This document shows positions 1 through 64,000 of a stretch of 64,000 bases of DNA, piece after piece; position 1 is the stretch's first letter; every line of letters begins with the position of its first letter. Made by a program: the position numbers and the translations under genes. Location of the stretch: the NCBI GenBank assembly GCA_963753345.1, contig CAVWBU010000018.1:1-64000 (forward strand), given 5' to 3'. Source of the stretch: an uncultured Fibrobacterota bacterium. Its GTDB lineage: Bacteria > Fibrobacterota > Chitinivibrionia > Chitinivibrionales > FEN-1185. A model generated the notes under the pieces. The model had not been told where the DNA came from and made no database searches. It saw only the letters and a program-made list of their open reading frames with translations.

Positions 1-57
1 GATTGTATTTCATGTTTTGATTCCTGTTGTATTTCAATTTCCTGGTTTATTATTTAC

Positions 58-203
58 GCATAACGTCCGTGTTAATTTGCCAGTGATAAGCCCACCAACT
101 TCTGCCGCGCAAACTTGGTTAATCTATTCCTGAAAACCAAGGTATTGCTAAAAGCAAGGTAGTGGCAAACGCCCACTGGTCAAAATTGAACACGTTGTTA
201 TGC
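58..203 (-). repeat. attC site, class B
   Basis: gcataac...gttatgc; near-identical to 5452-5596. Confidence 0.9.
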
Positions 204-224
204 CTGCATTTTTGATAATTGATT

Positions 225-533
225 TCACAACTTGGTGAACTTTATTGACCCTGTTACTTGAATTTCGTCTTTGGATCGTCCCATTATTCTTGAAATTATG
301 TCTTCACTCAGACCATTGTTCCTGAGTTCCTGAATTAGGAGATCCTTATCAAATCTCATTTGTACGTAGTCATCCTGCCTTGCAATTCGGAATCCACCGA
401 CTTCAATTTGGTGCGGGGATTGGTTAGCAAGCTCGCTATAAACTATGTCGCGTTGAACTAAATATTCATGCTCTTTGGTTTCGTATTCTATCTTTAGTGT
501 CAAGAGCTTTCGCCCCTCATCATTAAAATCCAT
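225..533 (-). CDS. Hypothetical protein (second gene of a two-gene cassette)
   Basis: 102-aa ORF with gagg RBS, directly downstream of the EcsC-like gene and before attC. Confidence 0.75.
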   Translation of the reverse strand: MDFNDEGRKLLTLKIEYETKEHEYLVQRDIVYSELANQSPHQIEVGGFRIARQDDYVQMRFDKDLLIQELRNNGLSEDIISRIMGRSKDEIQVTGSIKFTKL

Positions 534-582
534 TTATTCCTCAATTCTTCCGTTAAAATTAGACTGGTCTCGTTGCCATTAA

Positions 583-1605
583 CTATCCTTCTTTGACTTT
601 GCACCGTTCCTCTTTCTCCAGTAAAAATCTTTTATGGTAAATAAGATTTGCTCCTTCAAGAATTTTATTCATTGTGTAAACATTGACCAACCCGCCAACA
701 AGGGCTGAAACAACAGGGATGCTTCTTTGTGCGGCTTTTTTTGTTAGCACTGATGCAAACTGCTTGAGAATTCCCTGAAGCACACCAGCCTCAAGACCTT
801 TTTGACCTGCCTTTTCTAAAGCTATTTTTGCTGCACCATTGGCCATTGCTCGCAGCTGCACAAAAAACAATTGCACGCCTCCCTCAGTAATCATTTTTCC
901 AAACGATTTGTTTAATCCTTTCTGTAATGCGGCTCCCTCGGCAAACAGCATCATTTTTCCTAGCATTCCGGCTATAGTTTTTCCGCCATTTTCCGCAGAG
1001 GGAGCCAAACACAAGAATAATACTTGCGAAGCAATTTCCAATTCGGCCGGGTCTTCTTTGACATTGTACCCATAGGAAAATGCCACAGATTGAACCGCGC
1101 GGAAGTAGAGGAGAAAGCTTAAGACGAGGTCAATGGGGACGCCAAATATGCCAAAGAATCCGGTTGCGGTTCCTTCTGAGCCGGACGCAGTGATGTTCCA
1201 TACGTTATCCTTTCTCGAAACTTTTTCTGCGCAATAGCTTCGCACAAATACAATTTCCTCATATGTTTCGATTTGAATATCGTGTTTCTGAAATGTCTTG
1301 ATTAGTGCGTTCTTGTCTATGGTATGTTTTGCTATTAGACCGGCTACAATATTTCCACCAGAGGCTGCCTGTTTCAAGGCTTCTTTTATAAATTCAATCT
1401 CGGAGGCCTGCTTGAAGGCATTTCCAGCCATTTCTTTAACTTTGTTTGGTGTCATTTTACCAATGAAATTGGAAGTGACGCTTCCTACAGTTCTAATAAA
1501 TTTGGTTAATTTTCCGGGTGTAGTAAATTTTTCATATTTCTTAGTAAGCTTTTCAATTAATTCAATTTCCTTCTTGTCATGAATTGGAACCGGAATTGAA
1601 AGCAT
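583..1605 (-). CDS. EcsC-family protein (cassette)
   Basis: GFFGIFGVPIDL...SYGY...IPVVSALVGGLVN pattern; ggagg RBS before ATG at 1605. Confidence 0.75.
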   Translation of the reverse strand: MLSIPVPIHDKKEIELIEKLTKKYEKFTTPGKLTKFIRTVGSVTSNFIGKMTPNKVKEMAGNAFKQASEIEFIKEALKQAASGGNIVAGLIAKHTIDKNALIKTFQKHDIQIETYEEIVFVRSYCAEKVSRKDNVWNITASGSEGTATGFFGIFGVPIDLVLSFLLYFRAVQSVAFSYGYNVKEDPAELEIASQVLFLCLAPSAENGGKTIAGMLGKMMLFAEGAALQKGLNKSFGKMITEGGVQLFFVQLRAMANGAAKIALEKAGQKGLEAGVLQGILKQFASVLTKKAAQRSIPVVSALVGGLVNVYTMNKILEGANLIYHKRFLLEKEERCKVKEG

Positions 1606-1669
1606 CGTAACCTCCAAGGGATAATCATGTTTCTCAATTTCTATTGATTCTATTCTTTATTATTTTCAG

Positions 1670-1762
1670 GCATAACGATGAAGCTAACCGTTTTGGAGCA
1701 CGTTCTTCGGAATCTTATATAATGTAAACGTGCGAGAAAACGAGTTTAGCGCCTTGTTGGTT
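1670..1762 (-). repeat. attC site, class C
   Basis: 93 bp; four near-identical copies, always attached to gene-less cassettes. Confidence 0.9.
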
Positions 1763-2000
1763 CTGCGAAAGGCCGGGCGGGATTCTTCTCTGATATCTTT
1801 TTGCCCGCCCATCGTATTTATTCTTACGGCAGCCATCTTATTTCTGTTTCATCGCGCCATTGTCCACATCTTTTCGTGGTGCATGTCAAATTTGATTTAA
1901 TCGATATCATTTCTTTAGGCCGAACGATGTGGCCTTTTTCATGGCGCGATTTTGATTCTCAATTTCCTGGCTGCCGTGTGTATTGCCTTTTGCAAACCAA
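1676..2000 (-). other. Gene-less cassette, family 1 (325 bp)
   Basis: No credible ORF; bounded by gttggtt/aaccaac cores; nested inverted repeats. Confidence 0.9.
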
Positions 2001-2087
2001 CGATGAAGCTAACCGTTTTGGAGCACGTTCCTCGGAATCTTGTATAATGTAAACGTGCGAGAAAACGAGTTTAGCGCCTTGTTGGTT
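1995..2087 (-). repeat. attC site, class C
   Basis: Copy of 1670-1762. Confidence 0.9.
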
Positions 2088-2325
2088 CTGCGAAAGGCCG
2101 GGCGGGATTCTTCTCCGATTTCTTTTTGCCCGCCCATTGTATTTATTCTTACGGCAGCCATCCTATTTCTGTTTCATCGTGCCATTGTCCACATCTTTTC
2201 GTGGTGCATGTCAATTTTGATTTAATCGATATCATTTCTTTAGGCCGCACGATGTGGCCTTTTTAATGGCGCGATCTTGATTCTCATTTTCCTGGCTGCC
2301 GTGTCAATCGCCTTTTGCAAACTAA
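2001..2325 (-). other. Gene-less cassette, family 1 (325 bp), tandem copy
   Basis: Near-identical to 1676-2000. Confidence 0.9.
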
Positions 2326-2457
2326 CGCCGCGCTAATATGCCTGACTACGACCGCATTTTCTCTCCGCAAACCACGAATCTTGTATGAAGAACCAACCGC
2401 CCGCAGACCAATGCTGTTTGCAAATGCGGAAGGTCATGATTTAGCGCGTTGTTAGGA
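2320..2457 (-). repeat. attC site, class A (dominant 138-bp class)
   Basis: aacgccgcgctaatatgcctgac...ggtcatgatttagcgcgttgtt; 17 copies in the window. Confidence 0.95.
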
Positions 2458-2458
2458 A

Positions 2459-3004
2459 TTAATTATCCTTAAGAAGTGGTGTGTTAAACCGCAATTTATT
2501 AGGTTCCTTAAACATGAACACTAAAGTAAATTCCAATTTGCGGTTTTCTATGTTTTGGATTTTAGTTATATCCGGTTTGCCATTCTTATCTATTGAAGGA
2601 AGCAAACATTTGCACCTACTACCAAAATTATATGTTTTAATGAGTTGCATTAGTTGACTGCAATGAATTGTGTCCTTGTATTTTGATAGATTCTCATTGG
2701 TATTTATATTGATTACATTTCCTGTGGAATCAACTATTAAATCATATGAAATAGTGTCGTTTGAACAGCACGTATCTTTACATCTCTTAAAATATTGGTA
2801 CTTAATTTGTTGTTGTTTCATAAGATATTTGATGGTGTTCAAAGTTGAATAACCTGGCGGTCTTTTCATAATTAGTATTTTGACGCAATTACCGATATCA
2901 TTGAAATTGCAACCATCGCATGATGGACAATTATTATTATTTACCGCTAGGATATTCGACGCTAATAATATTAAAATGCACAAGTCAATAGATTTCATAT
3001 TCAT
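2459..3004 (-). CDS. Secreted Cys-rich hypothetical protein (cassette)
   Basis: Signal-peptide-like N-terminus; fills the cassette; YDLIVDSTGNV loosely resembles a TonB-C-like fold. Confidence 0.7.
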   Translation of the reverse strand: MNMKSIDLCILILLASNILAVNNNNCPSCDGCNFNDIGNCVKILIMKRPPGYSTLNTIKYLMKQQQIKYQYFKRCKDTCCSNDTISYDLIVDSTGNVININTNENLSKYKDTIHCSQLMQLIKTYNFGSRCKCLLPSIDKNGKPDITKIQNIENRKLEFTLVFMFKEPNKLRFNTPLLKDN

Positions 3005-3007
3005 TAT

Positions 3008-3101
3008 TCCTAACGTGCGGTTAACCTGCCGACGCGGGAAACGCGACCAAGGGGAGCGTTTGGGCCCCGCGTTCGGTCATGAGTTTAACCGCTTGTTATG
3101 T
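3008..3101 (-). repeat. attC site, class D (94 bp)
   Basis: Interior identical to 17507-17600. Confidence 0.9.
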
Positions 3102-3781
3102 GGCTTTGTTTTTGTCTTTATAATTTCCGCCTTTCTGATTTCGTGTCCAGATGCAATTATTAATTGTAACGTTCTGGAAAAATGCGTATTCTCAACGCTT
3201 GGAGTATCTTTTGATTGAATTGATTTAATGAGGTTTTCCAGCATAGAATCAATTGTCCTTATTTTCAAAGCAATTATTACATTTCTATTCTTAAAGTGAT
3301 TTGCTATTATTTTCGAGTTCTCAAAAGCATTCTGAAATATCTTGGATTTGCTTGTTATCTTGGTGCATAGAATTACGTATTCCAGAATTAATTTCCTACC
3401 TGCCTTTATTCCAAGTTCAGATTTCAATGTTTCAACAAAAGCGTCAGTCCATTTGTTTATGCATAATTCTCTAAATGTGCACCAAGCGTCCCTTTTCCCC
3501 TTTGTCTTTGATGGCTGTTTCTTTATTGCCGTTTCGATTGTGTTCTTATAATAGATAATATTCAAGCCACCTTGCCACGATTTGCAGCTTACGACAATTA
3601 TCCTATTTCGTCTCTTGCTATCAATAACCACAATATCAACATCAGAATGAACCGAATCATCTTGTGAATTATATTTTTTGTCTTTGTCAGATGGTCTAAA
3701 TTTTAAATTGTGCTTGGTGAACAGCCCTTTCTGTTTTGTGTAATAATCTTCGGCAATTTGTTCAAGGATATCTTCTTTCAT
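3077..3781 (-). CDS. Putative PD-(D/E)XK restriction-endonuclease-like protein (cassette)
   Basis: LEQ...SDVDIVVI...VVSCKSW motif; ORF reads into the attC. Confidence 0.65.
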   Translation of the reverse strand: MKEDILEQIAEDYYTKQKGLFTKHNLKFRPSDKDKKYNSQDDSVHSDVDIVVIDSKRRNRIIVVSCKSWQGGLNIIYYKNTIETAIKKQPSKTKGKRDAWCTFRELCINKWTDAFVETLKSELGIKAGRKLILEYVILCTKITSKSKIFQNAFENSKIIANHFKNRNVIIALKIRTIDSMLENLIKSIQSKDTPSVENTHFSRTLQLIIASGHEIRKAEIIKTKTKPHNKRLNS

Positions 3782-3826
3782 CTTAAATTCCTATTGATTT
3801 TGGTTTTGATATGGTTTCAATTTTCC

Positions 3827-3964
3827 ACATAACGCCGCGCTAATATGCCTGACTACGACCGCATTTTCCCTGCGCAAACCACCAATCTTGTATGAAGAGA
3901 CAATCGCCCGCACGCCAAGGGGGTTTGCAAATGCGGAAGGTCATGATTTAGCGCGTTGTTAGGT
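3827..3964 (-). repeat. attC site, class A
   Basis: Class A consensus. Confidence 0.95.
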
Positions 3965-3973
3965 CTTCTTTCC

Positions 3974-4534
3974 TTAGTAGATCTCCAGAGATTTGCTCAT
4001 TTTCCAGTTTTGATATGTATTGTCCTTTTCTTTTATATTCACATTTATTATCAAATGATATTTCCCTTTCCCAATTGGTTTCACTCTATACACCTTATTA
4101 CATAAATGACTGTTGTCTATGAGCAAAGAATCGAAAGCAGTTTTACAGCTTTTATAATTAGGTTTCTCAGGGCAAATGAGGGTGTCTTGTGGATATAATA
4201 ATTCGGAAACAGTTACCTTTTGATAAATAATTTGATTCGGTTTTAGATTAGCCAATATTCGTTCAGTATCCATTACTATCTTTTGTTTATAATTATCTTT
4301 CCGGCCAATTTTGTTTATAAATATTTCGATTGGAATTGATTCCGACTCGAGAGTTATCGTCTGTTTTGATACGTTCTCTATTGTTATGTTTAATTGAATT
4401 GTCGAATCACCACTTATTAAATCTGGCAAATTACTAACGCTATAAACTAGACTGCCAACTTTGCCACGACATGTACTTGCTTGTAAGGCAAAAATGCAGC
4501 TTAGAACCAATATTGTTATAGTTTTTATTTTCAT
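3974..4534 (-). CDS. Secreted hypothetical protein (cassette)
   Basis: Probable start MKIKTITIL at 4534, since the longer ORF-track start lies inside attC; signal peptide. Confidence 0.75.
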   Translation of the reverse strand: MKIKTITILVLSCIFALQASTCRGKVGSLVYSVSNLPDLISGDSTIQLNITIENVSKQTITLESESIPIEIFINKIGRKDNYKQKIVMDTERILANLKPNQIIYQKVTVSELLYPQDTLICPEKPNYKSCKTAFDSLLIDNSHLCNKVYRVKPIGKGKYHLIINVNIKEKDNTYQNWKMSKSLEIY

Positions 4535-4537
4535 ATG

Positions 4538-4675
4538 ACCTAACGCCGCGCTAATATGCCTGACTACGACCGTATTTTCTCTCCGCAAACCACCAATCTT
4601 TTATGAAGAACCAACCACCCGCGAACGAAGGGTGTTTGCAAATGCGGAAGGTCATGATTTAGCGCGTTGTTAGCT
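4538..4675 (-). repeat. attC site, class A
   Basis: Class A consensus. Confidence 0.95.
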
Positions 4676-4680
4676 GTCTG

Positions 4681-5433
4681 TTAGAATGGAGGAAAATAAC
4701 CTTTTGTTAATATGTAACCAACGCCAAGAAGTATAATGGTTACAATTACCACACAAAATACGGGTACCGGTTTTATTAGTCCTCTTTCAACAGGATTGAA
4801 TGCCATTTTTATAACTGAAATTATCATGGCCAATAATAAAACCAATATAAATAGAAGAACTATTGTTAGACCATTAAGTAACTTGCTCTTGCTTGTCAAT
4901 GTTCTGCCGTCAATTGGTGTTCCGGCATTTAATATATGTCCATCAATTGATTGGATTACGTTTTGGTTGCCAGAATAAATTAACTGTATTTTCAATGCGA
5001 ATTTTGGATCCAAATGTTTCCATTTTACCAATATTTCGCCATTTCTATTTAGTTCCAATTGCGGCTTAATAATTGTGTCATCAGTGGTTTTAATTATTCT
5101 GTAACTTATTAATTTAGAGTTGGTGTTTATTGTTATTCTTATTGGCTTTCTGACATCTTCAGGGTCAATCTTGACAGTCCCAGCATTCCAGAATGTTATT
5201 GAAGTTACATAAATGTCATCCAGTATTTTTTGTGAATCAGGACCTAGCACAGTTATCGAATTATTTGAAATCTTATTATCATATATTTTAACTTGATCTT
5301 TAGGAATTGAATAAACAAATTTGCTAATATTTCTTGTGGAAGCCCAAAAATATACTGAGAGACCAATAGACAAAACGGAAATTATTAGGGTGACTATATT
5401 AAAAGGTCGCCTAAACTCTTGCAATATTGTCAT
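4681..5433 (-). CDS. Membrane protein with three predicted TM helices (cassette)
   Basis: One N-terminal and two C-terminal hydrophobic segments; aggag RBS. Confidence 0.8.
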   Translation of the reverse strand: MTILQEFRRPFNIVTLIISVLSIGLSVYFWASTRNISKFVYSIPKDQVKIYDNKISNNSITVLGPDSQKILDDIYVTSITFWNAGTVKIDPEDVRKPIRITINTNSKLISYRIIKTTDDTIIKPQLELNRNGEILVKWKHLDPKFALKIQLIYSGNQNVIQSIDGHILNAGTPIDGRTLTSKSKLLNGLTIVLLFILVLLLAMIISVIKMAFNPVERGLIKPVPVFCVVIVTIILLGVGYILTKGYFPPF

Positions 5434-5451
5434 TTTAACTCCTTTTTAAAA

Positions 5452-5596
5452 CGCTAACGTTGGTGTTAATTTGCCAGTGATAAGCCCGCCAACTTCTGCC
5501 GCGCAAACATGTTAATGTATTCCTGAAAGCCAAGAGCTTTCTAAAAGCAAGGTAGCGGCAAACGCCCACTGGTCAAAATTGAACACCTGGTTAGCC
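5452..5596 (-). repeat. attC site, class B
   Basis: Near-identical to 58-203. Confidence 0.9.
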
Positions 5597-6112
5597 ATTT
5601 TTGATTTCAATTCCGTAAATTTCAAATGTTAGTTTATCATCCAAAGGAATATTGGTTGAAGAAAATAGATCTTCTGGAATATTTAATTTGTCCGATAAGT
5701 ATTTTCTATTTTCATTCCTTTGAATTGTTTGATGAATTGTTGTAATTATGAATAAATTTAATTTTGTTTTGAATCTTGATAACCACTCGAGATCTGATTT
5801 GAAGCTATCTATTTCTTCATTTCCATCTTTTGAATAATATCTTTTCATTTCTATTATAATTTCAGGTATTCCATTTAATATCATTTGTATATCAACTTGC
5901 TTTCGATCATATTCTTTATCTGCTTTAATTACGTGTGGAAAGTCCCTATTTAATGCTTTTAAGCATAAATATTGATAAAATCTTTCATTATCCCATGAAG
6001 TTTCATAATATTCTGGTTTGTTTTGTTTAAATTTAAATGAAGTATAGTAGTCAATTACCGCTGGAAATATATCTCTTGATATTGAGGCAAGAATGGCTTC
6101 TTTTAGTTCCAT
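5591..6112 (-). CDS. Putative PD-(D/E)XK nuclease (cassette)
   Basis: NERFYQ...KEY...VDI...IIIEMK motif; stop codon coincides with the attC core TAA. Confidence 0.65.
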   Translation of the reverse strand: MELKEAILASISRDIFPAVIDYYTSFKFKQNKPEYYETSWDNERFYQYLCLKALNRDFPHVIKADKEYDRKQVDIQMILNGIPEIIIEMKRYYSKDGNEEIDSFKSDLEWLSRFKTKLNLFIITTIHQTIQRNENRKYLSDKLNIPEDLFSSTNIPLDDKLTFEIYGIEIKNG

Positions 6113-6131
6113 TATTTCTCCTATATCTATT

Positions 6132-6272
6132 GGCTAACGGTGAAGCTAATTTGCCCGACCAAGACTGCATATTCTATTCGCACACATCAAATGAATTCCT
6201 ACATGTAACGACTCCCTGCACTCGCCTGCCGCTCGCAACTGTGGAGGGTCAAGATTTAGCGACTTGTTGGTT
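6132..6272 (-). repeat. attC site, class E
   Basis: ggctaac..gctaat...ttagc..gttggtt; unique interior. Confidence 0.85.
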
Positions 6273-6523
6273 CTGCGAAAGGCCGGGCGGGATTCTTCTC
6301 TGATATCTTTTTGCCCGCCCAGTGTATTTATTCTTACGGCAGCCATCTTATTTCTGTTTCATCGCGCCATTCTTAATTTGCCACAGACGACGCGCAGTTC
6401 AGCTGCTATTGTTACTCTCTTTACCGTAATAAGAGCATCATCCGTATTGTTTTATCTTTTTCATGGCGCGATCTTAATTCCCTTTTGTCCTGGCTGCCGT
6501 GTCAATCGCCTTTTGCAAACCAA
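6138..6523 (-). other. Gene-less cassette, family 1 variant (different centre, different attC)
   Basis: Same arms as the 325-bp family; central segment replaced. Confidence 0.85.
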
Positions 6524-6655
6524 CGCCGCGCTAATATGCCTGACTACGACCGCATATTCCCGCCGCAAACCACGAATCTTGTATGAAGAACCAACCGCTC
6601 GCGAATCAAAGGTGTTTGCAAATGCGGAAGGTCATGATTTAGCGCGTTGTTAGGG
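6518..6655 (-). repeat. attC site, class A
   Basis: Class A consensus. Confidence 0.95.
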
Positions 6656-6661
6656 AGCCTT

Positions 6662-7147
6662 TTAATTCAAGCTGTCTGGGATTGTATTATGAAAAGTGCT
6701 TTCATCCCAGGCATCTTCGGGAAATTCCATAAGTTTTACTTTTCTTTTAACAATTTTAACATCTTTAAATCTCAATTGTGCTTCATATCTGCCGGCACCA
6801 TCTCCACCAGAAATTGTTAAAATGTATTCATTATTTTTCTTATCGTATGAAATTGATGCTTTAGTTACTTCGGCTAGATCAAAATAAACCTGATACGGCA
6901 ATTCAATTTTCTGATTTCCTATTTTTAAATTAATTTTGCCAATAATTCTGTATGGTTTTCCTCCATCCATGCCCCACCACACTAAAGTATCTCTTTGATT
7001 TTTTGGGCATGGAACGTTCTGAATTACCATTTCATACGATTTGTCATTTTCAAATTTACCTTTGTCTTTAATAATTGAATTGTCCGGAATTTGAGCATTT
7101 AGTAAACTGCAAAAGACGATTAGGAATAATACTAATTTCAATTGCAT
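6662..7147 (-). CDS. Secreted hypothetical protein (cassette)
   Basis: Probable start MQLKLVLF at 7147 with ggagg RBS; GGDGAGRY motif. Confidence 0.75.
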   Translation of the reverse strand: MQLKLVLFLIVFCSLLNAQIPDNSIIKDKGKFENDKSYEMVIQNVPCPKNQRDTLVWWGMDGGKPYRIIGKINLKIGNQKIELPYQVYFDLAEVTKASISYDKKNNEYILTISGGDGAGRYEAQLRFKDVKIVKRKVKLMEFPEDAWDESTFHNTIPDSLN

Positions 7148-7159
7148 TTTATTTTGCCT

Positions 7160-7297
7160 CCCTAACGCCGCGCTAATATGCCTGACTACGACCGCATTTT
7201 CTCTCCGCAAACCACGAAACATGTATGAAGAACCGACCAACCGCAAGCCAAGGGTGTTTGCAAATGCGGAAGGTCATGATTTAGCGCGTTGTTAGGC
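7160..7297 (-). repeat. attC site, class A
   Basis: Class A consensus. Confidence 0.95.
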
Positions 7298-7312
7298 TTT
7301 CTTATGTATTTA

Positions 7313-8451
7313 TAGTGAGCGTCTTAAATAAAGTTACATAACGAACGGATTTTCTTGGGTTTCCATGTACGCGATCTTGAAAACACCGATTCATCGAGAA
7401 GCTCAAAGTCTTCGTAAAACGTATTGGTTGTTTCTTCGTAGCGCATTGTTTTCCAGAGCCGTTCCTGATAGTTTAGTTCCGGATGATATTTCGGTATGTA
7501 TTCAATAGTGAGTCGTTTATGTTGATGACAGAATTGACGAATTCTTTTCCCTTTGTGCCACCGTGCATGGTCAACCCACAATTCAATTCTTATCTCTCTG
7601 ATATGATAAAGCATGCTTTTAAGAAAGGCGAGAAATCCTGTTGTGTTTCCCCTTTCCGCCCTCATCATACCATGTTTCCCGCTGACCGGATCAACCCAGC
7701 CGAAAACATTCAATCGCTTATGATGTTGGCTTCTCGTCAGTACTGTCGGTTGAGTTCCCTTTTTACACCAAACCCGCCCCAACTTCGGATGGATAGAAAA
7801 GCCCGCTTCATCAGCGAACAGAATCGACTTTTGCGATACGCCCGCCCGTACGAATTGGAGTTTTTTTTATCGTTTGGGTATGCTCCGCAACGCCCTTATT
7901 GGTGGCTTGAGCGAAGCGATACACCGGCTGCCGCAACGAAAAACCAAGCTTTCGAATCAACCGCTGGGCATGTCGTACATGCACGTTTATCCCGTGATGC
8001 TTCTCAAGGTACTCCACAACCACCTTTCCATCCCATCGGGTTCGTTCAACACCATATTTCTTCGGCGAGTGTGTTAGCGCTTGGTCCAAGAACTTCAAAG
8101 TGCGATTATCAAATTGAGAGGGGCGGCCTGGTCGAGGCTTATCATAAACGGCTGAAAGCCCTTCTGCATTCGCTTTATGGCACCACTTTGACGTGTTTAC
8201 CCGTGATATGCCGAGCAATTCAGCAACTCTGGCAGCAGGCCATCCGGAAAGCATTAACAGATAACCAGCAATACGGATACCTGCCCATGCGCCTGGTATT
8301 TCTTCGGCAAGGCCCAACAGTTTCTTCCTTGTTATATCAGGGTGCGTTATCGTTAAAGCTTGCATTAAGCCTCCTTAAGAATGGGTTTTGTATCCTTAAG
8401 GAATATACTCTTTGCAGACCAGCTATGTTATCTTATTTATGTCGTTCGCTA
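7313..8451 (-). mobile_element. IS630-family insertion sequence
   Basis: Imperfect ~30-bp terminal IRs (tagtgagcgtcttaaataaag / cttatttatgtcgttcgcta) flanked by TA; ends ambiguous by 2 bp. Confidence 0.9.
7324..8365 (-). CDS. IS630 transposase (HTH ORF 7811-8365 and DDE ORF joined by a -1 frameshift)
   Basis: RPGRP HTH; A8C slippery run at 7861-7868; after the shift FADEAGF...VDHARWH...PELNYQERLW. Confidence 0.9.
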
Positions 8452-8861
8452 TAGGTTCTTTTACACTCTTGTCTTATTTTATCAATTAGTCTAAAAATAT
8501 GCTTCCAAGTATTACTTCCTTTTATATCGTTTACTTCTAAAGAACAGACCCTTAAGCTAAAGTTATTCGCTCCTATGAAATTGTGGTCAAAACTTGGATA
8601 AGATGCTTTTTTATTATACTTTTCTTTTGAATCTAGCTTTTTATGCAATAAATTAAAATTCAATTTAATTCCAGTATATTGGTCTTTACCTTTAGAATTG
8701 GTCAACGCGTCATATATCCTTGATCTGTAATTTTCTGTTGTTAATTTCCGGAATCTATTTCCAAACCTTCTTATGTCGCTATTGCGCATGGAGGTAGCTT
8801 TCTTTGTTATCCATTCTCTAAATTTGTCTTCGGTCAGATTCATAAAGTTTGGTGCATTCAT
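8433..8861 (-). CDS. Putative HNH-like endonuclease (cassette); C-terminus altered by IS630
   Basis: QYTG...PSFDH...VCSLEVNDIKG pattern. Confidence 0.55.
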   Translation of the reverse strand: MNAPNFMNLTEDKFREWITKKATSMRNSDIRRFGNRFRKLTTENYRSRIYDALTNSKGKDQYTGIKLNFNLLHKKLDSKEKYNKKASYPSFDHNFIGANNFSLRVCSLEVNDIKGSNTWKHIFRLIDKIRQECKRTYSERHK

Positions 8862-8886
8862 TGCTGCTTCCTTTTATTAATTATTG

Positions 8887-9024
8887 GCCTAACGCCGCGC
8901 TAATATGCCTGACTACGACCGCATTTTCTCTCCGCAAACCACGAATCTTGTATGAAGAACCGACCGACCGCGAGCTAAGGGTGTTTGCAAATGCGGAAGG
9001 TCATGATTTAGCGCGTTGTTATAC
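8887..9024 (-). repeat. attC site, class A
   Basis: Class A consensus. Confidence 0.95.
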
Positions 9025-9030
9025 CCTATT

Positions 9031-9888
9031 TTAAGATGGTTTTTGAATTCTTATCAATTTCTTACCCGGAGAAAGAATGTTTTTAATGCCGTTTTGATTT
9101 AATATTTTTTGAAAACTTATCGGATTAATACGCCTACCAAATTCATTGAATAAACTTATAGCTTGATTAATATTATCAGGCTCAATGGCAATTGTATAAA
9201 TTTCTCTATAACCATCAATATTGGCAAGATGGCATTTTTGATTGTTCCAATTTCCTTTTGAATCTGCGGTGGATATATCTTCTTGTAAACTTAAGAATTT
9301 GTTTTTAAGCCAGGTGAAAAGCATGATACTGTATTTTGGCGGAGCACCGACACCAGATACATGGACCCATTCGTCATAAGCCTTTGATTCCTTAGGTAAA
9401 GTTATTCTGAAGGAGTTGTCACTTACATACTCAATTTTATCCTCTGTCGGAATACTACTGTTTTGGGAAATAATATCGCTAATAAGAAGACAGGATATCT
9501 TTTTGAAATTATTGAATTCGATTTTAGAATCAATTGATGTTTGATACGTATAAGGCAAGTCAATTTGATTATGCAGAAAACCTTTAAGATCATTCAAGAT
9601 ATCCGACTCAACAATTGGGAAAACGGATTTTCGTTTATTCGGATTTGCGTAGAAATATCCAATTTCTTGGTTAATCCATTGTTCATGAAATGAATTTTTT
9701 GTTAGAATAGGAATAAAAAAGGCTGATATATTTAAACCCTCAATAACTTTATCAGTAAGTGCGACAAGAGTTCTACGATAATCTGCTACAACGATCGGTT
9801 TATATTCTTGTGTTCTTTTTAATTTATTCGCAATATACCTCACCTTTTTCTTATCTGAATCAGCATAGCTTATGAAAACATTTTTCAT
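9031..9888 (-). CDS. TIR-domain protein with uncharacterised C-terminal domain (cassette)
   Basis: VFISYADSD...FIPILTKNS...WINQEIG, with the catalytic Glu position retained. Confidence 0.85.
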   Translation of the reverse strand: MKNVFISYADSDKKKVRYIANKLKRTQEYKPIVVADYRRTLVALTDKVIEGLNISAFFIPILTKNSFHEQWINQEIGYFYANPNKRKSVFPIVESDILNDLKGFLHNQIDLPYTYQTSIDSKIEFNNFKKISCLLISDIISQNSSIPTEDKIEYVSDNSFRITLPKESKAYDEWVHVSGVGAPPKYSIMLFTWLKNKFLSLQEDISTADSKGNWNNQKCHLANIDGYREIYTIAIEPDNINQAISLFNEFGRRINPISFQKILNQNGIKNILSPGKKLIRIQKPS

Positions 9889-9908
9889 GAATTATTCCTC
9901 TATTTAGG

Positions 9909-10046
9909 GTATAACGCCGCGCTAATATGCCTGACTACGACCGCATTTTCCCGCCGCAAACCACGAATCTTGTATGAAGAACCGACCACCCGCGAATCAA
10001 TGCTGTTTGCAAATGTGGAAGGTCATGATTTAACGCGTTGTTATGC
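9909..10046 (-). repeat. attC site, class A
   Basis: Class A consensus. Confidence 0.95.
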
Positions 10047-10082
10047 ATCCCTCTTGTCTTTCCCGATTAATCGCATTCAGAT

Positions 10083-10931
10083 TTATTTCCACAAAAGTTC
10101 TGGTTCATTATATAGAACTTCATTGGCATATTTATGCTTCCCATAACCGATTGCCGAAACTGCAAAAATAGAATAACCTTTATCAAGCTCACAAAACTTC
10201 TCAATCGCTTTGTGTGAATGTTGTGCGTAGCCCACAACAAAACTATCAATACCAATGGTTTTTCCGTAAAGCATCATATAATGTTGAGCAGCAATACAAT
10301 TATCTTTTGAAAATCTGCTCTTTGTTGGGGCTGCAACACAAATAATGCATCCCGCATTTCTGAATATTTTATCCTTTCCATTCTGATATTCTTTAATCAT
10401 TTTCTTGAAACTTACTTTGAGCTCTATGAGTTCTTTGTGTGCGTTTCTATTAATAATTGAAAGTACAGCTAATACAAATGGGTTAAGAATAATATTTACC
10501 AAGAATTTAAAAGAATTAACAATTTCACTTGTAATTGACTTTATGTTACTGGCATTTGTAATAACAATATATTTTCTATTTCGAAAATTGTGAGAACACG
10601 GGGCTTTTTCAGCATAATTAATTAATTCCTTTATTTTATCATTATCAATTTTGTCGTTCTTGAACATTCTAATCGACCGTTTAATATGAAACAATAATTG
10701 GTCTTTAGGCAAATTTTGATCAATTTTTTGAATTTTAAACGGTTGACGGATATTGTCTTCACTGCATTTAATTGCGTTATTTGGGCAAATCGCAGCACAA
10801 TGACCACAAGAATTGCAATATTCCGGATGGGCGTCCACTGCATAGTTGCTTAATTCAATAACGCTTGCCGCACATTCTTCAAAACATTTCCCACATTTAA
10901 TGCATTTTGTTTCATCAATAATAATATTCAT
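10083..10931 (-). CDS. Nitroreductase family protein with N-terminal 2x[4Fe-4S] ferredoxin domain (cassette)
   Basis: CxxCxxCxxxC twice; KRSIRMF...APCSHN nitroreductase motifs. Confidence 0.92.
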   Translation of the reverse strand: MNIIIDETKCIKCGKCFEECAASVIELSNYAVDAHPEYCNSCGHCAAICPNNAIKCSEDNIRQPFKIQKIDQNLPKDQLLFHIKRSIRMFKNDKIDNDKIKELINYAEKAPCSHNFRNRKYIVITNASNIKSITSEIVNSFKFLVNIILNPFVLAVLSIINRNAHKELIELKVSFKKMIKEYQNGKDKIFRNAGCIICVAAPTKSRFSKDNCIAAQHYMMLYGKTIGIDSFVVGYAQHSHKAIEKFCELDKGYSIFAVSAIGYGKHKYANEVLYNEPELLWK

Positions 10932-11019
10932 TTCAATCTTCCTCCAGTTAAATTATTACAAACAACTAAACAATCCGGCGCGTTTTTGAGTTAGAGTCCG
11001 CTTTTTGTTTAAATTAGTC

Positions 11020-12042
11020 TCACGCTACCATTCCTATCAAGCAAATTTCATTTTGGCGATCAAAGATTCCCAGTCTTCCTGAAGCACCGGCAAGTACGTC
11101 TCGATTCCTCTGCAGACGCATTCTGCGGGCACCTGCGAGGCGATCTCTGCGTCGGGTCAGTATTGCCTTGTCCTCACCTTTGTGCCGCTGTACTGGCGTT
11201 ACATAGCCGATTTTGCCATGACGCCGGACGTTGTTGTAGAAATCAAAAAACGCCGTGAAGTAAGTGATACCGCCAACGTCGTCTGTAAATTCGCCCGGAT
11301 ATTCCGGTGAACCCTTGGTTGTCGCAAACAGTGATTCCACAAACGGATTATCATTGGGTGTCCGGGGTCGGGCAAACTTCTGACTGATGCCAAGATCTTC
11401 CAGAAACGTCTTGAACGGCTTTGCTTTCATCTGGGTTCCACGGTCATTGAACAGTTCCAGTATTTTGACCTGCTCCGGAGTCAGTTGCTCCTTTTCAATG
11501 CCTTCGTCAATCAGCTCTTTTCCTTCTGCATGGGCAAGGCTCCAGCTTATGCGAAAAGCGATTACCTTGCGGGAATACTCGTCCAGCAGCACGTAGAGAT
11601 ACAGGAAAATGCCTTTAACCAAGGTCCGCAGATAACTGATATCCCAGCACCATCGCTGATTCGGCCCTGTGAGCTCTGGTCGGTCAGGCTTGCGGCTGTT
11701 CCCATTGCGGTGGCAGCGCCCGCTGCGGTCTGTGGTCAATCCTTCATGCCGCATGACACGATACACCGTGGAGGCGCTTACCGCAAGATAGCCGGCATCC
11801 ACGCCCTTAGCCGTCAGAACCCGGTGGGAATCGTCCACGTATCTCTCGTCCTTCGCCAGGACGACAATGGCCTGCCGTTCCTCCGGCAACAGCGCATGGG
11901 GCGCATGTATCGGCCCGGGCTTAACATCCACAAGCATAGGCCGGGAAAACCAGTGCCGGACTCTGCGCTCCTCAATCTGGAGCAATGCACACGTCCGGTT
12001 CCGGCTTATGCCTTTTGATTTACCTTCGGAAATCACGACCAT
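11020..12042 (-). CDS. IS3-like transposase OrfB (rve DDE integrase core)
   Basis: PNQRWCWDISY...NDRG...PNDNPFVESLF. Confidence 0.93.
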   Translation of the reverse strand: MVVISEGKSKGISRNRTCALLQIEERRVRHWFSRPMLVDVKPGPIHAPHALLPEERQAIVVLAKDERYVDDSHRVLTAKGVDAGYLAVSASTVYRVMRHEGLTTDRSGRCHRNGNSRKPDRPELTGPNQRWCWDISYLRTLVKGIFLYLYVLLDEYSRKVIAFRISWSLAHAEGKELIDEGIEKEQLTPEQVKILELFNDRGTQMKAKPFKTFLEDLGISQKFARPRTPNDNPFVESLFATTKGSPEYPGEFTDDVGGITYFTAFFDFYNNVRRHGKIGYVTPVQRHKGEDKAILTRRRDRLAGARRMRLQRNRDVLAGASGRLGIFDRQNEICLIGMVA

Positions 12043-12092
12043 TATCGCTTTCTTCGTTTCCTCGGATACTCGTTCGCCCTGTATTGGTCCGA

Positions 12093-12446
12093 TTATTCCC
12101 CATTCACTTTTTTTTTAAGCGCCATGAACTCCACCGTCAGCGCCGCCAGCGTTTTCTCTTGAATCGTGTACTCTCGTTTCAACAATTCGTGCTGCTCTGC
12201 CGGAACTTCCAGCACCCGCTTCTTCCCAGGACGCATTTGACCAAGCGCCTTGATGCTTGCTTCCTTTGCAACGTCATCGAACCGCTTGAGATCGTTCTGG
12301 TAAAGCCCCTCCCGACGCAGGATCTCACCCTTCTTGCCGGGATTCGTCCTCACTTCCTGAAGAACCTGATACTTCTTCTCCCCAGAGAGATGCTTCCGCT
12401 TCCGGGGAACTTGCTGCCCATCAGTAACCGACTGGCCGTTGTCCAT
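12093..12446 (-). CDS. IS3-like transposase OrfA (HTH); probable -1 frameshift fusion to OrfB
   Basis: ILRREGLY motif; A9 run near the 3' end; the -1 frame is open into OrfB. Confidence 0.88.
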   Translation of the reverse strand: MDNGQSVTDGQQVPRKRKHLSGEKKYQVLQEVRTNPGKKGEILRREGLYQNDLKRFDDVAKEASIKALGQMRPGKKRVLEVPAEQHELLKREYTIQEKTLAALTVEFMALKKKVNGE

Positions 12447-12577
12447 GGCACTTCCTTTCCGCCGCCCAACTGCAACACACCATAGGATGCTACAGGAAAT
12501 TAGTTTAATTGGACTGGGAAAGCGGACACGATCTCAGAAACGGCGGGAATCTGTGGCTTGTGTTGTCTTTTGTTAGT

Positions 12578-12715
12578 GCATAACGCCGCGCTAATATGCC
12601 TGACTACGACCGCATTTTCCCTGCGCAAACCACAAATCTTGTATGAAGAAGCAACCACCCGCAAACCAAAGCTGTTTGCAAATGCGGAAGGTCATGATTG
12701 AGCGCGTTGTTAGCC
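12578..12715 (-). repeat. attC site, class A
   Basis: Class A consensus. Confidence 0.95.
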
Positions 12716-12789
12716 GCTACTTGAATTTTATTATTCTTTTCATTGAATTGATTTTGTATTCATTCATTTCAGAATAGTAAATTGAATTG

Positions 12790-13077
12790 TCATATGTAAT
12801 CTTCTTTTGAATACCCTTGACCAATTATTTCTTGGCTTGTAGCCGTTTTATATTCATTTAGTCCTAAATTGCATTTCGGGCATTTAATTTCATTCAAATC
12901 ATGGTTACTTGCACCGGACGGAGAAATATCTTTAGGATTAATAAATATTGTTCCCTCTTCCTCACATTGAATTGCAAGGTATCCACAATTTGGACAGCTA
13001 ATGAAGGCGAGGCAGGAACCTTGCTCGCAAATGGGGCATATTCTTTTCAAATGCCAAATTGGGGTTCCGATTTCCAT
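12790..13077 (-). CDS. Small Cys-rich (zinc-ribbon) protein (cassette)
   Basis: CPIC, CPNC, CxE, CPKC; gagg RBS. Confidence 0.8.
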   Translation of the reverse strand: MEIGTPIWHLKRICPICEQGSCLAFISCPNCGYLAIQCEEEGTIFINPKDISPSGASNHDLNEIKCPKCNLGLNEYKTATSQEIIGQGYSKEDYI

Positions 13078-13098
13078 AAATTGCCTCTTTTTATTATC

Positions 13099-13237
13099 GG
13101 CTAACGTGCGGTTAATATGCCCGACTAAGACTGCATTTTACCTTTGCAAACCACGAAAGCTTGTGTAAAGAACCAGCTGCCCGCATACCAAAGCTGTTGG
13201 CAAACGCGGAGGGTCATGATTGAACCGCTTGTTATAG
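13099..13237 (-). repeat. attC site, divergent class A-like
   Basis: Class A-like interior with class D-like outer arms (gtgcggttaa/tgaaccgctt). Confidence 0.88.
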
Positions 13238-13518
13238 CTCTTGTGTTGCATTTGGTTCTGAATTGTCCGATTGTCTTTTCCAAATTGATTTGCCTTCGTC
13301 TTGATAATTCGGTCTGATTATGAACCCTTCCCACTGAGTCCTACTAACCTACCGAAAAGTTCCCCGGAAATATTGGATTTCGGCTCGATTAATTCGTAAG
13401 TTGTTGGACCCCATCCAACCGAGTCCAACCATTTAGCCTGAAGATCTCCCCGAATGTGTTTTCTTGTCCGATTGTTTTTGTCTTTTTCCGATAAATTGTA
13501 TTTAAATTTAGGCTATAA
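13105..13518 (-). other. Gene-less cassette, family 2
   Basis: gttatag/ctataac cores; only very short ORFs; similar to 21204-21579. Confidence 0.8.
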
Positions 13519-13650
13519 CGCCGCGCTAATATGCCTGACTACGACCGCATTTTCTCTCCGCAAACCACGAATCTTGTATAAAGAACCGACCGCCCGCAAA
13601 CCAAAGCTGTTTGCAAATGCGGAAGGTCATGATTTAGCGCGTTGTTAGGA
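13513..13650 (-). repeat. attC site, class A
   Basis: Class A consensus. Confidence 0.95.
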
Positions 13651-14260
13651 CATTTTATTTCTTAGATTTCGAAATGGTATCCAATAGAAAAGATAATTGC
13701 ATTTGACTGTTCTTTATAGGTGATATATGCACTTTGGGTCGATTTAAGATCATTTTGCATTTTATCGTTAGGGAAAATATAGCCAATATGAATATTGGGA
13801 CCATTATTCCTACTTTTACCATATCTTACTTCAGTTCCAACTCCTAAACTAAATGAATTATAAAAAGCATCATAATTACCAAACGTCATACCTTCTGAAT
13901 AACCATATTGAATATGTAAATACCCATTTACCCCATATGATGCGTTCAAATATGGCCTGAATATATTCTTATCTGATTTCTCCAAAATATATAGGTTAAT
14001 GCCAGTGTTCCAGCCGATCTTAGAGAAATAAGTACCAATAGCACCAAATAATGCAATTCTTGATATTGGTACGAATGAAACCTTAAGACCCAAAAAACCA
14101 CCGTAATTTATTCCCCATCCAAAACCGAGATCCAAAAACGGTTTATGATTCTTGGCGTCAACTTCTTTATCCGGATGTAGTTTCTTCAAGCTAGTATCAG
14201 ATTCAGTTTTAGCTGTATGTTCCTGTTGATAATTGTAACATTGATGTTTTCTAATTCTGA

Positions 14261-15903
14261 CCTGATTCCGTGAGATAAGGTTATTAAAAACAAATTGACG
14301 GCGTTGACAAGAACGAATATGGTTGCTAAGGCTTCTTGATAAGTTGTTGCCGGGGTGATTCCACTATGATTTGCGCTTCTGACCCCATGGTTGACAAATA
14401 CACTCAACGTGTCGGTGGCGACGTTTGTTTGGTTACGGGTCTATTTCCGTTTATTGCTCTCCTTAGGTCAGCCATCCGTGGCGAACGCCAGATACGTTTG
14501 CGTCCACGCTATGCGGAGTTGATTCCGCCGCGACAGGGCAAGCATCAACCGGCGGGCATGCGTTATCACGCGTGCTGCTATGTACATAAGATCCTGAATG
14601 ACCTTCCGCAATCTCCGGCGTGCAACTTTCTTACGCGGCACGTACCCCTTGTCGATTCCAACTTGGCCGCAGAGCCGCAGCATGTTGAACGCAAGAACCG
14701 CCAACGTCAACACCAATGCGTTGGTCGTGAACTTCCCGCTGGGAAGCCGCTCCAGCGCCATATCACTCTTCAGCTCCGAGTGAAACTGCTCGCTGGTGCC
14801 ATGATCCCGGTACGCTGCAATAACGTCGTCCGGGCCGGCGTTGCGTCTGCTCAGGCTCGTCCACCACGTGTGAACCTCTACATCCGGCAGCAGCAAGGCG
14901 TTTCCGTCGCGGTCGATTGTCCGTTCGATCACCTCGAACACAACGCGCATGTTTTCGCCGTTTCTTTCCCGTATTGTCTCACCAACGTACACGGTCTTGC
15001 CTTCACGAGGATGACGCCAGTCACCGAGCGCTTGAGCATCCACGAGCCATTCGTCAATAGATTCCCTGCGTATGTTCCGTTTGATTATGTAATCGACCTT
15101 TTCCTTGCGGCAGACTCGCATGTTTTCAATATCGTCATGTCCGGCATCAAGACGCACAAGGATCGAACGATCCGTTATTTTTCGAGCAAGGGCTATGGTC
15201 TTGCGCAGAAACTCCGGAGTTCCTTCCTGGCAATGTTGTTTCCCTTCGCGCAACTCCGCGTTCAGCAGGTAGCCTTCCACGCCTATGTAGGCAAGCATCG
15301 GAGAATATCCCTCGAACAACTTGTACGTGCAGCTTACGCCTTCCTTATGAGAACCACTGTTGTCAAAAGGAGATACGTCAGCGTCAATCGGAATATACGG
15401 TCCAAAGCAGGCGGTGAGCCGTGGCGCTGCTTTTTTCAACAGGGACGCCGAAGCGGAAAGGACTGCGTTTTGAACGGTCAGGCCCGTTTCGTCCATTCGC
15501 TGCCGCAGTGTAGCCTCGGAAGGAACCGCTTTCAATCCAAGCATCTCCTGAAAATAGTCGTCTTCACGAAACTGCTCGACCCCGTCAAAGTCTGGTTTGG
15601 CAAGACACAAAAGCCCCGTCATGGTCAGCAGCGCGTCCGCGGTGCTTATACTCCCGCTCTTCTTGTCCGGAGTAACCTGCGAAACACGCTCGCGCAAACC
15701 GGATCGCTCCGCAAGCATCCCGATCATTGCCATTCCACCATGGCTGGTCAGAAACTCGTCCGTCTCCGTGATTATCAACTTTCTCGGCTTTGGCATGACA
15801 CCTTCCGGGTGAATAATGTGAACTGCCATTTAGTCAAGCACCATTCACCCTTAATCTACACGAAAAATCATCAAAATGCCAAAGTTTTTCTCACGGATTT
15901 AGG
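14261..15903 (-). mobile_element. IS1380-family insertion sequence
   Basis: IRs cctgattccgtgaga / tctcacggatttagg; 5-bp TCTGA duplication confirmed against the uninterrupted copy. Confidence 0.95.
14468..15829 (-). CDS. IS1380 transposase
   Basis: TSHGG, IDAD, VRLDAGHD and YRDHGTSEQFHSELK motifs. Confidence 0.93.
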   Translation of the reverse strand: MAVHIIHPEGVMPKPRKLIITETDEFLTSHGGMAMIGMLAERSGLRERVSQVTPDKKSGSISTADALLTMTGLLCLAKPDFDGVEQFREDDYFQEMLGLKAVPSEATLRQRMDETGLTVQNAVLSASASLLKKAAPRLTACFGPYIPIDADVSPFDNSGSHKEGVSCTYKLFEGYSPMLAYIGVEGYLLNAELREGKQHCQEGTPEFLRKTIALARKITDRSILVRLDAGHDDIENMRVCRKEKVDYIIKRNIRRESIDEWLVDAQALGDWRHPREGKTVYVGETIRERNGENMRVVFEVIERTIDRDGNALLLPDVEVHTWWTSLSRRNAGPDDVIAAYRDHGTSEQFHSELKSDMALERLPSGKFTTNALVLTLAVLAFNMLRLCGQVGIDKGYVPRKKVARRRLRKVIQDLMYIAARVITHARRLMLALSRRNQLRIAWTQTYLAFATDG

Positions 15904-16079
15904 TCTGAGATATTCCTTTTCATCGTCTGTCCATGACATCGGGAGATCAAGTTTTAATGATTGAACAATAGAATCATTACACGGATTACACTTATCACAT
16001 AGGGTTGTATCCAATGTGGCGGCACAAACCTTTGCAATTAGCACAATAGACATAAGCGGTATTTTATTCATGTTTATTG

Positions 16080-16217
16080 TCCTAACGCCGCGCTAATATG
16101 CCTGACTACGACCGCATTTTACCGCCGCAAACCACCAATCTTGTATGAAGAGACAATCGCCCGCACGCCAAGGGGGTTTGCAAATGCGGAAGGTCATGAT
16201 TTAGCGCGTTGTTATGT
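16080..16217 (-). repeat. attC site, class A
   Basis: Class A consensus. Confidence 0.95.
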
Positions 16218-16237
16218 GACATTGATTCGATTTCCGA

Positions 16238-16813
16238 TTACGGTTTTGTTAAACAAGTTATCCTAATTCGTAGTTTTTTTGCTTCAAATTTATCCATTTC
16301 ATGATCATAAATATACAACCTGAATTTATCAATTGATTTTGACTTAAATATGTTTATGTCGTTTTCGGACAATGACATAATTGCAGAATATTTCCAGGGG
16401 CTAATATCCGAAGCGGCATTTGGTTCAACAGAAATATCAGAATTCGAATCTACCCATTTGCTTCCGTCAGAAAAAAGAACAATTACGCCTTTCTCATTAT
16501 AATTCAATGTCGATCCATCAGTTTCGAGCATTAATGAATAATTATCTCCTCCATTCTTGATGGTTTTAAAAATAATTGCATTTAACTGTATGCCAGACGC
16601 CGTAGCAAATGGAGAATGATATTTAATCTCATTTGTGAAATCGTCTTTTTGCTTTTCAATCTTTGAACAAATAGCGTCGTCGGTTTGTGCCGTATCTATT
16701 TCTTGTTTTTTATCGTTCCATTCCTTTAGCCCGCTCTTATAAGATTCTGCAATTGTTGAACAGTTCATTAAGGTTGCAACGACGAATAAGAGTGGAAATA
16801 TTATTGTTTTCAT
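16238..16813 (-). CDS. Putative lipoprotein (cassette)
   Basis: Signal peptide ending LMNC; ggagg RBS. Confidence 0.8.
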   Translation of the reverse strand: MKTIIFPLLFVVATLMNCSTIAESYKSGLKEWNDKKQEIDTAQTDDAICSKIEKQKDDFTNEIKYHSPFATASGIQLNAIIFKTIKNGGDNYSLMLETDGSTLNYNEKGVIVLFSDGSKWVDSNSDISVEPNAASDISPWKYSAIMSLSENDINIFKSKSIDKFRLYIYDHEMDKFEAKKLRIRITCLTKP

Positions 16814-16858
16814 AAAAAACCTCCATATGGTAACAGACTGTCAGAGATTATTATTTAC

Positions 16859-16996
16859 ACATAACGCCGCGCTAATATGCCTGACTACGACCGCATTTTC
16901 TCTTTGCAAACCACGAATCTTGTATGAAGAACCTGCCGCTCGCGAACCAAGGGTGTTTGCAAATGCGGAAGGTCATGATTTAGCGCGTTGTTATGC
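16859..16996 (-). repeat. attC site, class A
   Basis: Class A consensus. Confidence 0.95.
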
Positions 16997-17488
16997 ATTA
17001 AATTGATTTAGCTTCCAATTGTTTTGAGTAAACGTTAATGCTATCATATTCATTAACGAATCCGATTCATATTTTTGAATAGATTTAGAAGTCATGTTCC
17101 AAGTTTGTGTTTTGCATCCAATATTCTTGTATTTCCTATTATAATTATCGTAACTTGTCAAAAATAGAAAACCATCTAAAGTTCTTTCCACGTAAATACC
17201 AATCCAAGGTTCGCAGCTAAAATATAGACATGCATTTTCAAATTTGATTATGTCATTTTTATTATTGAAAATATTTACCGAATCGGTTTCAGTATTCCTA
17301 TTTCTTGTTCTTGATTTTACTGTAATTCCAATTCTCTTTTTAAATTTTGGCGAATATGCAATAAGGTCAATGCCGGTATGATCTACAATTGAAACTTCAA
17401 AACCGGATCTCGACAACCAATTGCAAATCAGATGTTCACCAAAATCGCCTATAATTTTCTGATGCCGAGTACTCTTCGTTATTTGCAT
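16991..17488 (-). CDS. PD-(D/E)XK-like nuclease (cassette), homologue of 17595-18089
   Basis: GDFGE...GIDLIA...ITVKSR. Confidence 0.75.
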   Translation of the reverse strand: MQITKSTRHQKIIGDFGEHLICNWLSRSGFEVSIVDHTGIDLIAYSPKFKKRIGITVKSRTRNRNTETDSVNIFNNKNDIIKFENACLYFSCEPWIGIYVERTLDGFLFLTSYDNYNRKYKNIGCKTQTWNMTSKSIQKYESDSLMNMIALTFTQNNWKLNQFNA

Positions 17489-17506
17489 TTTATTCCTTTT
17501 TATAAT

Positions 17507-17600
17507 GCATAACGTGCGGTTAACCTGCCGACGCGGGAAACGCGACCAAGGGGAGCGTTTGGGCCCCGCGTTCGGTCATGAGTTTAACCGCTTGTTAGGA
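17507..17600 (-). repeat. attC site, class D
   Basis: Interior identical to 3008-3101. Confidence 0.9.
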
Positions 17601-18089
17601 CGTTTTGAATGTTTTAAATTGCCACCATCTTCCTTCGTGAAGACTTAATTCCAGCCACATTATATTTCTATTATCTTTGTATTTTTGTAATTCCTCATTT
17701 GTCATTGACCAAGCTGAAACCTTATTTCCTCCCGGTCTTATTTTTAACAATTCTTGTATTGATACTATTAATATTCTTATAAAATTAGCTTCATCAACCA
17801 CAAATGCAATGTAAGGTTTGCATTTGAATGTTTTGCATGCTTCTTGGATTTTATTAATATGCTTTTTTTGTACGTTGATATGAGTACCTTCAGTTCCTTC
17901 AGATCTACTTCTGCTTTTTACAGATATTCCCATTAATTCTGATGATTTTCGTTTTCTTGCAATAATATCTATTCCTGTATGATCAACAGGTGCGCATTCG
18001 AATCCGGTTTTTGAAAGCAAATAAAGTATCAATGATTCTCCAAAATCGCCAGTTATTTTTGAATGTCGAGTGCTTTTTTGAATTTTCAT
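17595..18089 (-). CDS. PD-(D/E)XK-like nuclease (cassette)
   Basis: GDFGE...GIDIIA...ISVKSR. Confidence 0.75.
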   Translation of the reverse strand: MKIQKSTRHSKITGDFGESLILYLLSKTGFECAPVDHTGIDIIARKRKSSELMGISVKSRSRSEGTEGTHINVQKKHINKIQEACKTFKCKPYIAFVVDEANFIRILIVSIQELLKIRPGGNKVSAWSMTNEELQKYKDNRNIMWLELSLHEGRWWQFKTFKTS

Positions 18090-18106
18090 TTATTCCTCTT
18101 TGTTAG

Positions 18107-18244
18107 TCCTAACGCCGCGCTAATATGCCTGACTACGACCGCATTTTACCGCCGCAAACCACGAATCTTGTATGAAGAACCGAACACCCGCACGCCAAAG
18201 CTGTTTGCAAATGCGGAAGGTCATGATTTAGCGCGTTGTTATGC
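18107..18244 (-). repeat. attC site, class A
   Basis: Class A consensus. Confidence 0.95.
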
Positions 18245-18247
18245 GTT

Positions 18248-18571
18248 TTATTCTTGCGCTGCATATTCTGGTTTTCCTGTTATCTTCTGAATCTTAATCA
18301 ATTCCGTTGAAGGTATAATTTCTTTCCAATTTGTCTTTTTAAACGATACATACCAATTCATAATATCAATTGGCCATTCCCAAATGGTTACCGAATCCTT
18401 AATATATTTCCCTTTTTCTCCTATTGAATCTAGATATCCAGAGGCTATTTCAATTGCCTTCCCCATAGTTATTTTCGGGGTTACTGGATTATAATAATTA
18501 ATCTTTGGAACTTGAGATATACAGCCGATGAAGACGGCAGAAAACGCCAATATTATAATATTGTATTTCAT
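18248..18571 (-). CDS. Small lipoprotein, PepSY-like (cassette)
   Basis: Lipobox FIGC; ITMGKAIEIA...ITGK pattern; 5' end duplicated at window positions 2-64. Confidence 0.7.
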   Translation of the reverse strand: MKYNIIILAFSAVFIGCISQVPKINYYNPVTPKITMGKAIEIASGYLDSIGEKGKYIKDSVTIWEWPIDIMNWYVSFKKTNWKEIIPSTELIKIQKITGKPEYAAQE

Positions 18572-18615
18572 GTTTTGATTCCTGTTGTATTTCAATTTCC
18601 TGGTTTATTATTTAC

Positions 18616-18708
18616 GCATAACGATGAAGCTAACCGTTTTGGAGCACGTTCTTCGGAATCTTATATAATGTAAACGTGCGAGAAAACGAGTTTAGCGCCT
18701 TGTTGGTT
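18616..18708 (-). repeat. attC site, class C
   Basis: Copy of 1670-1762. Confidence 0.9.
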
Positions 18709-18946
18709 CTGCGAAAGGCCGGGCGGGATTCTTCTCCGATTTCTTTTTGCCCGCCCACTGTATTTATTCTTACGGCAGCCATCCTATTTCTGTTTCATCG
18801 TGCCATTGTCCACATCTTTTCGTGGTGCATGTCAATTTTGATTTAATCGATATCATTTCTTTAGGCCGCACGATGTGGCCTTTTTAATGGCGCGATCTTG
18901 ATTCTCAATATCCTGGCTGCCGTGTGTATTGCCTTTTGCAAACCAA
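18622..18946 (-). other. Gene-less cassette, family 1 (325 bp)
   Basis: Near-identical to 2001-2325. Confidence 0.9.
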
Positions 18947-19078
18947 CGCCGCGCTAATATGCCTGACTATGACCGCATTTTCCACCCGCGAACCACAAAT
19001 CTTGTATGAAGAACCGACCGACCGCAAACCAAGGGTGTTTGCAAATGCGGAAGGTCATGATTTAGCGCGTTGTTAGGC
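18941..19078 (-). repeat. attC site, class A
   Basis: Class A consensus. Confidence 0.95.
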
Positions 19079-19084
19079 GATATT

Positions 19085-19591
19085 TTATTTGTTATTATCT
19101 CTTATAGTTTTCCATTTTTCTAAGATATTTTGTTCGCCTTTGAAGTATTCTACTTTAGATTTCTTTTCAAAAATTTCATAAGATGGGGCAATAAATATCT
19201 TTTCCGAATCCGGATATTCACATATATCGTATCCAATAAATGTCCTAATGTCCATATATATACATGGTTCAGTACCATGGTTATAGAATTGATGTGCTCC
19301 TGATTCTCCCATTTCGCAAAAAACCACATCTCCAGTTTTAACTATTTCTAACCCATTAAAAGTACGCAACGTCATTGAACCAGATGCGACCATAAATAAC
19401 TCTTCTGCAAATCGGTGGAAATGAAATGGTGCTGAAAATTGGCCAGGATTTAATTGACGCAAATCAAAATTAAGGTTTTTTGGATTAATATCATTTTTAA
19501 TTCTTGATGTGTCAGAAAACAGTCGAAAATTGTCGACTTTATCAGCATCTTCTTTGAACTCTCGATCTGCATATTTCAATATTCTTGCCAT
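19085..19591 (-). CDS. Cupin domain protein (cassette)
   Basis: PFHFHRFAEE...GD...AHQFYN...CEYPDS. Confidence 0.9.
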   Translation of the reverse strand: MARILKYADREFKEDADKVDNFRLFSDTSRIKNDINPKNLNFDLRQLNPGQFSAPFHFHRFAEELFMVASGSMTLRTFNGLEIVKTGDVVFCEMGESGAHQFYNHGTEPCIYMDIRTFIGYDICEYPDSEKIFIAPSYEIFEKKSKVEYFKGEQNILEKWKTIRDNNK

Positions 19592-19622
19592 AAAAACACC
19601 TCCTTACGGATTGTTTATTGTC

Positions 19623-19760
19623 GCCTAACGCCGCGCTAATATGCCTGACTACGACCGCATTTTCTCTCCGCAAACCACGAATCTTGTATGAAGAACCAAC
19701 CACCCGCAAACCAAAGCTGTTTGCAAATGCGGAAGGTCATGATTTAGCGCGTTGTTAGGA
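19623..19760 (-). repeat. attC site, class A
   Basis: Class A consensus. Confidence 0.95.
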
Positions 19761-19771
19761 CATTTTATTTC

Positions 19772-20533
19772 TTAGATTTCGAAATGGTATCCAATAGAAA
19801 AGATAATTGCATTTGACTGTTCTTTATAGGTGATATATGCACTTTGGGTCGATTTAAGATCATTTTGCATTTTATCGTTAGGGAAAATATAGCCAATATG
19901 AATATTGGGACCATTATTCCTACTTTTACCATATCTTACTTCAGTTCCAACTCCTAAACTAAATGAATTATAAAAAGCATCATAATTACCAAACGTCATA
20001 CCTTCTGAATAACCATATTGAATATGTAAATACCCATTTACCCCATATGATGCGTTCAAATATGGCCTGAATATATTCTTATCTGATTTCTCCAAAATAT
20101 ATAGGTTAATGCCAGTGTTCCAGCCGATCTTAGAGAAATAAGTACCAATAGCACCAAATAATGCAATTCTTGATATTGGTACGAATGAAACCTTAAGACC
20201 CAAAAAACCACCGTAATTTATTCCCCATCCAAAACCGAGATCCAAAAACGGTTTATGATTCTTGGCGTCAACTTCTTTATCCGGATGTAGTTTCTTCAAG
20301 CTAGTATCAGATTCAGTTTTAGCTGTATGTTCCTGTTGATAATTGTAACATTGATGTTTTCTAATTCTGAGATATTCCTTTTCATCGTCTGTCCATGACA
20401 TCGGGAGATCAAGTTTTAATGATTGAACAATAGAATCATTACACGGATTACACTTATCACATAGGGTTGTATCCAATGTGGCGGCACAAACCTTTGCAAT
20501 TAGCACAATAGACATAAGCGGTATTTTATTCAT
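19772..20533 (-). CDS. Outer-membrane beta-barrel-like protein (cassette)
   Basis: Signal peptide, alternating aromatic strands, C-terminal SIGYHF. Confidence 0.75.
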   Translation of the reverse strand: MNKIPLMSIVLIAKVCAATLDTTLCDKCNPCNDSIVQSLKLDLPMSWTDDEKEYLRIRKHQCYNYQQEHTAKTESDTSLKKLHPDKEVDAKNHKPFLDLGFGWGINYGGFLGLKVSFVPISRIALFGAIGTYFSKIGWNTGINLYILEKSDKNIFRPYLNASYGVNGYLHIQYGYSEGMTFGNYDAFYNSFSLGVGTEVRYGKSRNNGPNIHIGYIFPNDKMQNDLKSTQSAYITYKEQSNAIIFSIGYHFEI

Positions 20534-20541
20534 GTTTATTG

Positions 20542-20679
20542 TCCTAACGCCGCGCTAATATGCCTGACTACAACCGCATATTCTCTTTGCAAACCACAAA
20601 TCTTGTATGAAGAACCGACCGACCGCGAGCCAAAGGTGTTTGCAAATGCGGAAGGTCATGATTTAGCGCGTTGTTAGGG
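20542..20679 (-). repeat. attC site, class A
   Basis: Class A consensus. Confidence 0.95.
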
Positions 20680-21177
20680 CTTTTCTAAGATAAATTTAAG
20701 ACCCAGTTTTTCTGAAATACCACCTAATTTAATTGTCTCTGAATATGTTTTATTAATTTGATCGGAAAGCCATTCTAATGTAATGTCAAAGGACATAGTA
20801 ACTTTAACCTTACCATCAATTGGTTTTGAAAATTTCAATAGACGAAATGGTCCCTCGGGATTTAAAGATGATATTCTTCCGTGTGCAAAAGCATCCCTGG
20901 TATTCACCAACGAAAGATCGATTTGATCTTTTATATTTTCTTTTAATAAAATTGCATTTACTTTGTTAATTATTTCTTTTAGTGAATCATAATTAGTGAA
21001 AGGATTTTCATTTATTTCTTCACCGACTTTATAATTATTAATTTCGCCTTTGATTATTTCTGATGAATTTCTTTTCCTGTTTATTTCTACAAGAAATAGC
21101 CTCAACACAAATTCCAAAGATTGAAGATTAGAAATAAGACGACCGATATTTTGTTGCATTTTCTCTTGATTGTTCAT
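20674..21177 (-). CDS. Putative HEPN-like protein (cassette)
   Basis: Probable start MNNQEK; helical; LE...RDAFAHG (Rx4H) motif. Confidence 0.6.
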   Translation of the reverse strand: MNNQEKMQQNIGRLISNLQSLEFVLRLFLVEINRKRNSSEIIKGEINNYKVGEEINENPFTNYDSLKEIINKVNAILLKENIKDQIDLSLVNTRDAFAHGRISSLNPEGPFRLLKFSKPIDGKVKVTMSFDITLEWLSDQINKTYSETIKLGGISEKLGLKFILEKP

Positions 21178-21197
21178 TATTATTGTCCTAATCTTTG

Positions 21198-21335
21198 CCC
21201 TAACGCCGCGGTAATATGCCTGACTACGACCGCATATTCTCTTTGCAAACCACGAATCTTGTATGAAGAACCAACCACCCGCAAACCAAGAATGTTTGCA
21301 AATGCGGAAGGTCATGATTTACCGCGTTGTTATGT
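21198..21335 (-). repeat. attC site, class A (with a compensatory base pair)
   Basis: Class A; gcggtaa/ttaccgc instead of gcgctaa/ttagcgc. Confidence 0.95.
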
Positions 21336-21579
21336 CTCCTTTTTGCATTTTATCTTTTCCGAATTGATTTGGTTTTGTCTTCATTAATCCGGTTTGGTGA
21401 ATACCGATTACCACGAGTCCCAGAATCAATCCGTAATCTCATTCCGATTTCTTGTCTTTCGTCTTCAATAATTCTGTCTGGTGAAGACCGATTCTAAGGG
21501 TTCAGGATCGTCCGGATATTATCCCCGAATTAATATTCTTTATCTTCTTTGATTTATTGGTTTTCATTTTGAGACATAA
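21204..21579 (-). other. Gene-less cassette, family 2
   Basis: gttatgtctc/gagacataac ends; no credible ORF; internal direct repeat. Confidence 0.8.
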
Positions 21580-21678
21580 CGATGGAGCTAATATGCCGGG
21601 CGCAATGGGTTGGCTTGATCTGATTGTATTTCTCCTCAAGCCAACCGCGCCCGGTCATGATTTAGCGACTTGTTCTTT
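21574..21678 (-). repeat. attC site, class F (105 bp, non-canonical core)
   Basis: gctaatatgccgggcgc...gcgcccggtcatgatttagc; ends gttcttt. Confidence 0.88.
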
Positions 21679-21933
21679 TCGCAAGGCGATTAGCAGCGAC
21701 GTACAGGAAGGTGCGACGCTGCTTTTCTTTGGTTTGGTCTTGAATAATTCTTTTCGGTTTCCTGGTTCAATTTATTAATTTTCTTCGCCGCCGCCGCCAT
21801 TGTCTTTCTTGATTCTCATGGCGCACAAGTCTTTAGCGCATGGATGCGCTTGAGATATATGATTGTCGGGCATAAAACTGTAAAATATCGGGAACATGGA
21901 GAACGACATGAGGAAGATTCCCGTGCAATGCAG

Positions 21934-22401
21934 TTAATCAAAGGAGCGGGAGCCTCTGGTTGGAACTCTCTCAAGCCGAATGTCCTTTCCCCAAAGTGCA
22001 ATAGGAAGCCCCAAAAATGATGCTTGGCCTGGTGCATAAATACGAATTCTTACTCCATCGGGAGAGACGTATTCCCAATATTGAACTGAAGCGGACGCGA
22101 TACCGTAGGAACCGTCATCTGATTCAGCGGTCATCTTAGGAATATTATAGGAATTAACAAATTCCTTGGCAAATTGCTCTGCCGACAGGTCCGTAACCTC
22201 AAACATTTTGTTAACAACGTCTCCAGGCCAGAATAAATATGCCAGAAGTAAAGAATTATCGAATACAAAGACTGCCTTGCTGGCACTCTCAAAGGAATAT
22301 GATCGGTACTTATCTTTATCAACAGATTCTTTTATTACAACCTTCCCGAATATCGATGAGTAGCGAAGGTCAATTAAACCAGTTGCCTCGGAGAGAGACA
22401 T
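21934..22401 (-). CDS. Hypothetical protein; possibly the frameshifted C-terminus of 22442-24001
   Basis: Frame is open ~20 codons upstream (…VKFKGFYIG) and overlaps the end of the upstream gene. Confidence 0.6.
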   Translation of the reverse strand: MSLSEATGLIDLRYSSIFGKVVIKESVDKDKYRSYSFESASKAVFVFDNSLLLAYLFWPGDVVNKMFEVTDLSAEQFAKEFVNSYNIPKMTAESDDGSYGIASASVQYWEYVSPDGVRIRIYAPGQASFLGLPIALWGKDIRLERVPTRGSRSFD

Positions 22402-22441
22402 TCCAATGTAGAAGCCTTTAAACTTAACCGAGGTTTGTCGG

Positions 22442-24001
22442 CTACTTGCTTCCTGGGCTAATTAACCTACAGAGGACAATTTTATCATCGACAACAGGAT
22501 TGCCATAATTTCTGGATGATTGGAAGTACTTTAAGGCCTCCGGAATATTTTTTTGCATGTCGATTCCGTAAAAAGAAGCGTTTGCAAGTTGATAAAATGA
22601 TTCTGATATTGACGAGTTGAGGCCGGAGGTATCGATAAATAATCTTTGCGCTGATGGAATGATTGAATAGGCGTCAGTGAATTTCCTAAAAGTTACCAGG
22701 GCTTTCTTGAAATATTGGCTGGTCATAAGGTCGTGTGCTTGTGAAAGAAGTAATGAAGTTGGAATAGCGGCAAGACTGTCTTCTACTCTTTGTTTTGCTT
22801 GTGCAACCCTTAAACTGTCATTCCGGTGCTCGACGGCGAGTTGCATAATTGTTTCTAGGGAATCCAGATGGGAAGCAAGCAATAGAGCAGCGTTAGGTAT
22901 TTGGTCGATGCCAATTTTGCATAATTCATTATACTTGCCTTTTATTGATTTAACCTCATCGAGAGATGAAAGTGAAGTGTACTGGCTATTCTGTAGTGCT
23001 ACCCATTTTACGAATAACCGGAGTTTCAGGGAATTAAAAGCCTTGGTCTGGCTTCTGGTTACATCAATTAGTGAGGTATATAATTTATCGAGTTCGGACA
23101 TCAACGAAAATAGGGTTTCAGAATTCTCGGGAAGGTTTTTGCCTAATTTATCGGCGAATACTTTGAAGTTTTTAGCAGATTCCCTTTTAGTCACCCAGAG
23201 AGTATTGATTTTCCGAAATGAATAGGATATATAAGCTTTTGCTCGAAATGGAGCAAAGGAAACATTTTGGATGTCTAGGAATGTCTTTTTGTCAAGTGAC
23301 GCATCATTGAACCCAGTATTACTGCAAAATACACCGTCTAAGGAAACGCCGATACAAACACTAGGAAAAGATGGAACAAAGAGATCTGCCCCAACGGTCG
23401 TAAAAAGGCCTGCGTTAAAGAAATTCGACGCAGGAGCCTGAAACGTTGATGTCGTTGGTTCTCCTCCAAGAGTGATATTAGAAGAGGTTGTTGTCTTTTG
23501 ATAATAATAAATATCATGGTTCAGAGCAAGCCCTGCTCCGAAAAATAGGTCGCAGAAGGACAGCGGGGTCATGTGGCCTGAAATGTAGGTGGTATACAAC
23601 AGAGGAATATATTGTACCTGTGGACTTTCGACAAATTGCCAATTCATGTTGTCTACGTTGTCATAATAGGATACGGTGGCTTGCTTGGCCTTTATGGTAT
23701 TTATCGGCAGGATTTCGGCGGACCAAGCGAGATTAAAGTAAGACGATGGATACAATGCCAAAGTAATTGTTCCGGTGGGACCAATTCCGCTCAAAGAAGA
23801 ATATTCATGATAATTAGGATTCAGTTGAAACTCGTAATTTGCTAGGCCCCCTGATAGGCGAATATCGACATATGGAATTGAAAACATTGATGTGCCAGCA
23901 TTGCACAGAGAGGGAGCAAGCAGGAGCAGAAATTGAAGAAGGATTCGGCTCGGTGTTTGCTTAAAACCATATGACATGTTTAGAATTTCTTTGGAATACA
24001 A
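22442..24001 (-). CDS. Secreted or outer-membrane protein with beta-rich N-half and Sel1/TPR-like C-half
   Basis: Signal peptide; YQLANASFYGIDMQKNIPEALKYF Sel1-like repeat. Confidence 0.65.
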   Translation of the reverse strand: MYSKEILNMSYGFKQTPSRILLQFLLLLAPSLCNAGTSMFSIPYVDIRLSGGLANYEFQLNPNYHEYSSLSGIGPTGTITLALYPSSYFNLAWSAEILPINTIKAKQATVSYYDNVDNMNWQFVESPQVQYIPLLYTTYISGHMTPLSFCDLFFGAGLALNHDIYYYQKTTTSSNITLGGEPTTSTFQAPASNFFNAGLFTTVGADLFVPSFPSVCIGVSLDGVFCSNTGFNDASLDKKTFLDIQNVSFAPFRAKAYISYSFRKINTLWVTKRESAKNFKVFADKLGKNLPENSETLFSLMSELDKLYTSLIDVTRSQTKAFNSLKLRLFVKWVALQNSQYTSLSSLDEVKSIKGKYNELCKIGIDQIPNAALLLASHLDSLETIMQLAVEHRNDSLRVAQAKQRVEDSLAAIPTSLLLSQAHDLMTSQYFKKALVTFRKFTDAYSIIPSAQRLFIDTSGLNSSISESFYQLANASFYGIDMQKNIPEALKYFQSSRNYGNPVVDDKIVLCRLISPGSK

Positions 24002-24008
24002 AGCTTTC

Positions 24009-24902
24009 TCACTCTAATTGAAACGATATTTCTACGGTGGTTTGCACTTTGACGGGAACACCCTTAATCCTACCGGGCTTGTATTCCCACCTTGCGATGG
24101 CCTTTCTAACTTCGTCGGATAACGCTTCGTTCGGTGAGCTAATGACGTTGATATCTGATACTTTGCCGTTCTGGTCGATAACAAGACTGGTTTTTACAAT
24201 TCCAGAGATACCTTGGTCTTTCACAAATTCGGGATAAAAAGGCTGAATTTTCTTAATGGGAACTGGCTTTTCGTCTACCGAATCTTTATCGTAGATTACA
24301 TTTCTATCAATTCCTATGGTATCTGGATTGCTATCGGATGCTGTCCAGCCTGGGCGTTTTGTAGCTAAAGGGGCTTCAGGTAATTTGTCAGTATCGCTCG
24401 GAGAATCTTTTGCGATGTTATTTTCGTTTTCAGGTGCGCTATTTTGACTCGGTTCAACTGGACTATTTTCGCTTTCAGATTGCGCATTGTCATTTGTTAT
24501 GTCGGCCGGCACTTCTTTTGACGTGCTGGAGACAATCATTTTCCTGTTTTCAAGTTGTTTGACCAAATGGTCAAATAAGACGTCGGTCTTCATTCTATCG
24601 GCTAAAGACTGATTGTTGTACTGGTCAATGATGTCACTAACTTTAACCAAGGTCATCGAGAATGTAAAATGCTCTTTAGGAATTATGGCGAAATTGTCAG
24701 TGACAACATGAAAAAAGCCAAGGAATAGGAGAACACATACGAATATAAAGATCGCAGCAATGGATGATTTTACTTTGTTTGATGGCTTGTCTTGGACTTT
24801 CGTTTCTGGATGCGCACATTCATAACACAAATGTTGCTCTTCTGTACCGTAATTGCCTAATGCACCTATGTCTTTACCACATTTGGAACAGACACTTGCC
24901 AT
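24009..24902 (-). CDS. TonB-family protein (N-terminal Zn ribbon, TM, C-terminal TonB_C)
   Basis: PFYPEFVKDQGISGIV...IDQNGKV...WEYKPG...GVPVKV. Confidence 0.88.
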   Translation of the reverse strand: MASVCSKCGKDIGALGNYGTEEQHLCYECAHPETKVQDKPSNKVKSSIAAIFIFVCVLLFLGFFHVVTDNFAIIPKEHFTFSMTLVKVSDIIDQYNNQSLADRMKTDVLFDHLVKQLENRKMIVSSTSKEVPADITNDNAQSESENSPVEPSQNSAPENENNIAKDSPSDTDKLPEAPLATKRPGWTASDSNPDTIGIDRNVIYDKDSVDEKPVPIKKIQPFYPEFVKDQGISGIVKTSLVIDQNGKVSDINVISSPNEALSDEVRKAIARWEYKPGRIKGVPVKVQTTVEISFQLE

Positions 24903-24913
24903 AAAAAACCTGC

Positions 24914-25393
24914 CTAATCCTGAATTTCAGATACGGTCTTCTGGAAAATATTGATTGGTGACAAGCGTCTTACAGGCGCTATTGAATTGCGAATAGCGGA
25001 TAGTAATTTTTTACCCTCAAGGTGGTCAAAATCGGAATCGGTCAAAAAACTTGTATCAACCTTTCTTATTTCGTCGAGTTGGCTGCATAGGAACCAGACT
25101 TTGGGGGTACCACTTGTGAACGAATATTGGAATACGTCTTTTCTACTGCCGTATCCGATTGAGCTATGTTCCAATACCATTATTCTGAATTTAATGACTC
25201 TTTGCAATGTTGCGTTTTGTGTGCTATTTTCAGTGAAATACATATACATCCAAAACGGTTGAGCATCTAATGTCCCAGGGTGAAAATCGAGAAAGGAGAA
25301 AGAGAAATATCTACAACCGCTATCAATCCATTCATCTCTCATTTCCTCAATCCAGCGCGGTTCTCCGGGTTCTGTAGGATAAAGCATGTCCAT
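24914..25393 (-). CDS. Hypothetical protein (first gene of the 4.1-kb cassette)
   Basis: 159-aa ORF, co-oriented and tightly packed. Confidence 0.7.
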   Translation of the reverse strand: MDMLYPTEPGEPRWIEEMRDEWIDSGCRYFSFSFLDFHPGTLDAQPFWMYMYFTENSTQNATLQRVIKFRIMVLEHSSIGYGSRKDVFQYSFTSGTPKVWFLCSQLDEIRKVDTSFLTDSDFDHLEGKKLLSAIRNSIAPVRRLSPINIFQKTVSEIQD

Positions 25394-25666
25394 AAAGATT
25401 TCTTTCCAATGTGTATTGATTAAATCGGAATTCTTATCGCTGCCACGATGGCAGCGATTTTCTTGTGCGCCATGTTTGTATTATACTTTCTTTTCTTCGG
25501 CGGCGGCTATCTATTTTAATCGTTCAAATTCATTTTTGCTAAATCGGATTTCCCGGCACAATGCCTGCATTTACGCCCGCCAGAGTGCCGCCTTGAATTG
25601 CTTTTGTAATATTCTTTTTATTTTGCATTAATCTATCGCCCAGGATGGGCGATTTCTCGCCTTGCA

Positions 25667-25771
25667 AAAGAACGATGAAGCTAATATGCCGGGCGCAATG
25701 GGTTGGCTTGATCTGATTGTATTTTTCCTCAAGCCAACCGCGCCCGGTCATGATTTAGCGACTTGTTCTTT
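25667..25771 (-). repeat. attC site, class F
   Basis: aaagaac...gttcttt; copy of 21574-21678. Confidence 0.88.
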
Positions 25772-25841
25772 CTGCAAGGCGATTAGCAGCGACGCGCAGG
25801 AGGCGTGGCGCTGCTTCTCTTTTATGGGATACCACGAATAT

Positions 25842-26885
25842 TTAATTTCTGCCTAATAATGAAACTGTCGAGCTTGTAAGGTCCACTAGATATTCTTGTC
25901 GGTTAATTCCCAGATTAAATATGACTTTATTTTTCGCATCAATCTTTAGGCATCTAGGGTCTTTAGTATCATCAATTTCCAAACTGTTAAAGCAGTCATA
26001 GGGGTCTTGCGGAACCCAAATTATGAAATATTCGTGTGTTGCTTTCTTATACCCAATGCAACTCCCTCTGAAAAAGACCCATACTTTATAAGCTCTATTT
26101 TCTGATGAGTCAATTACATCGCCCTTATTAATAGATGTTTCTTTGCACAGGTTTTCTTTGTACGTTGAAAAAGAATATTCAACTGTTGAATTGGATTTAA
26201 TTTGATTATAAATACGCGGATTATCTGCCAACCATTTTTTGCGAGCGTTTATTGATGAATTAACATCCAGCTCACCATCCTGCTTTTCAAAGTAGCCTGA
26301 TTCCTTAATTTTCGATTCGAGGAATGACAATATATTTGGATTGGCAGACACTTTTGCTGGAATTTCGCCAAGCTTTGTTTCGCCCGTGGCAAAATAAATT
26401 TGGTACTCAATTTGAAAGGTATCTTTTGAAAGAATGGAAAAGAGCACGAACGAACCGAATTCTGCGCCACTTCCGCTGGTATGACATAGGTATGATACAT
26501 AGGGCATATTATCAATTATCGCAAATTTAACGCTATCAAAGGAATGACATGAGTTTTCGTAGCCACTTTTAAAGACTTCCAGCCAGTCATTTGCGAAGGA
26601 AGACAAGACAACCAATTTCCATGGACAAGCCGAATCTATGGTCGCTGCAATATATTGCCGGTCTGCATACGATAATGTTTTCGTAACGGCTGGTTTGCGA
26701 GAGTATTTCAAAGTAACAACTGAGACAGCTTCCTTCCTCTGTAATTGTTTTGCCTGAATCTTGGGTGATTTCGTAGTATCCGGTTGGTCAATGTCACCAG
26801 CCTTGCTATTTGTAGATAGACAGACTGCTGTTGCTAAAATGGTAATGGTAAAATGGGTTAAGGAATAAGTCAACTTTCTAGCCAT
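25842..26885 (-). CDS. Secreted hypothetical protein (cassette)
   Basis: Probable start MARKLTYS with gagg RBS; signal peptide. Confidence 0.7.
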   Translation of the reverse strand: MARKLTYSLTHFTITILATAVCLSTNSKAGDIDQPDTTKSPKIQAKQLQRKEAVSVVTLKYSRKPAVTKTLSYADRQYIAATIDSACPWKLVVLSSFANDWLEVFKSGYENSCHSFDSVKFAIIDNMPYVSYLCHTSGSGAEFGSFVLFSILSKDTFQIEYQIYFATGETKLGEIPAKVSANPNILSFLESKIKESGYFEKQDGELDVNSSINARKKWLADNPRIYNQIKSNSTVEYSFSTYKENLCKETSINKGDVIDSSENRAYKVWVFFRGSCIGYKKATHEYFIIWVPQDPYDCFNSLEIDDTKDPRCLKIDAKNKVIFNLGINRQEYLVDLTSSTVSLLGRN

Positions 26886-26916
26886 AAAGCAAAACCTCTG
26901 TTTGTCGATTAAATGG

Positions 26917-27192
26917 TTATTCGTAAGCGTATGTACCGTCTGGCTTAACAAACGCAAGTGCTATTTTTTCTGCTTCCGATTCTAAACCGAGGTCATGGTT
27001 AACCCAATTCCATGTCTCTCTAATGAGCGTGTACGTTCCTCTTCCCCCGGCATATTTATCGCCGTAAGAGGTAAGAAAGTTGTTTCTGTTTAAATGCTCC
27101 GCAAGTTCTTCCCCGGACATTGTCATTTTGTGTTCATTAAGAAAGGCTCCTAATTGCCAAACATAGTACTTTGTTGAATTAATTGAAGACAT
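26917..27192 (-). CDS. Small protein with a recombinase-type HTH-like motif (cassette)
   Basis: EELAEHLNRNNFLTSYGDKY resembles IAxxLNxxGxxTxxGxxW; ggag RBS. Confidence 0.55.
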   Translation of the reverse strand: MSSINSTKYYVWQLGAFLNEHKMTMSGEELAEHLNRNNFLTSYGDKYAGGRGTYTLIRETWNWVNHDLGLESEAEKIALAFVKPDGTYAYE

Positions 27193-27477
27193 AAACAACT
27201 CCAAGGATAAGGTTTATTGATGCAAAGTTTATTCTAAACAATAGCGTGTTGTTCATCAAGACTTCACTTCTCGCCTAATCTCAAATTCATTATTTGTCTT
27301 AAATTTCCTGGCGCAATTCCCGCCATTTAAGCCCCTCAGAGCGCCATTCTTAATTTCTTTCGGCACAATGCCTGCCATTTAAGCCCACCAGAGTGCCGTC
27401 TCAAGTTGCCTTTGTATTATTGTCCTTTCTATTTTGTATTAATCCATCGCCCAGGATGGGCGATTTCTCGCCTTGCA

Positions 27478-27570
27478 AAAGAACGATGAAGCTAACCGTT
27501 TTGGAGCACGTTCTTCGGAATCTTATATAATGTAAACGTGCGAGAAAACGAGTTTAGCGCCTTGTTGGTT
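27478..27570 (-). repeat. attC site, class C
   Basis: Copy of 1670-1762. Confidence 0.9.
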
Positions 27571-27808
27571 CTGCGAAAGGCCGGGCGGGATTCTTCTCTG
27601 ATTTCTTTTTGCCCGCCCATTGTATTTATTCTTACGGCAGCCATTCTATTTCTGTTTCATCGCGCCATTGTCCACATCTTTTCGTGGTGCATGTCAATTT
27701 GGATTTAATCGATATCATTTCTTTAGGCCGCACGATGTGGCCTTTTTAATGGCGCGATCTTGATTCTCATTTTCCTGGCTGCCGTGTGAATTGCCTTTTG
27801 CAAACCAA
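27484..27808 (-). other. Gene-less cassette, family 1 (325 bp)
   Basis: Near-identical to the other copies. Confidence 0.9.
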
Positions 27809-27940
27809 CGCCGCGCTAATATGCCTGACTACGACCGCATTTTCCCGCCGCAAACCACGAATCTTGTATGAAGAACGGACCACCCGCGAATCAATGCTGT
27901 TTGCAAATGCGGAAGGTCATGATTTAGCGCGTTGTTAGAA
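27803..27940 (-). repeat. attC site, class A
   Basis: Class A consensus. Confidence 0.95.
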
Positions 27941-27954
27941 ATTAAATTTAATTC

Positions 27955-28344
27955 TTAAGCCATATTTATGTTTTCATTGCATTTCGGACAAATAAATTGC
28001 TTTTCAATTCGTTCTTTATTTTCAAGATATATTTTCGTTTTACAATTCGGACAAATAACACTTTCCGGAAGATAATTTAAATCTTTTCCGCAAAATCGAC
28101 ACACCACCGCCTCTCTTTTAACTAATTCTGCGCAAAAAAGACATTTTTTATTTTCTCCTGACTCAAGTTTAATTTGATCAATTTTACTATCATCTTTTTT
28201 CGCAATCATTGCAGCAATAAAACCGATAAGAGGGCTTAAAAGTAATGCTAGAAAGAAAAATCCAATTCCTGATCTGCCTTTTGAATTTGCATAAACTCCG
28301 CAAAGAATAGAAAGGACAAACCAACCAACAACAAACATAAACAT
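27955..28344 (-). CDS. Membrane protein with C-terminal zinc ribbons (cassette)
   Basis: Two TM helices around KGRSG; CLFCAE...CRFCG; CPNC/CPKC. Confidence 0.85.
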   Translation of the reverse strand: MFMFVVGWFVLSILCGVYANSKGRSGIGFFFLALLLSPLIGFIAAMIAKKDDSKIDQIKLESGENKKCLFCAELVKREAVVCRFCGKDLNYLPESVICPNCKTKIYLENKERIEKQFICPKCNENINMA

Positions 28345-28373
28345 ATTGCCTCCTTAATTATTGAATTTCAAAT

Positions 28374-28478
28374 TTCTAACGGTGAAGCTAATATGCCGGG
28401 CGCAATAGGTTGGCTTGATCTGATTGTATTTTTCCTCAAGCCAACCGCGCCCGGTCATGATTTAGCGACTTGTTCTGC
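28374..28478 (-). repeat. attC site, class F
   Basis: ttctaac...gttctgc. Confidence 0.88.
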
Positions 28479-28754
28479 TGCGATAATCTCCTGTGGCGCG
28501 ATTAATGTCTTTTTTGTTGTTTCAATGTCCCACGCACCCACTCGCCGTACGCGCCTAATATATCGCCACCCGACGGAAGCCACTACGGAGTCTTCAGGAC
28601 ATGACGGGTGGCGCAACCGTCATGTAAAGCGGGCATGGCGCGGCTGCGTGTGTTGTTCGACGAGACTGGGCTTCTTGCGCGGGCAAATGTAACGAAATCA
28701 ATAGGAAGCCTGTAAAATAATTTACATAAGCAAATACATTAATTCATACTACAC

Positions 28755-30020
28755 TCATTTTATTACAAAGAATGACGACGTCAGTTTAGTATTACAGCCA
28801 GAAATAGACAAAAAGTACATACCAGTTGAAAGCCTTGACCTAGAAATATTAAGAATGCCATAACGAGCATCATGTCTAGCAGAATAAATCTTTCGACCGG
28901 CAGTATTGAAAATCTCGACGGCAAAGAGTTCGTTAGACGAATTTGGTAAGGATACTACAATCTTGTTTGAAGTGACGTTGAGTCTGAACCCACTGGCAAA
29001 TGTTTTCTTTCTAATCAGACTGGCGCTCGTCATACTTGGGGGCAGCGTCCAAAAGACATTATCCATTGTTAATATCTCTCCCGTAACGAATGGAGCCATA
29101 CTAACTTCAAGGAAATAATCGACATTGCTTAAGTCGCACGTTGCAGCCCATGCGGAAAGGGGAAGTACCAAATCATGCCATTTGCCGTCACCTAAAAAAC
29201 CAACAGATGAAGCGCTTATCCAATTCTGAGCACTATGCGTATAGTTTTCAACATTCATGACGAAATCTGTAGCGACTGTACTTTTCGCAGACACATGAAG
29301 TGTGCAATTCGCATAGGCCGACATATCGATGCCGACCAAAGCCCCGCCTGGAAAATTTGCCCATCCGAAACCGCCCCAGCCTACGTTTCCAGCCGTAATT
29401 GCTATCGCATGAGAAGCTCCATTTTCTCCTAATGAATCAGTAGAATCAATTGAACAGGTATTAGACCACGCAATAAGCTGGACGGTAGCATTTGGGGGAG
29501 TAACGCTCATTCTTGTGCGTTCAAAGAGTCCAAAAACAGGAGGTAGCGTACACAAAGCAGTTATTCGAAAAACCACATTAGGTCTATCTTGGCCAAACAC
29601 GCGAGCCGTAACAGTTCCCTTTCGACCACATTGAAAAAACATTCCGGCATAGGCAGCATCAGTTCCTAATATTCGCAATGGATTGGGGCTTGCATTCCAT
29701 GTCTTGCCGCTGTCGAGTGAAATTGATAATGAACATTGGACAAATACCGATGTGTCTTGCGGAACAGTAAAACGTATCCGACAATCTCTGCTTGATCTTT
29801 GTTGCAAGAGGCCATTGACATCGTACCATGAACTATCGCTGTTCCAAATAGTATCCACAGAAATTGGAACAGTACCAGATCCGCTATTGGCCTTTACACC
29901 CGCCTGGAATGTAAAGGCTACGGTCTGACCTGTATCTTTGAAACAAACTGATTGGCCAAAACACACGCTGGAGTAGGCAAGAAACAATAAGAATGTAGCT
30001 TTGAGGCTGGAGAACATATA
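28755..30020 (-). CDS. Secreted protein with carbohydrate-binding-like domain and T9SS-like C-terminal sorting domain (first cassette)
   Basis: Probable start MFSSLK after a G-rich RBS; WGGFGW...DMSAY...DGKWHDLVLPLSAW; CTD IFNTAGRKI...LSTGMYFL. Confidence 0.75.
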   Translation of the reverse strand, partial: YMFSSLKATFLLFLAYSSVCFGQSVCFKDTGQTVAFTFQAGVKANSGSGTVPISVDTIWNSDSSWYDVNGLLQQRSSRDCRIRFTVPQDTSVFVQCSLSISLDSGKTWNASPNPLRILGTDAAYAGMFFQCGRKGTVTARVFGQDRPNVVFRITALCTLPPVFGLFERTRMSVTPPNATVQLIAWSNTCSIDSTDSLGENGASHAIAITAGNVGWGGFGWANFPGGALVGIDMSAYANCTLHVSAKSTVATDFVMNVENYTHSAQNWISASSVGFLGDGKWHDLVLPLSAWAATCDLSNVDYFLEVSMAPFVTGEILTMDNVFWTLPPSMTSASLIRKKTFASGFRLNVTSNKIVVSLPNSSNELFAVEIFNTAGRKIYSARHDARYGILNISRSRLSTGMYFLSISGCNTKLTSSFFVIK

Positions 30021-30316
30021 CCCCCCCTTCGATTGCAAGTTTATCAGAATATTCTTTTGGCGTTTGTTGAACACCATATTATACTGAAATAATTCTGGTT
30101 TGTCCAGAGTATATTAAGACAAAGATATGCATATTGAATTTGCTTTCAACTTAAAATCCCGCGCGATTCCTTTTGCCCAGGCTTGTTGTACTAACTATTG
30201 CATTATTGCCTTTTAATAATGTCTTTTCTTATTAAATTATTTCCTTTAATTAGTTTCTTTCTCGCGCCACATTCCTGCGCGCCTCTTTTTAATAAGCGCG
30301 CATCTTATTTGACGCA

Positions 30317-30355
30317 GCAGAACAGATATTAGATATCAAACAACATATTGAATAT
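30317..30355 (-). other. attI site (crossover G|TTCTGC at 30323/30322)
   Basis: cgcagcagaac is the reverse complement of the first cassette's gttctgctgcg; no attC follows; lies upstream of intI. Confidence 0.8.
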
Positions 30356-30459
30356 TTGTGCAGAAGGCATATCCAATATTATATTAAACGATATATTCAA
30401 TATACCGTCTCAGATGCACAATGGTGGTATTCATCTGCCCCTTGAAAATGCCATGGGCT

Positions 30460-30716
30460 TGAACGGATATAACATCTTTGCTTCACAACTGCCGCTCCAA
30501 GGGTGCGCGCTTGTGTTTAGCCAATTCCAAATTTTTACCCTCTCCGTGCCGCGACCCTTGGAAGTACCCGAAGGGGTAGAGAGGGGCGGGGTGAGGTTGT
30601 TTCGGTCTTGCCGCAGGTCCCACCACGCTGCACCCCGCGAAGCTCCTAAAGGCATTTTGATTTTATCATTTATAAATTGTAAAAGTCAACTGTCGGATGG
30701 ATACTTTATCAATACA
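30460..30716 (-). repeat. Intergenic repeat module M3 (second copy inverted at 61685-61859) with an internal REP-like insert
   Basis: Long blocks match the reverse complement of 61685-61859. Confidence 0.85.
30660..30689 (-). promoter_or_regulatory. Candidate cassette promoter Pc
   Basis: TTGACT-18 bp-TAAAAT with an extended -10 TG, facing attI. Confidence 0.5.
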
Positions 30717-30733
30717 TCCCGGAGGATATCGCC

Positions 30734-32029
30734 ATGAACTCCGTTGTCCCTTCCTCGTTCTGGCAGTCGTATACCGCAACACTCCAAAAACTAGGTATTC
30801 CTTATCCCAAAAGCAAGTTTTATGTCCTGTGGGTAAAGCGCTTTGCTGCGTTCTTGAATGGCGTGCCTTTTGAGCAGGCTTCTCAGGAAATGGTTTTGGC
30901 ATTCCTTAATGGTCTTGAGAAGGACGAGCAGATTGCCGATTGGCAGGTGGAACAGGCGCGGCACAGCATCGAGATCCTTCTCAACGAACACCTCAAGCTT
31001 AACCTCCGGGAATCCGGTCGGCTCCAGGAGAGTTTCACCGATTCGGTTGACGACAGTGAAAAACTGCTCAAGGTTCATGGCGGTCTCATCAAGCGGTTTG
31101 CGTCCGAAATCCGGGTACGCCACTATTCGATACGGACGGAAGACGCGTATCTGTTTTGGATAAAGCGGTTTCTTTCCTTTCACCTGCTTAAGAATCCCGA
31201 AAACCTCGGGGCTCCGGAAATCAGGCGGTACCTCACGTATCTTGCGGAAAAGCGGAAAGTTTCCGCCTCGACGCAGAATCAGGCGCTCAACGCCATTGTT
31301 TTTCTTTATTCCCAGGTGTTAAAACAGAATCCCGGTGACTTTGCCGATTTCTCTCTTGCCAAGCGGCCTGTTCGCGTGCCCACGGTCCTTACCAAAGACG
31401 AAACCAACCGGCTTCTCGAAAGGCTGGACGGTGTGTGGCGTGTGATGGCCGGGCTCCTGTGGGGCGCCGGGCTGAGGGTGATGGAATGCGTCCGGCTTCG
31501 GGTGCAGGACATAGACTTTGATATGCAGCGGATAATCGTCCGGGACGGCAAGGGCGCCAAGGACAGGATCACCATGCTGCCCGCGCGGTTTGTTGCGCCG
31601 CTCAGGGAGCAGCTTGCGAATGCGAAAAAGTTGTTCGCCGGGGACCGGGCCGCTAAGATTGCGGGAGTGTATCTTTGGGATTCAATCGAGCGCAAGTTTC
31701 CGAACGCGGCGAGGGAATGGATATGGCAGTATGTTTTCCCGTCCGAAAAGCTTTCGGTTGACCCCCGCAACCGCACGGTCCGGCGGCACCACCTCGACCC
31801 GAACGTGCTCCAGCGCCGCATCAAGCAGGCCGCGCTGGACGCGGGCATTGCCAAGCGCGTGAGCTGTCACACCCTGCGTCATTCCTTCGCCACGCACCTC
31901 CTCAAGAACGGCGCCGACATCCGCACCGTGCAGGAGCTTCTCGGCCATTCCGATGTGTCAACAACCATGATCTACACCCACGTCCTCAACCGGCCGGGCG
32001 TGCCGGTTCCGAGTCCGGCTGATGCTTAG
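30734..32029 (+). CDS. intI: Integron integrase (long form with extra N-terminal SAM-like domain)
   Basis: GLRVME, GKGAKDR, HTLRHSFATHLL, LGH and TMIYTH, plus the IntI-specific insert VYLWDSIERKFPNAAREWIWQYVFPS; ggagga RBS. Confidence 0.97.
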   Translation: MNSVVPSSFWQSYTATLQKLGIPYPKSKFYVLWVKRFAAFLNGVPFEQASQEMVLAFLNGLEKDEQIADWQVEQARHSIEILLNEHLKLNLRESGRLQESFTDSVDDSEKLLKVHGGLIKRFASEIRVRHYSIRTEDAYLFWIKRFLSFHLLKNPENLGAPEIRRYLTYLAEKRKVSASTQNQALNAIVFLYSQVLKQNPGDFADFSLAKRPVRVPTVLTKDETNRLLERLDGVWRVMAGLLWGAGLRVMECVRLRVQDIDFDMQRIIVRDGKGAKDRITMLPARFVAPLREQLANAKKLFAGDRAAKIAGVYLWDSIERKFPNAAREWIWQYVFPSEKLSVDPRNRTVRRHHLDPNVLQRRIKQAALDAGIAKRVSCHTLRHSFATHLLKNGADIRTVQELLGHSDVSTTMIYTHVLNRPGVPVPSPADA

Positions 32030-32058
32030 AGAAAATTTCAAATATTAATACCCATTTA

Positions 32059-32465
32059 TGGGGGGAGGTATCCCCCTCGCTCCGGTCCGGCCCGCTCCCT
32101 CAAATAATTACATAATTTCAAACGCGTGCCGGTCCTCCGCTACCCCCTCCTGGGTGCACCCCTTGACAGAGCGGTTGCAAAACCAAACACCTGTGCGGGG
32201 GCACCCACGAGCAGCGGTTGAAAAAAAGCCGAACAAGTTGACGGTTGCCAGTTGACAGATAAATGCCAAGCGTATGCTGATCGGCGCAAGAAGATCAATT
32301 GACAAAAGCAATTCCTGTTGCCGCGCGTTAGGGGCGACCGGAGGTCCCGCCGAAGCGGGATGCCGCCCGGACCCGGCCGCGTACCCGCGGCATAGGGCTG
32401 TGGCGGCCCGAGGGCGAGCCCGAGACCGGAGGGAGAACCGACCCCGCGTAGCGGGGGAACGCCCA
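32059..32465 (+). repeat. Modular intergenic repeat (MITE-like), copy A
   Basis: tgggggagg.tccccctcgctccgg...ggtcctccgctacccc...ttgaca..tgccgcgcgtta...ggggaacgccca. Confidence 0.85.
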
Positions 32466-32573
32466 TTTTTAATTAATTTTTATCTTCATAGTTTTGTTTG
32501 CTGATTCACCCCTGTTTCTTTATATTTTGATCGTACGATGCAAGAATAACAAACTATTGAAAAGGAGACCATC

Positions 32574-33719
32574 ATGATTTTCAGACGATCCGGCATCGTA
32601 ATTGTCGCGGCGGTCCTCGCTCTGGCGTCCGGCGCATACACGGTTAGTGCCCAGACATGGGACACGCTTCACAAATCGGAATATTCGGTGTGGGTGACGC
32701 CGGATTACAACCTGGCCGCCTGCACCGCCTACGCAAACAACCTTGACTCGGTGGCAACCGAGCTCGACAAGGCGATCCCGCTCATCGTGCAGTATCTGGG
32801 AATTGCGCCGCCGGAAAAGCCGCAGAGGGTCGAGATCGATTCGAACACAGCCGGCATGGGCGGTTGGTCCTCCGGCGGGGATGTCGGGTATTTTATCTCC
32901 GATTTCTACGGTCGCCCGACTTTCAGCGACGGCCTCCGGTGGAAACGGGGCGTGATCATCGGCGAGGTGATCAACTCGACCACGGGCGCGGTGAGCGGCG
33001 ACTGGCCCCGCGACTGGTGGTGCGACGACGTATGGTATTTTCCGGGTTTCGTGGCCGGCGAGCTGCTCAAGCAGACCGTCGACACCGCATTCGGAAACTA
33101 CTGGCTTGCAAGCGAGAAATACCCGACGTATCCGGTATACAATATCTTCAAGGGCCTGCTCACGGAATTCGGCTGGACGTTTTACAAGAATTTTTTCGCG
33201 TCCGTTCTCGCCGACACCGTGCATTGGAACAACATCGGCGCGAACCCTTCACAGATAAAGACCGACTATGTGATCGCCTATATGAGCCTTGCCGCGGGCC
33301 GGAACCTCGGCGCGACATTCGACAGCGCAAACGTCGCTGGCGCGGATTCTGTGGAGATCGGCGCGATCATGAGCGTCGAAGAGCGGCTCCGCGTGGCGAC
33401 ATCGCAGAAACTCAAGGTCGCCACGGCATGGGCCGATTACCGCAGCGGCAACTACGCTGCGGCGAAACACATTCTGGACAGCCTGGGTGTGGCGGGAGTC
33501 CTCCATGATGGTTTTGTCAAGGACAGGGGAATATCCGGCAGAGTGCCGGTAAGCGTTATAGTGTATTCGCTGAAAGGACAGGTCCTGTATTCCGCGTCGG
33601 AAAGCAAATTCGATGGCGCGATGTTGAACAGGTTATGCGGCGGAAAGATGGTCGTCGTCAGGTATGTGTTTGATGACGGATTGACGTATAGTTCAAAGCG
33701 GTTTATCTCTAGAAATTAA
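32574..33719 (+). CDS. Secreted hypothetical protein with C-terminal sorting-like domain
   Basis: aggag RBS, signal peptide, VIVYSLKGQVL near the C-terminus. Confidence 0.8.
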   Translation: MIFRRSGIVIVAAVLALASGAYTVSAQTWDTLHKSEYSVWVTPDYNLAACTAYANNLDSVATELDKAIPLIVQYLGIAPPEKPQRVEIDSNTAGMGGWSSGGDVGYFISDFYGRPTFSDGLRWKRGVIIGEVINSTTGAVSGDWPRDWWCDDVWYFPGFVAGELLKQTVDTAFGNYWLASEKYPTYPVYNIFKGLLTEFGWTFYKNFFASVLADTVHWNNIGANPSQIKTDYVIAYMSLAAGRNLGATFDSANVAGADSVEIGAIMSVEERLRVATSQKLKVATAWADYRSGNYAAAKHILDSLGVAGVLHDGFVKDRGISGRVPVSVIVYSLKGQVLYSASESKFDGAMLNRLCGGKMVVVRYVFDDGLTYSSKRFISRN

Positions 33720-33740
33720 TGTTACAGTTATAAGAAGAAT

Positions 33741-34181
33741 TGGGCGTTCCCCTCGCTGCGTTCGGGTCGGTTCTCCTTCCGGTCTCGGCCTCCGGCCTCG
33801 GGCTGCCTGCCACGAGGGCCCTGCGGGCCGTAGTCAGGCAGCACCGCGCTTTGGCGCGGCCTCCAGTCGCCCCTAACGCGCGGCAGAGGGAATCTATTCT
33901 GTCAATTTACTGTTCTTACGCCAATCGGCATACGCTTGGAATTTACTGTCAACTGTCAACCGTCAACTTGTTCATGGTTTTCTTCTCAACTATTCAACGT
34001 TTCAACGCTTTTTCTTCTCAACCGCTCTCCCTGGGTGCCGCCACAACAATGCAGGGTCTCGCAGCTGCTTTGTCAAGGCGGCTACCCGAGAGGGGGGTAG
34101 CGGAGGACCGGTCGCGCATAATCACAAAGCCGGTTTGTAAAGTTGCGCGACCGGGCCGCAGCGAGGGGGAAACTTCCCCCA
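33741..34181 (-). repeat. Modular intergenic repeat, copy B
   Basis: Same motifs inverted; 12-bp sub-terminal IR cccctcgctgcg. Confidence 0.85.
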
Positions 34182-34212
34182 CTTTGAAGTATTTAAATTC
34201 TTTTTCGATACT

Positions 34213-35397
34213 TTATTTCGGAATTGCATTCTTAATATCCTCGATCAGGTCCTCCGTGTTCTCCACGCCGAGCGCGAGCCGGATAAGCCCGTCTTTTATG
34301 CCCACGGCCAGGCGCTCCTTGCGCGTGTAGTCGTAGTAGCTTATCGAGGCCGGATGGGTGATGAGCGATTCGACCCCGCCGAGGCTTGGGCCGATGTTGA
34401 TGATCTGCAGCGCGGACAGAAATTTGTGCACGTACTGCACGTTGTCCCTGACTTCAAAGGTGACCACGCCGCCAAAGCCCTTCATCTGGCGCATTGCCAC
34501 GTCGTGGTGCGGATGGCTTGCAAGGCCGGGATAATACACGCGCCGGATTGCCGGGTGGGCTTCGAGGAATTCGGCGACCGCCTGGCCGTTTTCGTTGTGG
34601 CGCTTCATGCGCAGCTCAAAGGTCTTGAGCCCGCGGATGAGGAGGTACGAGGAATGCGGATCGATCACGCCGCCGGTCACCTTGAGGTAATCCCGAATGG
34701 GCGAGGTGAGTTCCTTTTTGCCAAGCACCACGCCGGCAAGAAGGTCGTTGTGCCCGCCCAGGTACTTGGTGGCGCTGTGGATCACGAGGTGCACGCCGAA
34801 ATCGAGCGGCCGCTGGTTGTAGGGCGTTGCGAACGTGCTGTCCGAAATCACCATGATGTCCGGCCGCGACGAAAAAATGGTCATGAGCCGTTCGAGGTCC
34901 ATGATGTTGAGATACGGATTGGTGGGCGACTCGGACAGAAAAATGCGGGTGTTCTTCCGTATCGCGCGCTTGATCGCGTCGTAATCGCACATTTTGACCA
35001 CGGTGCAGGCGATGTCGAACTTGATAAGCCTGGTCTTGCAGAAATCGAACGTCCGCTTGTAGGCGTCGTCGGTGACGATCATATGATCGCCGGCGTTGAG
35101 CAGCGCGAACAGCGACGTGGTGAGAGCGCTCATGCCCGAGGAGAAAAGGACCGCGTCCTCCGCGGCTTCGAGCGCAGCCAGCTTTCCTTCCGCGGCATAT
35201 TGCGTGGGATGGCCGTACCGGCCGTATTCGTAGCGGGTCTTCGCGCCTTGGGCAAGCTCCCGGATTTCCTTGGTGTTCTTGAAAATAAACGTGGAGCTCT
35301 GCACGATGGGCGTGGTGATGGCGCCGTACTCGTTGTACCGGACCTCTCCGGCATGCACGGCAAGCGTCGAAAGACCCATGCTTTTCTTCTTGGACAT
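34213..35397 (-). CDS. metB: Cys/Met metabolism PLP enzyme (cystathionine gamma-synthase-like)
   Basis: YGRYGHPT, FSSGM, ESPTNP, DSTFATP, HSATKYLGGH, SLGGVESL; exact subfamily uncertain. Confidence 0.8.
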   Translation of the reverse strand: MSKKKSMGLSTLAVHAGEVRYNEYGAITTPIVQSSTFIFKNTKEIRELAQGAKTRYEYGRYGHPTQYAAEGKLAALEAAEDAVLFSSGMSALTTSLFALLNAGDHMIVTDDAYKRTFDFCKTRLIKFDIACTVVKMCDYDAIKRAIRKNTRIFLSESPTNPYLNIMDLERLMTIFSSRPDIMVISDSTFATPYNQRPLDFGVHLVIHSATKYLGGHNDLLAGVVLGKKELTSPIRDYLKVTGGVIDPHSSYLLIRGLKTFELRMKRHNENGQAVAEFLEAHPAIRRVYYPGLASHPHHDVAMRQMKGFGGVVTFEVRDNVQYVHKFLSALQIINIGPSLGGVESLITHPASISYYDYTRKERLAVGIKDGLIRLALGVENTEDLIEDIKNAIPK

Positions 35398-35475
35398 ACT
35401 GTTGCTCCGATGATGAGAAAGGTTTTCGCGATTATTGACAAAAGCGATGCTGATTGTCGGCCATTTGCAAACCCG

Positions 35476-35820
35476 CTATCCCGGCGGCCATCCCAGTTCG
35501 CGTCCCGCAAGGATATGCGCGTGCAGGTGCGGCACGAGCTGGCCCGCGTGCTCGCCCGCATTGATCACAAGGCGGTAGCCGTTTTTCGCCAGTCCCTGGC
35601 CCGAAACCGTCTTCGCGATTGCTTCAAAAAAGTTCTTCATAACGTCCATCTTCTGCGCCGGAATGTCCTGCACGGTCGGGAAATGCTCCTTTGGTATCGC
35701 CACGAGGTGCACCGGCGCCGCGGGGTTGATGTCCTTAAAGACAAGCGTGCTTTCGTCTTCGTACACTTTTGATGATGGGATTTGTCCGGATACTATTTTA
35801 CAAAAAATGCAATCTGACAT
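35476..35820 (-). CDS. hinT: Histidine triad nucleotide-binding protein
   Basis: CIFCKI...GQLVPHLHAHILAGR..GWPPG. Confidence 0.93.
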   Translation of the reverse strand: MSDCIFCKIVSGQIPSSKVYEDESTLVFKDINPAAPVHLVAIPKEHFPTVQDIPAQKMDVMKNFFEAIAKTVSGQGLAKNGYRLVINAGEHAGQLVPHLHAHILAGRELGWPPG

Positions 35821-35854
35821 TTTCAATTCTCCTTTTTAAATAATCAAAAAAGAT

Positions 35855-36511
35855 TGGGCGTTCCCCTCGCTCCGCTCGGGTCGGTCTCCCTGCGGGCTCG
35901 GCTGTTCGCCTCGTTGCCGGACCGCCCTATGCCTGTCGGCCGGGTCGGCCGGCAATTCGCTCCTGCTCACCCTCCGGTCCACCTAACGCGCGGCAACAGG
36001 AATCTATTCTGTCAACCTCATCTTTACGCCAATTGGCATTCGCAGAACTGTCGCCTCACCCCGGCCGCTGTTGCGGCCACCCCTCTCCCTACAAAATAAG
36101 ATTCTATATTTTCTCCCTCTCCCCGTGGGAGAGGGCGGGGTGAGGTTGGAGAGGGGTAACGTGCATTGTTCTCTTCATATTCCCGGGGCGTTGCCCCGGG
36201 CTATAAATATTGCGCCACGATGTGGCTGAAAAACAAGAATGATACATGAAAGATGGAATACAGAATTCCACCGTTGCCGATTGTCTACTGCGCTTTGCTG
36301 GTTTTCAACTTCTCAACTACTCAACTTTCTCAACTATTCTCCGTGGGTGCCCCCACACAGGTGCTTGGTTTTGCAACCGCTCCCTCAAGGGGTGCACCCA
36401 GGAGGGGGTGTGGGCCCGGACAACCGGCGTGCTTTCTGTTCTCAGGACGAATGACTATTCGCCAAAATCAACACGCCGGTTGGCTGGGCCCCAGGGGGAT
36501 ACCTCCCCCCA
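35855..36511 (-). repeat. Modular intergenic repeat, copy C (with REP-like inserts)
   Basis: Same termini and blocks; carries cctcacccc/ccctctccc and cccggggcgttgccccggg modules. Confidence 0.85.
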
Positions 36512-36557
36512 TATATAATGTCTTAATTATATAATATAAATTGTATTTTCTAACCAA

Positions 36558-37037
36558 ATGAAAACCCCTTCAGACCCGAAGCCCATAAAGGTCCTTGCCC
36601 AGAACCGCAAGGCGTTTCACGACTTCGAAATCCTTGAAAAAGTCGAGGCAGGCATTGCGCTGCTCGGCGCCGAGGTGAAGTCGCTGCGCGAGGGCGGGAT
36701 CTCGCTTGCCGACTGCTTTGCCACGTGCGAAAACGGCGAGCTGTTCGTGCATCACCTGCACATAAGCCCCTATCAGCAGAAGGGGTTCAGCGTCGCCGAA
36801 CCGTACCGGAAACGCAAGCTGCTGCTTCACAAGAGCCAGATCGTGCGGCTGGCCCTGGACGTGGAAAGAAAACATCTTACGATAATACCGCTTAAGGTAT
36901 ATTTTGATAAACAATGGGTCAAAATGGAACTCGGGCTGTGCCGCGGCATGAAAAAGTTTGACAAACGTGAAAAAATCGCAGCCGAGGAATCCAAGAGGCG
37001 TCTTGCCCAGCTCATGAGGACCCGCGGAAAACGGTGA
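36558..37037 (+). CDS. smpB: SsrA-binding protein
   Basis: NRKAFHDF...EAGIALLGAEVKSLR...RKLLLH...DKRE. Confidence 0.97.
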   Translation: MKTPSDPKPIKVLAQNRKAFHDFEILEKVEAGIALLGAEVKSLREGGISLADCFATCENGELFVHHLHISPYQQKGFSVAEPYRKRKLLLHKSQIVRLALDVERKHLTIIPLKVYFDKQWVKMELGLCRGMKKFDKREKIAAEESKRRLAQLMRTRGKR

Positions 37038-38311
37038 TCTTGGCTCCACACAAGCATAAACGCTTTGCCGCCGGCTCCCTTGCGGGAGCAGGCGTTTTTG
37101 TCATCATCATGGCATTCTGCGCAATTGCGGCCGGCCCGCGGCTTGTCAACGAACTGTCCGGCAAGGAGCGGCCCCTCGCCGTTGTCGCCCGCAACGGGAC
37201 CGCGTGCGTGTCGCTCACCGACGTCTGCGACGGTCTCGGGCTCGCCTGGAAATGGGACTTTAGCGCGGAAAAGCTCACGTGCTCGGCAAAGGGGCTGCGG
37301 CTCGCCTTTGTCCAGGGCATGCCGTTCTATCTTGTCAACGATACGCTCCGCCAGATGCCCGCCGAACCCGTCCGCGTCGGCGGCCTGCTCTATGCGCCCG
37401 CCGTGATGCTGGCCTCGGTCTTTTCCCGTGCAACCGGCGATTCCCTGCTCTGGCGCGAGGAGGATTCGGCCATGGTCGTGTCGGCCCGCGTCGCGGGCCC
37501 GGCCGCGGAAAAGCCTCCTGCCGATACCGCCAAGGTCGCAAAGGCCCGCGACACTTTGGCGCGGCCGCATGACACGGTCACCCGGTCGAAACAGCCGCAG
37601 CAGGAGGTGGTGAGGACCATCGTGATCGATCCGGGGCATGGCGGCATGGACCCGGGCGCGATAGGCCAGAATGGCATCGAAGAAAAGAAAGTGGTGCTCG
37701 ACATCGCGCTTGCGCTGCGCGATCTGTTCAAAAAGAAGACAAAGCTTACCGTGTATCTCACCCGCGATGCCGACCGGTTTGTTCCCCTGGTGGACCGCAC
37801 GAAGTTTGCAAACGAGAAGAAGGCCGACATCTTCGTGAGCATACACGCGAACAGCATCGAGGGGAACAAGAAGAAGAAGGACGGAACGCGCGGCTACAAG
37901 GTGTATTTTCTTTCCGAGGCGAAAAACGAGGAAGACAAACTGGCGGCCATGCGGGAAAACGCGGTGATCGAGCTGGAAGACAAGACGCATAAGTACGACA
38001 ACCTGCAGGATATCCTGATTCAAATGGCGGGAAACGAGTTTCTTCGCGAGAGCCAGGATTTTTCAATCATGCTCACCGAGACGTTCTCCTCATGCCTCAA
38101 GAGCATTCCGCGTCTGCACCTGGGGATCGGGCAAGCGAACTTCTGGGTGCTCAACGGAACCTACATGCCGTCGGTGCTCGTGGAAGTCGGATTCATCTCC
38201 AACCCGCAGGAAGAAAAGGACCTTAACGATCCTCCGGTGCAGAAATCCATTGCGTCGGGCATTTTCGAGGCGGTGATGAACTTCAAGAAGAAATACGAGG
38301 AAGGCCAATGA
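37034..38311 (+). CDS. N-acetylmuramoyl-L-alanine amidase (Amidase_3)
   Basis: IDPGHGGMDPGA, EK, SIHANS, PSVLVEVGFISN. Confidence 0.93.
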   Translation: MILAPHKHKRFAAGSLAGAGVFVIIMAFCAIAAGPRLVNELSGKERPLAVVARNGTACVSLTDVCDGLGLAWKWDFSAEKLTCSAKGLRLAFVQGMPFYLVNDTLRQMPAEPVRVGGLLYAPAVMLASVFSRATGDSLLWREEDSAMVVSARVAGPAAEKPPADTAKVAKARDTLARPHDTVTRSKQPQQEVVRTIVIDPGHGGMDPGAIGQNGIEEKKVVLDIALALRDLFKKKTKLTVYLTRDADRFVPLVDRTKFANEKKADIFVSIHANSIEGNKKKKDGTRGYKVYFLSEAKNEEDKLAAMRENAVIELEDKTHKYDNLQDILIQMAGNEFLRESQDFSIMLTETFSSCLKSIPRLHLGIGQANFWVLNGTYMPSVLVEVGFISNPQEEKDLNDPPVQKSIASGIFEAVMNFKKKYEEGQ

Positions 38312-39138
38312 GCGACCCGAGGCCCATCGGCATGTTCGATTCCGGGCTCGGCGGGCTTACGGTGGCACGCGAGGTGTTCCGGTGCATGCCCGGCGAATCG
38401 GTGCTGTACCTCGGCGATACCGCGCGCTGCCCGTACGGCGGCCGCTCCGAAGAAACCATACGCACCTTCGGCATCCAGGATGCCCGTTTCCTCATGGAGC
38501 AGGATATCAAGATGCTCATTGTCGCGTGCAACACCGTGTCGTCGGTGGCGCTCGATTATATACGCGAGGAGATCAACGAGATCCCCGTGGTGGGCGTGGT
38601 GCTTCCGGGAGCGCGCGCGGCCGTCAAGCGCACCACGCGCAGGAAAATAGGAGTCGTGGGAACGGCGGCCACCATCGGAACCGGATCGTACGAGAAGGCG
38701 ATCCATGCCATAGACCCGGATATCAAGACCTATGCCAAGGCCTGTCCGCTGTTCGTGCCGCTGGTCGAGGAAGGATTGCTCGACGCGGACATCACGAAAC
38801 TGGCGGCGCAGCGCTATCTTGCCGATCTTGTCGCAATGGGAATCGACTGCCTGATCCTCGGCTGCACGCATTACCCGCTGCTCCTCGAAACCATCCAGAG
38901 CGCGGTGGGCGGGAGCATCCAGCTGCTCGACAGCGCGCTGTGGGCGGCGCGCGAGGCGCGCGACATCCTGTTCGCCATGCAGGGGCTTAGCGACGGGCGT
39001 GAGGGCGGCATGGCGCATAGCCGCTTTTTTGTGACCGACGTAACGCCGCAGTTCGCGCAGAGCGCGGCGAGGTTTCTGGGTGCGCCGCTGCCGGCCATGG
39101 AAAAAATAGAGCTCGAACAGTTGACAAAAACGATATAA
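38308..39138 (+). CDS. murI: Glutamate racemase
   Basis: FDSGLGGLTV, PYG, ACNT, LGCTHYP. Confidence 0.97.
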   Translation: MSDPRPIGMFDSGLGGLTVAREVFRCMPGESVLYLGDTARCPYGGRSEETIRTFGIQDARFLMEQDIKMLIVACNTVSSVALDYIREEINEIPVVGVVLPGARAAVKRTTRRKIGVVGTAATIGTGSYEKAIHAIDPDIKTYAKACPLFVPLVEEGLLDADITKLAAQRYLADLVAMGIDCLILGCTHYPLLLETIQSAVGGSIQLLDSALWAAREARDILFAMQGLSDGREGGMAHSRFFVTDVTPQFAQSAARFLGAPLPAMEKIELEQLTKTI

Positions 39139-39156
39139 CATCCGCAAGGAGGAACC

Positions 39157-39909
39157 ATGTCTGGTCATTCCAAATGGGCCAAAATCAAAAGGTCCAAGGG
39201 AAACGCGGACGCTGCAAGAGGCAAGATCTTCAGCCGTCTGATCCGTGAAATCACCATTGCCGCGCGCATGGGCGGCGGCAACCCGGACGGAAACCCGCGT
39301 CTCCGCTCCGCAATCGCCTCGGCCCGCACGGCGAACATGCCCAACAAGAACGTGGAAAACGCGATCGCCAAGGGCACGGGAACGCTCGACGGCGTCATGT
39401 ATGAAGAGTTCACCCTCGAAGGGTACGCGCCGGGCGGCGTCGCCGTGCTTGTCGAATGCATGTCGGACAACCGCAACCGTACCGTTTCCGAAGTCCGCCA
39501 CGCCATGACCATGGGCGGCGGCAACCTGGCGGCGGTGAACTCCGTTTCGTGGATGTTCAAACCCCAGGGCGTCATCCTGATTGACACAAAGGCCAAGGAC
39601 GAGGACACCCTCATGGAAGTGGTGCTCAATGCCGGCGCCGACGACATGGCGCTTGACGGCGACGAATACGAGATCACCACGCGGATCGAGGCGTTCGAAA
39701 ACGTGCGCGCGGCGCTGGAAAAGGCCGGCATCACGCCCATCAGCGCGGAACTCACCAAGGTGCCGGACAACATGGTGAAGCTCGACGAGGACAAGGCGAT
39801 CAAGGTGCTCCGCCTCATCGACGAGCTCGACGAGCTCGACGACGCCCAGCACGTCTACAGCAATCTTGACGTGAGTGAAGAAGTGCTCGAAAAATATGCT
39901 AAGGCGTAA
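39157..39909 (+). CDS. yebC: YebC/PmpR family protein
   Basis: MSGHSKWAKIK...NPRLR...EGYAPGG...DNRNRT. Confidence 0.96.
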   Translation: MSGHSKWAKIKRSKGNADAARGKIFSRLIREITIAARMGGGNPDGNPRLRSAIASARTANMPNKNVENAIAKGTGTLDGVMYEEFTLEGYAPGGVAVLVECMSDNRNRTVSEVRHAMTMGGGNLAAVNSVSWMFKPQGVILIDTKAKDEDTLMEVVLNAGADDMALDGDEYEITTRIEAFENVRAALEKAGITPISAELTKVPDNMVKLDEDKAIKVLRLIDELDELDDAQHVYSNLDVSEEVLEKYAKA

Positions 39910-39923
39910 TTGAAAAATAATGG

Positions 39924-40405
39924 TGGGGGAGGTTTCCCCCTCGCTCCGGCCCGACACGCACCTTTATATTTCGATGAATTGTCTTATGCGTGTCGGTCCT
40001 CCGCTACCCCCTCCTGGGTGCACCCCTTGAGGGAGTAGTTGCAAAACCAAACACCTATGTGGGGGCACCCGAGGAGAGCGGCTGTACCGAGCACTTTCTT
40101 TACTTTGTGTCTTTGTCACTTCTTGCTATGCGGCGGCACCCACGAGCGATAGTTGGAGGGGGCAGTAGTATGTCCATGCCCCTCTCCAATAGGAGAGGGG
40201 ACGGGGGTGAGGTTGGTCGGACTTGGCGCGAGAAGATTAAATTGACAGAATAGATTCCCTATGCCGCGCGCCAGGCCGGACTGGAAGGTGAGCCATAGCG
40301 AATTGCCGCCTGATCCTTCGCCGTAGGCGACTAGGGACAGGCGGCAACGAGGCCATAGGCCGAGCCTGGAAGGAGGGCCGCCGCCGCGAAGCGGCGGGGC
40401 GCCCA
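39924..40405 (+). repeat. Modular intergenic repeat, copy D (between yebC and ruvC)
   Basis: Same termini and blocks. Confidence 0.85.
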
Positions 40406-40462
40406 ACTCTTATTTTATCTTGTCAAGATGGGAAACGCCCAGCTTTCTTTCCAAATTTTATT

Positions 40463-40960
40463 ATGATAATCATTGGAATCGACCCCGGAACAGCATACAC
40501 CGGTTACGGCGTGATCGAGGCCGAGGCCAACGCAGTGTCCTATGTCGACTGCGGGGTGATCCACATGAGCGCCAAGCTTGACATGCCGGAAAAGCTGGCC
40601 GGGATCTATAGCGGGCTCACCGCCATCATGAAGCGGTACGCGCCGGCGCGCGCGGCGGTCGAGGAGGCGTTCTACGCCAAGAACGTGCACACCACGCTCG
40701 TGCTCGGCCAAGCCCGCGGCGTGGCGCTCCTTGCGGCGCAGCAGTCGGGCGCCGAGGTCGCCGAGTATTCGCCGAGGGAGATAAAGAAACTGGTGACAGG
40801 CAACGGCAACGCCGCGAAAAACCAGGTGGAATACATGGTAAAGATGCTTCTGCGCGTGCCGCAAACGCAGTGCCACGCCGACGCGTTCGACGCGCTGGCC
40901 GCCGCGCTGTGCGATTTCCGCAGCCGGGCCGCCAGGACGCTTGCTGCATTGAGGCGGTGA
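40463..40960 (+). CDS. ruvC: Holliday junction resolvase
   Basis: IGIDPG, GQARG, TGNGNAAKNQV, DAFDALA. Confidence 0.96.
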   Translation: MIIIGIDPGTAYTGYGVIEAEANAVSYVDCGVIHMSAKLDMPEKLAGIYSGLTAIMKRYAPARAAVEEAFYAKNVHTTLVLGQARGVALLAAQQSGAEVAEYSPREIKKLVTGNGNAAKNQVEYMVKMLLRVPQTQCHADAFDALAAALCDFRSRAARTLAALRR

Positions 40961-40963
40961 CGC

Positions 40964-41569
40964 ATGTTCGATTATGTCAAGGGCATTCTGGCCGAGAAGT
41001 CCGTGGCCGGCGCCGTGGTGGAGACCGCGGGCGTGGGCTACGAACTGTCAATTCCCCTGTCGACGTTCGAGGCGCTCGGCGCGGAAGGCTCGCCGGTTAA
41101 GCTCTTTACGCACCACTATGTGCGCGAAGACGCGGAGAAGCTGTATGGGTTCTCGTCGAAGGCAGAGCGGGAAATCTTCCGCCAGCTCATCGCCATAAGC
41201 AACATAGGTCCCAAGACCGCCATAAGCATTTTATCCGGCGTCTCGCCGCAGGAGCTTGTCTCATGCGTCAACAGGGGCGACACGACACGGCTCCGCAAGA
41301 TCCCGGGCGTTGGCGACAAGACCGCGTCGCGGCTCATTATGGAGCTCAAGGGCAGGCTCGGAGCGGCCGCCGTAGCAGCGCCGCAGGCCGGCCCTCACGG
41401 CGAGGCGGTTGACAAAGGGGCAGGCGAACGGGGCCAGGCGTTCGACGCCATGGTGTCGCTGGGCTACACCGACAAGCAGGTGCAGGCTGCCCTGGCAAGA
41501 GTGGAATCCGTGATCGAGGCGGGCGCGCCGGTTGAGGAATGGATCAAGAAGGCGCTGCAGGTGATATGA
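40964..41569 (+). CDS. ruvA: Holliday junction branch migration protein
   Basis: GVGYE, HYVRED..LYGF, IGPKTA, PGVGDKTA. Confidence 0.96.
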   Translation: MFDYVKGILAEKSVAGAVVETAGVGYELSIPLSTFEALGAEGSPVKLFTHHYVREDAEKLYGFSSKAEREIFRQLIAISNIGPKTAISILSGVSPQELVSCVNRGDTTRLRKIPGVGDKTASRLIMELKGRLGAAAVAAPQAGPHGEAVDKGAGERGQAFDAMVSLGYTDKQVQAALARVESVIEAGAPVEEWIKKALQVI

Positions 41570-41575
41570 CAAGAG

Positions 41576-41603
41576 GTTGACAGTTTGCAGTTGACGGTTG
41601 ACA
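41576..41603 (+). repeat. Heptamer tandem repeat (gttgaca-like x4)
   Basis: gttgaca gtttgca gttgacg gttgaca. Confidence 0.7.
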
Positions 41604-41615
41604 GTGGAACATAGC

Positions 41616-42671
41616 ATGGACCCAGTCGAAAAAAACAACGGCAGCCGTATTGTGAGCGCCACAACCCGCGACGACGACGAATCGGGCGATGCAACACTCC
41701 GTCCCCAGCGGTTTGCCGACTTTGTCGGCCAGGAAAAGGAGAAGGAGAACATCGCGCTGTTCGTGGAGGCGGCAAAGAAGCGCAACGAAGCGCTCGATCA
41801 TATCCTGTTCACCGGGCCGCCGGGCCTTGGCAAGACCACCCTGTCCCGCATTCTTGCCAACGAGCTCGGCGTAAAGATCACCACTACCTCCGGACCGGTG
41901 CTCGAAAAACCCGGCGACCTGGCCGGGCACCTCACCAATCTTGCCGACCGCGACCTCCTGTTCATTGACGAAGTCCACAGGCTGCCGCACGTGGTCGAGG
42001 AATTCCTGTATCCGGCAATGGAAGATTTTGTGTTCGACATCATGCTCGGCGAGGGGCCGTCGGCGCAGTCGGTGCGGCTCAACCTCAAGCATTTCACGCT
42101 CGTGGGCGCCACCACGAGGCAGGGCATGCTCACCGCGCCCATGCTCGGCCGCTTCGGCTACGTGTGCCACCTCGGGTATTACAGCGCAAAGGAACTGCAG
42201 ACCATCGCCCTGCGGTCGGCGGGGATTCTCGGCGTAAAGTGCGACCAGGACGCGGCCCTGGAGCTGGGCCGCCGCGCCCGCGGCACGCCCCGCGTGGTGA
42301 ACCGGCTCCTGCGCCGCTGCCGCGATGTCGCGGAAGTAAAGGGCGCGGGCCGGGTGAATACGGAGGTGGTGAAGAAAACGCTTGCCATGCTCGGCATAGA
42401 CCCGGAAGGCCTTGACGAAATCGACAGGAAGATCCTGCTTTCCATTGTGGAACATTACGGCGGCGGCCCCGTGGGTCTCAACACCATCGCGGTGGTGGTG
42501 GGCGAGGAGCCGGAGACCATCGAGGAAGTGTACGAGCCGTTCCTCATCCAGAACGGGTTCCTCAAGCGCACGTCGCGCGGCAGGGAAGTGACGCCGCGGG
42601 TGTACTCGTATTTCAACCTTGATCCGAAAAAGTACGCGGGCCCGCAGGGGAATTTGTTTCAGGGGGAGTGA
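41616..42671 (+). CDS. ruvB: Holliday junction helicase
   Basis: LRP..F..FVGQ, GPPGLGKTTL, FIDEVHRL, RGTPR, YEPFL. Confidence 0.97.
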   Translation: MDPVEKNNGSRIVSATTRDDDESGDATLRPQRFADFVGQEKEKENIALFVEAAKKRNEALDHILFTGPPGLGKTTLSRILANELGVKITTTSGPVLEKPGDLAGHLTNLADRDLLFIDEVHRLPHVVEEFLYPAMEDFVFDIMLGEGPSAQSVRLNLKHFTLVGATTRQGMLTAPMLGRFGYVCHLGYYSAKELQTIALRSAGILGVKCDQDAALELGRRARGTPRVVNRLLRRCRDVAEVKGAGRVNTEVVKKTLAMLGIDPEGLDEIDRKILLSIVEHYGGGPVGLNTIAVVVGEEPETIEEVYEPFLIQNGFLKRTSRGREVTPRVYSYFNLDPKKYAGPQGNLFQGE

Positions 42672-42716
42672 AGAGTGAAAAGTTGAGAGTTTAGAGTTAA
42701 GAGTTGAGAGTGAAAG
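42668..42716 (+). repeat. Heptamer tandem repeat (gtkraga-like x7)
   Basis: gtgaaga gtgaaaa gttgaga gtttaga gttaaga gttgaga gtgaaag. Confidence 0.75.
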
Positions 42717-42803
42717 GAAAAGAGTAGGGCTGGCCGACTGTCCGCCTTTCGCGGCTGCGGCAGGAGCGTGGATGATTCCAGAAAATCAACCGGGAGTAGT
42801 ACC

Positions 42804-43022
42804 GTGAACTGGATGGACGTCGGCAGGTTTCTCATCATCGCGGGTACGGTCGTGATCGTGGTGGGCGTGCTGTTCCTCATGGCCGACAAATTCCCCATCG
42901 GCAGGCTGCCGGGCGACCTGCACTTCGGGGCGGGCCGCATAAGGATCTACATCCCCATCGCGACGTGCATTCTCCTCAGCGTCATCATCACCCTCATTGT
43001 CAATTTCTTTTCCAGAAAGTAA
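42804..43022 (+). CDS. DUF2905-like small membrane protein
   Basis: GRLPGD...YIPIATCILLS; gggag RBS before GTG. Confidence 0.85.
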   Translation: MNWMDVGRFLIIAGTVVIVVGVLFLMADKFPIGRLPGDLHFGAGRIRIYIPIATCILLSVIITLIVNFFSRK

Positions 43023-43028
43023 ACCTGC

Positions 43029-43310
43029 GTGGCCGTCAAGCGGATAGCCGTCACCGTTTCCGGACGCGTGCAGGGCGTTGGGTTCCGCTATTTTGCCAAG
43101 GACGCGGCGGATTCGCTGGGCCTTGCGGGCTGGGTGAGGAACAGTTTCGACAGGTCGGTGGAATGCGAGGCGCAGGGCGAGGACACGGACCTCGATGCGT
43201 TTTGCAACCGGCTCCGCGAAGGGCCGCCTTTGTCAAGGGTACAGGAGGTGACGGTGAACGAGATTCCGGTTGAGCAGGGCACGGGACCGGAATTTGAGAT
43301 TACGTTTTAG
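43029..43310 (+). CDS. acyP: Acylphosphatase
   Basis: VSGRVQGVGFRY...GWVRN...GPP. Confidence 0.96.
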   Translation: MAVKRIAVTVSGRVQGVGFRYFAKDAADSLGLAGWVRNSFDRSVECEAQGEDTDLDAFCNRLREGPPLSRVQEVTVNEIPVEQGTGPEFEITF

Positions 43311-43394
43311 CAATACATTCATTCTAACGCTCATGATGTTTCCATTCACCCACCTGCCGCAGGCCTTGGCCGCCCCGCTTCTATTTTGTATCCG

Positions 43395-46300
43395 TCAATG
43401 GCTACGCAATGTTTCCCCTCGCTGTTTCGATGACGACTTGACCGATGAGATCACCGGTGCTGTCAGGGCTCTTGAAAAACGGCGGTACATCGACGTCCAA
43501 TAGTTTGGCCTTGTGCCGTCTGAAATGCTCTTTGCGGAAGAAAGTTTTTTGTGCAGGCGTTCCACCTGCAGACAGAACGCCTCGATACGCGCCTCAATGA
43601 TCTGGGGAAACGGATTTCCGTCCGACTCAACGGACAAGAACGGCAGGGTTTCCGTGGCGCTCAATCCGAGTTTGGCGCTGCTTGCCGCGCCATCAAAGGC
43701 CACCTTGTTCTCCATGGTGGATTCGGCCGACAGCACGGCCTCGATGACCCTTGTCGCCATGCATGCAAAGGGCCCGATGGAAATGACACCCTGGACATGG
43801 CGTAAAATGTCCTTGAAAAAACAACCGACCACCAAAATCGCCTCCCCGGTGAACCGGACGTCGAAGAATTTCTTCCCGTAATCCATTATCGCGTCCATTT
43901 CAACGAGTTCGTATTCGTAAAGACCCGATGCTGCGAGTATCCGCTTGATTCTTCTTTCATAGCGGTTCTGCAGCAGGCGCTTGGCCTCAAATTCCATTTT
44001 CCCTTTTATGCCGAAGGACGCTTCGTAGATATTGTTCCCCACATTGTAATCACAATAGGTCAGCCATTCGAGCACATGCGCCCTTTTTGCGATGATGTCG
44101 CGTTTGGCAAGACGCTCCACAAGGTCCTGGCATGAGAAATACTCCCTGCGGACGAATATTTCCCCAAGCAGCGACACGACCTTGGCTTCGTGCAGCGGAT
44201 ACCGCAGGGGAATTGCCGCAAGCTCCGCGGCAACGCTCTCCAGGAGAGGATACAGGCCCTTGCCGCGTTTTTCGGAAAACAGGGTAAGGATTCTTTGCCA
44301 CTGTCCCTCAAAGACGCGGGATGCTTCCTCCTTGTCAACAGCCAGAACCGTCAGGGCGTTCTTAATGTCTTCCATGATGTCGGAAATAATGATGGATTTC
44401 AAGATGTTGAGCACGTCGGACATGGCCAGTCCCGCATAGCCGTTTTCGTTGGTCAGGCTAAGCAGCGCGACATTGTTGATCCCGTTTTTCCGGATGAGCT
44501 TGTTGAGAAAGACCTGGTACTGGGTAAACCTGCAATTGCCGGGGCATGTCGGCATGAAATAGACAAGATACTCGTCCGGGTCTCTGGGTCTGCGCAGGTA
44601 CTCGAGAAGGCCCCCGGCGGTAAGCAGGAGCGGCAGACATTCCTTGCACGATGCGTGCCCACGGCCCAGCTTGAGCGCCTCAAAATCATATACAGGAATT
44701 TCAGAGGACCGGATACCGCTTCCGTTAAAAATCGCCGACACGGTCTCGCTGCCCAATCGCCCCATGGAGGGAAGGAGAAGATGCACTTTCTTGTCATAGA
44801 GACTGACTTTTTCCCCCGAGGAGGCAATGAATAATGGCTTGCCGTTTTCGAAGCTGATGGCCGCCGGCGAAAACTCTGTTTGCGCCCGGGCGTCCAGGCT
44901 GATGCCGCGGTATTTATTTACAATGTCAAGAAACGCCTCGATCCGCGTATTGACACCTGCGTCGGCGGTATGGCTGTCCAATTCCAGCGTCAGCGACGGT
45001 TTTGTCTTCATGATATCGCGGAAATAGCCCACCAAGAACGAATCAGGGCCGCAACTGAAATTGGTGATATAGGTGCCGAACAACTGGGGATGTCTTTCAA
45101 CGACCTGGGAGACTTTCATCAAATTTTGCCCGAGCGCCCAGCACATGTCCATGGAACAGGATTCCTGCTCGAATTGCAGGAAATCCCACGGAATGATATG
45201 CACCCCGCGCGAGGCGAATTTTGCCGGTATCCCGAGATTGGCCTCTTTTGCAAAAGCATTGTACGGCCTGCCGAAAAGGACTATGGCCGACTCATCGGGG
45301 TTCTTTTCCAGTTCCCGCAGCCAGGCGGCGCCGATTTCCTTGAGTTTTGCAAAGAATTCCCTTTGCTTTACAACGGCAAATGCGTAGGCTTCCTCGCCTT
45401 CCGACGCCGATTTTCCCAACGCCGTTGCAAGCCCTGCAAAGATTTCCTTTTGCGTGTCCCAGCCCTGCGCGAAATCGATGGTAGGTGAAAGGATACGGGC
45501 CTTATTGGCAACGTCCTTGAATGCGCTCTTCAGGCAATACGGTTCGCTCTGAAGCAGCAGGCAGGTGGTCTGGTGTTCGCGTTTCCTGCTCATTGCATTT
45601 TCGACATACAGTTCGAGTATCTTGGGCAGAAAAATATAATCGAGGTCCTTTTTGACAAGATTGTAGTAACTGCCGTGTGAAATCTCGCCGGGGTAGCACA
45701 GCGTGGTCCGCTTGCGTTTGATACCTGCGGGGTCAACGTTGTCGGACAGCTCGACGCGCGCGCCGAGCCGGGCAAAGAAGTGGGAAAACATCGGGAACAG
45801 CATATTGGTCAAGAACGATCTGCTTATTCCCACGCGCGGGCCGCTGCCTTCACTATTCTTGCCTGCGAACGTTTCGAAGGCAAGCTCCTGTCGGATCTTG
45901 ACGTAATCGAACTTTGACGCGTCAAAGCTCACATGGTGGATTAGGTTGTAGTATTTATTGCACGCGCCGCCGAAGGGATACTTTTCGCCGTCGATGATCA
46001 TCATGTTGATTTCGCAACCGCGGTCGCATTTTTCCGCCCCGCCTGCGCAGGTGAACGTCCGTCCGTATTCGATTTCCCGGTGGAACAGTTTTTTCAAATC
46101 AAACGTCTTTTTCGGGCATTGTCCGCGCGCGATCCGGTTCTTTACCTCAAGCGCCACACCGAACGCGCCCATGAGTCCCGGCTCCGGCGGCACAACGATT
46201 TCCTTGCCCACGAGGTTGGCCATGGCAAGGGGCACCGCCTTATTGTAGCACACGCCGCCCTGCATGAATATCTTTTTGCCCGATGAGCGCTGTCCCTTGA

Positions 46301-47822
46301 CACGGTTGACATAGTTCATGCAAATGGAATACACGAGCCCCGCGACAATATCTTCCCTGTCAATGCCCTCGTTGGACGCCGTTTTGATGTCGGAACTGAT
46401 GAACGCCGCGCATTGGTCGTTAAAGTTAGGGGGGCGCTGCCCCGCCAGGGCGATTTTTTCGATATCGCGATAATCGATCCCGCAGCTCTCGTGCGCCGAT
46501 TCCTCCAAAAAGGAACCCGTTCCCGCGGAACAGGCCTCGTTCATGGCATAGTCGGACGGCACGCCGTTGGTGAGGTACGTATATTTGGCGTCCTGCCCGC
46601 CGATTTCAAAAATGGTGTCCACGTCCCGGTCGTAGTAGGCGGCCGCCGTAGCATGGGCGATGATCTCGTTGATCACCGAGTCGGTTGACGCATGCAATGC
46701 CGCGATCTGCCTTCCGGAACCGGTGGTGCCGAGTCCGACAATCGAAAGAGGGACGTTGATGTGCCGGTCGAGCTCCCAATAACATTCCCGGGAGGCCTTG
46801 ACCGGATTGCCGTTCGTGCGCAGATAAATGGAGCCGACTATGGCGTTGTCGCCGGTCCGCAACAGCACTGCTTTGGTCGTGGTCGAGCCGACATCCAGTC
46901 CGACAACGCATTCATCCCCGGCCTGCGCAACCGCTTCATGGGATTCTTCAAACCGCACGAGGCTGCTTGCATTTTTTAGAGGAGAGTGAATGTCAAAGGA
47001 AATTCTATCGGCCTTGAAGATATTGTGGGCATCGACGTTCCAGGTCACTTTGTTCTTCAAGGCGTAGTAGGCGACGCCCAGCGCCTCAAAAACATCGGCA
47101 TGTTCGGGAATAATAAGGTTTTCAATTTTTCCCCGCAAAAGGTCCATGACCACGGCATTGTTGGTGACGCCGCCGACAACAACAATGTTCTTCTTCTCGA
47201 CTTTTTCCAGGAGGTCGAGGATTTTGTCGGCCATCATGCCGCACAGTCCCGCGGTGACCCTTCCGATGGGGATCCCCTTGTTGAGCGCGTGGGTGCAATC
47301 GCTTTTGCAGAAAACCGAGCAGCGGCCGGAAACTTTGAACGGTTCGCAGCCGTGCGCCAGCTGAACCGCTTCATCGGCCGAAATGTTCATCCTGCGGATC
47401 TGCTGCAGGAAAAACTCTCCGGTCCCCGAGGCGCACTTGTTCCCGGTTTCCACGGTCGCGATGGCGCCGTTGTTGTCCAATAGGTAAACAATGAAACTTT
47501 CCGCGCCAAGGCTGGCGACGGCGGGATAGCGGGGAGCGTGGGGGTCGTTGGCTTTGACAAAAGAGATTCCGTATTCCAATGCCTCTGGTTCGGTGATCGA
47601 GGGCGCGTTGATGATGTCCCGGAATTTCCTTCCCGTGAGCATACCGTACGCAAAGTTCTCGATGTCCAGTTCGCGCAGAAGCCCGGTAAACACCTCGCGC
47701 GGGTTGCTTTCGTGGTTTCTAATGATGGTCTGGGCAACCCTGACAACGCCGTCCTCTTCGACGAGTTCCACGATTTTTATGTTCGTGGCCCCCAGACAAA
47801 TTCCGAGTGAGTTTGATTTCAA
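43395..47822 (-). CDS. Acyl-CoA dehydratase activase-like protein (two BadF/BadG/BcrA/BcrD ATPase domains + DUF2229-like region)
   Basis: KCASGTG, CSVFCKSD, GLDVGSTTTK, EIGGQDAK, MNEACSAGTG, NFSCGPD. Confidence 0.92.
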   Translation of the reverse strand: MKSNSLGICLGATNIKIVELVEEDGVVRVAQTIIRNHESNPREVFTGLLRELDIENFAYGMLTGRKFRDIINAPSITEPEALEYGISFVKANDPHAPRYPAVASLGAESFIVYLLDNNGAIATVETGNKCASGTGEFFLQQIRRMNISADEAVQLAHGCEPFKVSGRCSVFCKSDCTHALNKGIPIGRVTAGLCGMMADKILDLLEKVEKKNIVVVGGVTNNAVVMDLLRGKIENLIIPEHADVFEALGVAYYALKNKVTWNVDAHNIFKADRISFDIHSPLKNASSLVRFEESHEAVAQAGDECVVGLDVGSTTTKAVLLRTGDNAIVGSIYLRTNGNPVKASRECYWELDRHINVPLSIVGLGTTGSGRQIAALHASTDSVINEIIAHATAAAYYDRDVDTIFEIGGQDAKYTYLTNGVPSDYAMNEACSAGTGSFLEESAHESCGIDYRDIEKIALAGQRPPNFNDQCAAFISSDIKTASNEGIDREDIVAGLVYSICMNYVNRVKGQRSSGKKIFMQGGVCYNKAVPLAMANLVGKEIVVPPEPGLMGAFGVALEVKNRIARGQCPKKTFDLKKLFHREIEYGRTFTCAGGAEKCDRGCEINMMIIDGEKYPFGGACNKYYNLIHHVSFDASKFDYVKIRQELAFETFAGKNSEGSGPRVGISRSFLTNMLFPMFSHFFARLGARVELSDNVDPAGIKRKRTTLCYPGEISHGSYYNLVKKDLDYIFLPKILELYVENAMSRKREHQTTCLLLQSEPYCLKSAFKDVANKARILSPTIDFAQGWDTQKEIFAGLATALGKSASEGEEAYAFAVVKQREFFAKLKEIGAAWLRELEKNPDESAIVLFGRPYNAFAKEANLGIPAKFASRGVHIIPWDFLQFEQESCSMDMCWALGQNLMKVSQVVERHPQLFGTYITNFSCGPDSFLVGYFRDIMKTKPSLTLELDSHTADAGVNTRIEAFLDIVNKYRGISLDARAQTEFSPAAISFENGKPLFIASSGEKVSLYDKKVHLLLPSMGRLGSETVSAIFNGSGIRSSEIPVYDFEALKLGRGHASCKECLPLLLTAGGLLEYLRRPRDPDEYLVYFMPTCPGNCRFTQYQVFLNKLIRKNGINNVALLSLTNENGYAGLAMSDVLNILKSIIISDIMEDIKNALTVLAVDKEEASRVFEGQWQRILTLFSEKRGKGLYPLLESVAAELAAIPLRYPLHEAKVVSLLGEIFVRREYFSCQDLVERLAKRDIIAKRAHVLEWLTYCDYNVGNNIYEASFGIKGKMEFEAKRLLQNRYERRIKRILAASGLYEYELVEMDAIMDYGKKFFDVRFTGEAILVVGCFFKDILRHVQGVISIGPFACMATRVIEAVLSAESTMENKVAFDGAASSAKLGLSATETLPFLSVESDGNPFPQIIEARIEAFCLQVERLHKKLSSAKSISDGTRPNYWTSMYRRFSRALTAPVISSVKSSSKQRGETLRSH

Positions 47823-48499
47823 AGTAGAAAGCCCTCTGAAAAAGTGAAGGGTGCTGTCTCGGTTTGAAAGGATTTCGCTTCTTCAACAGGGCAACACTGC
47901 ATTCATGTTCTGAGTGAGAAACCGATTAACCCAAGTGTGGAGTGTCACCTATATCAGAATCTTCACGAAGTTGCTATCCGGTTTATAGCTCAGCTTTTCC
48001 CTTGCGCATGATGTGAAATGAATAACCGGCGATAAAGAACAATTTTTTTTGGGGCTGATTTGGTTGGGTGTCTCCCTGCGAGAATGTAATATACAATCGG
48101 CATGCCACAACGAATTGGCGAATTTAGGGGCTTTGTCTTCCGCAAGGAACCGGTCATCGGGCTGTCGCACCTGCCGCAGCAGTTCCGCGGCGGCGCGGCC
48201 GCCGGCCCGCGATCAATCTCTCATGTCAAGGTTTTCCACTTTTTTCGCTTCCTACCAAACGCAACCATGGTTTCATTTAGTTCTACCAAACGAAATTAGA
48301 CTTGCGTTTAGTATGGCAAAATGGGAAGTCATAAGCGGTGCGTTGAGTTTATGGGTCTATTTTGACACAACAGCACCTTGTTCAGGAAGTGCAAGCGGCT
48401 GGGGATCTATGCCAGGAAAGACGGGGGGGGGGGTAATCCATTTTCCTTTTTTAGCTGATCTGACGCTCTTCGTCGCTGATCAGTAATTTTTGCCTCGCT

Positions 48500-48673
48500 T
48501 TATTTCTTTCCGCCCTCCGCCATCTCATATCTCCGGTGCCATTTTGCAATCACCTCTTTTTCGTGCTCAATGGCGTAAGGATCGTCCGGATTTTTTCTCT
48601 GATTCTCAGGAAGAGAAAAGGAATCTTCCAGACGGCATCTTCGCTCTTTTTCATCATGCATGGTTTGGTTCAT
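48500..48673 (-). CDS. Small hypothetical protein
   Basis: 57 aa, ggagg RBS. Confidence 0.5.
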   Translation of the reverse strand: MNQTMHDEKERRCRLEDSFSLPENQRKNPDDPYAIEHEKEVIAKWHRRYEMAEGGKK

Positions 48674-49077
48674 AAGACCTCCCTTGTTAAGCGGTTGAAT
48701 AGGGAGTTTCCACAACTCATCTTTCTTTTATAGAGATTACGTTTAGCCAGGAGGGAATATGGCAGGAAGAATGCTGGAAACAGGGATCAGGATAGTCTGA
48801 TTGACTGCCGATTGCCGATGACGGTGTGGCGCAGAAGAGCAAGGCGTTTTCCCGGTTTTTGCGTTGTGGGAATAACGTTATTTGTCGGAAGGGGGGCGGC
48901 AAAAATTGAAAGCGGCGGAATTTAATACCCTTGACATCCGCTCCTACGGCTTTCTATATTCCAATAAGGCAAACCGATGCCGGAGCAAGACCGGACGGTC
49001 TGGCCGCAATTCCGCAAGAGTCAACCGCAGTGTAGGTTTTCGGGCCTCTTCCTGTTCATTCAACAAGGGAGGTTGTA

Positions 49078-50109
49078 ATGCGTTTAACCGGCGTGTTACT
49101 CTTTCTTTTGGCGACAGGAAACGTTGCTTTTGGCCAGGTTGCTTCCGATTACTACAATAAACCGAGTCAGGAGGTGTTCGAGAGCGTTTCTCAGGAGAGC
49201 ACGTTTGTTCATCACGGTGGTTTCTTGCCGTGTTTCAAGTCCGTCCTGCAATGGGCTCAAAAGAACAGGGAGAAGTACAATTTTCTTTCCGTGACCTCCG
49301 TCGATTCTTTGGGCATCGTCCGGGTGACCTCATCGTTCGATTGTCAACATCTTCACAGCGCCGACCGGCCGGGGTTGCTCACGCCGTGCAATTTGATCCT
49401 GACATCACGTTCGAATTCGCTGGCAATCGGATTCGCTGATCTCAAGTCAAGAGATTGCGGGGTATTGTGGCGGGTGTCCATTGAAAAGGAACTGGTCCGT
49501 CTCATCTCACTTCTTCCGGATTCCGTTCCGTCACCAAGTGTTCCCGTCGCGAGGCACCTGTATCGAGGATTGGGGTATCCCGGGAGCGTCGATTCCATTT
49601 TTGACGCGATTCGCGCCGACAGCATGGCCCACGCCGACAGCGTTTTTCAGGCCCGCATTTCGGATTCCATTGCCGCTCTGGCGCAGGCCGCGGCCGCGGT
49701 CGATGTTGACACCGCGGCACGCAGAGAAACCGACAGTATCGGCATTGTCGTTCGCAAAGACTCTGTTGAGGAGCAGAAACAGGCGGCGGAAATTTTCAAA
49801 AATAGTCCTGTTCTCAAGGGGAAGGAAGTTACCACTGATGCAAAACTAGACTGTCTTGTCTTTTTTCTTTCCAACAAGCTTCGAACCGTGGAACAGATGA
49901 GAACCTATCTCGTGTGCCTTGAGAAGCTTTGCAACGATGGGATGTCGTTTTATTACGCTGTGAGGAAAATGGTGTCACCCGACCAAAAACATTTGTGTCT
50001 GCTTTCATACAAGAAACTGCAGGGCGATTACGGCAAAGTGCAGGCTATGCTCTATAGAGTGGAAGGTGGCGACAGAGAAATGCCTCGCCCGGCCGGAAGA
50101 GAGCGTTGA
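49078..50109 (+). CDS. Secreted hypothetical protein
   Basis: ggagg RBS, signal peptide. Confidence 0.75.
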   Translation: MRLTGVLLFLLATGNVAFGQVASDYYNKPSQEVFESVSQESTFVHHGGFLPCFKSVLQWAQKNREKYNFLSVTSVDSLGIVRVTSSFDCQHLHSADRPGLLTPCNLILTSRSNSLAIGFADLKSRDCGVLWRVSIEKELVRLISLLPDSVPSPSVPVARHLYRGLGYPGSVDSIFDAIRADSMAHADSVFQARISDSIAALAQAAAAVDVDTAARRETDSIGIVVRKDSVEEQKQAAEIFKNSPVLKGKEVTTDAKLDCLVFFLSNKLRTVEQMRTYLVCLEKLCNDGMSFYYAVRKMVSPDQKHLCLLSYKKLQGDYGKVQAMLYRVEGGDREMPRPAGRER

Positions 50110-50242
50110 GTGGCACGCCCCCTCGCAACTGTCAAGTTTAAGACCGCTGCAAAACCGCCACGGAAATACACCGGATACTGTTTTTGGGGTCGGAATTCAG
50201 CGTGATGTATTTTAATACGTCGAAATTCGCTGAAATTTCAAT

Positions 50243-50316
50243 GCCCCAGTAGCTCAGTTGGATAGAGCACCGGTTTCCTAAACCGGTTGTCACTGGTTCA
50301 ATTCCGGTCTGGGGTA
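50243..50316 (+). tRNA. tRNA-Arg (anticodon CCT)
   Basis: Acceptor gccccag/ctggggt; D-arm gctc/gagc; anticodon ccggt-ttCCTaa-accgg; T-loop ttcaatt; CCA not encoded. Confidence 0.93.
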
Positions 50317-50505
50317 CTCTTTTTTCCCCGTAAAAGCAGGCTGTTCTTGGAAGTTTGTCCCAAGAATGGCCTGTCTTCCATGGTTCCTTTTCCTCGTTGC
50401 TTTTGGGCCCGGAAATATCAGGAAAAGCGTCCATCTTTTCCATCATCCCGGGCCATGACCGATTGCGATCCACCCTGTGATATTTTGCAGGACTTCACAC
50501 GTTTC

Positions 50506-53112
50506 CTACCGTACCAATGCAAAAGCTGCCGTCCGGCAGCTGTCGCCGATCTTGACTATTGCGCAATAGACCCCCGGCGGCGATTCGAGGCCGCTTTTTC
50601 CCGTCGCGGGCCAGAGTATCCGCTTTTCCGCGCTGCACCCTTTGCCGTCCCATTTCCAGATGAGCCGTCCCTGCTGGCTGTAAATCGCGATCGACAAGCC
50701 CGTGGTTCCGGTCGCCGGAATAACAAAGGTGACACCGGTTCCAGAGGGCCTCATCGAGAACCGCTGCAGCGCTTTCGTATAATCGCCGGCACCGACGCCG
50801 GCGCCTTTTGTCAAGGTAATGACCAGGCGTTTTACCAGATTTACGGGCACGCGGACCGTGCCGTCGGCCGCGGCGGTTTCTACAATCGGCGCCGCGCTGT
50901 CGACCGTGGCCGTGTATTGGCTCCCGGCAATCAATCCACCCGCGACAATCGTGTCGGCCCCGCCGCCGGTGTTGTACGACGGCTCAGCTTCGATCGTCAC
51001 CGCTTGCGCGCCGTTACGCCATGACAGATTCGCGCTGATGGCCGACCGGACCAGCGCGGTTCCCGCGATTGACACAACCGTGCCGCGCGTTATCATGGCA
51101 AACGACGTCGATGCATTCTGGGTGCGCACCAGCAGATTGGTCGCGTCGGATTGGATATTCCCTACAGTCAAGGTTCCAGAATCGGAACGCATGGCGAACA
51201 TGTCGGTGGTGGCGCCGTTCTGCACCTGCACCGCGGTTCCGCCGGTGGCGGCAAGCAGGCTGCTGGCAAGCGCCGGCTGATTGTTGTGCTGCGGCACCAC
51301 CACCGCAGTGAAATGCGTCGACGAAGCGCGGGTCGTGACGGAAAGGCACGGGTGTGACGTGGCCACCAAAGGATCGACGGGAAGGAACGCGCTTTGCAGG
51401 CTGGATGCGGGCGGTTCAAGGAAACGGATGTCAAGACGCATGTTCGATGAATCGGTCACGATAAATTCACCGGCCTGGCCGTTGGACCACGTGCCGGTTT
51501 TGTGGAGCCGCCAGTTGAAAGCGTGCGCGGCAGTGCCCGTGCCTTTCAGATCGTCAATTGATATCACATATCCCCCTTCGACAAAAGCGATATGCCGCAC
51601 GAATTTGCTTGCGTTGACATAGAGTTTTGACGCATCCCCGGCCGCGCATGCGCTTGAGCCCGACAGCATAACGTCGGCCAGATGGCCGCACAAACTGTAA
51701 TCGAACGGCTGATACCATTCGCCGCCCTCATTGGTCTGGCCGAGCGTGTCTATCACGATAGTATTATGGCTTCGCGTAAGCTTGTTGTCGGTCGGGTACC
51801 CGTCGTCCTGCGCAAGCATCCTGCCGCCGGAAAACAGCAGGAAATGGTTCTGATCCGGATGATCGTGCGCAACATTGACGTAATTGCCGTTGCGCAACTG
51901 CTGCATATGATTTCCGCCCGGAGGCCCGCATTTGAACACGAATGCGGTCGCCGTATCGGCCCATGAACCGCGGATTGAGAACATTTCCAGATCCGGCCAG
52001 AACCGGTATAAGGGCAACGTTGCATACGATTGCGGCTGCAGCGTATCGGGATACCAGAGCATGCCCCACATGGTCTGCTGGTAAAAACCGCCGGACTGCT
52101 CTTTCATCAAACGCCGAATCACCGAATCCGCCTGGGCATCTTGGGTGCGGCCGATCCCCGGCAGCCACGCTTCCGCATTGCTGGGCTGACCCTCGTCGGC
52201 GTCGCCGATGTTGAACATGTTGCTCCACCCGGGCGTGTTCATATACAAACGATAAAGATAATCGTTTGTAAAGTGCGGTTTACCGAGTGTCGGGTCGTTC
52301 CCGGTCACGTGTTCGATGAGCAGGGCGGTGCGCGCCACCCACGGGTAGCCGTAATCCCAGTACCCCGCTCCCTCATGCGTGCTCCCGTCATCGGGCAGCC
52401 ATTGGGTGACCTTGGTGAAACACCCGACCGCCAGATCGGCCGCGGTCTGCACGTTGATCGCCGGATCGTCACCGTACATCGCAAATGACGCATGGGCAAG
52501 TCCGTGAATGCGGTTGTGCATGTGGTTATTCTGAAAGTCCTCGGTCCAGTATTGACCCACCGCGAATCGCGGCTGAATGGTGTCAATCGAGCGCTTGAGG
52601 GCGGTCCGCAATGTGGCACGGTCCGTCGGCGACAGATAACCGTAGAGAATATCATATGTCAATGCCATGCCGGAGGTTATATCCATGGGAATCAGATCGT
52701 CGGCGAGCCAATCGGACCGCCCGGCGTAAAACAGCGCCCACGATCGCGCCGCGTTGGCGTAGGCGGTATCGCCTTCGACAAGGTAGAACATGCACATGGA
52801 GAATTGTCCCCAGAAGCCGAAGAGATAATCTTTCCACGTGCCCGGCGGATCGGGTGTGCGCTGCGATACGTAGCCGCCGAAGTCGCTCTTTGCCTTTTTG
52901 TAAAACCAGCTGCACGGTCCCAGCGCGCGCTGCTTGATGGTGGGGATGTCGGCCTGGGTGAAGTAAAGGCGTGGATGCGTGCCTGCCAGATCGGAGCGCA
53001 TCACGAAGGTGTTGAGCGGGGGCTGGACAACAATGGACTGGCCCGCCGCGAAGGCGAGCAATGCCAGCGTGATCATCATGCCGCGAATTGAGAGAGCCTT
53101 AATGTTCTTCAT
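50506..53112 (-). CDS. Heparinase II/III-like polysaccharide lyase (DUF4962-like N-terminus) with C-terminal sorting domain
   Basis: HPRLYF, NNH, DG..HEG.GYW.Y, HDHPDQNHF, SHNTI. Confidence 0.85.
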   Translation of the reverse strand: MKNIKALSIRGMMITLALLAFAAGQSIVVQPPLNTFVMRSDLAGTHPRLYFTQADIPTIKQRALGPCSWFYKKAKSDFGGYVSQRTPDPPGTWKDYLFGFWGQFSMCMFYLVEGDTAYANAARSWALFYAGRSDWLADDLIPMDITSGMALTYDILYGYLSPTDRATLRTALKRSIDTIQPRFAVGQYWTEDFQNNHMHNRIHGLAHASFAMYGDDPAINVQTAADLAVGCFTKVTQWLPDDGSTHEGAGYWDYGYPWVARTALLIEHVTGNDPTLGKPHFTNDYLYRLYMNTPGWSNMFNIGDADEGQPSNAEAWLPGIGRTQDAQADSVIRRLMKEQSGGFYQQTMWGMLWYPDTLQPQSYATLPLYRFWPDLEMFSIRGSWADTATAFVFKCGPPGGNHMQQLRNGNYVNVAHDHPDQNHFLLFSGGRMLAQDDGYPTDNKLTRSHNTIVIDTLGQTNEGGEWYQPFDYSLCGHLADVMLSGSSACAAGDASKLYVNASKFVRHIAFVEGGYVISIDDLKGTGTAAHAFNWRLHKTGTWSNGQAGEFIVTDSSNMRLDIRFLEPPASSLQSAFLPVDPLVATSHPCLSVTTRASSTHFTAVVVPQHNNQPALASSLLAATGGTAVQVQNGATTDMFAMRSDSGTLTVGNIQSDATNLLVRTQNASTSFAMITRGTVVSIAGTALVRSAISANLSWRNGAQAVTIEAEPSYNTGGGADTIVAGGLIAGSQYTATVDSAAPIVETAAADGTVRVPVNLVKRLVITLTKGAGVGAGDYTKALQRFSMRPSGTGVTFVIPATGTTGLSIAIYSQQGRLIWKWDGKGCSAEKRILWPATGKSGLESPPGVYCAIVKIGDSCRTAAFALVR

Positions 53113-53182
53113 GCGATAACCTCCTGCTGATGAGGTTGATTTTTCGAGAGGCGGTGGTTGATTTTAGAGCGTTCTTATCCGG

Positions 53183-54400
53183 TCATTTCGTTACGACAAA
53201 TGACGAGGATAGCGAAGTATTCCTACCTGTAACAGACACCAGATATGTGCCATTTGACAACCCCCCAACCGGCATATACAGGATTCCATTACAAGCCTGA
53301 TGCGTGGCCGAATAGATCTTTTTTCCTGCAAGATTGAACAAACCAATGGCGACTGAGCCGTTATTCGAAGTCTCCGGAAATAACACTGCGATACTATTTT
53401 TATTGATAGTTATTTTTAATTCATTGGTATATGGCTTTAATATTTCCTGGTGCGGGTTAGGATTAATTGCCGATAGCATTTCTGAAAGTGGCCTATACCA
53501 TACCCCGTTTTCACCCGTCGCAACAAAGATCGTGTTACCATTTGTGGCAAGGAAGTACAGAACAATATTCATTGGGAGACCCAAACTAACTTCAGTCCAG
53601 CTTGTGCCATCATTGCCTGAAAGGAAAACGCGGCCATTATAGGTAGCGGCAAAGATATTGCTACCGCTTGCTGCAAGAGTCCAGATATAAGTTCTCGCGG
53701 GGAGACCGGAATTGACCGGAGCCCAGCTTGTGCCGTTATTAGTGGATAAGAAGACACCGCCACAAGTCGAAGAAAAAATATTGCTCCCACTGACTGCAAG
53801 GGAAAAGACACAAGTATTCATCGGAAGACCAGAATCGACTGCAGTCCAGCTTGTGCCGTTATTATCTGAAAGGAATACTCCGCTGGTATTAGTTCCGTCG
53901 AAGATATTGTTGCCGCTCACGGCCAGAGAGTACGTATAAGGATTCGTTAGTCCGGAATTGACCGCAGTCCAACTTGTGCCGTTGTTGTTGGATAGAAAAA
54001 TACCGGTGCCATAAGTCCCGGCAAAAATATTGCTGCCGCTCACGGCAAGGGCGTAGACATAAGCACTGTCCGGAAGGCCGGAGTTGACAGCAGTCCAGCT
54101 TGCACCGTTATTTGTTGACAAGAAAACACCGTTGCTGTAGGTGCCGGCAAAAATATTGCTGCCGCTCACGGCAAGAGAAATAACAGAGATACCACCTGGG
54201 GGGAAGCCAGAATCGACGCTAGTCCAGTTTTTTCCGTTGTTGGTGGATCGATAAGCGCCCATATATCCAGCGAAAACATTGCTATCCCTCACAGCAAGTG
54301 CAAGAACGGAGCTCGCCAGACCTTGGCCCTGCACCCATTGAGCATTTGTCGTATTCGCAACCGTAGCTAGTAGCACGAATAGACAAATGGCTTTTTTCAT
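53183..54400 (-). CDS. Secreted BNR/beta-propeller repeat protein with T9SS-like CTD
   Basis: Repeats of LAVSGSNIFAGTY..GVFLSTNNGTSWTAVNSGLP; CTD FNLAGKKI...LSNGTYLV. Confidence 0.88.
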   Translation of the reverse strand: MKKAICLFVLLATVANTTNAQWVQGQGLASSVLALAVRDSNVFAGYMGAYRSTNNGKNWTSVDSGFPPGGISVISLAVSGSNIFAGTYSNGVFLSTNNGASWTAVNSGLPDSAYVYALAVSGSNIFAGTYGTGIFLSNNNGTSWTAVNSGLTNPYTYSLAVSGNNIFDGTNTSGVFLSDNNGTSWTAVDSGLPMNTCVFSLAVSGSNIFSSTCGGVFLSTNNGTSWAPVNSGLPARTYIWTLAASGSNIFAATYNGRVFLSGNDGTSWTEVSLGLPMNIVLYFLATNGNTIFVATGENGVWYRPLSEMLSAINPNPHQEILKPYTNELKITINKNSIAVLFPETSNNGSVAIGLFNLAGKKIYSATHQACNGILYMPVGGLSNGTYLVSVTGRNTSLSSSFVVTK

Positions 54401-54548
54401 TTGCTTCTCCTTGCATGAAACAAACGGCTGACTCGACCAGGTGCGAACTATGAAGATCCAGCAGGTGAAAAAAAATAGCCCGGACGTGCCTAATTATACC
54501 ACCAGAGTATGTGCAGGTGCAAGAAGAAGTGGGTGAGCCTGAGACGGC

Positions 54549-54594
54549 TTTCCTAAACCGGTTGTCACCGGTTCAACGCCGGTCCCGGGTACCA
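54549..54594 (+). repeat. Duplicated 3' half of tRNA-Arg(CCT), attR-like
   Basis: tttcctaaaccggttgtcac shared with the tRNA; ends gggtacca. Confidence 0.8.
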
Positions 54595-54600
54595 TCTTGA

Positions 54601-54645
54601 AGGCTCCGGAATTCCCTCCAAAAGGTTCCGGGGCTTTTCGTTTTT
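54601..54645 (+). terminator. Rho-independent terminator candidate
   Basis: aggctccggaa...ttccggggctt followed by a T-tract. Confidence 0.6.
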
Positions 54646-54799
54646 CCGTGAGGCGGGCACGGCCTCCTCAAACCTCACCTCCGTCATAGGTTGTTACCTG
54701 AAATGTAATAAAATTCACATTCTTGTTTAAACAAATCACCATATAAATCAATAAGTTATCATACATAAAGCTGTTACACAAAAATATCACATTTTCTGC

Positions 54800-54828
54800 T
54801 TGATTTACTGCAAAAAAGCGGTTATAAT
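54800..54828 (+). promoter_or_regulatory. Sigma70-type promoter of the TIGR02147 gene
   Basis: TTGATT-17 bp-TATAAT. Confidence 0.65.
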
Positions 54829-54838
54829 TACTGGTATC

Positions 54839-55696
54839 ATGAACACCCTGCCCGACCTCTACGAATACCTCGACTACCGCAAGTTTCTATCCGATTTTTA
54901 CGACGCGAAGAAGCGCGCGAATCCATTGTACTCGTACCGGGTGTTTGCGCGCAAGGCGGGATTCAACAACCAGGGGTTCTTCATCGACGTCGTGAAACGG
55001 CGCAAGAAGCTTTCCGACAACGCAACAAAGAAAATGACCAGGGGCATGGACCTTGCCGAAGATCGGGCAAGGTACTTCAAGTATCTTGTCAAATACGACC
55101 AGGCCAAAGACGGCGAGGAAAAGGAATTGCTCCTCAAGAAACTCCTGGAATTCAAGTCGAGAACCCTTTTCAACAATGTGTCTTTGCAGTACGCGAACTA
55201 TTATCTGAAATGGTATAATCCCGTTATACGCGAGATCATCGCCGTTGAAGGGTTCGACGGCGATTTCAAGAAGCTTGCCGACAAGATATTTCCCCGCGTG
55301 AACGTGGCCCAGGTGAAGGAATCGGTGAGCGTGCTTGAGGCGCTGGGGATAATCGAGAAAGACGCGAAGAAGGGATACAAGGCAACCCTGATGAAGCTGC
55401 GTCCCAACGTCGTGGAATTGCGCGAGGTGATAAAAAACCTGCACCGCAGATGGATAGAACACAGTGTAAAGGCCATTGATGCAATAGAACCGGAACAGCG
55501 GTACATCAGCTCGCTCATGGTGGGCCTGCCCGCCGCCATTGTTCCCGAGCTCACCAGGAAATTCGAAGAGCTCAAGGAATACGTGCTCGCCGCCGCGGAG
55601 GATCGCGAAAAGGACCAGAAGAAGGACATGCAGATATTTCAGTTCAATTTTCAGTTGTTTCCGCGGAGCGCCGTGCTCGGGAACGGCCATGAGTAG
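54839..55696 (+). CDS. TIGR02147-family protein (Fibrobacterota-type HTH regulator-like)
   Basis: YEYLDYRKFL.DFY...SYR.FARKAG...WYNPVIRE...FQFNFQLFP. Confidence 0.9.
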   Translation: MNTLPDLYEYLDYRKFLSDFYDAKKRANPLYSYRVFARKAGFNNQGFFIDVVKRRKKLSDNATKKMTRGMDLAEDRARYFKYLVKYDQAKDGEEKELLLKKLLEFKSRTLFNNVSLQYANYYLKWYNPVIREIIAVEGFDGDFKKLADKIFPRVNVAQVKESVSVLEALGIIEKDAKKGYKATLMKLRPNVVELREVIKNLHRRWIEHSVKAIDAIEPEQRYISSLMVGLPAAIVPELTRKFEELKEYVLAAAEDREKDQKKDMQIFQFNFQLFPRSAVLGNGHE

Positions 55697-57335
55697 GTCG
55701 CTGGTCGCCACCCTTGCGCTCGGCGCGATGGCCGCTGCCTTCGGCCTGTACTGCTCGTCTGCGCCCCGCCTCACCGAGTCCACGCCGGCCGATGATTTTC
55801 CCAACGCGGTGGCCGGCATAGTACGGAATGCCGGCGGCAATCCGATTGTGGGCGCCGAGGTGTTCGTCCGGCCCAGCGATTTCCTGGGGGACACGGCCGG
55901 AGCACCGCCGGCGCCCGACGCCGTAACCGATTCGAGCGGCGCATTTCGTCTCGATTCGCTCGCCAACGGCAGATATATCATTGAGATCAGCCATGACACC
56001 CTTGGAGCCGCGGTAGCCTGCTCGCTTTACTCACGCGAACGACGGCTGGTCACCATCCCCGGGCTGCAGCTTGTGCCTTTCGGCGCCGTCACGGGCAAGG
56101 TTACGTACGCGGGTCTTGGCCCGGTGTATGTGCGCACCTACGGACTTGTGCGCTCGGTGCGCATGGATTCGCTGACGGGCGGTTACAGCATCGGCCGCGT
56201 GCCGGCGGGAACATTTTCCCTGCAGGTTTCCGCATTTGTTGCGACAGTGCCGCCGGTGACGGTTGCAAACGTCACGGTGGAGTCGGGTTTCCCGACCGCG
56301 GTTGATCCTGTGACGCTTCAGACATTCGATGAGGAAGACTACACCCAGTGGTCGTATTCGCGCACCATCCACCTGGTGACGACGCCGCTCGGCGCGAACG
56401 TGGGCGACACGGTCGTCCATTTTCCCGTCCTCGTTCGTCTTGATCAATCAACCATTGCATTCAGTCAGGCAAGCGCGGACGGCCGCGACATACGGTTCGC
56501 AAGGCCAAGCGGCATTCATTTGCATTACGAAATAGAACGGTGGGACGCTGTGGGCCGCAGTGCCGCAGTGTGGGTGAGAGTGGATACCCTGTACGGAAAC
56601 GCCACCACCGACATCATAATGTACTGGGGCCGCAAGAACGCGGCGGATTTTTCGCAGGGAAGCTCCGTGTTCGGCAGCACCGACGGGTACCTTGGCGTGT
56701 GGCACATGAACGACGAGTCGGACGCCACGGGTCAGGGACATACGCTCGTGTCCTTGTCGAATGCCACCACTCCGGCGTCGGACACGGGGCTCGCCGGCGG
56801 CGCAATGCGATTCGACGGCGTGGACGATTTCTGGTCTGTTCCCTATGCCTCGAACCTCGACGGCAACAACCGGTTCTCAGTTTCGGTATGGGCGCAGTGG
56901 CTGGGAAGTCAGGTGCCCGGGTACAACCGGATCATATCGAACAAGCGGGCATGGAACGATTCGGCCGGCTTCGAGCTCCTCACCATCAGCGGCAACGACA
57001 GCGCCATTGACGTCCGCTCGGAAGACTCCATCGGCAACGGGCCGCTCAACGTTATTGCCGGAGGATGGAAAGCTCACGGCTGGCACTACATCACCCTGGT
57101 CTGGAACAACGGCGTGTGCGCGATTTACGTTGACGGAAACCTTGCGGATGCGCCGCTTATCAACGCATTCTCCACCACAAACGATCTCGTGTTCGGCTCG
57201 AATGTGGGCAACACCGAGCAGAAATGGAACGGCCGGCTGGATGAAATACGTCTGTCGAACGGTCCGCTGTCCGCGGGGTGGATAAAGTTGTGTTATATGA
57301 ACCAGAAGCCGCAGGATGCGCTGTGCAAGTATTAA
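55689..57335 (+). CDS. Lipoprotein with carboxypeptidase-regulatory-like, DUF2341 and LamG domains
   Basis: Overlaps the upstream stop; FPVLVRL...DGRDIRF...YEIERW; GRLDEIRLS...WI. Confidence 0.88.
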   Translation: MSRSLVATLALGAMAAAFGLYCSSAPRLTESTPADDFPNAVAGIVRNAGGNPIVGAEVFVRPSDFLGDTAGAPPAPDAVTDSSGAFRLDSLANGRYIIEISHDTLGAAVACSLYSRERRLVTIPGLQLVPFGAVTGKVTYAGLGPVYVRTYGLVRSVRMDSLTGGYSIGRVPAGTFSLQVSAFVATVPPVTVANVTVESGFPTAVDPVTLQTFDEEDYTQWSYSRTIHLVTTPLGANVGDTVVHFPVLVRLDQSTIAFSQASADGRDIRFARPSGIHLHYEIERWDAVGRSAAVWVRVDTLYGNATTDIIMYWGRKNAADFSQGSSVFGSTDGYLGVWHMNDESDATGQGHTLVSLSNATTPASDTGLAGGAMRFDGVDDFWSVPYASNLDGNNRFSVSVWAQWLGSQVPGYNRIISNKRAWNDSAGFELLTISGNDSAIDVRSEDSIGNGPLNVIAGGWKAHGWHYITLVWNNGVCAIYVDGNLADAPLINAFSTTNDLVFGSNVGNTEQKWNGRLDEIRLSNGPLSAGWIKLCYMNQKPQDALCKY

Positions 57336-57365
57336 GTTTAGGTCCCGGAAGTTCAGATTGTTTTG

Positions 57366-57888
57366 CGGGGGAAGGTTCCCCCTCGCTGCGGCCCTGCGGT
57401 CCTCCGCTACCCCCTCGTGGGTAGCCCCCTAGAGAGTTGATTTGCGAGAAAGCAACTTCAGCTGCGGGGGCACCAAGAAAAATTGTAGAGATTGCGAAGA
57501 ATGAGCGGATAAGTTCGGATTGAAAAAAGCAGAAAAGAATGGCATTGCGAGCGGATCTCCCGAAGTCGCACGTGGAATATTTTGCAGTTCAGCCACGTAG
57601 TAGCGCAATATTTATAGCCCGGGGCAACGCCGCGGGAATACGAAGAGAACTATATGCATCTCCCCTCTCCACGGGTGGAGAGGGGGGCCGCGACAGCGGC
57701 CGGGGTGAGGCGACGGTCCTGCGTAAGCGAATCGGCGCAAGAAAAAGTAGTTGACAGAATAGAATCCTGTTGCCGCCGCGTTAAGGCGGGACTGGAAAAA
57801 TGGTCCCGCTGATGCGGGATGCCGCCCGGACCCGCCTTTTGTAGAGACGCAGCGGCGCTGCGCCTCTACATATCCGGGGGAACGCCCA
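57366..57888 (+). repeat. Modular intergenic repeat, copy E (REP-like inserts incl. the GTAG palindrome at 57841-57869)
   Basis: Same blocks; gtagagacgcagc..gctgcgcctctac. Confidence 0.85.
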
Positions 57889-57941
57889 GATTACTATTTT
57901 GCCATGACAACCTCAAACAGGTGCGCCCTGACAGATGCACG

Positions 57942-57974
57942 AAAAAAAAGGACTTGCCGAAGCAAGTCCCTTTT
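57942..57974 (-). terminator. Rho-independent terminator (likely bidirectional)
   Basis: ggacttgc-cgaa-gcaagtcc flanked by A8 and T4. Confidence 0.85.
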
Positions 57975-57998
57975 CGATTGTCAACGTACCGGAATTGA

Positions 57999-58952
57999 TC
58001 AGCGGGTGATGGTGAACGATTTTGTTTCCCTCAAGCCGTTTTGCTCCACGGTCACAAAATAAACTCCCCGGCCGATGTTCCCGAGGCTGATAATCTCCGT
58101 GCGGCCGCCTGCATTCAGGTTCCTCACGACGGAAACCATTACCCTGCCCGCGCAATCAAAGACGGATATTGCTGCGGGACCGGCCTGTGCGGGCGAACAG
58201 GAAACAGACAGGTTGGTTCCATTGACAACAGGCATAACCGCATGCCCTTTCTGCACAAGGCCCCGGTTTGTTTCCGGCAGGGCAGACGTGCCATCCAGCA
58301 TGAATTTCATGCCGTGGAAGTTTAACCCCTCGTGGAAAAATGAGACCTTTATTAGAAAGAGGCCGGTATCAAGCGCAAGCCTGGTTTTCGTGGTGTCCCA
58401 TCTCCAGTCGTGATTAATTTCAACGTCGCCCGGCGGCCTGATGCTTATCGGCAATCCACCTACCGAATCGGCCGGGAGGTCGCCGATATTGAAGATGATT
58501 AGGTTGCTGGTATCGACAACGGTGTGATGCAATATCATTTTATAGTTGCCGGCAATGTTCACATGCACTGTGTATTTAAGCCACTCTCCGCTCTGCACCC
58601 ATCCGATATGGGCATTTTTGCCCGGCGGATAGGCGGCGGAGTCAACGATACCTCCAACGGTTCCCGCAACAAAATCATTCCACGTTCCGAAAAGCTGCAA
58701 TGACACCTTTTTGCCCGGGTCGCCATCGCGCCAGTGACAATCACCCATATTGCTCCACGTATAGTTGAACACCACGCCTGAGTCACCCTTGTCGAAATAC
58801 GGGGCATTTACGAAGCCGGGGATCTGTGCCGGTATTCCCTTGAGCGAGTCAAAAACCGTGCCGGCGTACCCTGAGGGCATCGCGGCGCTTACAAGCGATG
58901 CCAGCAGAAAAACCGATGCCGCCGTTCCGGCGGTCTTTTGTTTAGGATGCAT
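57999..58952 (-). CDS. Secreted CBM6-like carbohydrate-binding protein with T9SS-like CTD
   Basis: IPG...FDKG, IGWVQSGEWLKYTV; CTD VFDCAGR...GVYFV. Confidence 0.8.
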   Translation of the reverse strand: MHPKQKTAGTAASVFLLASLVSAAMPSGYAGTVFDSLKGIPAQIPGFVNAPYFDKGDSGVVFNYTWSNMGDCHWRDGDPGKKVSLQLFGTWNDFVAGTVGGIVDSAAYPPGKNAHIGWVQSGEWLKYTVHVNIAGNYKMILHHTVVDTSNLIIFNIGDLPADSVGGLPISIRPPGDVEINHDWRWDTTKTRLALDTGLFLIKVSFFHEGLNFHGMKFMLDGTSALPETNRGLVQKGHAVMPVVNGTNLSVSCSPAQAGPAAISVFDCAGRVMVSVVRNLNAGGRTEIISLGNIGRGVYFVTVEQNGLRETKSFTITR

Positions 58953-59219
58953 ACGAAGCCCTCCTCCGATTGGTTATATGGTCCTTTTCCCGTAACCCAC
59001 GCCGCCTGTTCCGCGGCCCTGCCGTATATAGGAGAATATAGACTTTCCTGGAGTTTCTGTCAACTTTTGAAAAACCAATCGTGCGTCTTGCTGCTTTTGG
59101 CTGTTCTCTTCACAGACGGCGCGCGATCAAGGCCTGCGCTGAGTAATGTCGAAATGATGGCCGTGGCGTATGGTTTTTCGGATTATTATCTGACAAGAGA
59201 CCGGGACACCCGCGCGTTC

Positions 59220-59875
59220 TCAGTCTTTCTTCATGAATGGCGAGGTGTCAATTATTTTGTCAATTAAATCTATTGCTTTCTGTTCAGCATCGTAGGTTGG
59301 ATTGCGGAATATTCCAACTGCAATCGTGCCCTCTATTCGACCATATGACAAGATAACTCTTTGACTGCAATCCCATACGGCAAATTCCAATGAGCAATCG
59401 ACTACATTCGATTGAAACGGAACTAAAGCAACCAACAATCCGGCTCCTGGAACTGGCATTGGCGGGGTTGGTGTTTTTACCTTGAATGATTTTGTTTCGA
59501 ATTTAAAGTCTTTGATGGCAAGCAAATAATCGACTGTATCGCCGTTAGTGTTTTTCGAAATGGGAAAGTTGAATTCCAGGGAATCATTCCTTTTGTATTT
59601 AACCGTCATTGAAATGATTGAATCTTGTCGTGTCCGTGAATCGCTGAAAAATGGAATAACCTTCTCAAAACAAGTTCGGTTCAAAAATACCTTGGCAGCT
59701 TTCTGTCCAGATTGTTAAGCACGCTATCTTCCCCAATATAAAGACCAGTCTCAATTGGTAAAATGCCAAGAACGGCCGTCGAACAGGCCTTGCTTGGTTT
59801 GGATTGCTTTGTGATTACTTTTGGAGCACAGCCAAGTGCCAAGAGTGACAAGAGAACAAAAATTGATGCTTTCAT
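59220..59875 (-). pseudogene. Putative lipoprotein split by a frameshift
   Basis: Lipobox LALGC ORF stops at a T5 run where the next frame begins (TTGA overlap). Confidence 0.5.
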
Positions 59876-60209
59876 TACATCGACTTCGACGCTCAATGAG
59901 GTTGACCTATGCCAAGTAGAGCCGTCACCTGCTTAACTGCTTTGCAAAAACTACGTATTTCAGGTTCAAAAAGCAAGTCTTACCTCCTGCGAGTCAAGTT
60001 ACGTTGAGTATTGCATTGTATTCCCTCTTTCCAAGGGGGTGCGGCGCCTACGGTCGCCGCGGGGGTTGTTATAATAAGCATTTTCCTTGGCAGGTCTTAG
60101 GGGCGGCCAGCCCCTACCAACTCTTTGTTATTATTTTCGACCTGCATCATTCCTTATGAACAAAACATTTACCTTCTCGCGCACGAAGTGATTTAGTTTT
60201 CATTAATCC

Positions 60210-61667
60210 ATGAAACCTTCACGCCGCACCATTCACCAATCCGGATTTCCGCTTATCCTCATCCTGCTCTGCGCCGCAGCCGCGTCCGCCCAACAGTATA
60301 TCAGCCAGACCTACATCGACACGTCGATCCAGCGCGCATACTACAATCTCAACGCCGCGACCGACGTTTCGGGCATGGGCATGAAGCTCGAAGACGCCAT
60401 TGCGTCGGCGAAACAGATAGCGGTCCGGCTCAAGAACGTCGCGGCGGGCAACCCCAACGAGAAGTACATCCTGTCGAAGGTGAACGAGCTCGAAGGCCAG
60501 ATCTACCTTGAGGAAAGCGGCATGCTGCTCGAGAAAAACCGGAAGCGCCAGAAGCAGATCAACGACTTTGTCGGCCGGTTCAACGACGAGCTCGGAAAGC
60601 CGCGGCCGGATTTCTCGGTGCTCTCATCACTCTACAACCAGGCCATGTCCATCGACCGCGCAAAGGCGTACGATTTCGGCGTGTCGCTTGACAACAGGAA
60701 AACGAACATAACGCGCGAGGCGGCAGCGTCCTTCGACAAGGCGCTGTCCGCGGGCGATTTCGACAATGCGTGGCGGGAACTGGTCTACCTCAAGAACAAC
60801 AAGGACTACCTCGGCATCTCCATCAACCAGTACAGCCAGCTCGCGGCGAAGATACAGGCGAAGATAACGCTCGGCAACGAGCGGGAGTTCATCGTGCGCG
60901 ACGCGGACATCGTGGAACTGCTCACCAACAACCACTGCTTCATGGAGGCGCGCAACGCGCTCGAGGTGGTGGAAGACCGCGTCGCCTGCATCAAGAGCAT
61001 GGCGCGCAAGGTTGAATGGGACAAATTCTATTTCCGCAACAAGCGCCTGCGCGAGGCGCTGGAGCGCAAGGAAGACTCGCTGGTCCGGGTGAACCTCGTG
61101 ATGCTCAACGACCAGGGCGTCATTGCCGCGAGCGATTTTCTCGAACAGAGGCTCAAGAAATGCGGCGTGCGGCCGGAAAAAACCGCGAAGATCGAATTCG
61201 CAATCCTCGAGAAGGCCATGGGCGGCCGCAAGCTGCAGGACACGTCGGTGGGCAAGGAGCTTACTTCCGCCTCGACGGTGGCGGCGGCCGATACGTCGTC
61301 GCTGGTGAGCGACCTGATGAGCGCGGCGAAGAAGAAGGCACAGGCAAAGGCCGACAGCGCCAAGGCGGCGCAGGCAAGCGGCGTGCGGCTCACCTCAGCG
61401 GAGGAGCTGCGGCTCGCCAATATGCGCGTTTCCCAGGAGCAGAGGAAAAAACGCGACGAGGAAATGTTCAAGGAGAACAAGATCAAGGCCAACGACATCA
61501 TCATCAAGATTTACATATGGCTCGATCAGAAAGAAACCCAGAAGGCATACGACGAGTACACCGACCGCCAGGCATTTCTGGCGAGGAACGTGGCCACCAC
61601 GTCGTTCGCCGCGCTTGACTCGGCGGTAAACGCGGAATACGCAAAATTTAAGAAGAAGAAAAAGTAA
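60210..61667 (+). CDS. Secreted helical hypothetical protein
   Basis: Signal peptide; host-like codon usage. Confidence 0.82.
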   Translation: MKPSRRTIHQSGFPLILILLCAAAASAQQYISQTYIDTSIQRAYYNLNAATDVSGMGMKLEDAIASAKQIAVRLKNVAAGNPNEKYILSKVNELEGQIYLEESGMLLEKNRKRQKQINDFVGRFNDELGKPRPDFSVLSSLYNQAMSIDRAKAYDFGVSLDNRKTNITREAAASFDKALSAGDFDNAWRELVYLKNNKDYLGISINQYSQLAAKIQAKITLGNEREFIVRDADIVELLTNNHCFMEARNALEVVEDRVACIKSMARKVEWDKFYFRNKRLREALERKEDSLVRVNLVMLNDQGVIAASDFLEQRLKKCGVRPEKTAKIEFAILEKAMGGRKLQDTSVGKELTSASTVAAADTSSLVSDLMSAAKKKAQAKADSAKAAQASGVRLTSAEELRLANMRVSQEQRKKRDEEMFKENKIKANDIIIKIYIWLDQKETQKAYDEYTDRQAFLARNVATTSFAALDSAVNAEYAKFKKKKK

Positions 61668-61684
61668 GGACCGCGGGCGGCCTG

Positions 61685-61859
61685 TGTATTGATATAGTAT
61701 TTCCTGCCAATTGACTTCCACAATTAATACATGAAATAATTAAAATGCCTTTGGGAGCTTCGCGGGGTGCAGCGTTGTTGGGCCTGTGGCGAGACCGGAA
61801 CAACAGTTGCGCGCACCCTTGGAGCCGCAGTTGTGAAGCAAAAACATTATGTTCGTTCA
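61685..61859 (+). repeat. Intergenic repeat module M3, second copy
   Basis: Reverse complement of 30460-30716 without the insert. Confidence 0.85.
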
Positions 61860-61904
61860 TGCCCGGAGTATTTTCGGATTGCTGATTGAAATAAACTGTC
61901 GCTT

Positions 61905-62048
61905 CTTGGTGCCCCCGCAGCAATGCTACTGGCTTGCCACTGCACTACCAAGGGGGCTACCCAAGAGGGGGCAGCGCAGGACCGGCGCGGAATAAGCTGT
62001 ACTTTGATAATATGAGCGCCGGGCCGGAGCGAGGGGGAAACTTCCCCC
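61905..62048 (-). repeat. Modular intergenic repeat, copy F (first half only)
   Basis: ggtgcccc...gggctaccc..gaggggg.agcg.aggaccg...cggagcgagggggaaacttccccc. Confidence 0.8.
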
Positions 62049-62075
62049 TTTAAATACTTGTATATTGTATTGTCT

Positions 62076-64000
62076 TTATTTTATCACCACCGCCCGTTTC
62101 ACCACGGCATTTTCTCCCGCCGCCGCGCATCGTACAAAGTAAACCCCGCTGGTTTTTACGTTGTTTGACCCGAAGAGGCCGAATGCGGCGTGCCATCCGG
62201 CAGATTGCCGCGACAACAAAACGCGTCCGACCGTTTTGCCGGTCGCGTTGATTGCCTCGAGTGACACGTCGCAAAGGCGGTCAATGTAGTATCGTACAAT
62301 TCCTCCGACGCATTCAACCTTGAGCCCGGACGGTTGCGCACTTGTCATGGCAGACGTCGCCGGGTGCGCCCGTGTCGTTCCGTCAAGCGAATACACCGCG
62401 AACGACGTGCTTCCGCTGCCGAGCCCCGGCGATGTTGCGGTGACCGTGACCGTTCCCGGGGTGAACATGGACCTCACCGCCACCTTGCACATGCCGCCTT
62501 CTGCGCGCAGCTCCGGGTCGAGCGGCGAGTGGTAGGAGAGCGGCTGGCCGACCGTGACATAGTTGTCCGAGCCGCCGCGGTAATTGCCCGGGCCCGAAAC
62601 CGAGAACGTGATGTTGTGGCTGTCAAGCGGGCACCAGACGCCGTGCGAATCGACCACCGTTGCCAGGATGAAGGCCGCGTCGGACCCGTTGGCCACGATC
62701 CTGAACGTGTCGCCGTCGGGTTTCACCAGCGCGGGCTCCACGCTCAGTGCAATGTGGTCGGCGATGCCCGCCGTTGTCCTCTGGTCCGTGCAGACCACGG
62801 TTCCGTTTGCGTCAAGTCCCTGGGCCACAAGCGTGCCGGCCGCCCAGGTGACGTCCCAGGAGCATTGGAACGGCAGCTGCGTGGTGGTTTCGGTGGCATC
62901 GGTGCCGGTCCCGGTCCAGGGGTTGGGCGTCTTTGTCCCCGCACTCACGCCGTTGATCAGCAGCTTTACACTCGGGCAATTGCTGAATGCGTTCACCCGC
63001 ACCGCGCCCGACCGGTTCCAATGGTGGGCGAGCGCGACCACCGGCTTTGTGGAAAGCGGCACCCAGGCCGCCTGGTAAGCGTAGTACAGAAGTTTGGGAA
63101 TGCGGTTGAAATCAACCATGGAACAGCCGAACGACCGGACATTGAAGGTGCCGGGGGGCATTTCGAGATACGTCCCCGATTCCCCCACGGTCTCGGCGAA
63201 ATACCATTGACAAAGTCCAAAACAGTTGTCCTGCCTGCTTTTCACCCAGTTGGGGAGGTATGCCGCCACATAGGCGATCTGGTAGTCGTAGGCGAAGCGG
63301 GCGGACATGCCGGTGGCGTTCCACGCCTCCGCGCCGAAGGCGGGCATGGTGGGACAGGCGCTCTTGATTCCCATTTCGCAGCCGCTTGCGGTGCAGGAAT
63401 GGATATCGCCGTTTGCGCAGGTGGACGTCCGGTCGGCCTGCGCCCTGGTGTGGACCGGGTCCCATTGCGCCGAAAGCGCCTTGAGCGTCTGGGCGAGGCC
63501 CGCGCTGATGCCGCCGTTGTCCACCTCGTAGGCGAGTATCGAGGGATCATTTCTGTCCCTGATGACCATGTCGCGGTGTATTTCAGCCTTCAGAATCCCT
63601 TTCGGGTCTGTCGGGGCCACGCCGGTAAAGGCGCCCTCGGCGTCGCCGGTCGGCTGGACGATCATGATGCCGTAAGCGTCGCACGCATGAACGAATTCGC
63701 TGCTGCACGTGGAATGGCCGGGACGCCACAGGTTGCACCCCACAGCGGCGGCCAGTTTCGCGTCGCGCCACTGCTGTTCCTCGGGGACTGCGGTCCCGAG
63801 AGCGGGATAATCGTACCGTGAACTGGCGCCCCACAGAAAGTGCTGGTGGCTGTTGAAATAGGGGAAATTATTGTCCCAGGTGAGCACGCGGATGCCCAGC
63901 GGGCTGGTAAAAACATCGACCGTTGTTCCGCCCACCTTTACAATATGGTATACCTTGTACAGGTACGGCGTGCCGAAGGCGCTGTTGTTCGGGTACCACA
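62076..64000 (-). CDS. Glycoside hydrolase family 2-like protein (5' truncated by the window) with DUF4982/Ig domains and C-terminal sorting domain
   Basis: GIR..TW, CDAYGIM, RDRNDPSI, RIPK..YY, HHWN, FSNCPSVKL. Confidence 0.85.
   Translation of the reverse strand, partial: WYPNNSAFGTPYLYKVYHIVKVGGTTVDVFTSPLGIRVLTWDNNFPYFNSHQHFLWGASSRYDYPALGTAVPEEQQWRDAKLAAAVGCNLWRPGHSTCSSEFVHACDAYGIMIVQPTGDAEGAFTGVAPTDPKGILKAEIHRDMVIRDRNDPSILAYEVDNGGISAGLAQTLKALSAQWDPVHTRAQADRTSTCANGDIHSCTASGCEMGIKSACPTMPAFGAEAWNATGMSARFAYDYQIAYVAAYLPNWVKSRQDNCFGLCQWYFAETVGESGTYLEMPPGTFNVRSFGCSMVDFNRIPKLLYYAYQAAWVPLSTKPVVALAHHWNRSGAVRVNAFSNCPSVKLLINGVSAGTKTPNPWTGTGTDATETTTQLPFQCSWDVTWAAGTLVAQGLDANGTVVCTDQRTTAGIADHIALSVEPALVKPDGDTFRIVANGSDAAFILATVVDSHGVWCPLDSHNITFSVSGPGNYRGGSDNYVTVGQPLSYHSPLDPELRAEGGMCKVAVRSMFTPGTVTVTATSPGLGSGSTSFAVYSLDGTTRAHPATSAMTSAQPSGLKVECVGGIVRYYIDRLCDVSLEAINATGKTVGRVLLSRQSAGWHAAFGLFGSNNVKTSGVYFVRCAAAGENAVVKRAVVIK

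Follow-up and report, generated by a model that had tools for sequence, protein, structure and literature searches.

Gene-less integron cassettes with complementary ends in a Fibrobacterota bacterium: a candidate empty form of a stem-closed cassette design common to a second recombinase system

Gene-less cassettes have been described in large integrons, and several functions have been considered for them. The paralogous non-coding cassettes of Vibrio chromosomal integrons are gene-less, multi-copy, lineage-restricted and conserved, and selfish, promoter or RNA roles have been proposed for them (Boucher et al., 2006, PMC1382264); no end-to-end fold is described for them in the available part of that paper, where a non-coding cassette is one with no protein match and no ORF of more than 150 bp. 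Gene-less cassettes scattered in the chromosomal arrays of Vibrionaceae showed promoter activity in most of the cases tested (10.1101/2023.11.21.568050); that text contains none of the terms "secondary structure", "inverted" and "palindrom". The canonical attC site, with its R and L boxes, unpaired spacer, AAC/GTT core and bottom-strand fold, is described in the accessible text of two studies as a structure lying within the site (Bouvier et al., 2009, PMC2727003; Loot et al., 2017, PMC5371416). A more elaborate case is the DUF1874 motif, a multistem structure found in consecutive intergenic regions, which was proposed to be a complex attC-like site acting as single-stranded DNA (Weinberg et al., 2017, PMC5737381, as far as the available text goes). 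In the textbook pairing of attC the resulting junction is resolved by replication, and IntI1 is able to resolve junctions by strand exchange, according to the accessible part of a review (PMC4792948).

Here we describe a family of cassettes of 325 bp in an uncultured Fibrobacterota bacterium, studied in a window of 64,000 nucleotides (contig CAVWBU010000018.1 of assembly GCA_963753345.1, positions 1 to 64,000). Like the paralogous cassettes of Vibrio they are gene-less, multi-copy, lineage-restricted and conserved, and like the promoter-bearing ones they are scattered in a chromosomal array; unlike the former, as described in the available text, their ends are closed by a ladder of short helices, their apex and attC are exchanged between members, and they have gene-carrying relatives. 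They have the elements of a canonical attC, but pairing continues about 10 bp outside the R box past a bulge and then into further helices. The DUF1874 motif, as presented in the accessible text, is intergenic, while the present ladder links both ends of a single cassette, and the 325-bp units match no Rfam family. A search of titles and abstract beginnings in the open full-text literature, with subscription papers and supplements outside its reach, found no description of an end-closing ladder. The 325-bp units are true integron cassettes and likely represent the empty form of a self-closing design that is also used by cassettes of another recombinase; gene-less paralogous cassettes as such are already known.

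The first 32 kb of the window are a chromosomal integron, whose 30 cassettes lie on the - strand and run leftward, so that the + strand is the attC bottom strand. The integrase IntI (431 aa, 30734..32029, + strand) scores 454 bits with TIGR02249, for which the cut-off is 265 bits, and has the I2 insert; a putative attI-like site at 30317..30349 is recognised from its position and its likeness to the same site in relatives. The 325-bp units are bounded by attC sites with an AAC/GTT core, an L box and a foldable bottom strand, and their array is linked to this IntI with its I2 insert and to attI as placed by position. Six DNA sequencing runs, from peat, soil and sediment in two studies, contained at least half of the sampled words; RNA runs (X15-X20) contained 5-11% of them and were left out as evidence. 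Other contents of the region deserve mention. Pieces of the attI-to-intI region (30420-30720) recur on at least 10 contigs, in about 20 places altogether, and sometimes adjoin a cassette with a solo attI-like site (C24:64062-66029; L002). Three sets of transposase-like ORFs, judged by translation only and located at 7324-8365, 10982-12541 and 14186-15829, lie inside cassettes; the last of these sets splits a copy of the gene that is intact at 19772-20533. Candidate anti-phage cassettes (9031-9888, 16991-17488, 17595-18089 and 3077-3781) encode a TIR-domain protein, an Hjc-like nuclease and two further nuclease-like ORFs. Two short cassettes, 21204-21579 (376 bp) and 13105-13518 (414 bp), have neither an ORF of at least 90 aa nor an end ladder, and beyond the integron, at 32090-36530, housekeeping genes are flanked by long REP-like inverted repeats that recur genome-wide.

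Four gene-less copies of exactly 325 bp lie on the - strand at 1676..2000 (copy 1), 2001..2325 (copy 2), 18622..18946 (copy 3) and 27484..27808 (copy 4). Copies 2-4 align with copy 1 gap-free over 325 columns at 95.1-96.6% identity, copy 2 being at 95.1%, which confirms the four copies of the preliminary description. That account had counted four copies only and missed a fifth member of 386 bp at 6138..6523 (- strand), which has the same outer helices with another apex and another attC; beyond these five, no further copy of the 325-bp body was found in the source genome (G000). Because the tandem pair 1676-2000/2001-2325 is the most divergent, separate insertions rather than slippage are suggested. 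The attC of copy 1 (1670..1762, + strand) is 93 nt long and of the open-spacer type, with R' at 1670-1676 and R'' at 1756-1762. Such a 93-nt site is private to the four 325-bp copies, as had been claimed, but the body is not tied to it, being joined also to a 141-nt attC (6132-6272) and to a 128-nt attC (L138, L139). R' and R'' of the same cassette are complementary at 7/7 pairs in the four members, with one G.T pair in copy 2, where a single change in R' gives this pair on the bottom strand.

The units had also been said to lack a credible ORF. They contain small ORFs of 50 codons on the - strand and 56-61 codons on the + strand, which reach or pass the 150 bp limit of Boucher et al. for non-coding cassettes; none of these has a Pfam match at E<=1. 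The + strand ORF of 56-61 codons has a hydrophobic stretch in all four copies. In type I toxin-antitoxin loci the mRNA is kept silent by end-to-end folding. By analogy, the antisense (+) strand might encode a small hydrophobic peptide silenced in this way, a reading with which the ORF in all four copies and the number of synonymous changes (5/9 substitutions, expected 2.7, p=0.08) would agree. A conserved small hydrophobic ORF as in type I loci was not found: L135 and L138, two of the eight full-length members, have a broken frame, and 6138-6523 and L134 have a different C-terminus. T-rich DNA, moreover, yields hydrophobic ORFs by composition, and a peptide would leave the ladders of the second system, described below, unexplained. 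We regard this as very improbable.

The anatomy of the body is as follows, from the ends inward. H0, which is the R box (7 bp), is followed by a bulged C and by H1 (10 bp), then by a side hairpin, H2 (10 bp), H3 (10 bp) and the apex. In copy 1, the left arm of H0 with bulged C 1763 and H1 occupies 1756..1773 on the + strand and pairs with 1985-2001; the predicted side hairpin at 1775..1810 (+) has a 7-bp GC stem and a 22-nt pyrimidine-rich loop. The left strand of H2 at 1826..1835 (+), invariant in 8/8 full-length members, pairs with 1968-1977, and that of H3 at 1851..1860 (+) pairs with 1941-1950. The variable apex, 1861..1940, is of three unrelated types across the family. All the inverted repeats named beforehand are where they had been placed, and the three wobble-type stem mismatches are indeed G.T on the + (bottom) strand. 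As a family feature the nested repeats hold for the outer stems, but the innermost one, ccacatc/gatgtgg, is confined to one apex type. The folding of both strands as RNA and as DNA, which had been proposed as a check, gave z-scores of -3.8 to -9.9 overall against 60 dinucleotide shuffles each (-3.8 to -9.0 as DNA, -4.6 to -9.9 as RNA, on both strands). As DNA, both strands of the body fold about equally well; the loops are pyrimidine-rich on the + strand. The expected "near-complete rod" is an overstatement, because only 52-62% of the circle is predicted to be paired, in a ladder or dumbbell plus the side hairpin. Nor does the body make a better attC: the predicted folding of the site is 0.30-0.39 in the circle and 0.27-0.37 in the bare site, and the idea of an integration booster was rejected.

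How far is this structure maintained in relatives? A motif scan of metagenomes gave 14 loci, 13 of them real and one (L142) a chance match. In these peat-metagenome relatives the outer helices are conserved, while apex and attC are interchangeable: the eight distinct full-length bodies have three unrelated apex types and several attC types. Partial copies occur in two same-genus genomes among 60 related ones, and the junction motif occurs in 2/81 genomes, both of the source genus. Varying columns avoid the helices (10/88 paired against 29/81 unpaired, p=2e-4), which supports the earlier view of a structured, multi-copy gene-less cassette that is plausibly a selfish unit or a recombination modulator. 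Covariation, which had been proposed as a test, is almost nil within the family: of 44 pairs 35 never vary, and the only one with changes in both partners lies in the R box, so that the family alone gives no proof of structure, and H2 and H3 may be conserved as sequence and not as pairing. Placements directly at attI-type sites, read from locus context, are 4/16 distinct ones against 1/30 cassettes in the window array, a figure that short contigs may bias. The five dispersed copies in the window and the relatives next to attI would be indirect signs of mobilisation by IntI. Plasmid and phage collections contained no match to the family. Several candidate relatives were discarded: a match in G007, one of four matching genomes among 61, lies inside a coding region; viral-sequence matches (2 in one scan, 40 in another) were chance or coding DNA by context; and the motif scan of wider genome contigs was too loose, with at least 120 scattered matches.

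The preliminary description overlooked that the ladder also wraps genes and recurs in a second recombinase system, described below. The same ladder closes three gene-carrying cassettes of the window, all on the - strand: 21580..25672 (4.1 kb, four ORFs, end helices of 9, 10 and 13 bp), 25673..27483 (1.8 kb, two ORFs, of the same end family as 21580-25672) and 28380..30322, the first in the array, which has a 440-aa gene with a T9SS-type C-terminal domain. One end family is thus both loaded (21580, 25673) and empty (L145, in G004), with compensated changes in H1, and in L130 a small ORF lies between compensated H1 and H3-like helices. Among the 62 IntI-array cassettes scored, a ladder was found in 12/14 with an open-spacer attC (two of the 12 from loci fetched with the family motif) and in 3/48 with other attC sites, as compared with 1/579 mismatched end pairs; none of the three combines a strong H1 with a strong GC helix. 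An R'' containing TAA is absent from all eight stem-closed cassettes of the window and present in the other 22. A structural class of stem-closed cassettes is well supported. Three repeats were seen in passing. A palindromic element in the trailer of 28380-30322 (28520-28660) recurs outside arrays on C15, C16, C27 and C49; a gene-less cassette of the source genome without an end ladder (C26:289138-289527) has two tandem GC hairpins that also occur in the leaders of 21580-25672 and 25673-27483; and at L156:9890-10182 (G004) a palindromic repeat is inserted in the terminal loop of an attC, at least doubling its length.

The occurrence of empty and loaded forms raises the possibility that the empty units are vectors for building cassettes, foreign DNA entering at the apex to give loaded stem-closed cassettes whose arms are later lost. 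Three unrelated apex types and one end family common to empty and loaded members fit such a scheme, as does the cargo of 1-4 genes with intergenic DNA, unlike that of single-gene cassettes, and a reliable model of cassette genesis is lacking according to the accessible text of PMC4792948. The empty forms may instead be deletion products, and gene-sized cargo inside exact arms of family 1 is absent from the eight distinct full-length members. The body has no other match in the source genome, and no reverse transcriptase was found there either. This scheme appears doubtful to us. A retro-origin (retron or group II intron) was rejected on similar grounds, as the search of the 94% complete source genome found no PF00078 reverse transcriptase and there was no Rfam match.

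A second type of array was found in the source genome, with a recombinase on C24 in which the I2 insert is missing and which scores 190 bits against the 265-bit cut-off of TIGR02249. Three paralogous tyrosine recombinase genes mark such loci, C24:5313-18050 (L213), C15:179060-180840 (L214) and C25:120-1358, and related recombinases occur in 24/81 genomes searched; the loss of I2 was examined in the paralogues of the source genome only. The integrase insertion is known to be incompletely conserved (PMC8138268, in its accessible text). An anchored search, which selects for ladders, gave 20 matches, and after four from L214 had been dropped as mis-bounded or chance, 16 ladder cassettes in 9/17 loci and eight genomes remained, two of them about 16 kb from the recombinase gene. 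It found no ladder cassette in 7/17 loci, five of which are 2.4 kb or shorter. The R box of the ladder cassettes is 8 bp long and is accompanied by a small conserved loop; H1 measures 10-22 bp, and a GC-rich H2 is usually present as well. Since their H1 sequences lie in a fixed register and differ almost everywhere while still pairing, there is strong sequence-based evidence that pairing rather than sequence is what is kept there. In a site-first parse H1 is at least 11 bp in 8/11 intervals; the three without a long H1, which are long intervals, probably span missed sites. Sites of this array type are asymmetric (1 versus 4/5 nt), and in 6/6 shown the bottom strand is the better-folding one; a gene-less ladder cassette of 418 bp follows the C15 recombinase paralogue.

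Cassettes of the two arrays have features in common. Cassettes of the I2-less array and the 325-bp units both close their ends with an R box, a small loop, H1 and a GC-rich H2. The former have H1 from 12/13 behind a 3x4-nt loop, asymmetric sites and residence beside that recombinase, whereas the latter have H1 at 8/9 behind a 1-nt bulge, a canonical attC and residence in an IntI array. The two are of the same design, and the 325-bp units are not members of the second system. Some sequence is shared as well: the leader of 21580-25672 matches that of a C24 cassette (60 nt, 78%, E 1e-9), and the H3 region of the 325-bp unit, a module also seen in the second-system cassette L220, has a 15/15 nt match to an arm in G056. 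Most of the remaining shared modules are short (E about 1e-3 to 1e-2), a level that A-rich matches to the ends of ordinary cassettes reached as well. Two broader scans, one genome-wide for inverted ends and one with loose ladder criteria, were abandoned because chance matches and REP-like repeats dominated them.

Does the ladder act as DNA or as RNA? The helices are nearly all Watson-Crick, with H0 and H1 in a register fixed on the crossover. Among cross-arm internal mismatches, seven are G.T on the bottom strand, two G.T on the top strand and seven other, against 834 Watson-Crick pairs in a redundant count; the 7:2 split is not significant, and a wider count including local hairpins gave five bottom, four top and five other. 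Loops of the GNA type are specially stable in DNA. In 9/13 distinct small arm hairpins the loop on the bottom strand ends in GA or reads GCA; GNA or NGA make up 12% of background triloops, and the 13 hairpins are related to each other. In a model that shortened long bodies, pairing of a cassette's own ends at the core is predicted at 0.82-0.97 in 6/7 armed cassettes, copy 2 being the exception, and at 0.57-0.97 in 7/7 second-system cassettes; this is compatible with the mechanism outlined below and not decisive, because 7/22 ordinary cassettes are predicted at 0.75 or more.

Action as RNA would mean that the sense transcript of a loaded cassette forms a stalk of leader and trailer around the cargo, for processing or stabilising, and that the empty cassettes are structured small RNAs, as the preliminary description had considered among other possibilities. 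The body folds significantly as RNA, purines predominate in the sense-strand arm loops (mean 64%), as in many RNAs, and ssDNA and RNA motifs are hard to separate computationally, as is stated in the available text of Weinberg et al. (2017, PMC5737381). In four metatranscriptomes, examined over 21000-36000, one contig covers 27553-27667; the contigs come from relatives, carry no strand or end information and also cover attC sites and intI, so that DNA carry-over is possible. The search of Rfam 15 gave no match for the 325-bp units at gathering score (best E 1.2), and positive evidence for a structured non-coding RNA was not obtained. The almost pure Watson-Crick helices, the lean of wobbles to the antisense strand and the register fixed on the crossover also speak against RNA, as does the search of the source genome (94% complete) for a CsrA gene, which found none and on which ground a CsrA sponge was rejected. 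An RNA role is possible, if unlikely. From the presence of the ladder around genes and in the array of a second recombinase, it likely serves recombination of single-stranded DNA rather than RNA, and our confidence in such a role is about halfway.

The units might otherwise be ordinary promoter cassettes like the gene-less Vibrio ones, the fold being inherited baggage. The promoter activity of most tested Vibrionaceae cassettes speaks for this, and three sigma70-like matches occur in 1660-2340 against 1.0 +/- 0.9 in shuffles. In the 325-bp units the consensus matches are weak: the best, 10/12 on the - strand, passes in one of two copies scanned, and the others, 9/12, lie in the non-conserved apex. 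Promoter function, which would also leave the helix-biased conservation and the ladder around genes unexplained, seems hardly probable as the main explanation.

Our preferred reading, in which we have middling confidence, is that the 325-bp units are an empty cassette chassis, probably selfish, and that its bottom strand would fold as DNA, join the cassette ends and may pre-form a four-way junction. An outline of the process would be as follows. The units would be the empty form of a "self-closing" cassette design with complementary ends, and the structure would work as DNA, on the strand that IntI recombines. By prediction, short GC-rich helices formed within the bottom strand hold the two ends together as a ladder, and after excision the circle would be a closed dumbbell in which the crossover is flanked by duplex on either side. 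Within the array, end-pairing would swap the partners of the R boxes, own R' with own R'', so that the inner stems of both attC sites could meet the body and the flanks in a four-way junction. This junction would then be resolved by a single exchange at AA|C of the two sites, freeing exactly one closed dumbbell cassette, whereas with the usual, textbook pairing the same exchange would give a junction needing replication. The second system may be the source of the design or may have it in common with these arrays, and empty units would persist as mobile passengers. End-pairing could equally be a lock that hides the R boxes from IntI.

A bolder version, which we consider distinctly unlikely, is that the units represent an older cassette design whose empty chassis moves by itself and folds a Holliday-type junction in advance, so that an ordinary tyrosine recombinase lacking I2 could excise it in one step; this chassis would enter IntI arrays via a canonical attC and capture DNA in its apex. 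The making of cassettes and the joint origin of attC sites and the I2 domain are treated as open problems in the accessible text of PMC4792948; if the older-chassis version were true, the units would be a living intermediate, both for how integrons arose and for how new cassettes are made.

One genome thus holds an IntI array and an I2-less array with a common end-closing ladder, in empty and gene-loaded forms. A substrate of 325 bp and two recombinases would allow a direct test of whether structure outside attC controls excision and integration, and the design may offer a concrete alternative to "promoter" for the multiplication of some gene-less cassettes.

Follow-up and report, generated by a model that had tools for sequence, protein, structure and literature searches.

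How integron cassettes are made is called 'largely unknown' in the available parts of Loot et al. 2017 (PMC5371416), and the locus described here raises the question in a particular form: what are the long, self-pairing non-coding arms that surround some of its cassettes, and how did unrelated genes come to lie between them? The stretch that we analyzed (64,000 nucleotides from an uncultured soil bacterium; the window) contains a complete chromosomal integron, with about 30 minus-strand cassettes. Its integrase, encoded by the sole intI of the genome (tblastn), is an integron-type tyrosine recombinase that scores 454 bits against NCBIfam TIGR02249 (integron integrase; cutoff 265) and contains the Pfam domains Phage_int_SAM_4 and Phage_integrase. 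The attI region lies near 30323, carries AT-rich repeats (ATATTGAATAT) and has a homologue in the sister species G001. An interspersed repeat lies next to it.

30734-32029, plus strand: intI, integron integrase of 431 aa with an N-terminal extension of ~117 aa
30323-30410, minus strand: putative attI region, with the first cassette joined at ...ATATCTG|TTC

Positions 1-30400 contain 29 attC sites of classes A, A2, B, C, D, F and H, all imperfect palindromes of 69-138 nt that are bounded by ..AAC and GTT.. and have paired inner boxes. G|TT boundaries and a complementary R' and R'' of its own were found in every cassette unit (29 of 29). The locus thus resembles sedentary chromosomal integrons in its integrase, attI, G|TT-cut cassettes, imperfect-palindrome attC sites and pairing of each cassette's own R' with R''. 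No unambiguous circle joint was present in the contigs of public runs, the contigs being the part of those runs examined. Ordinary cassettes of the array have terminal inverted repeats of 8-11 perfect bp (21 cassettes), and those bearing ORFs (n = 18) have leaders of 9-58 nt in 17 cases and 137 nt in one, with trailers of 0-78 nt. In the three class F cassettes, X1, X2 and X3, leaders measure 245-279 nt and trailers 74-280 nt. Their 97-nt attC sites fold into a hairpin under DNA parameters, and the limits that the initial annotation assigned to them coincide exactly with the AA|C (coding-strand G|TT) junctions of these sites.

21580-25672, minus strand: X1, with attC F at 21578-21674, trailer 21675-21933, four ORFs and leader 25394-25672
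21934-22401, 22442-24001, 24009-24902 and 24914-25393, minus strand: the X1 ORFs, the third encoding a TonB C-terminal domain
25673-27483, minus strand: X2, with attC F at 25671-25767, trailer 25768-25841, ORFs 25842-26957 and 26917-27204, and leader 27205-27483
28380-30322, minus strand: X3, with attC class F at 28378-28474, trailer 28475-28754, ORF 28755-30077 and leader 30078-30322

The gaps between the X1 ORFs are just 7-40 nt, too short to accommodate internal attC sites. X1 and X2 had been described as sharing homologous ends around unrelated cargo, and both points hold: the ends match over 120 nt at 88% and over 152 nt (attC included) at 93%, and tblastx found no relationship between the cargoes. 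X3 had been placed on the same scaffold, but its arms are not homologous to those of X1 and X2 and only the attC class is common to them. Its ORF encodes a 440-aa protein with a T9SS sorting tail, and one copy of an interspersed genomic repeat occupies 28523-28656 of its trailer. Extended terminal repeats had likewise been claimed for all three cassettes. In X1 and X2 they reach 17 bp with one bulge, whereas in X3 they comprise 11 bp, within the ordinary 8-11 bp, so that only X1 and X2 are extended. All the repeats quoted earlier were found in the sequence, including the X1 pairs 21672-21689 / 25657-25673, 21787-21796 / 25498-25507 and 21817-21829 / 25462-25474; in X3, the partner of 28492-28501 lies at 30261-30270 rather than 30262-30271.

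Four elements make up the X1 and X2 arms, namely the end stem, a 39-mer that opens the leader, M hairpin modules and a trailer hairpin:

25635-25673, minus strand: X1 copy of the invariant 39-mer, whose first 17 nt pair with 21672-21689
27446-27484, minus strand: X2 copy of the invariant 39-mer, comprising the R' core, a 10-nt stem extension and an 8-bp hairpin
25553-25594, minus strand: M hairpin module in the X1 leader
27308-27402, minus strand: pair of M hairpin modules in the X2 leader
21690-21730, minus strand: trailer hairpin GCAGCG...CGCTGC, conserved and located immediately inside the end stem

The 39 leader-opening nucleotides are identical in the four copies found by BLAST (X1, X2, C24 and G001:C40), against 78-90% identity in the rest of the arms. 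The M hairpin has a 6-bp stem with 97% of cells paired and both-side changes at two pairs, a score reached in 0 of 500 shuffles. The trailer hairpin is conserved in X1, X2, C24, L035 and an arm-only unit described below, and it folds in every model. Read on the plus strand, the hairpin at 21690-21730 is followed by a T run.

The initial annotation proposed that the same arms should recur around many unrelated cargoes, and they do. Across this genome, a sister species and peat metagenomes we found them around six multi-gene cargo classes (X1; X2; G000:C24~L039~L040; G001:C40~L038; L035~L037~L034; L036), where 26 nt of the 39-mer served as the search pattern, so identity over those positions in metagenome matches is by construction. 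G001 and L038 probably represent one organism. Among the cargoes, tblastx at E<=1e-3 gave matches within classes alone. Each of the six classes carries at least two genes; ordinary cassettes here have minimal flanks. The cargo genes belong to host-lineage families, and homologues at non-integron loci of the host were found as anticipated: a 276-aa protein of L035 belongs to TIGR02147 (Fsuc_second; 262 bits) and has 17 matches in G000, a 491-aa protein of G001 is 52% identical to C32 and the 440-aa X3 protein is 51% identical to C41.

An empty form of the scaffold also exists. G001:C39, the third cassette of a complete integron in the sister species, is an arm-only unit of 348 nt whose end stem differs from that of the loaded form at three pairs, with compensatory changes at all three. 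The expected conserved junctions and covarying end stem were borne out. Identical cassettes occur in different upstream contexts with the same junction (L035 versus L037; C24 versus L039/L040), downstream both of attI-like and of attC sites and joined exactly at G|TTCTTTTGC. Because identical cassettes recur in different contexts and are always cut at G|TT, we conclude that they move as units.

These observations bear on the proposal that self-pairing empty cassettes came first and that DNA inserted into their central loop, making any operon mobilizable by IntI in one step. One scaffold surrounds six unrelated cargo classes and has an empty version in the sister species, the cargo comes from families with homologues at non-integron loci, and it always occupies the same site, between the M/spacer part of the leader and the trailer hairpin; a single insertion into a contiguous scaffold is also more parsimonious than acquiring two matching arms each time. 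At the arm/cargo borders, however, we found neither the scar of an insertion nor a duplicated target, a GTT core or remains of an attC, and likewise no half-loaded intermediate or internal recombination site, so that capture in the central loop, as annotated, is hypothetical. One F-type copy is empty and ten are loaded, the loop-closing hairpin is a classic substrate for replication-slippage deletion, so empties could equally derive from loaded units, and no capture enzyme or mechanism is evident in the window. We therefore regard this order of events as possible but rather unlikely. A related view, that the scaffold is a cassette-making vehicle in which an empty unit (or a contiguous trailer-attC-leader palindrome) gains a host operon between its halves and deletion across the hairpin foot later regenerates the empty, seems to us unlikely.

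Further helices lie inside the end stem in some cassettes. In X1 they are formed by the following segments:

25462-25507, minus strand: leader halves, a 13-mer (25462-25474) and a GC 10-mer (25498-25507), both conserved in G001:C40
21787-21829, minus strand: trailer halves of both stems, which are present in the circular junction's minimum-energy fold

We compared these nested repeats with dinucleotide-shuffled flanks, leaving out the terminal repeat and chaining collinear perfect stems of at least 8 nt. The X1 13-mer was reached in 2 of 500 shuffles and its 23-nt chain in 6 of 500; the 29-nt chain of G001 and the four stems of L035 (41 nt in a 49-nt chain, with near-symmetric spacing) were each reached in none of 500. 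In X3 a nested 10-mer was reached in 39 of 500 shuffles and the remaining chain is AT-rich and asymmetric, so its nested repeats are marginal. Nested stems thus exceed the shuffled flanks in three lineages (L035, G001 and X1), each with sequences of its own. The same shuffle-controlled search found no nested stems in X2 and C24, which have the end stem; nested stems are therefore not required. Leader-trailer cofolding gave z scores of -9.6 (L035), -4.6 (G001) and -5.3 (X1). In the circular junction, folded with DNA parameters, the attC hairpin, its extension and all nested stems coexist in the minimum-energy fold of either strand, and the extension takes the folding energy of attC F from -30.2 to -43.3 kcal/mol.

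Could the arms be without function, that is, remnants of a single ancestral cassette in which illegitimate recombination overwrote the interior, with inverted repeats kept by descent or hairpin-templated repair? The missing or marginal nested stems of X2, C24 and X3 fit such decay, as do the mosaic arms, in which M copy number is 0, 1 or 2 around the same cargo, and the interspersed repeats that landed in the X3 trailer and next to attI. Compensation at 3 of 3 end-stem differences and an invariant 39-mer within otherwise diverged arms speak against it, and so does the agreement of three lineages (L035, G001 and X1) in the layout of nested stems that differ in sequence. Taken as a whole, we consider this explanation very improbable.

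The array also contains a gene-less structured cassette, E, which the initial annotation had treated as the empty form of the X1/X2 scaffold:

27484-27808, minus strand: E, attC class C plus a 242-nt body forming one long nested hairpin
1676-2000, 2001-2325 and 18622-18946: further E copies
6138-6523: E copy with a variant centre

The E body folds with z = -4.9 as DNA and -5.3 as RNA, with no shuffle as good, and E, aligned in five copies, has no minus-strand ORF of at least 50 aa. Its ends do resemble those of X1 and X2, with a bulge in the same place and GTTnnTTTGCAA..GGC, but the likeness is partial (~12 of 17 positions), and E represents a different, related (sister) scaffold family. No loaded member was found among the seven E copies seen, which is a further point against the view that empties came first. 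Among 81 genomes of the order, three contain the E arm pattern, and these three belong to a single genus. Like the paralogous non-coding cassettes of Vibrio, as characterized in the available parts of Boucher et al. 2006 (PMC1382264), E and the empty F unit are ORF-less and have close kin only in related species, and E is multi-copy in one array, with five near-identical copies. Unlike the Vibrio cassettes as presented in those parts, the non-coding units here share their architecture with gene-carrying ones, and the empty F unit also shares their sequence.

Because all helices are perfect Watson-Crick, folding as DNA and as RNA is indistinguishable, and the arms might instead pair in RNA, where, inside a long transcript of the array, a leader-trailer stem would serve to define, stabilize, process or insulate the message of a multi-gene cassette. 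rRNA operons offer a parallel: there, leader and trailer segments that are complementary but kilobases apart flank the functional part and pair at the RNA level, and RNase III cleaves them. An mRNA is single-stranded throughout, which makes pairing across kilobases easy; in both arms, the inter-stem spacers are rich in A on the coding strand, leaders contain covarying M hairpin modules, the E body folds well as RNA, and immediately ahead of the X3 ORF lies a promoter-like site (11 of 12 positions). The stem is nevertheless linked to the recombination site rather than to the ends of a transcript: the outermost helix contains the R'/R'' cores, abuts attC exactly and is continuous with a DNA recombination site, in contrast to rRNA processing stems. 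The one mismatch inside an E helix would form a G-T wobble solely on the recombining, non-coding strand, as holds for all five copies. Promoter-like sites (29 versus 22.3 +/- 4.0) and terminator-like sites (9 versus 9.4) show no overall enrichment, and no Rfam family matched. A role at the RNA level strikes us as quite improbable.

We instead favor, with intermediate confidence, a reading in which the arms are a reusable scaffold that extends the attC stem outward as a cis-acting DNA handle. Leader and trailer are the halves of a single long imperfect palindrome with attC at its center. In the excised circle, the R''/R' stem of attC would be prolonged outward by the conserved 17-bp helix with one bulged base and, in some lineages, by two to four more helices, GC-rich, 9-13 bp long and set apart by A-rich internal loops, so that together they enclose the cargo as a loop; within the array, this pairing would place the two cassette-flanking attC hairpins at the foot of one stem. 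Such a handle may stabilize attC folding and help the two sites to meet, which would matter for long multi-gene cassettes; according to the available parts of Loot et al. 2017 (PMC5371416), excision is reduced for cassettes of at least 1,500 bp if an attC folds poorly. The scaffold (39-mer, M hairpin repeats, trailer hairpin and end stem) is inherited as a unit, and the cargo has been repeatedly replaced. Against the handle, pairing across 2-4 kb requires the whole cassette to be single-stranded, longer than usual lagging-strand gaps, and in the array the attC extension forms only beside a neighboring cassette of the same family.

In integron cassettes as usually described the pairing does not extend as it does here, at least 10 nt past the 7-nt R box and then through nested helices up to ~200 nt into each arm, nor do they have non-coding arms of 74-280 nt, multi-gene cargo and one scaffold for unrelated cargo. 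Full-text literature searches found no description of extended-arm cassettes with a reused scaffold. The group IIC-attC intron model addresses the same question, how a gene gets joined to attC; it reportedly adds attC on the 3' side alone and would not lead one to expect matching arms in leader and trailer. Nothing points to such an origin here: Rfam gave no group II intron match at E<=1 in 1-31000, its sole match being one chance lncRNA, and no reverse transcriptase domain was found among the 10 ORFs scanned. A MITE or foldback element was rejected, as the arms lie solely at attC/attI junctions, always at G|TT without duplication. The DUF1874 motif, a multi-stem structure in consecutive intergenic regions that Weinberg et al. 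2017 (PMC5737381) suggested might be an unusual attC, is not described in the available parts of that paper as split arms around cargo, and it had no match in 1-31000 (Rfam).

Self-pairing, reusable arms bear on how integron cassettes are made. This locus offers a natural series in which a conserved scaffold occurs once empty and six times with unrelated host-lineage operons, in units that move whole and keep their pairing by compensatory change. Two questions can now be tested: can an extended attC handle enable integrons to carry large operons, and is cargo swappable inside a fixed scaffold? If either is true, the usual view of cassettes, 'one ORF plus a 60-140 nt site', would change, and cassette-finding software, which assumes minimal flanks, would be affected. 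The vehicle reading, if true, would provide a concrete route to de novo cassette formation, yielding a new multi-gene cassette, movable by IntI, in one step.

The 4.5-Mb draft genome carries a single copy of intI, which lies in the window, the first 64 kb of contig C18. To its left are the attI region and then a minus-strand array of low-GC cassettes (about 40% GC versus 55–60% in the flank), which runs to the start of C18 and continues at the end of contig C26; repeats have probably collapsed or broken the array in the assembly, the C26 end carrying its continuation. A 64-nt stretch at 2–65 is 100% identical to an internal one at 18560–18623. Mapping by pattern and pairing, with the site at 9913 counted, gave 29 attC sites in 1–30400, the majority being of the 130-nt class A, together with 86-nt, 85-nt, 97-nt (class F) and other classes; a MAFFT alignment of the classes was too poor for a covariance model. 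T9SS sorting tails and a TIGR02147 'Fsuc_second' cargo protein are consistent with placement in the Fibrobacterota, Chitinivibrionales.

Integrase gene and class F cassettes of the window
30734–32029, plus strand: intI, integron integrase (TIGR02249, 454 bits against a cutoff of 265)
21580–25672: cassette X1
25673–27483: cassette X2
28380–30322: cassette X3

The limits assigned to these three cassettes in the initial annotation fall exactly on AA|C junctions, and the inverted repeats that it quoted are all present, one of them with a coordinate 1 nt off. Extended terminal repeats, claimed for all three, are found in X1 and X2, which share a 17-bp end helix with one bulge, but not in X3, whose end repeat is an ordinary 11 bp; ordinary cassettes of the array have 8–11 perfect complementary bases at their ends. 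The non-coding arms of X1 and X2 comprise leaders of 279 nt and trailers of 259 nt (X1) and 74 nt (X2), and the 18 ordinary ORF-bearing cassettes have leaders of 9–58 nt (one of 137 nt) and trailers of 0–78 nt. Genes are tightly packed, four in X1 and two in X2, with no room between them for hidden attC sites. The two cassettes do have homologous non-coding ends around unrelated cargo, as proposed: 120 nt of leader (88% identical) and 55 nt of trailer plus attC (93%) align, and nothing else is common to them. The arms of X3 are also long (245 and 280 nt), without homology to those of X1 and X2, and about 130 nt of its trailer (28523–28656) is a copy of a GC-rich interspersed genomic repeat with five other loci on contigs C15, C16 and C49. 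We rejected 13519–16085 and 19629–20547 as cassettes on a common scaffold; they are two copies of one cassette, the first with a 1.64-kb insertion (about 14261–15903, higher GC, 453-aa ORF) that is possibly an insertion sequence.

Arms of the X1/X2 type recur beyond the array. By BLAST against 81 genomes of the order they are confined to this genus; the four copies found by BLAST agree completely over the opening 39 nt of the leader, and the remaining arm sequence is 78–90% identical.

Further loci with X1/X2-type arms
C24:64042–66029: HEPN-containing two-gene cargo at a second, integrase-less attI-like site of the same genome
First cassette of contig C40 in the sister species G001: cargo of 169-aa and 491-aa (ankyrin) proteins
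Seven peat or bog metagenome contigs, matched by a 26-nt leader pattern

Two of these metagenome contigs need qualification: L038 duplicates the sister-species locus, and L034 is an inverted duplication centred at about position 2180 that probably arose in assembly, at a cassette rich in hairpins. The same arms thus surround six unrelated cargo classes (X1; X2; C24 with L039 and L040; the sister-species cassette with L038; L035 with L037 and L034; and L036). At E ≤ 1e-3, tblastx gave zero matches between classes and strong matches within them. Every class (six of six) contains at least two genes, L035 holding six in 4.7 kb. The arms do not go with a fixed attC class, since the trailer of L035 adjoins a 69-nt attC of another class and X3 has a class F attC without these arms. 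Leader modules also occur free-standing: a gene-less cassette at C26:289272–289525 (L011 11270–11528) consists of two copies of the leader hairpin module M plus a hairpin, and 104 nt of this cassette match the M pair of the X2 leader at 91% identity.

Homologues of cargo proteins at non-integron loci, which the initial annotation had named as support for its model, were seen in the draft genome for five cassettes. A search of 80 other genomes of the order found nothing homologous to the 519-aa protein of X1, and PADLOC returned zero hits for nine cargo proteins.

Cargo proteins with homologues at non-integron loci of the draft genome
L035, 276-aa protein, TIGR02147 member: 17 matches
L035, 425-aa protein: up to 57% identical
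Sister species, 491-aa protein: 52% identical
X3, 440-aa protein: 51% identical
X1, TonB-C protein: 46% identical
C24, 217-aa protein: 45% identical

Comparison of contexts indicates that the arm-bearing units are mobile. The L035 cassette directly follows an attI-like sequence, and its 84%-identical twin in L037 follows a class A attC; likewise, the C24 cassette follows an attI-like sequence, and its twins in L039 and L040 follow another attC. The junction is exactly G|TTCTTTTGC in all of these contexts, in keeping with the conserved junctions expected of a shared scaffold. The same cassette thus occurs in different contexts with an identical junction, and therefore large arm-bearing units move as cassettes. 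The five public runs that carry the sequence do so in small shares, and none of them is an RNA run. No unambiguous circle or excision joint was seen in the covered contigs of public runs, where the backward joints coincide with the repeated class A attC and one skip joint rests on a side shorter than 30.

attI-like sites with an F-type first cassette, lacking an adjoining intact intI, occur at three loci, which are integrase-less arrays with a retained attI.

attI-like sites of the three arrays
C24:66030–66110 (L010 10031–10110): no intI beside it
L035 7640–7760: no intI beside it
G001:C40 (L022 4828–5030): intI remnant of 100 nt only

Among genome contigs, the best relatives of the integrase itself are only about 52% identical and belong to other phyla. 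Its N-terminal extension of about 117 aa (30734–31084) gives a second SAM-like domain match, in two stretches according to Pfam, and is common to only part of the relatives (tblastn start residue about 9 in some, about 118 in most); this extension might contact additional DNA, for instance the arms. The region 30410–30740 upstream of intI, also found beside the C24 cassette, was rejected as an integron part or intron end because its 48 matches across the genome show it to be an interspersed repeat. This structured repeat, between attI and intI here, is absent from that position in the sister species and present twice in tandem in the related genome G002 (L026); the C24 copy (L010 7898–8041) lies directly against a truncated attC, a position suggestive of insertion into the hairpin.

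The sister species also provides the scaffold without cargo.

Empty F-type unit
L024:7463–7810, 348 nt: third cassette of a complete integron of G001

This unit contains the leader start, one M hairpin, the trailer hairpin, the end stem and attC, and nothing more. Its end stem, which extends beyond the R''/R' boxes of attC, reads GTTATTTTGCAAGCCGC / GCGGCTTGCGAAAATAAC versus GTTCTTTTGCAAGGCGA / TCGCCTTGCGAAAAGAAC in the loaded family. All three differences are compensated on the opposite arm, two of them beyond the R box, as expected of covarying stems, and the leader hairpin is one pair shorter on both sides.

The gene-less structured cassettes of the window (family E, for example 27484–27808), four copies that are nearly identical and a fifth that differs in its centre and attC (6138–6523), had been proposed to resemble the class F ends. 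The resemblance is confined to the end helix (GTTnnTTTGCAA..GGC), which has its bulge in the same position in both families; in all other respects the arms are unrelated, and family E is therefore a sister scaffold rather than the empty form of F. The E body is one long nested hairpin (z about −5). Of 81 genomes of the order, three have the E arm pattern, and these three belong to this genus. None of the E units seen has cargo; we withdrew contig C310 of G002 as a loaded E cassette, and the 6138–6523 variant as a deletion product, because C310 ends 50 nt after the arm, merely matches the variant centre and is not evidence of a long ORF. Short peat-metagenome contigs limited to the E unit reach word depths near 100 versus 3–7 for neighbouring-cassette contigs, which is only a hint of high copy number, as contig depths sum over organisms. 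A further gene-less family with internal direct repeats (21204–21579 and C26:292002–292288) is 80% identical between arrays. Across the genome, about 35 sites (for example C47:51646 and C35:75361) carry a repeat with GTTG(A/G)TTTGCAAGAAAG in a loop between GC stems; it nearly matches the E and F leader start (GTTGGTTTGCAAAAGGC), which could reflect a common host-factor site or coincidence.

To assess the nested stems, we left out the terminal helix, dinucleotide-shuffled both flanks 500 times and took as score the best collinear chain of perfect stems, each 8 nt or longer. This replaced a chain score with stems of at least 7 nt and flank duplex energy, which were too noisy to discriminate.

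Nested-stem chains and shuffles scoring as high
L035: 49 nt, 0 of 500 (shuffle maximum 26)
G001:C40: 29 nt, 0 of 500
X1: 23 nt, 6 of 500 (13-mer alone, 2 of 500)
X3: only a 10-mer near the ends credible, 39 of 500
X2: no nested chain
C24: no nested chain

Of the nested repeats claimed for two cassettes, those of X1 exceed the shuffles, but those of X3 are marginal. Both X1 stems are kept in G001:C40 despite its different cargo. The L035 chain has four GC-rich stems of 9–11 nt (41 nt), nearly equally spaced on the arms, plus an AT-rich 8-mer; its stem sequences are entirely different, and its layout, GC helices parted by A-rich loops, is that of X1 and E. Leader–trailer cofolds lie 3.3 to 9.6 s.d. 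below shuffles, values that include local hairpins. Folding with DNA parameters, on either strand, gave minimum-energy structures of the circular junctions of X1 and L035 that combine the attC hairpin with the 17-bp extension and every nested stem; with the extension, the energy of the class F hairpin drops to −43.3 kcal/mol, from −30.2 without it. Because all helices are Watson–Crick, arm pairing may also act at the RNA level. We dropped wobble-type mismatches as a discriminator between DNA strand and RNA, as cases were too few (one in E, three in the 6138–6523 centre, one in M) and pointed in opposite directions.

A non-coding, self-complementary scaffold continuous with attC is therefore conserved, maintained by compensatory change, reused around unrelated operons, found once cargo-free and moved as a unit. 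The initial annotation viewed empty cassettes as vectors that capture DNA between their arms. Reuse of the scaffold and its empty form fit this model, but it comes without any junction signature, and deletion across the hairpin foot would yield empty units equally well. Homologous ends around six unrelated cargoes nevertheless require some process that puts new cargo between matched arms. Paralogous non-coding cassettes are already known from Vibrio (PMC1382264); we found no description of matched leader–trailer scaffolds common to unrelated cassettes in the open-access full texts searched. We infer that the scaffold serves to prolong the attC stem outward. Within the circle, the extended stem would stabilize the attC site; in the array, pairing could bring both flanking attC hairpins together at the base of a single stem. 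Such an extension would be useful for long cassettes, because excision of cassettes of 1,500 bp or more falls off with poor folding (PMC5371416).
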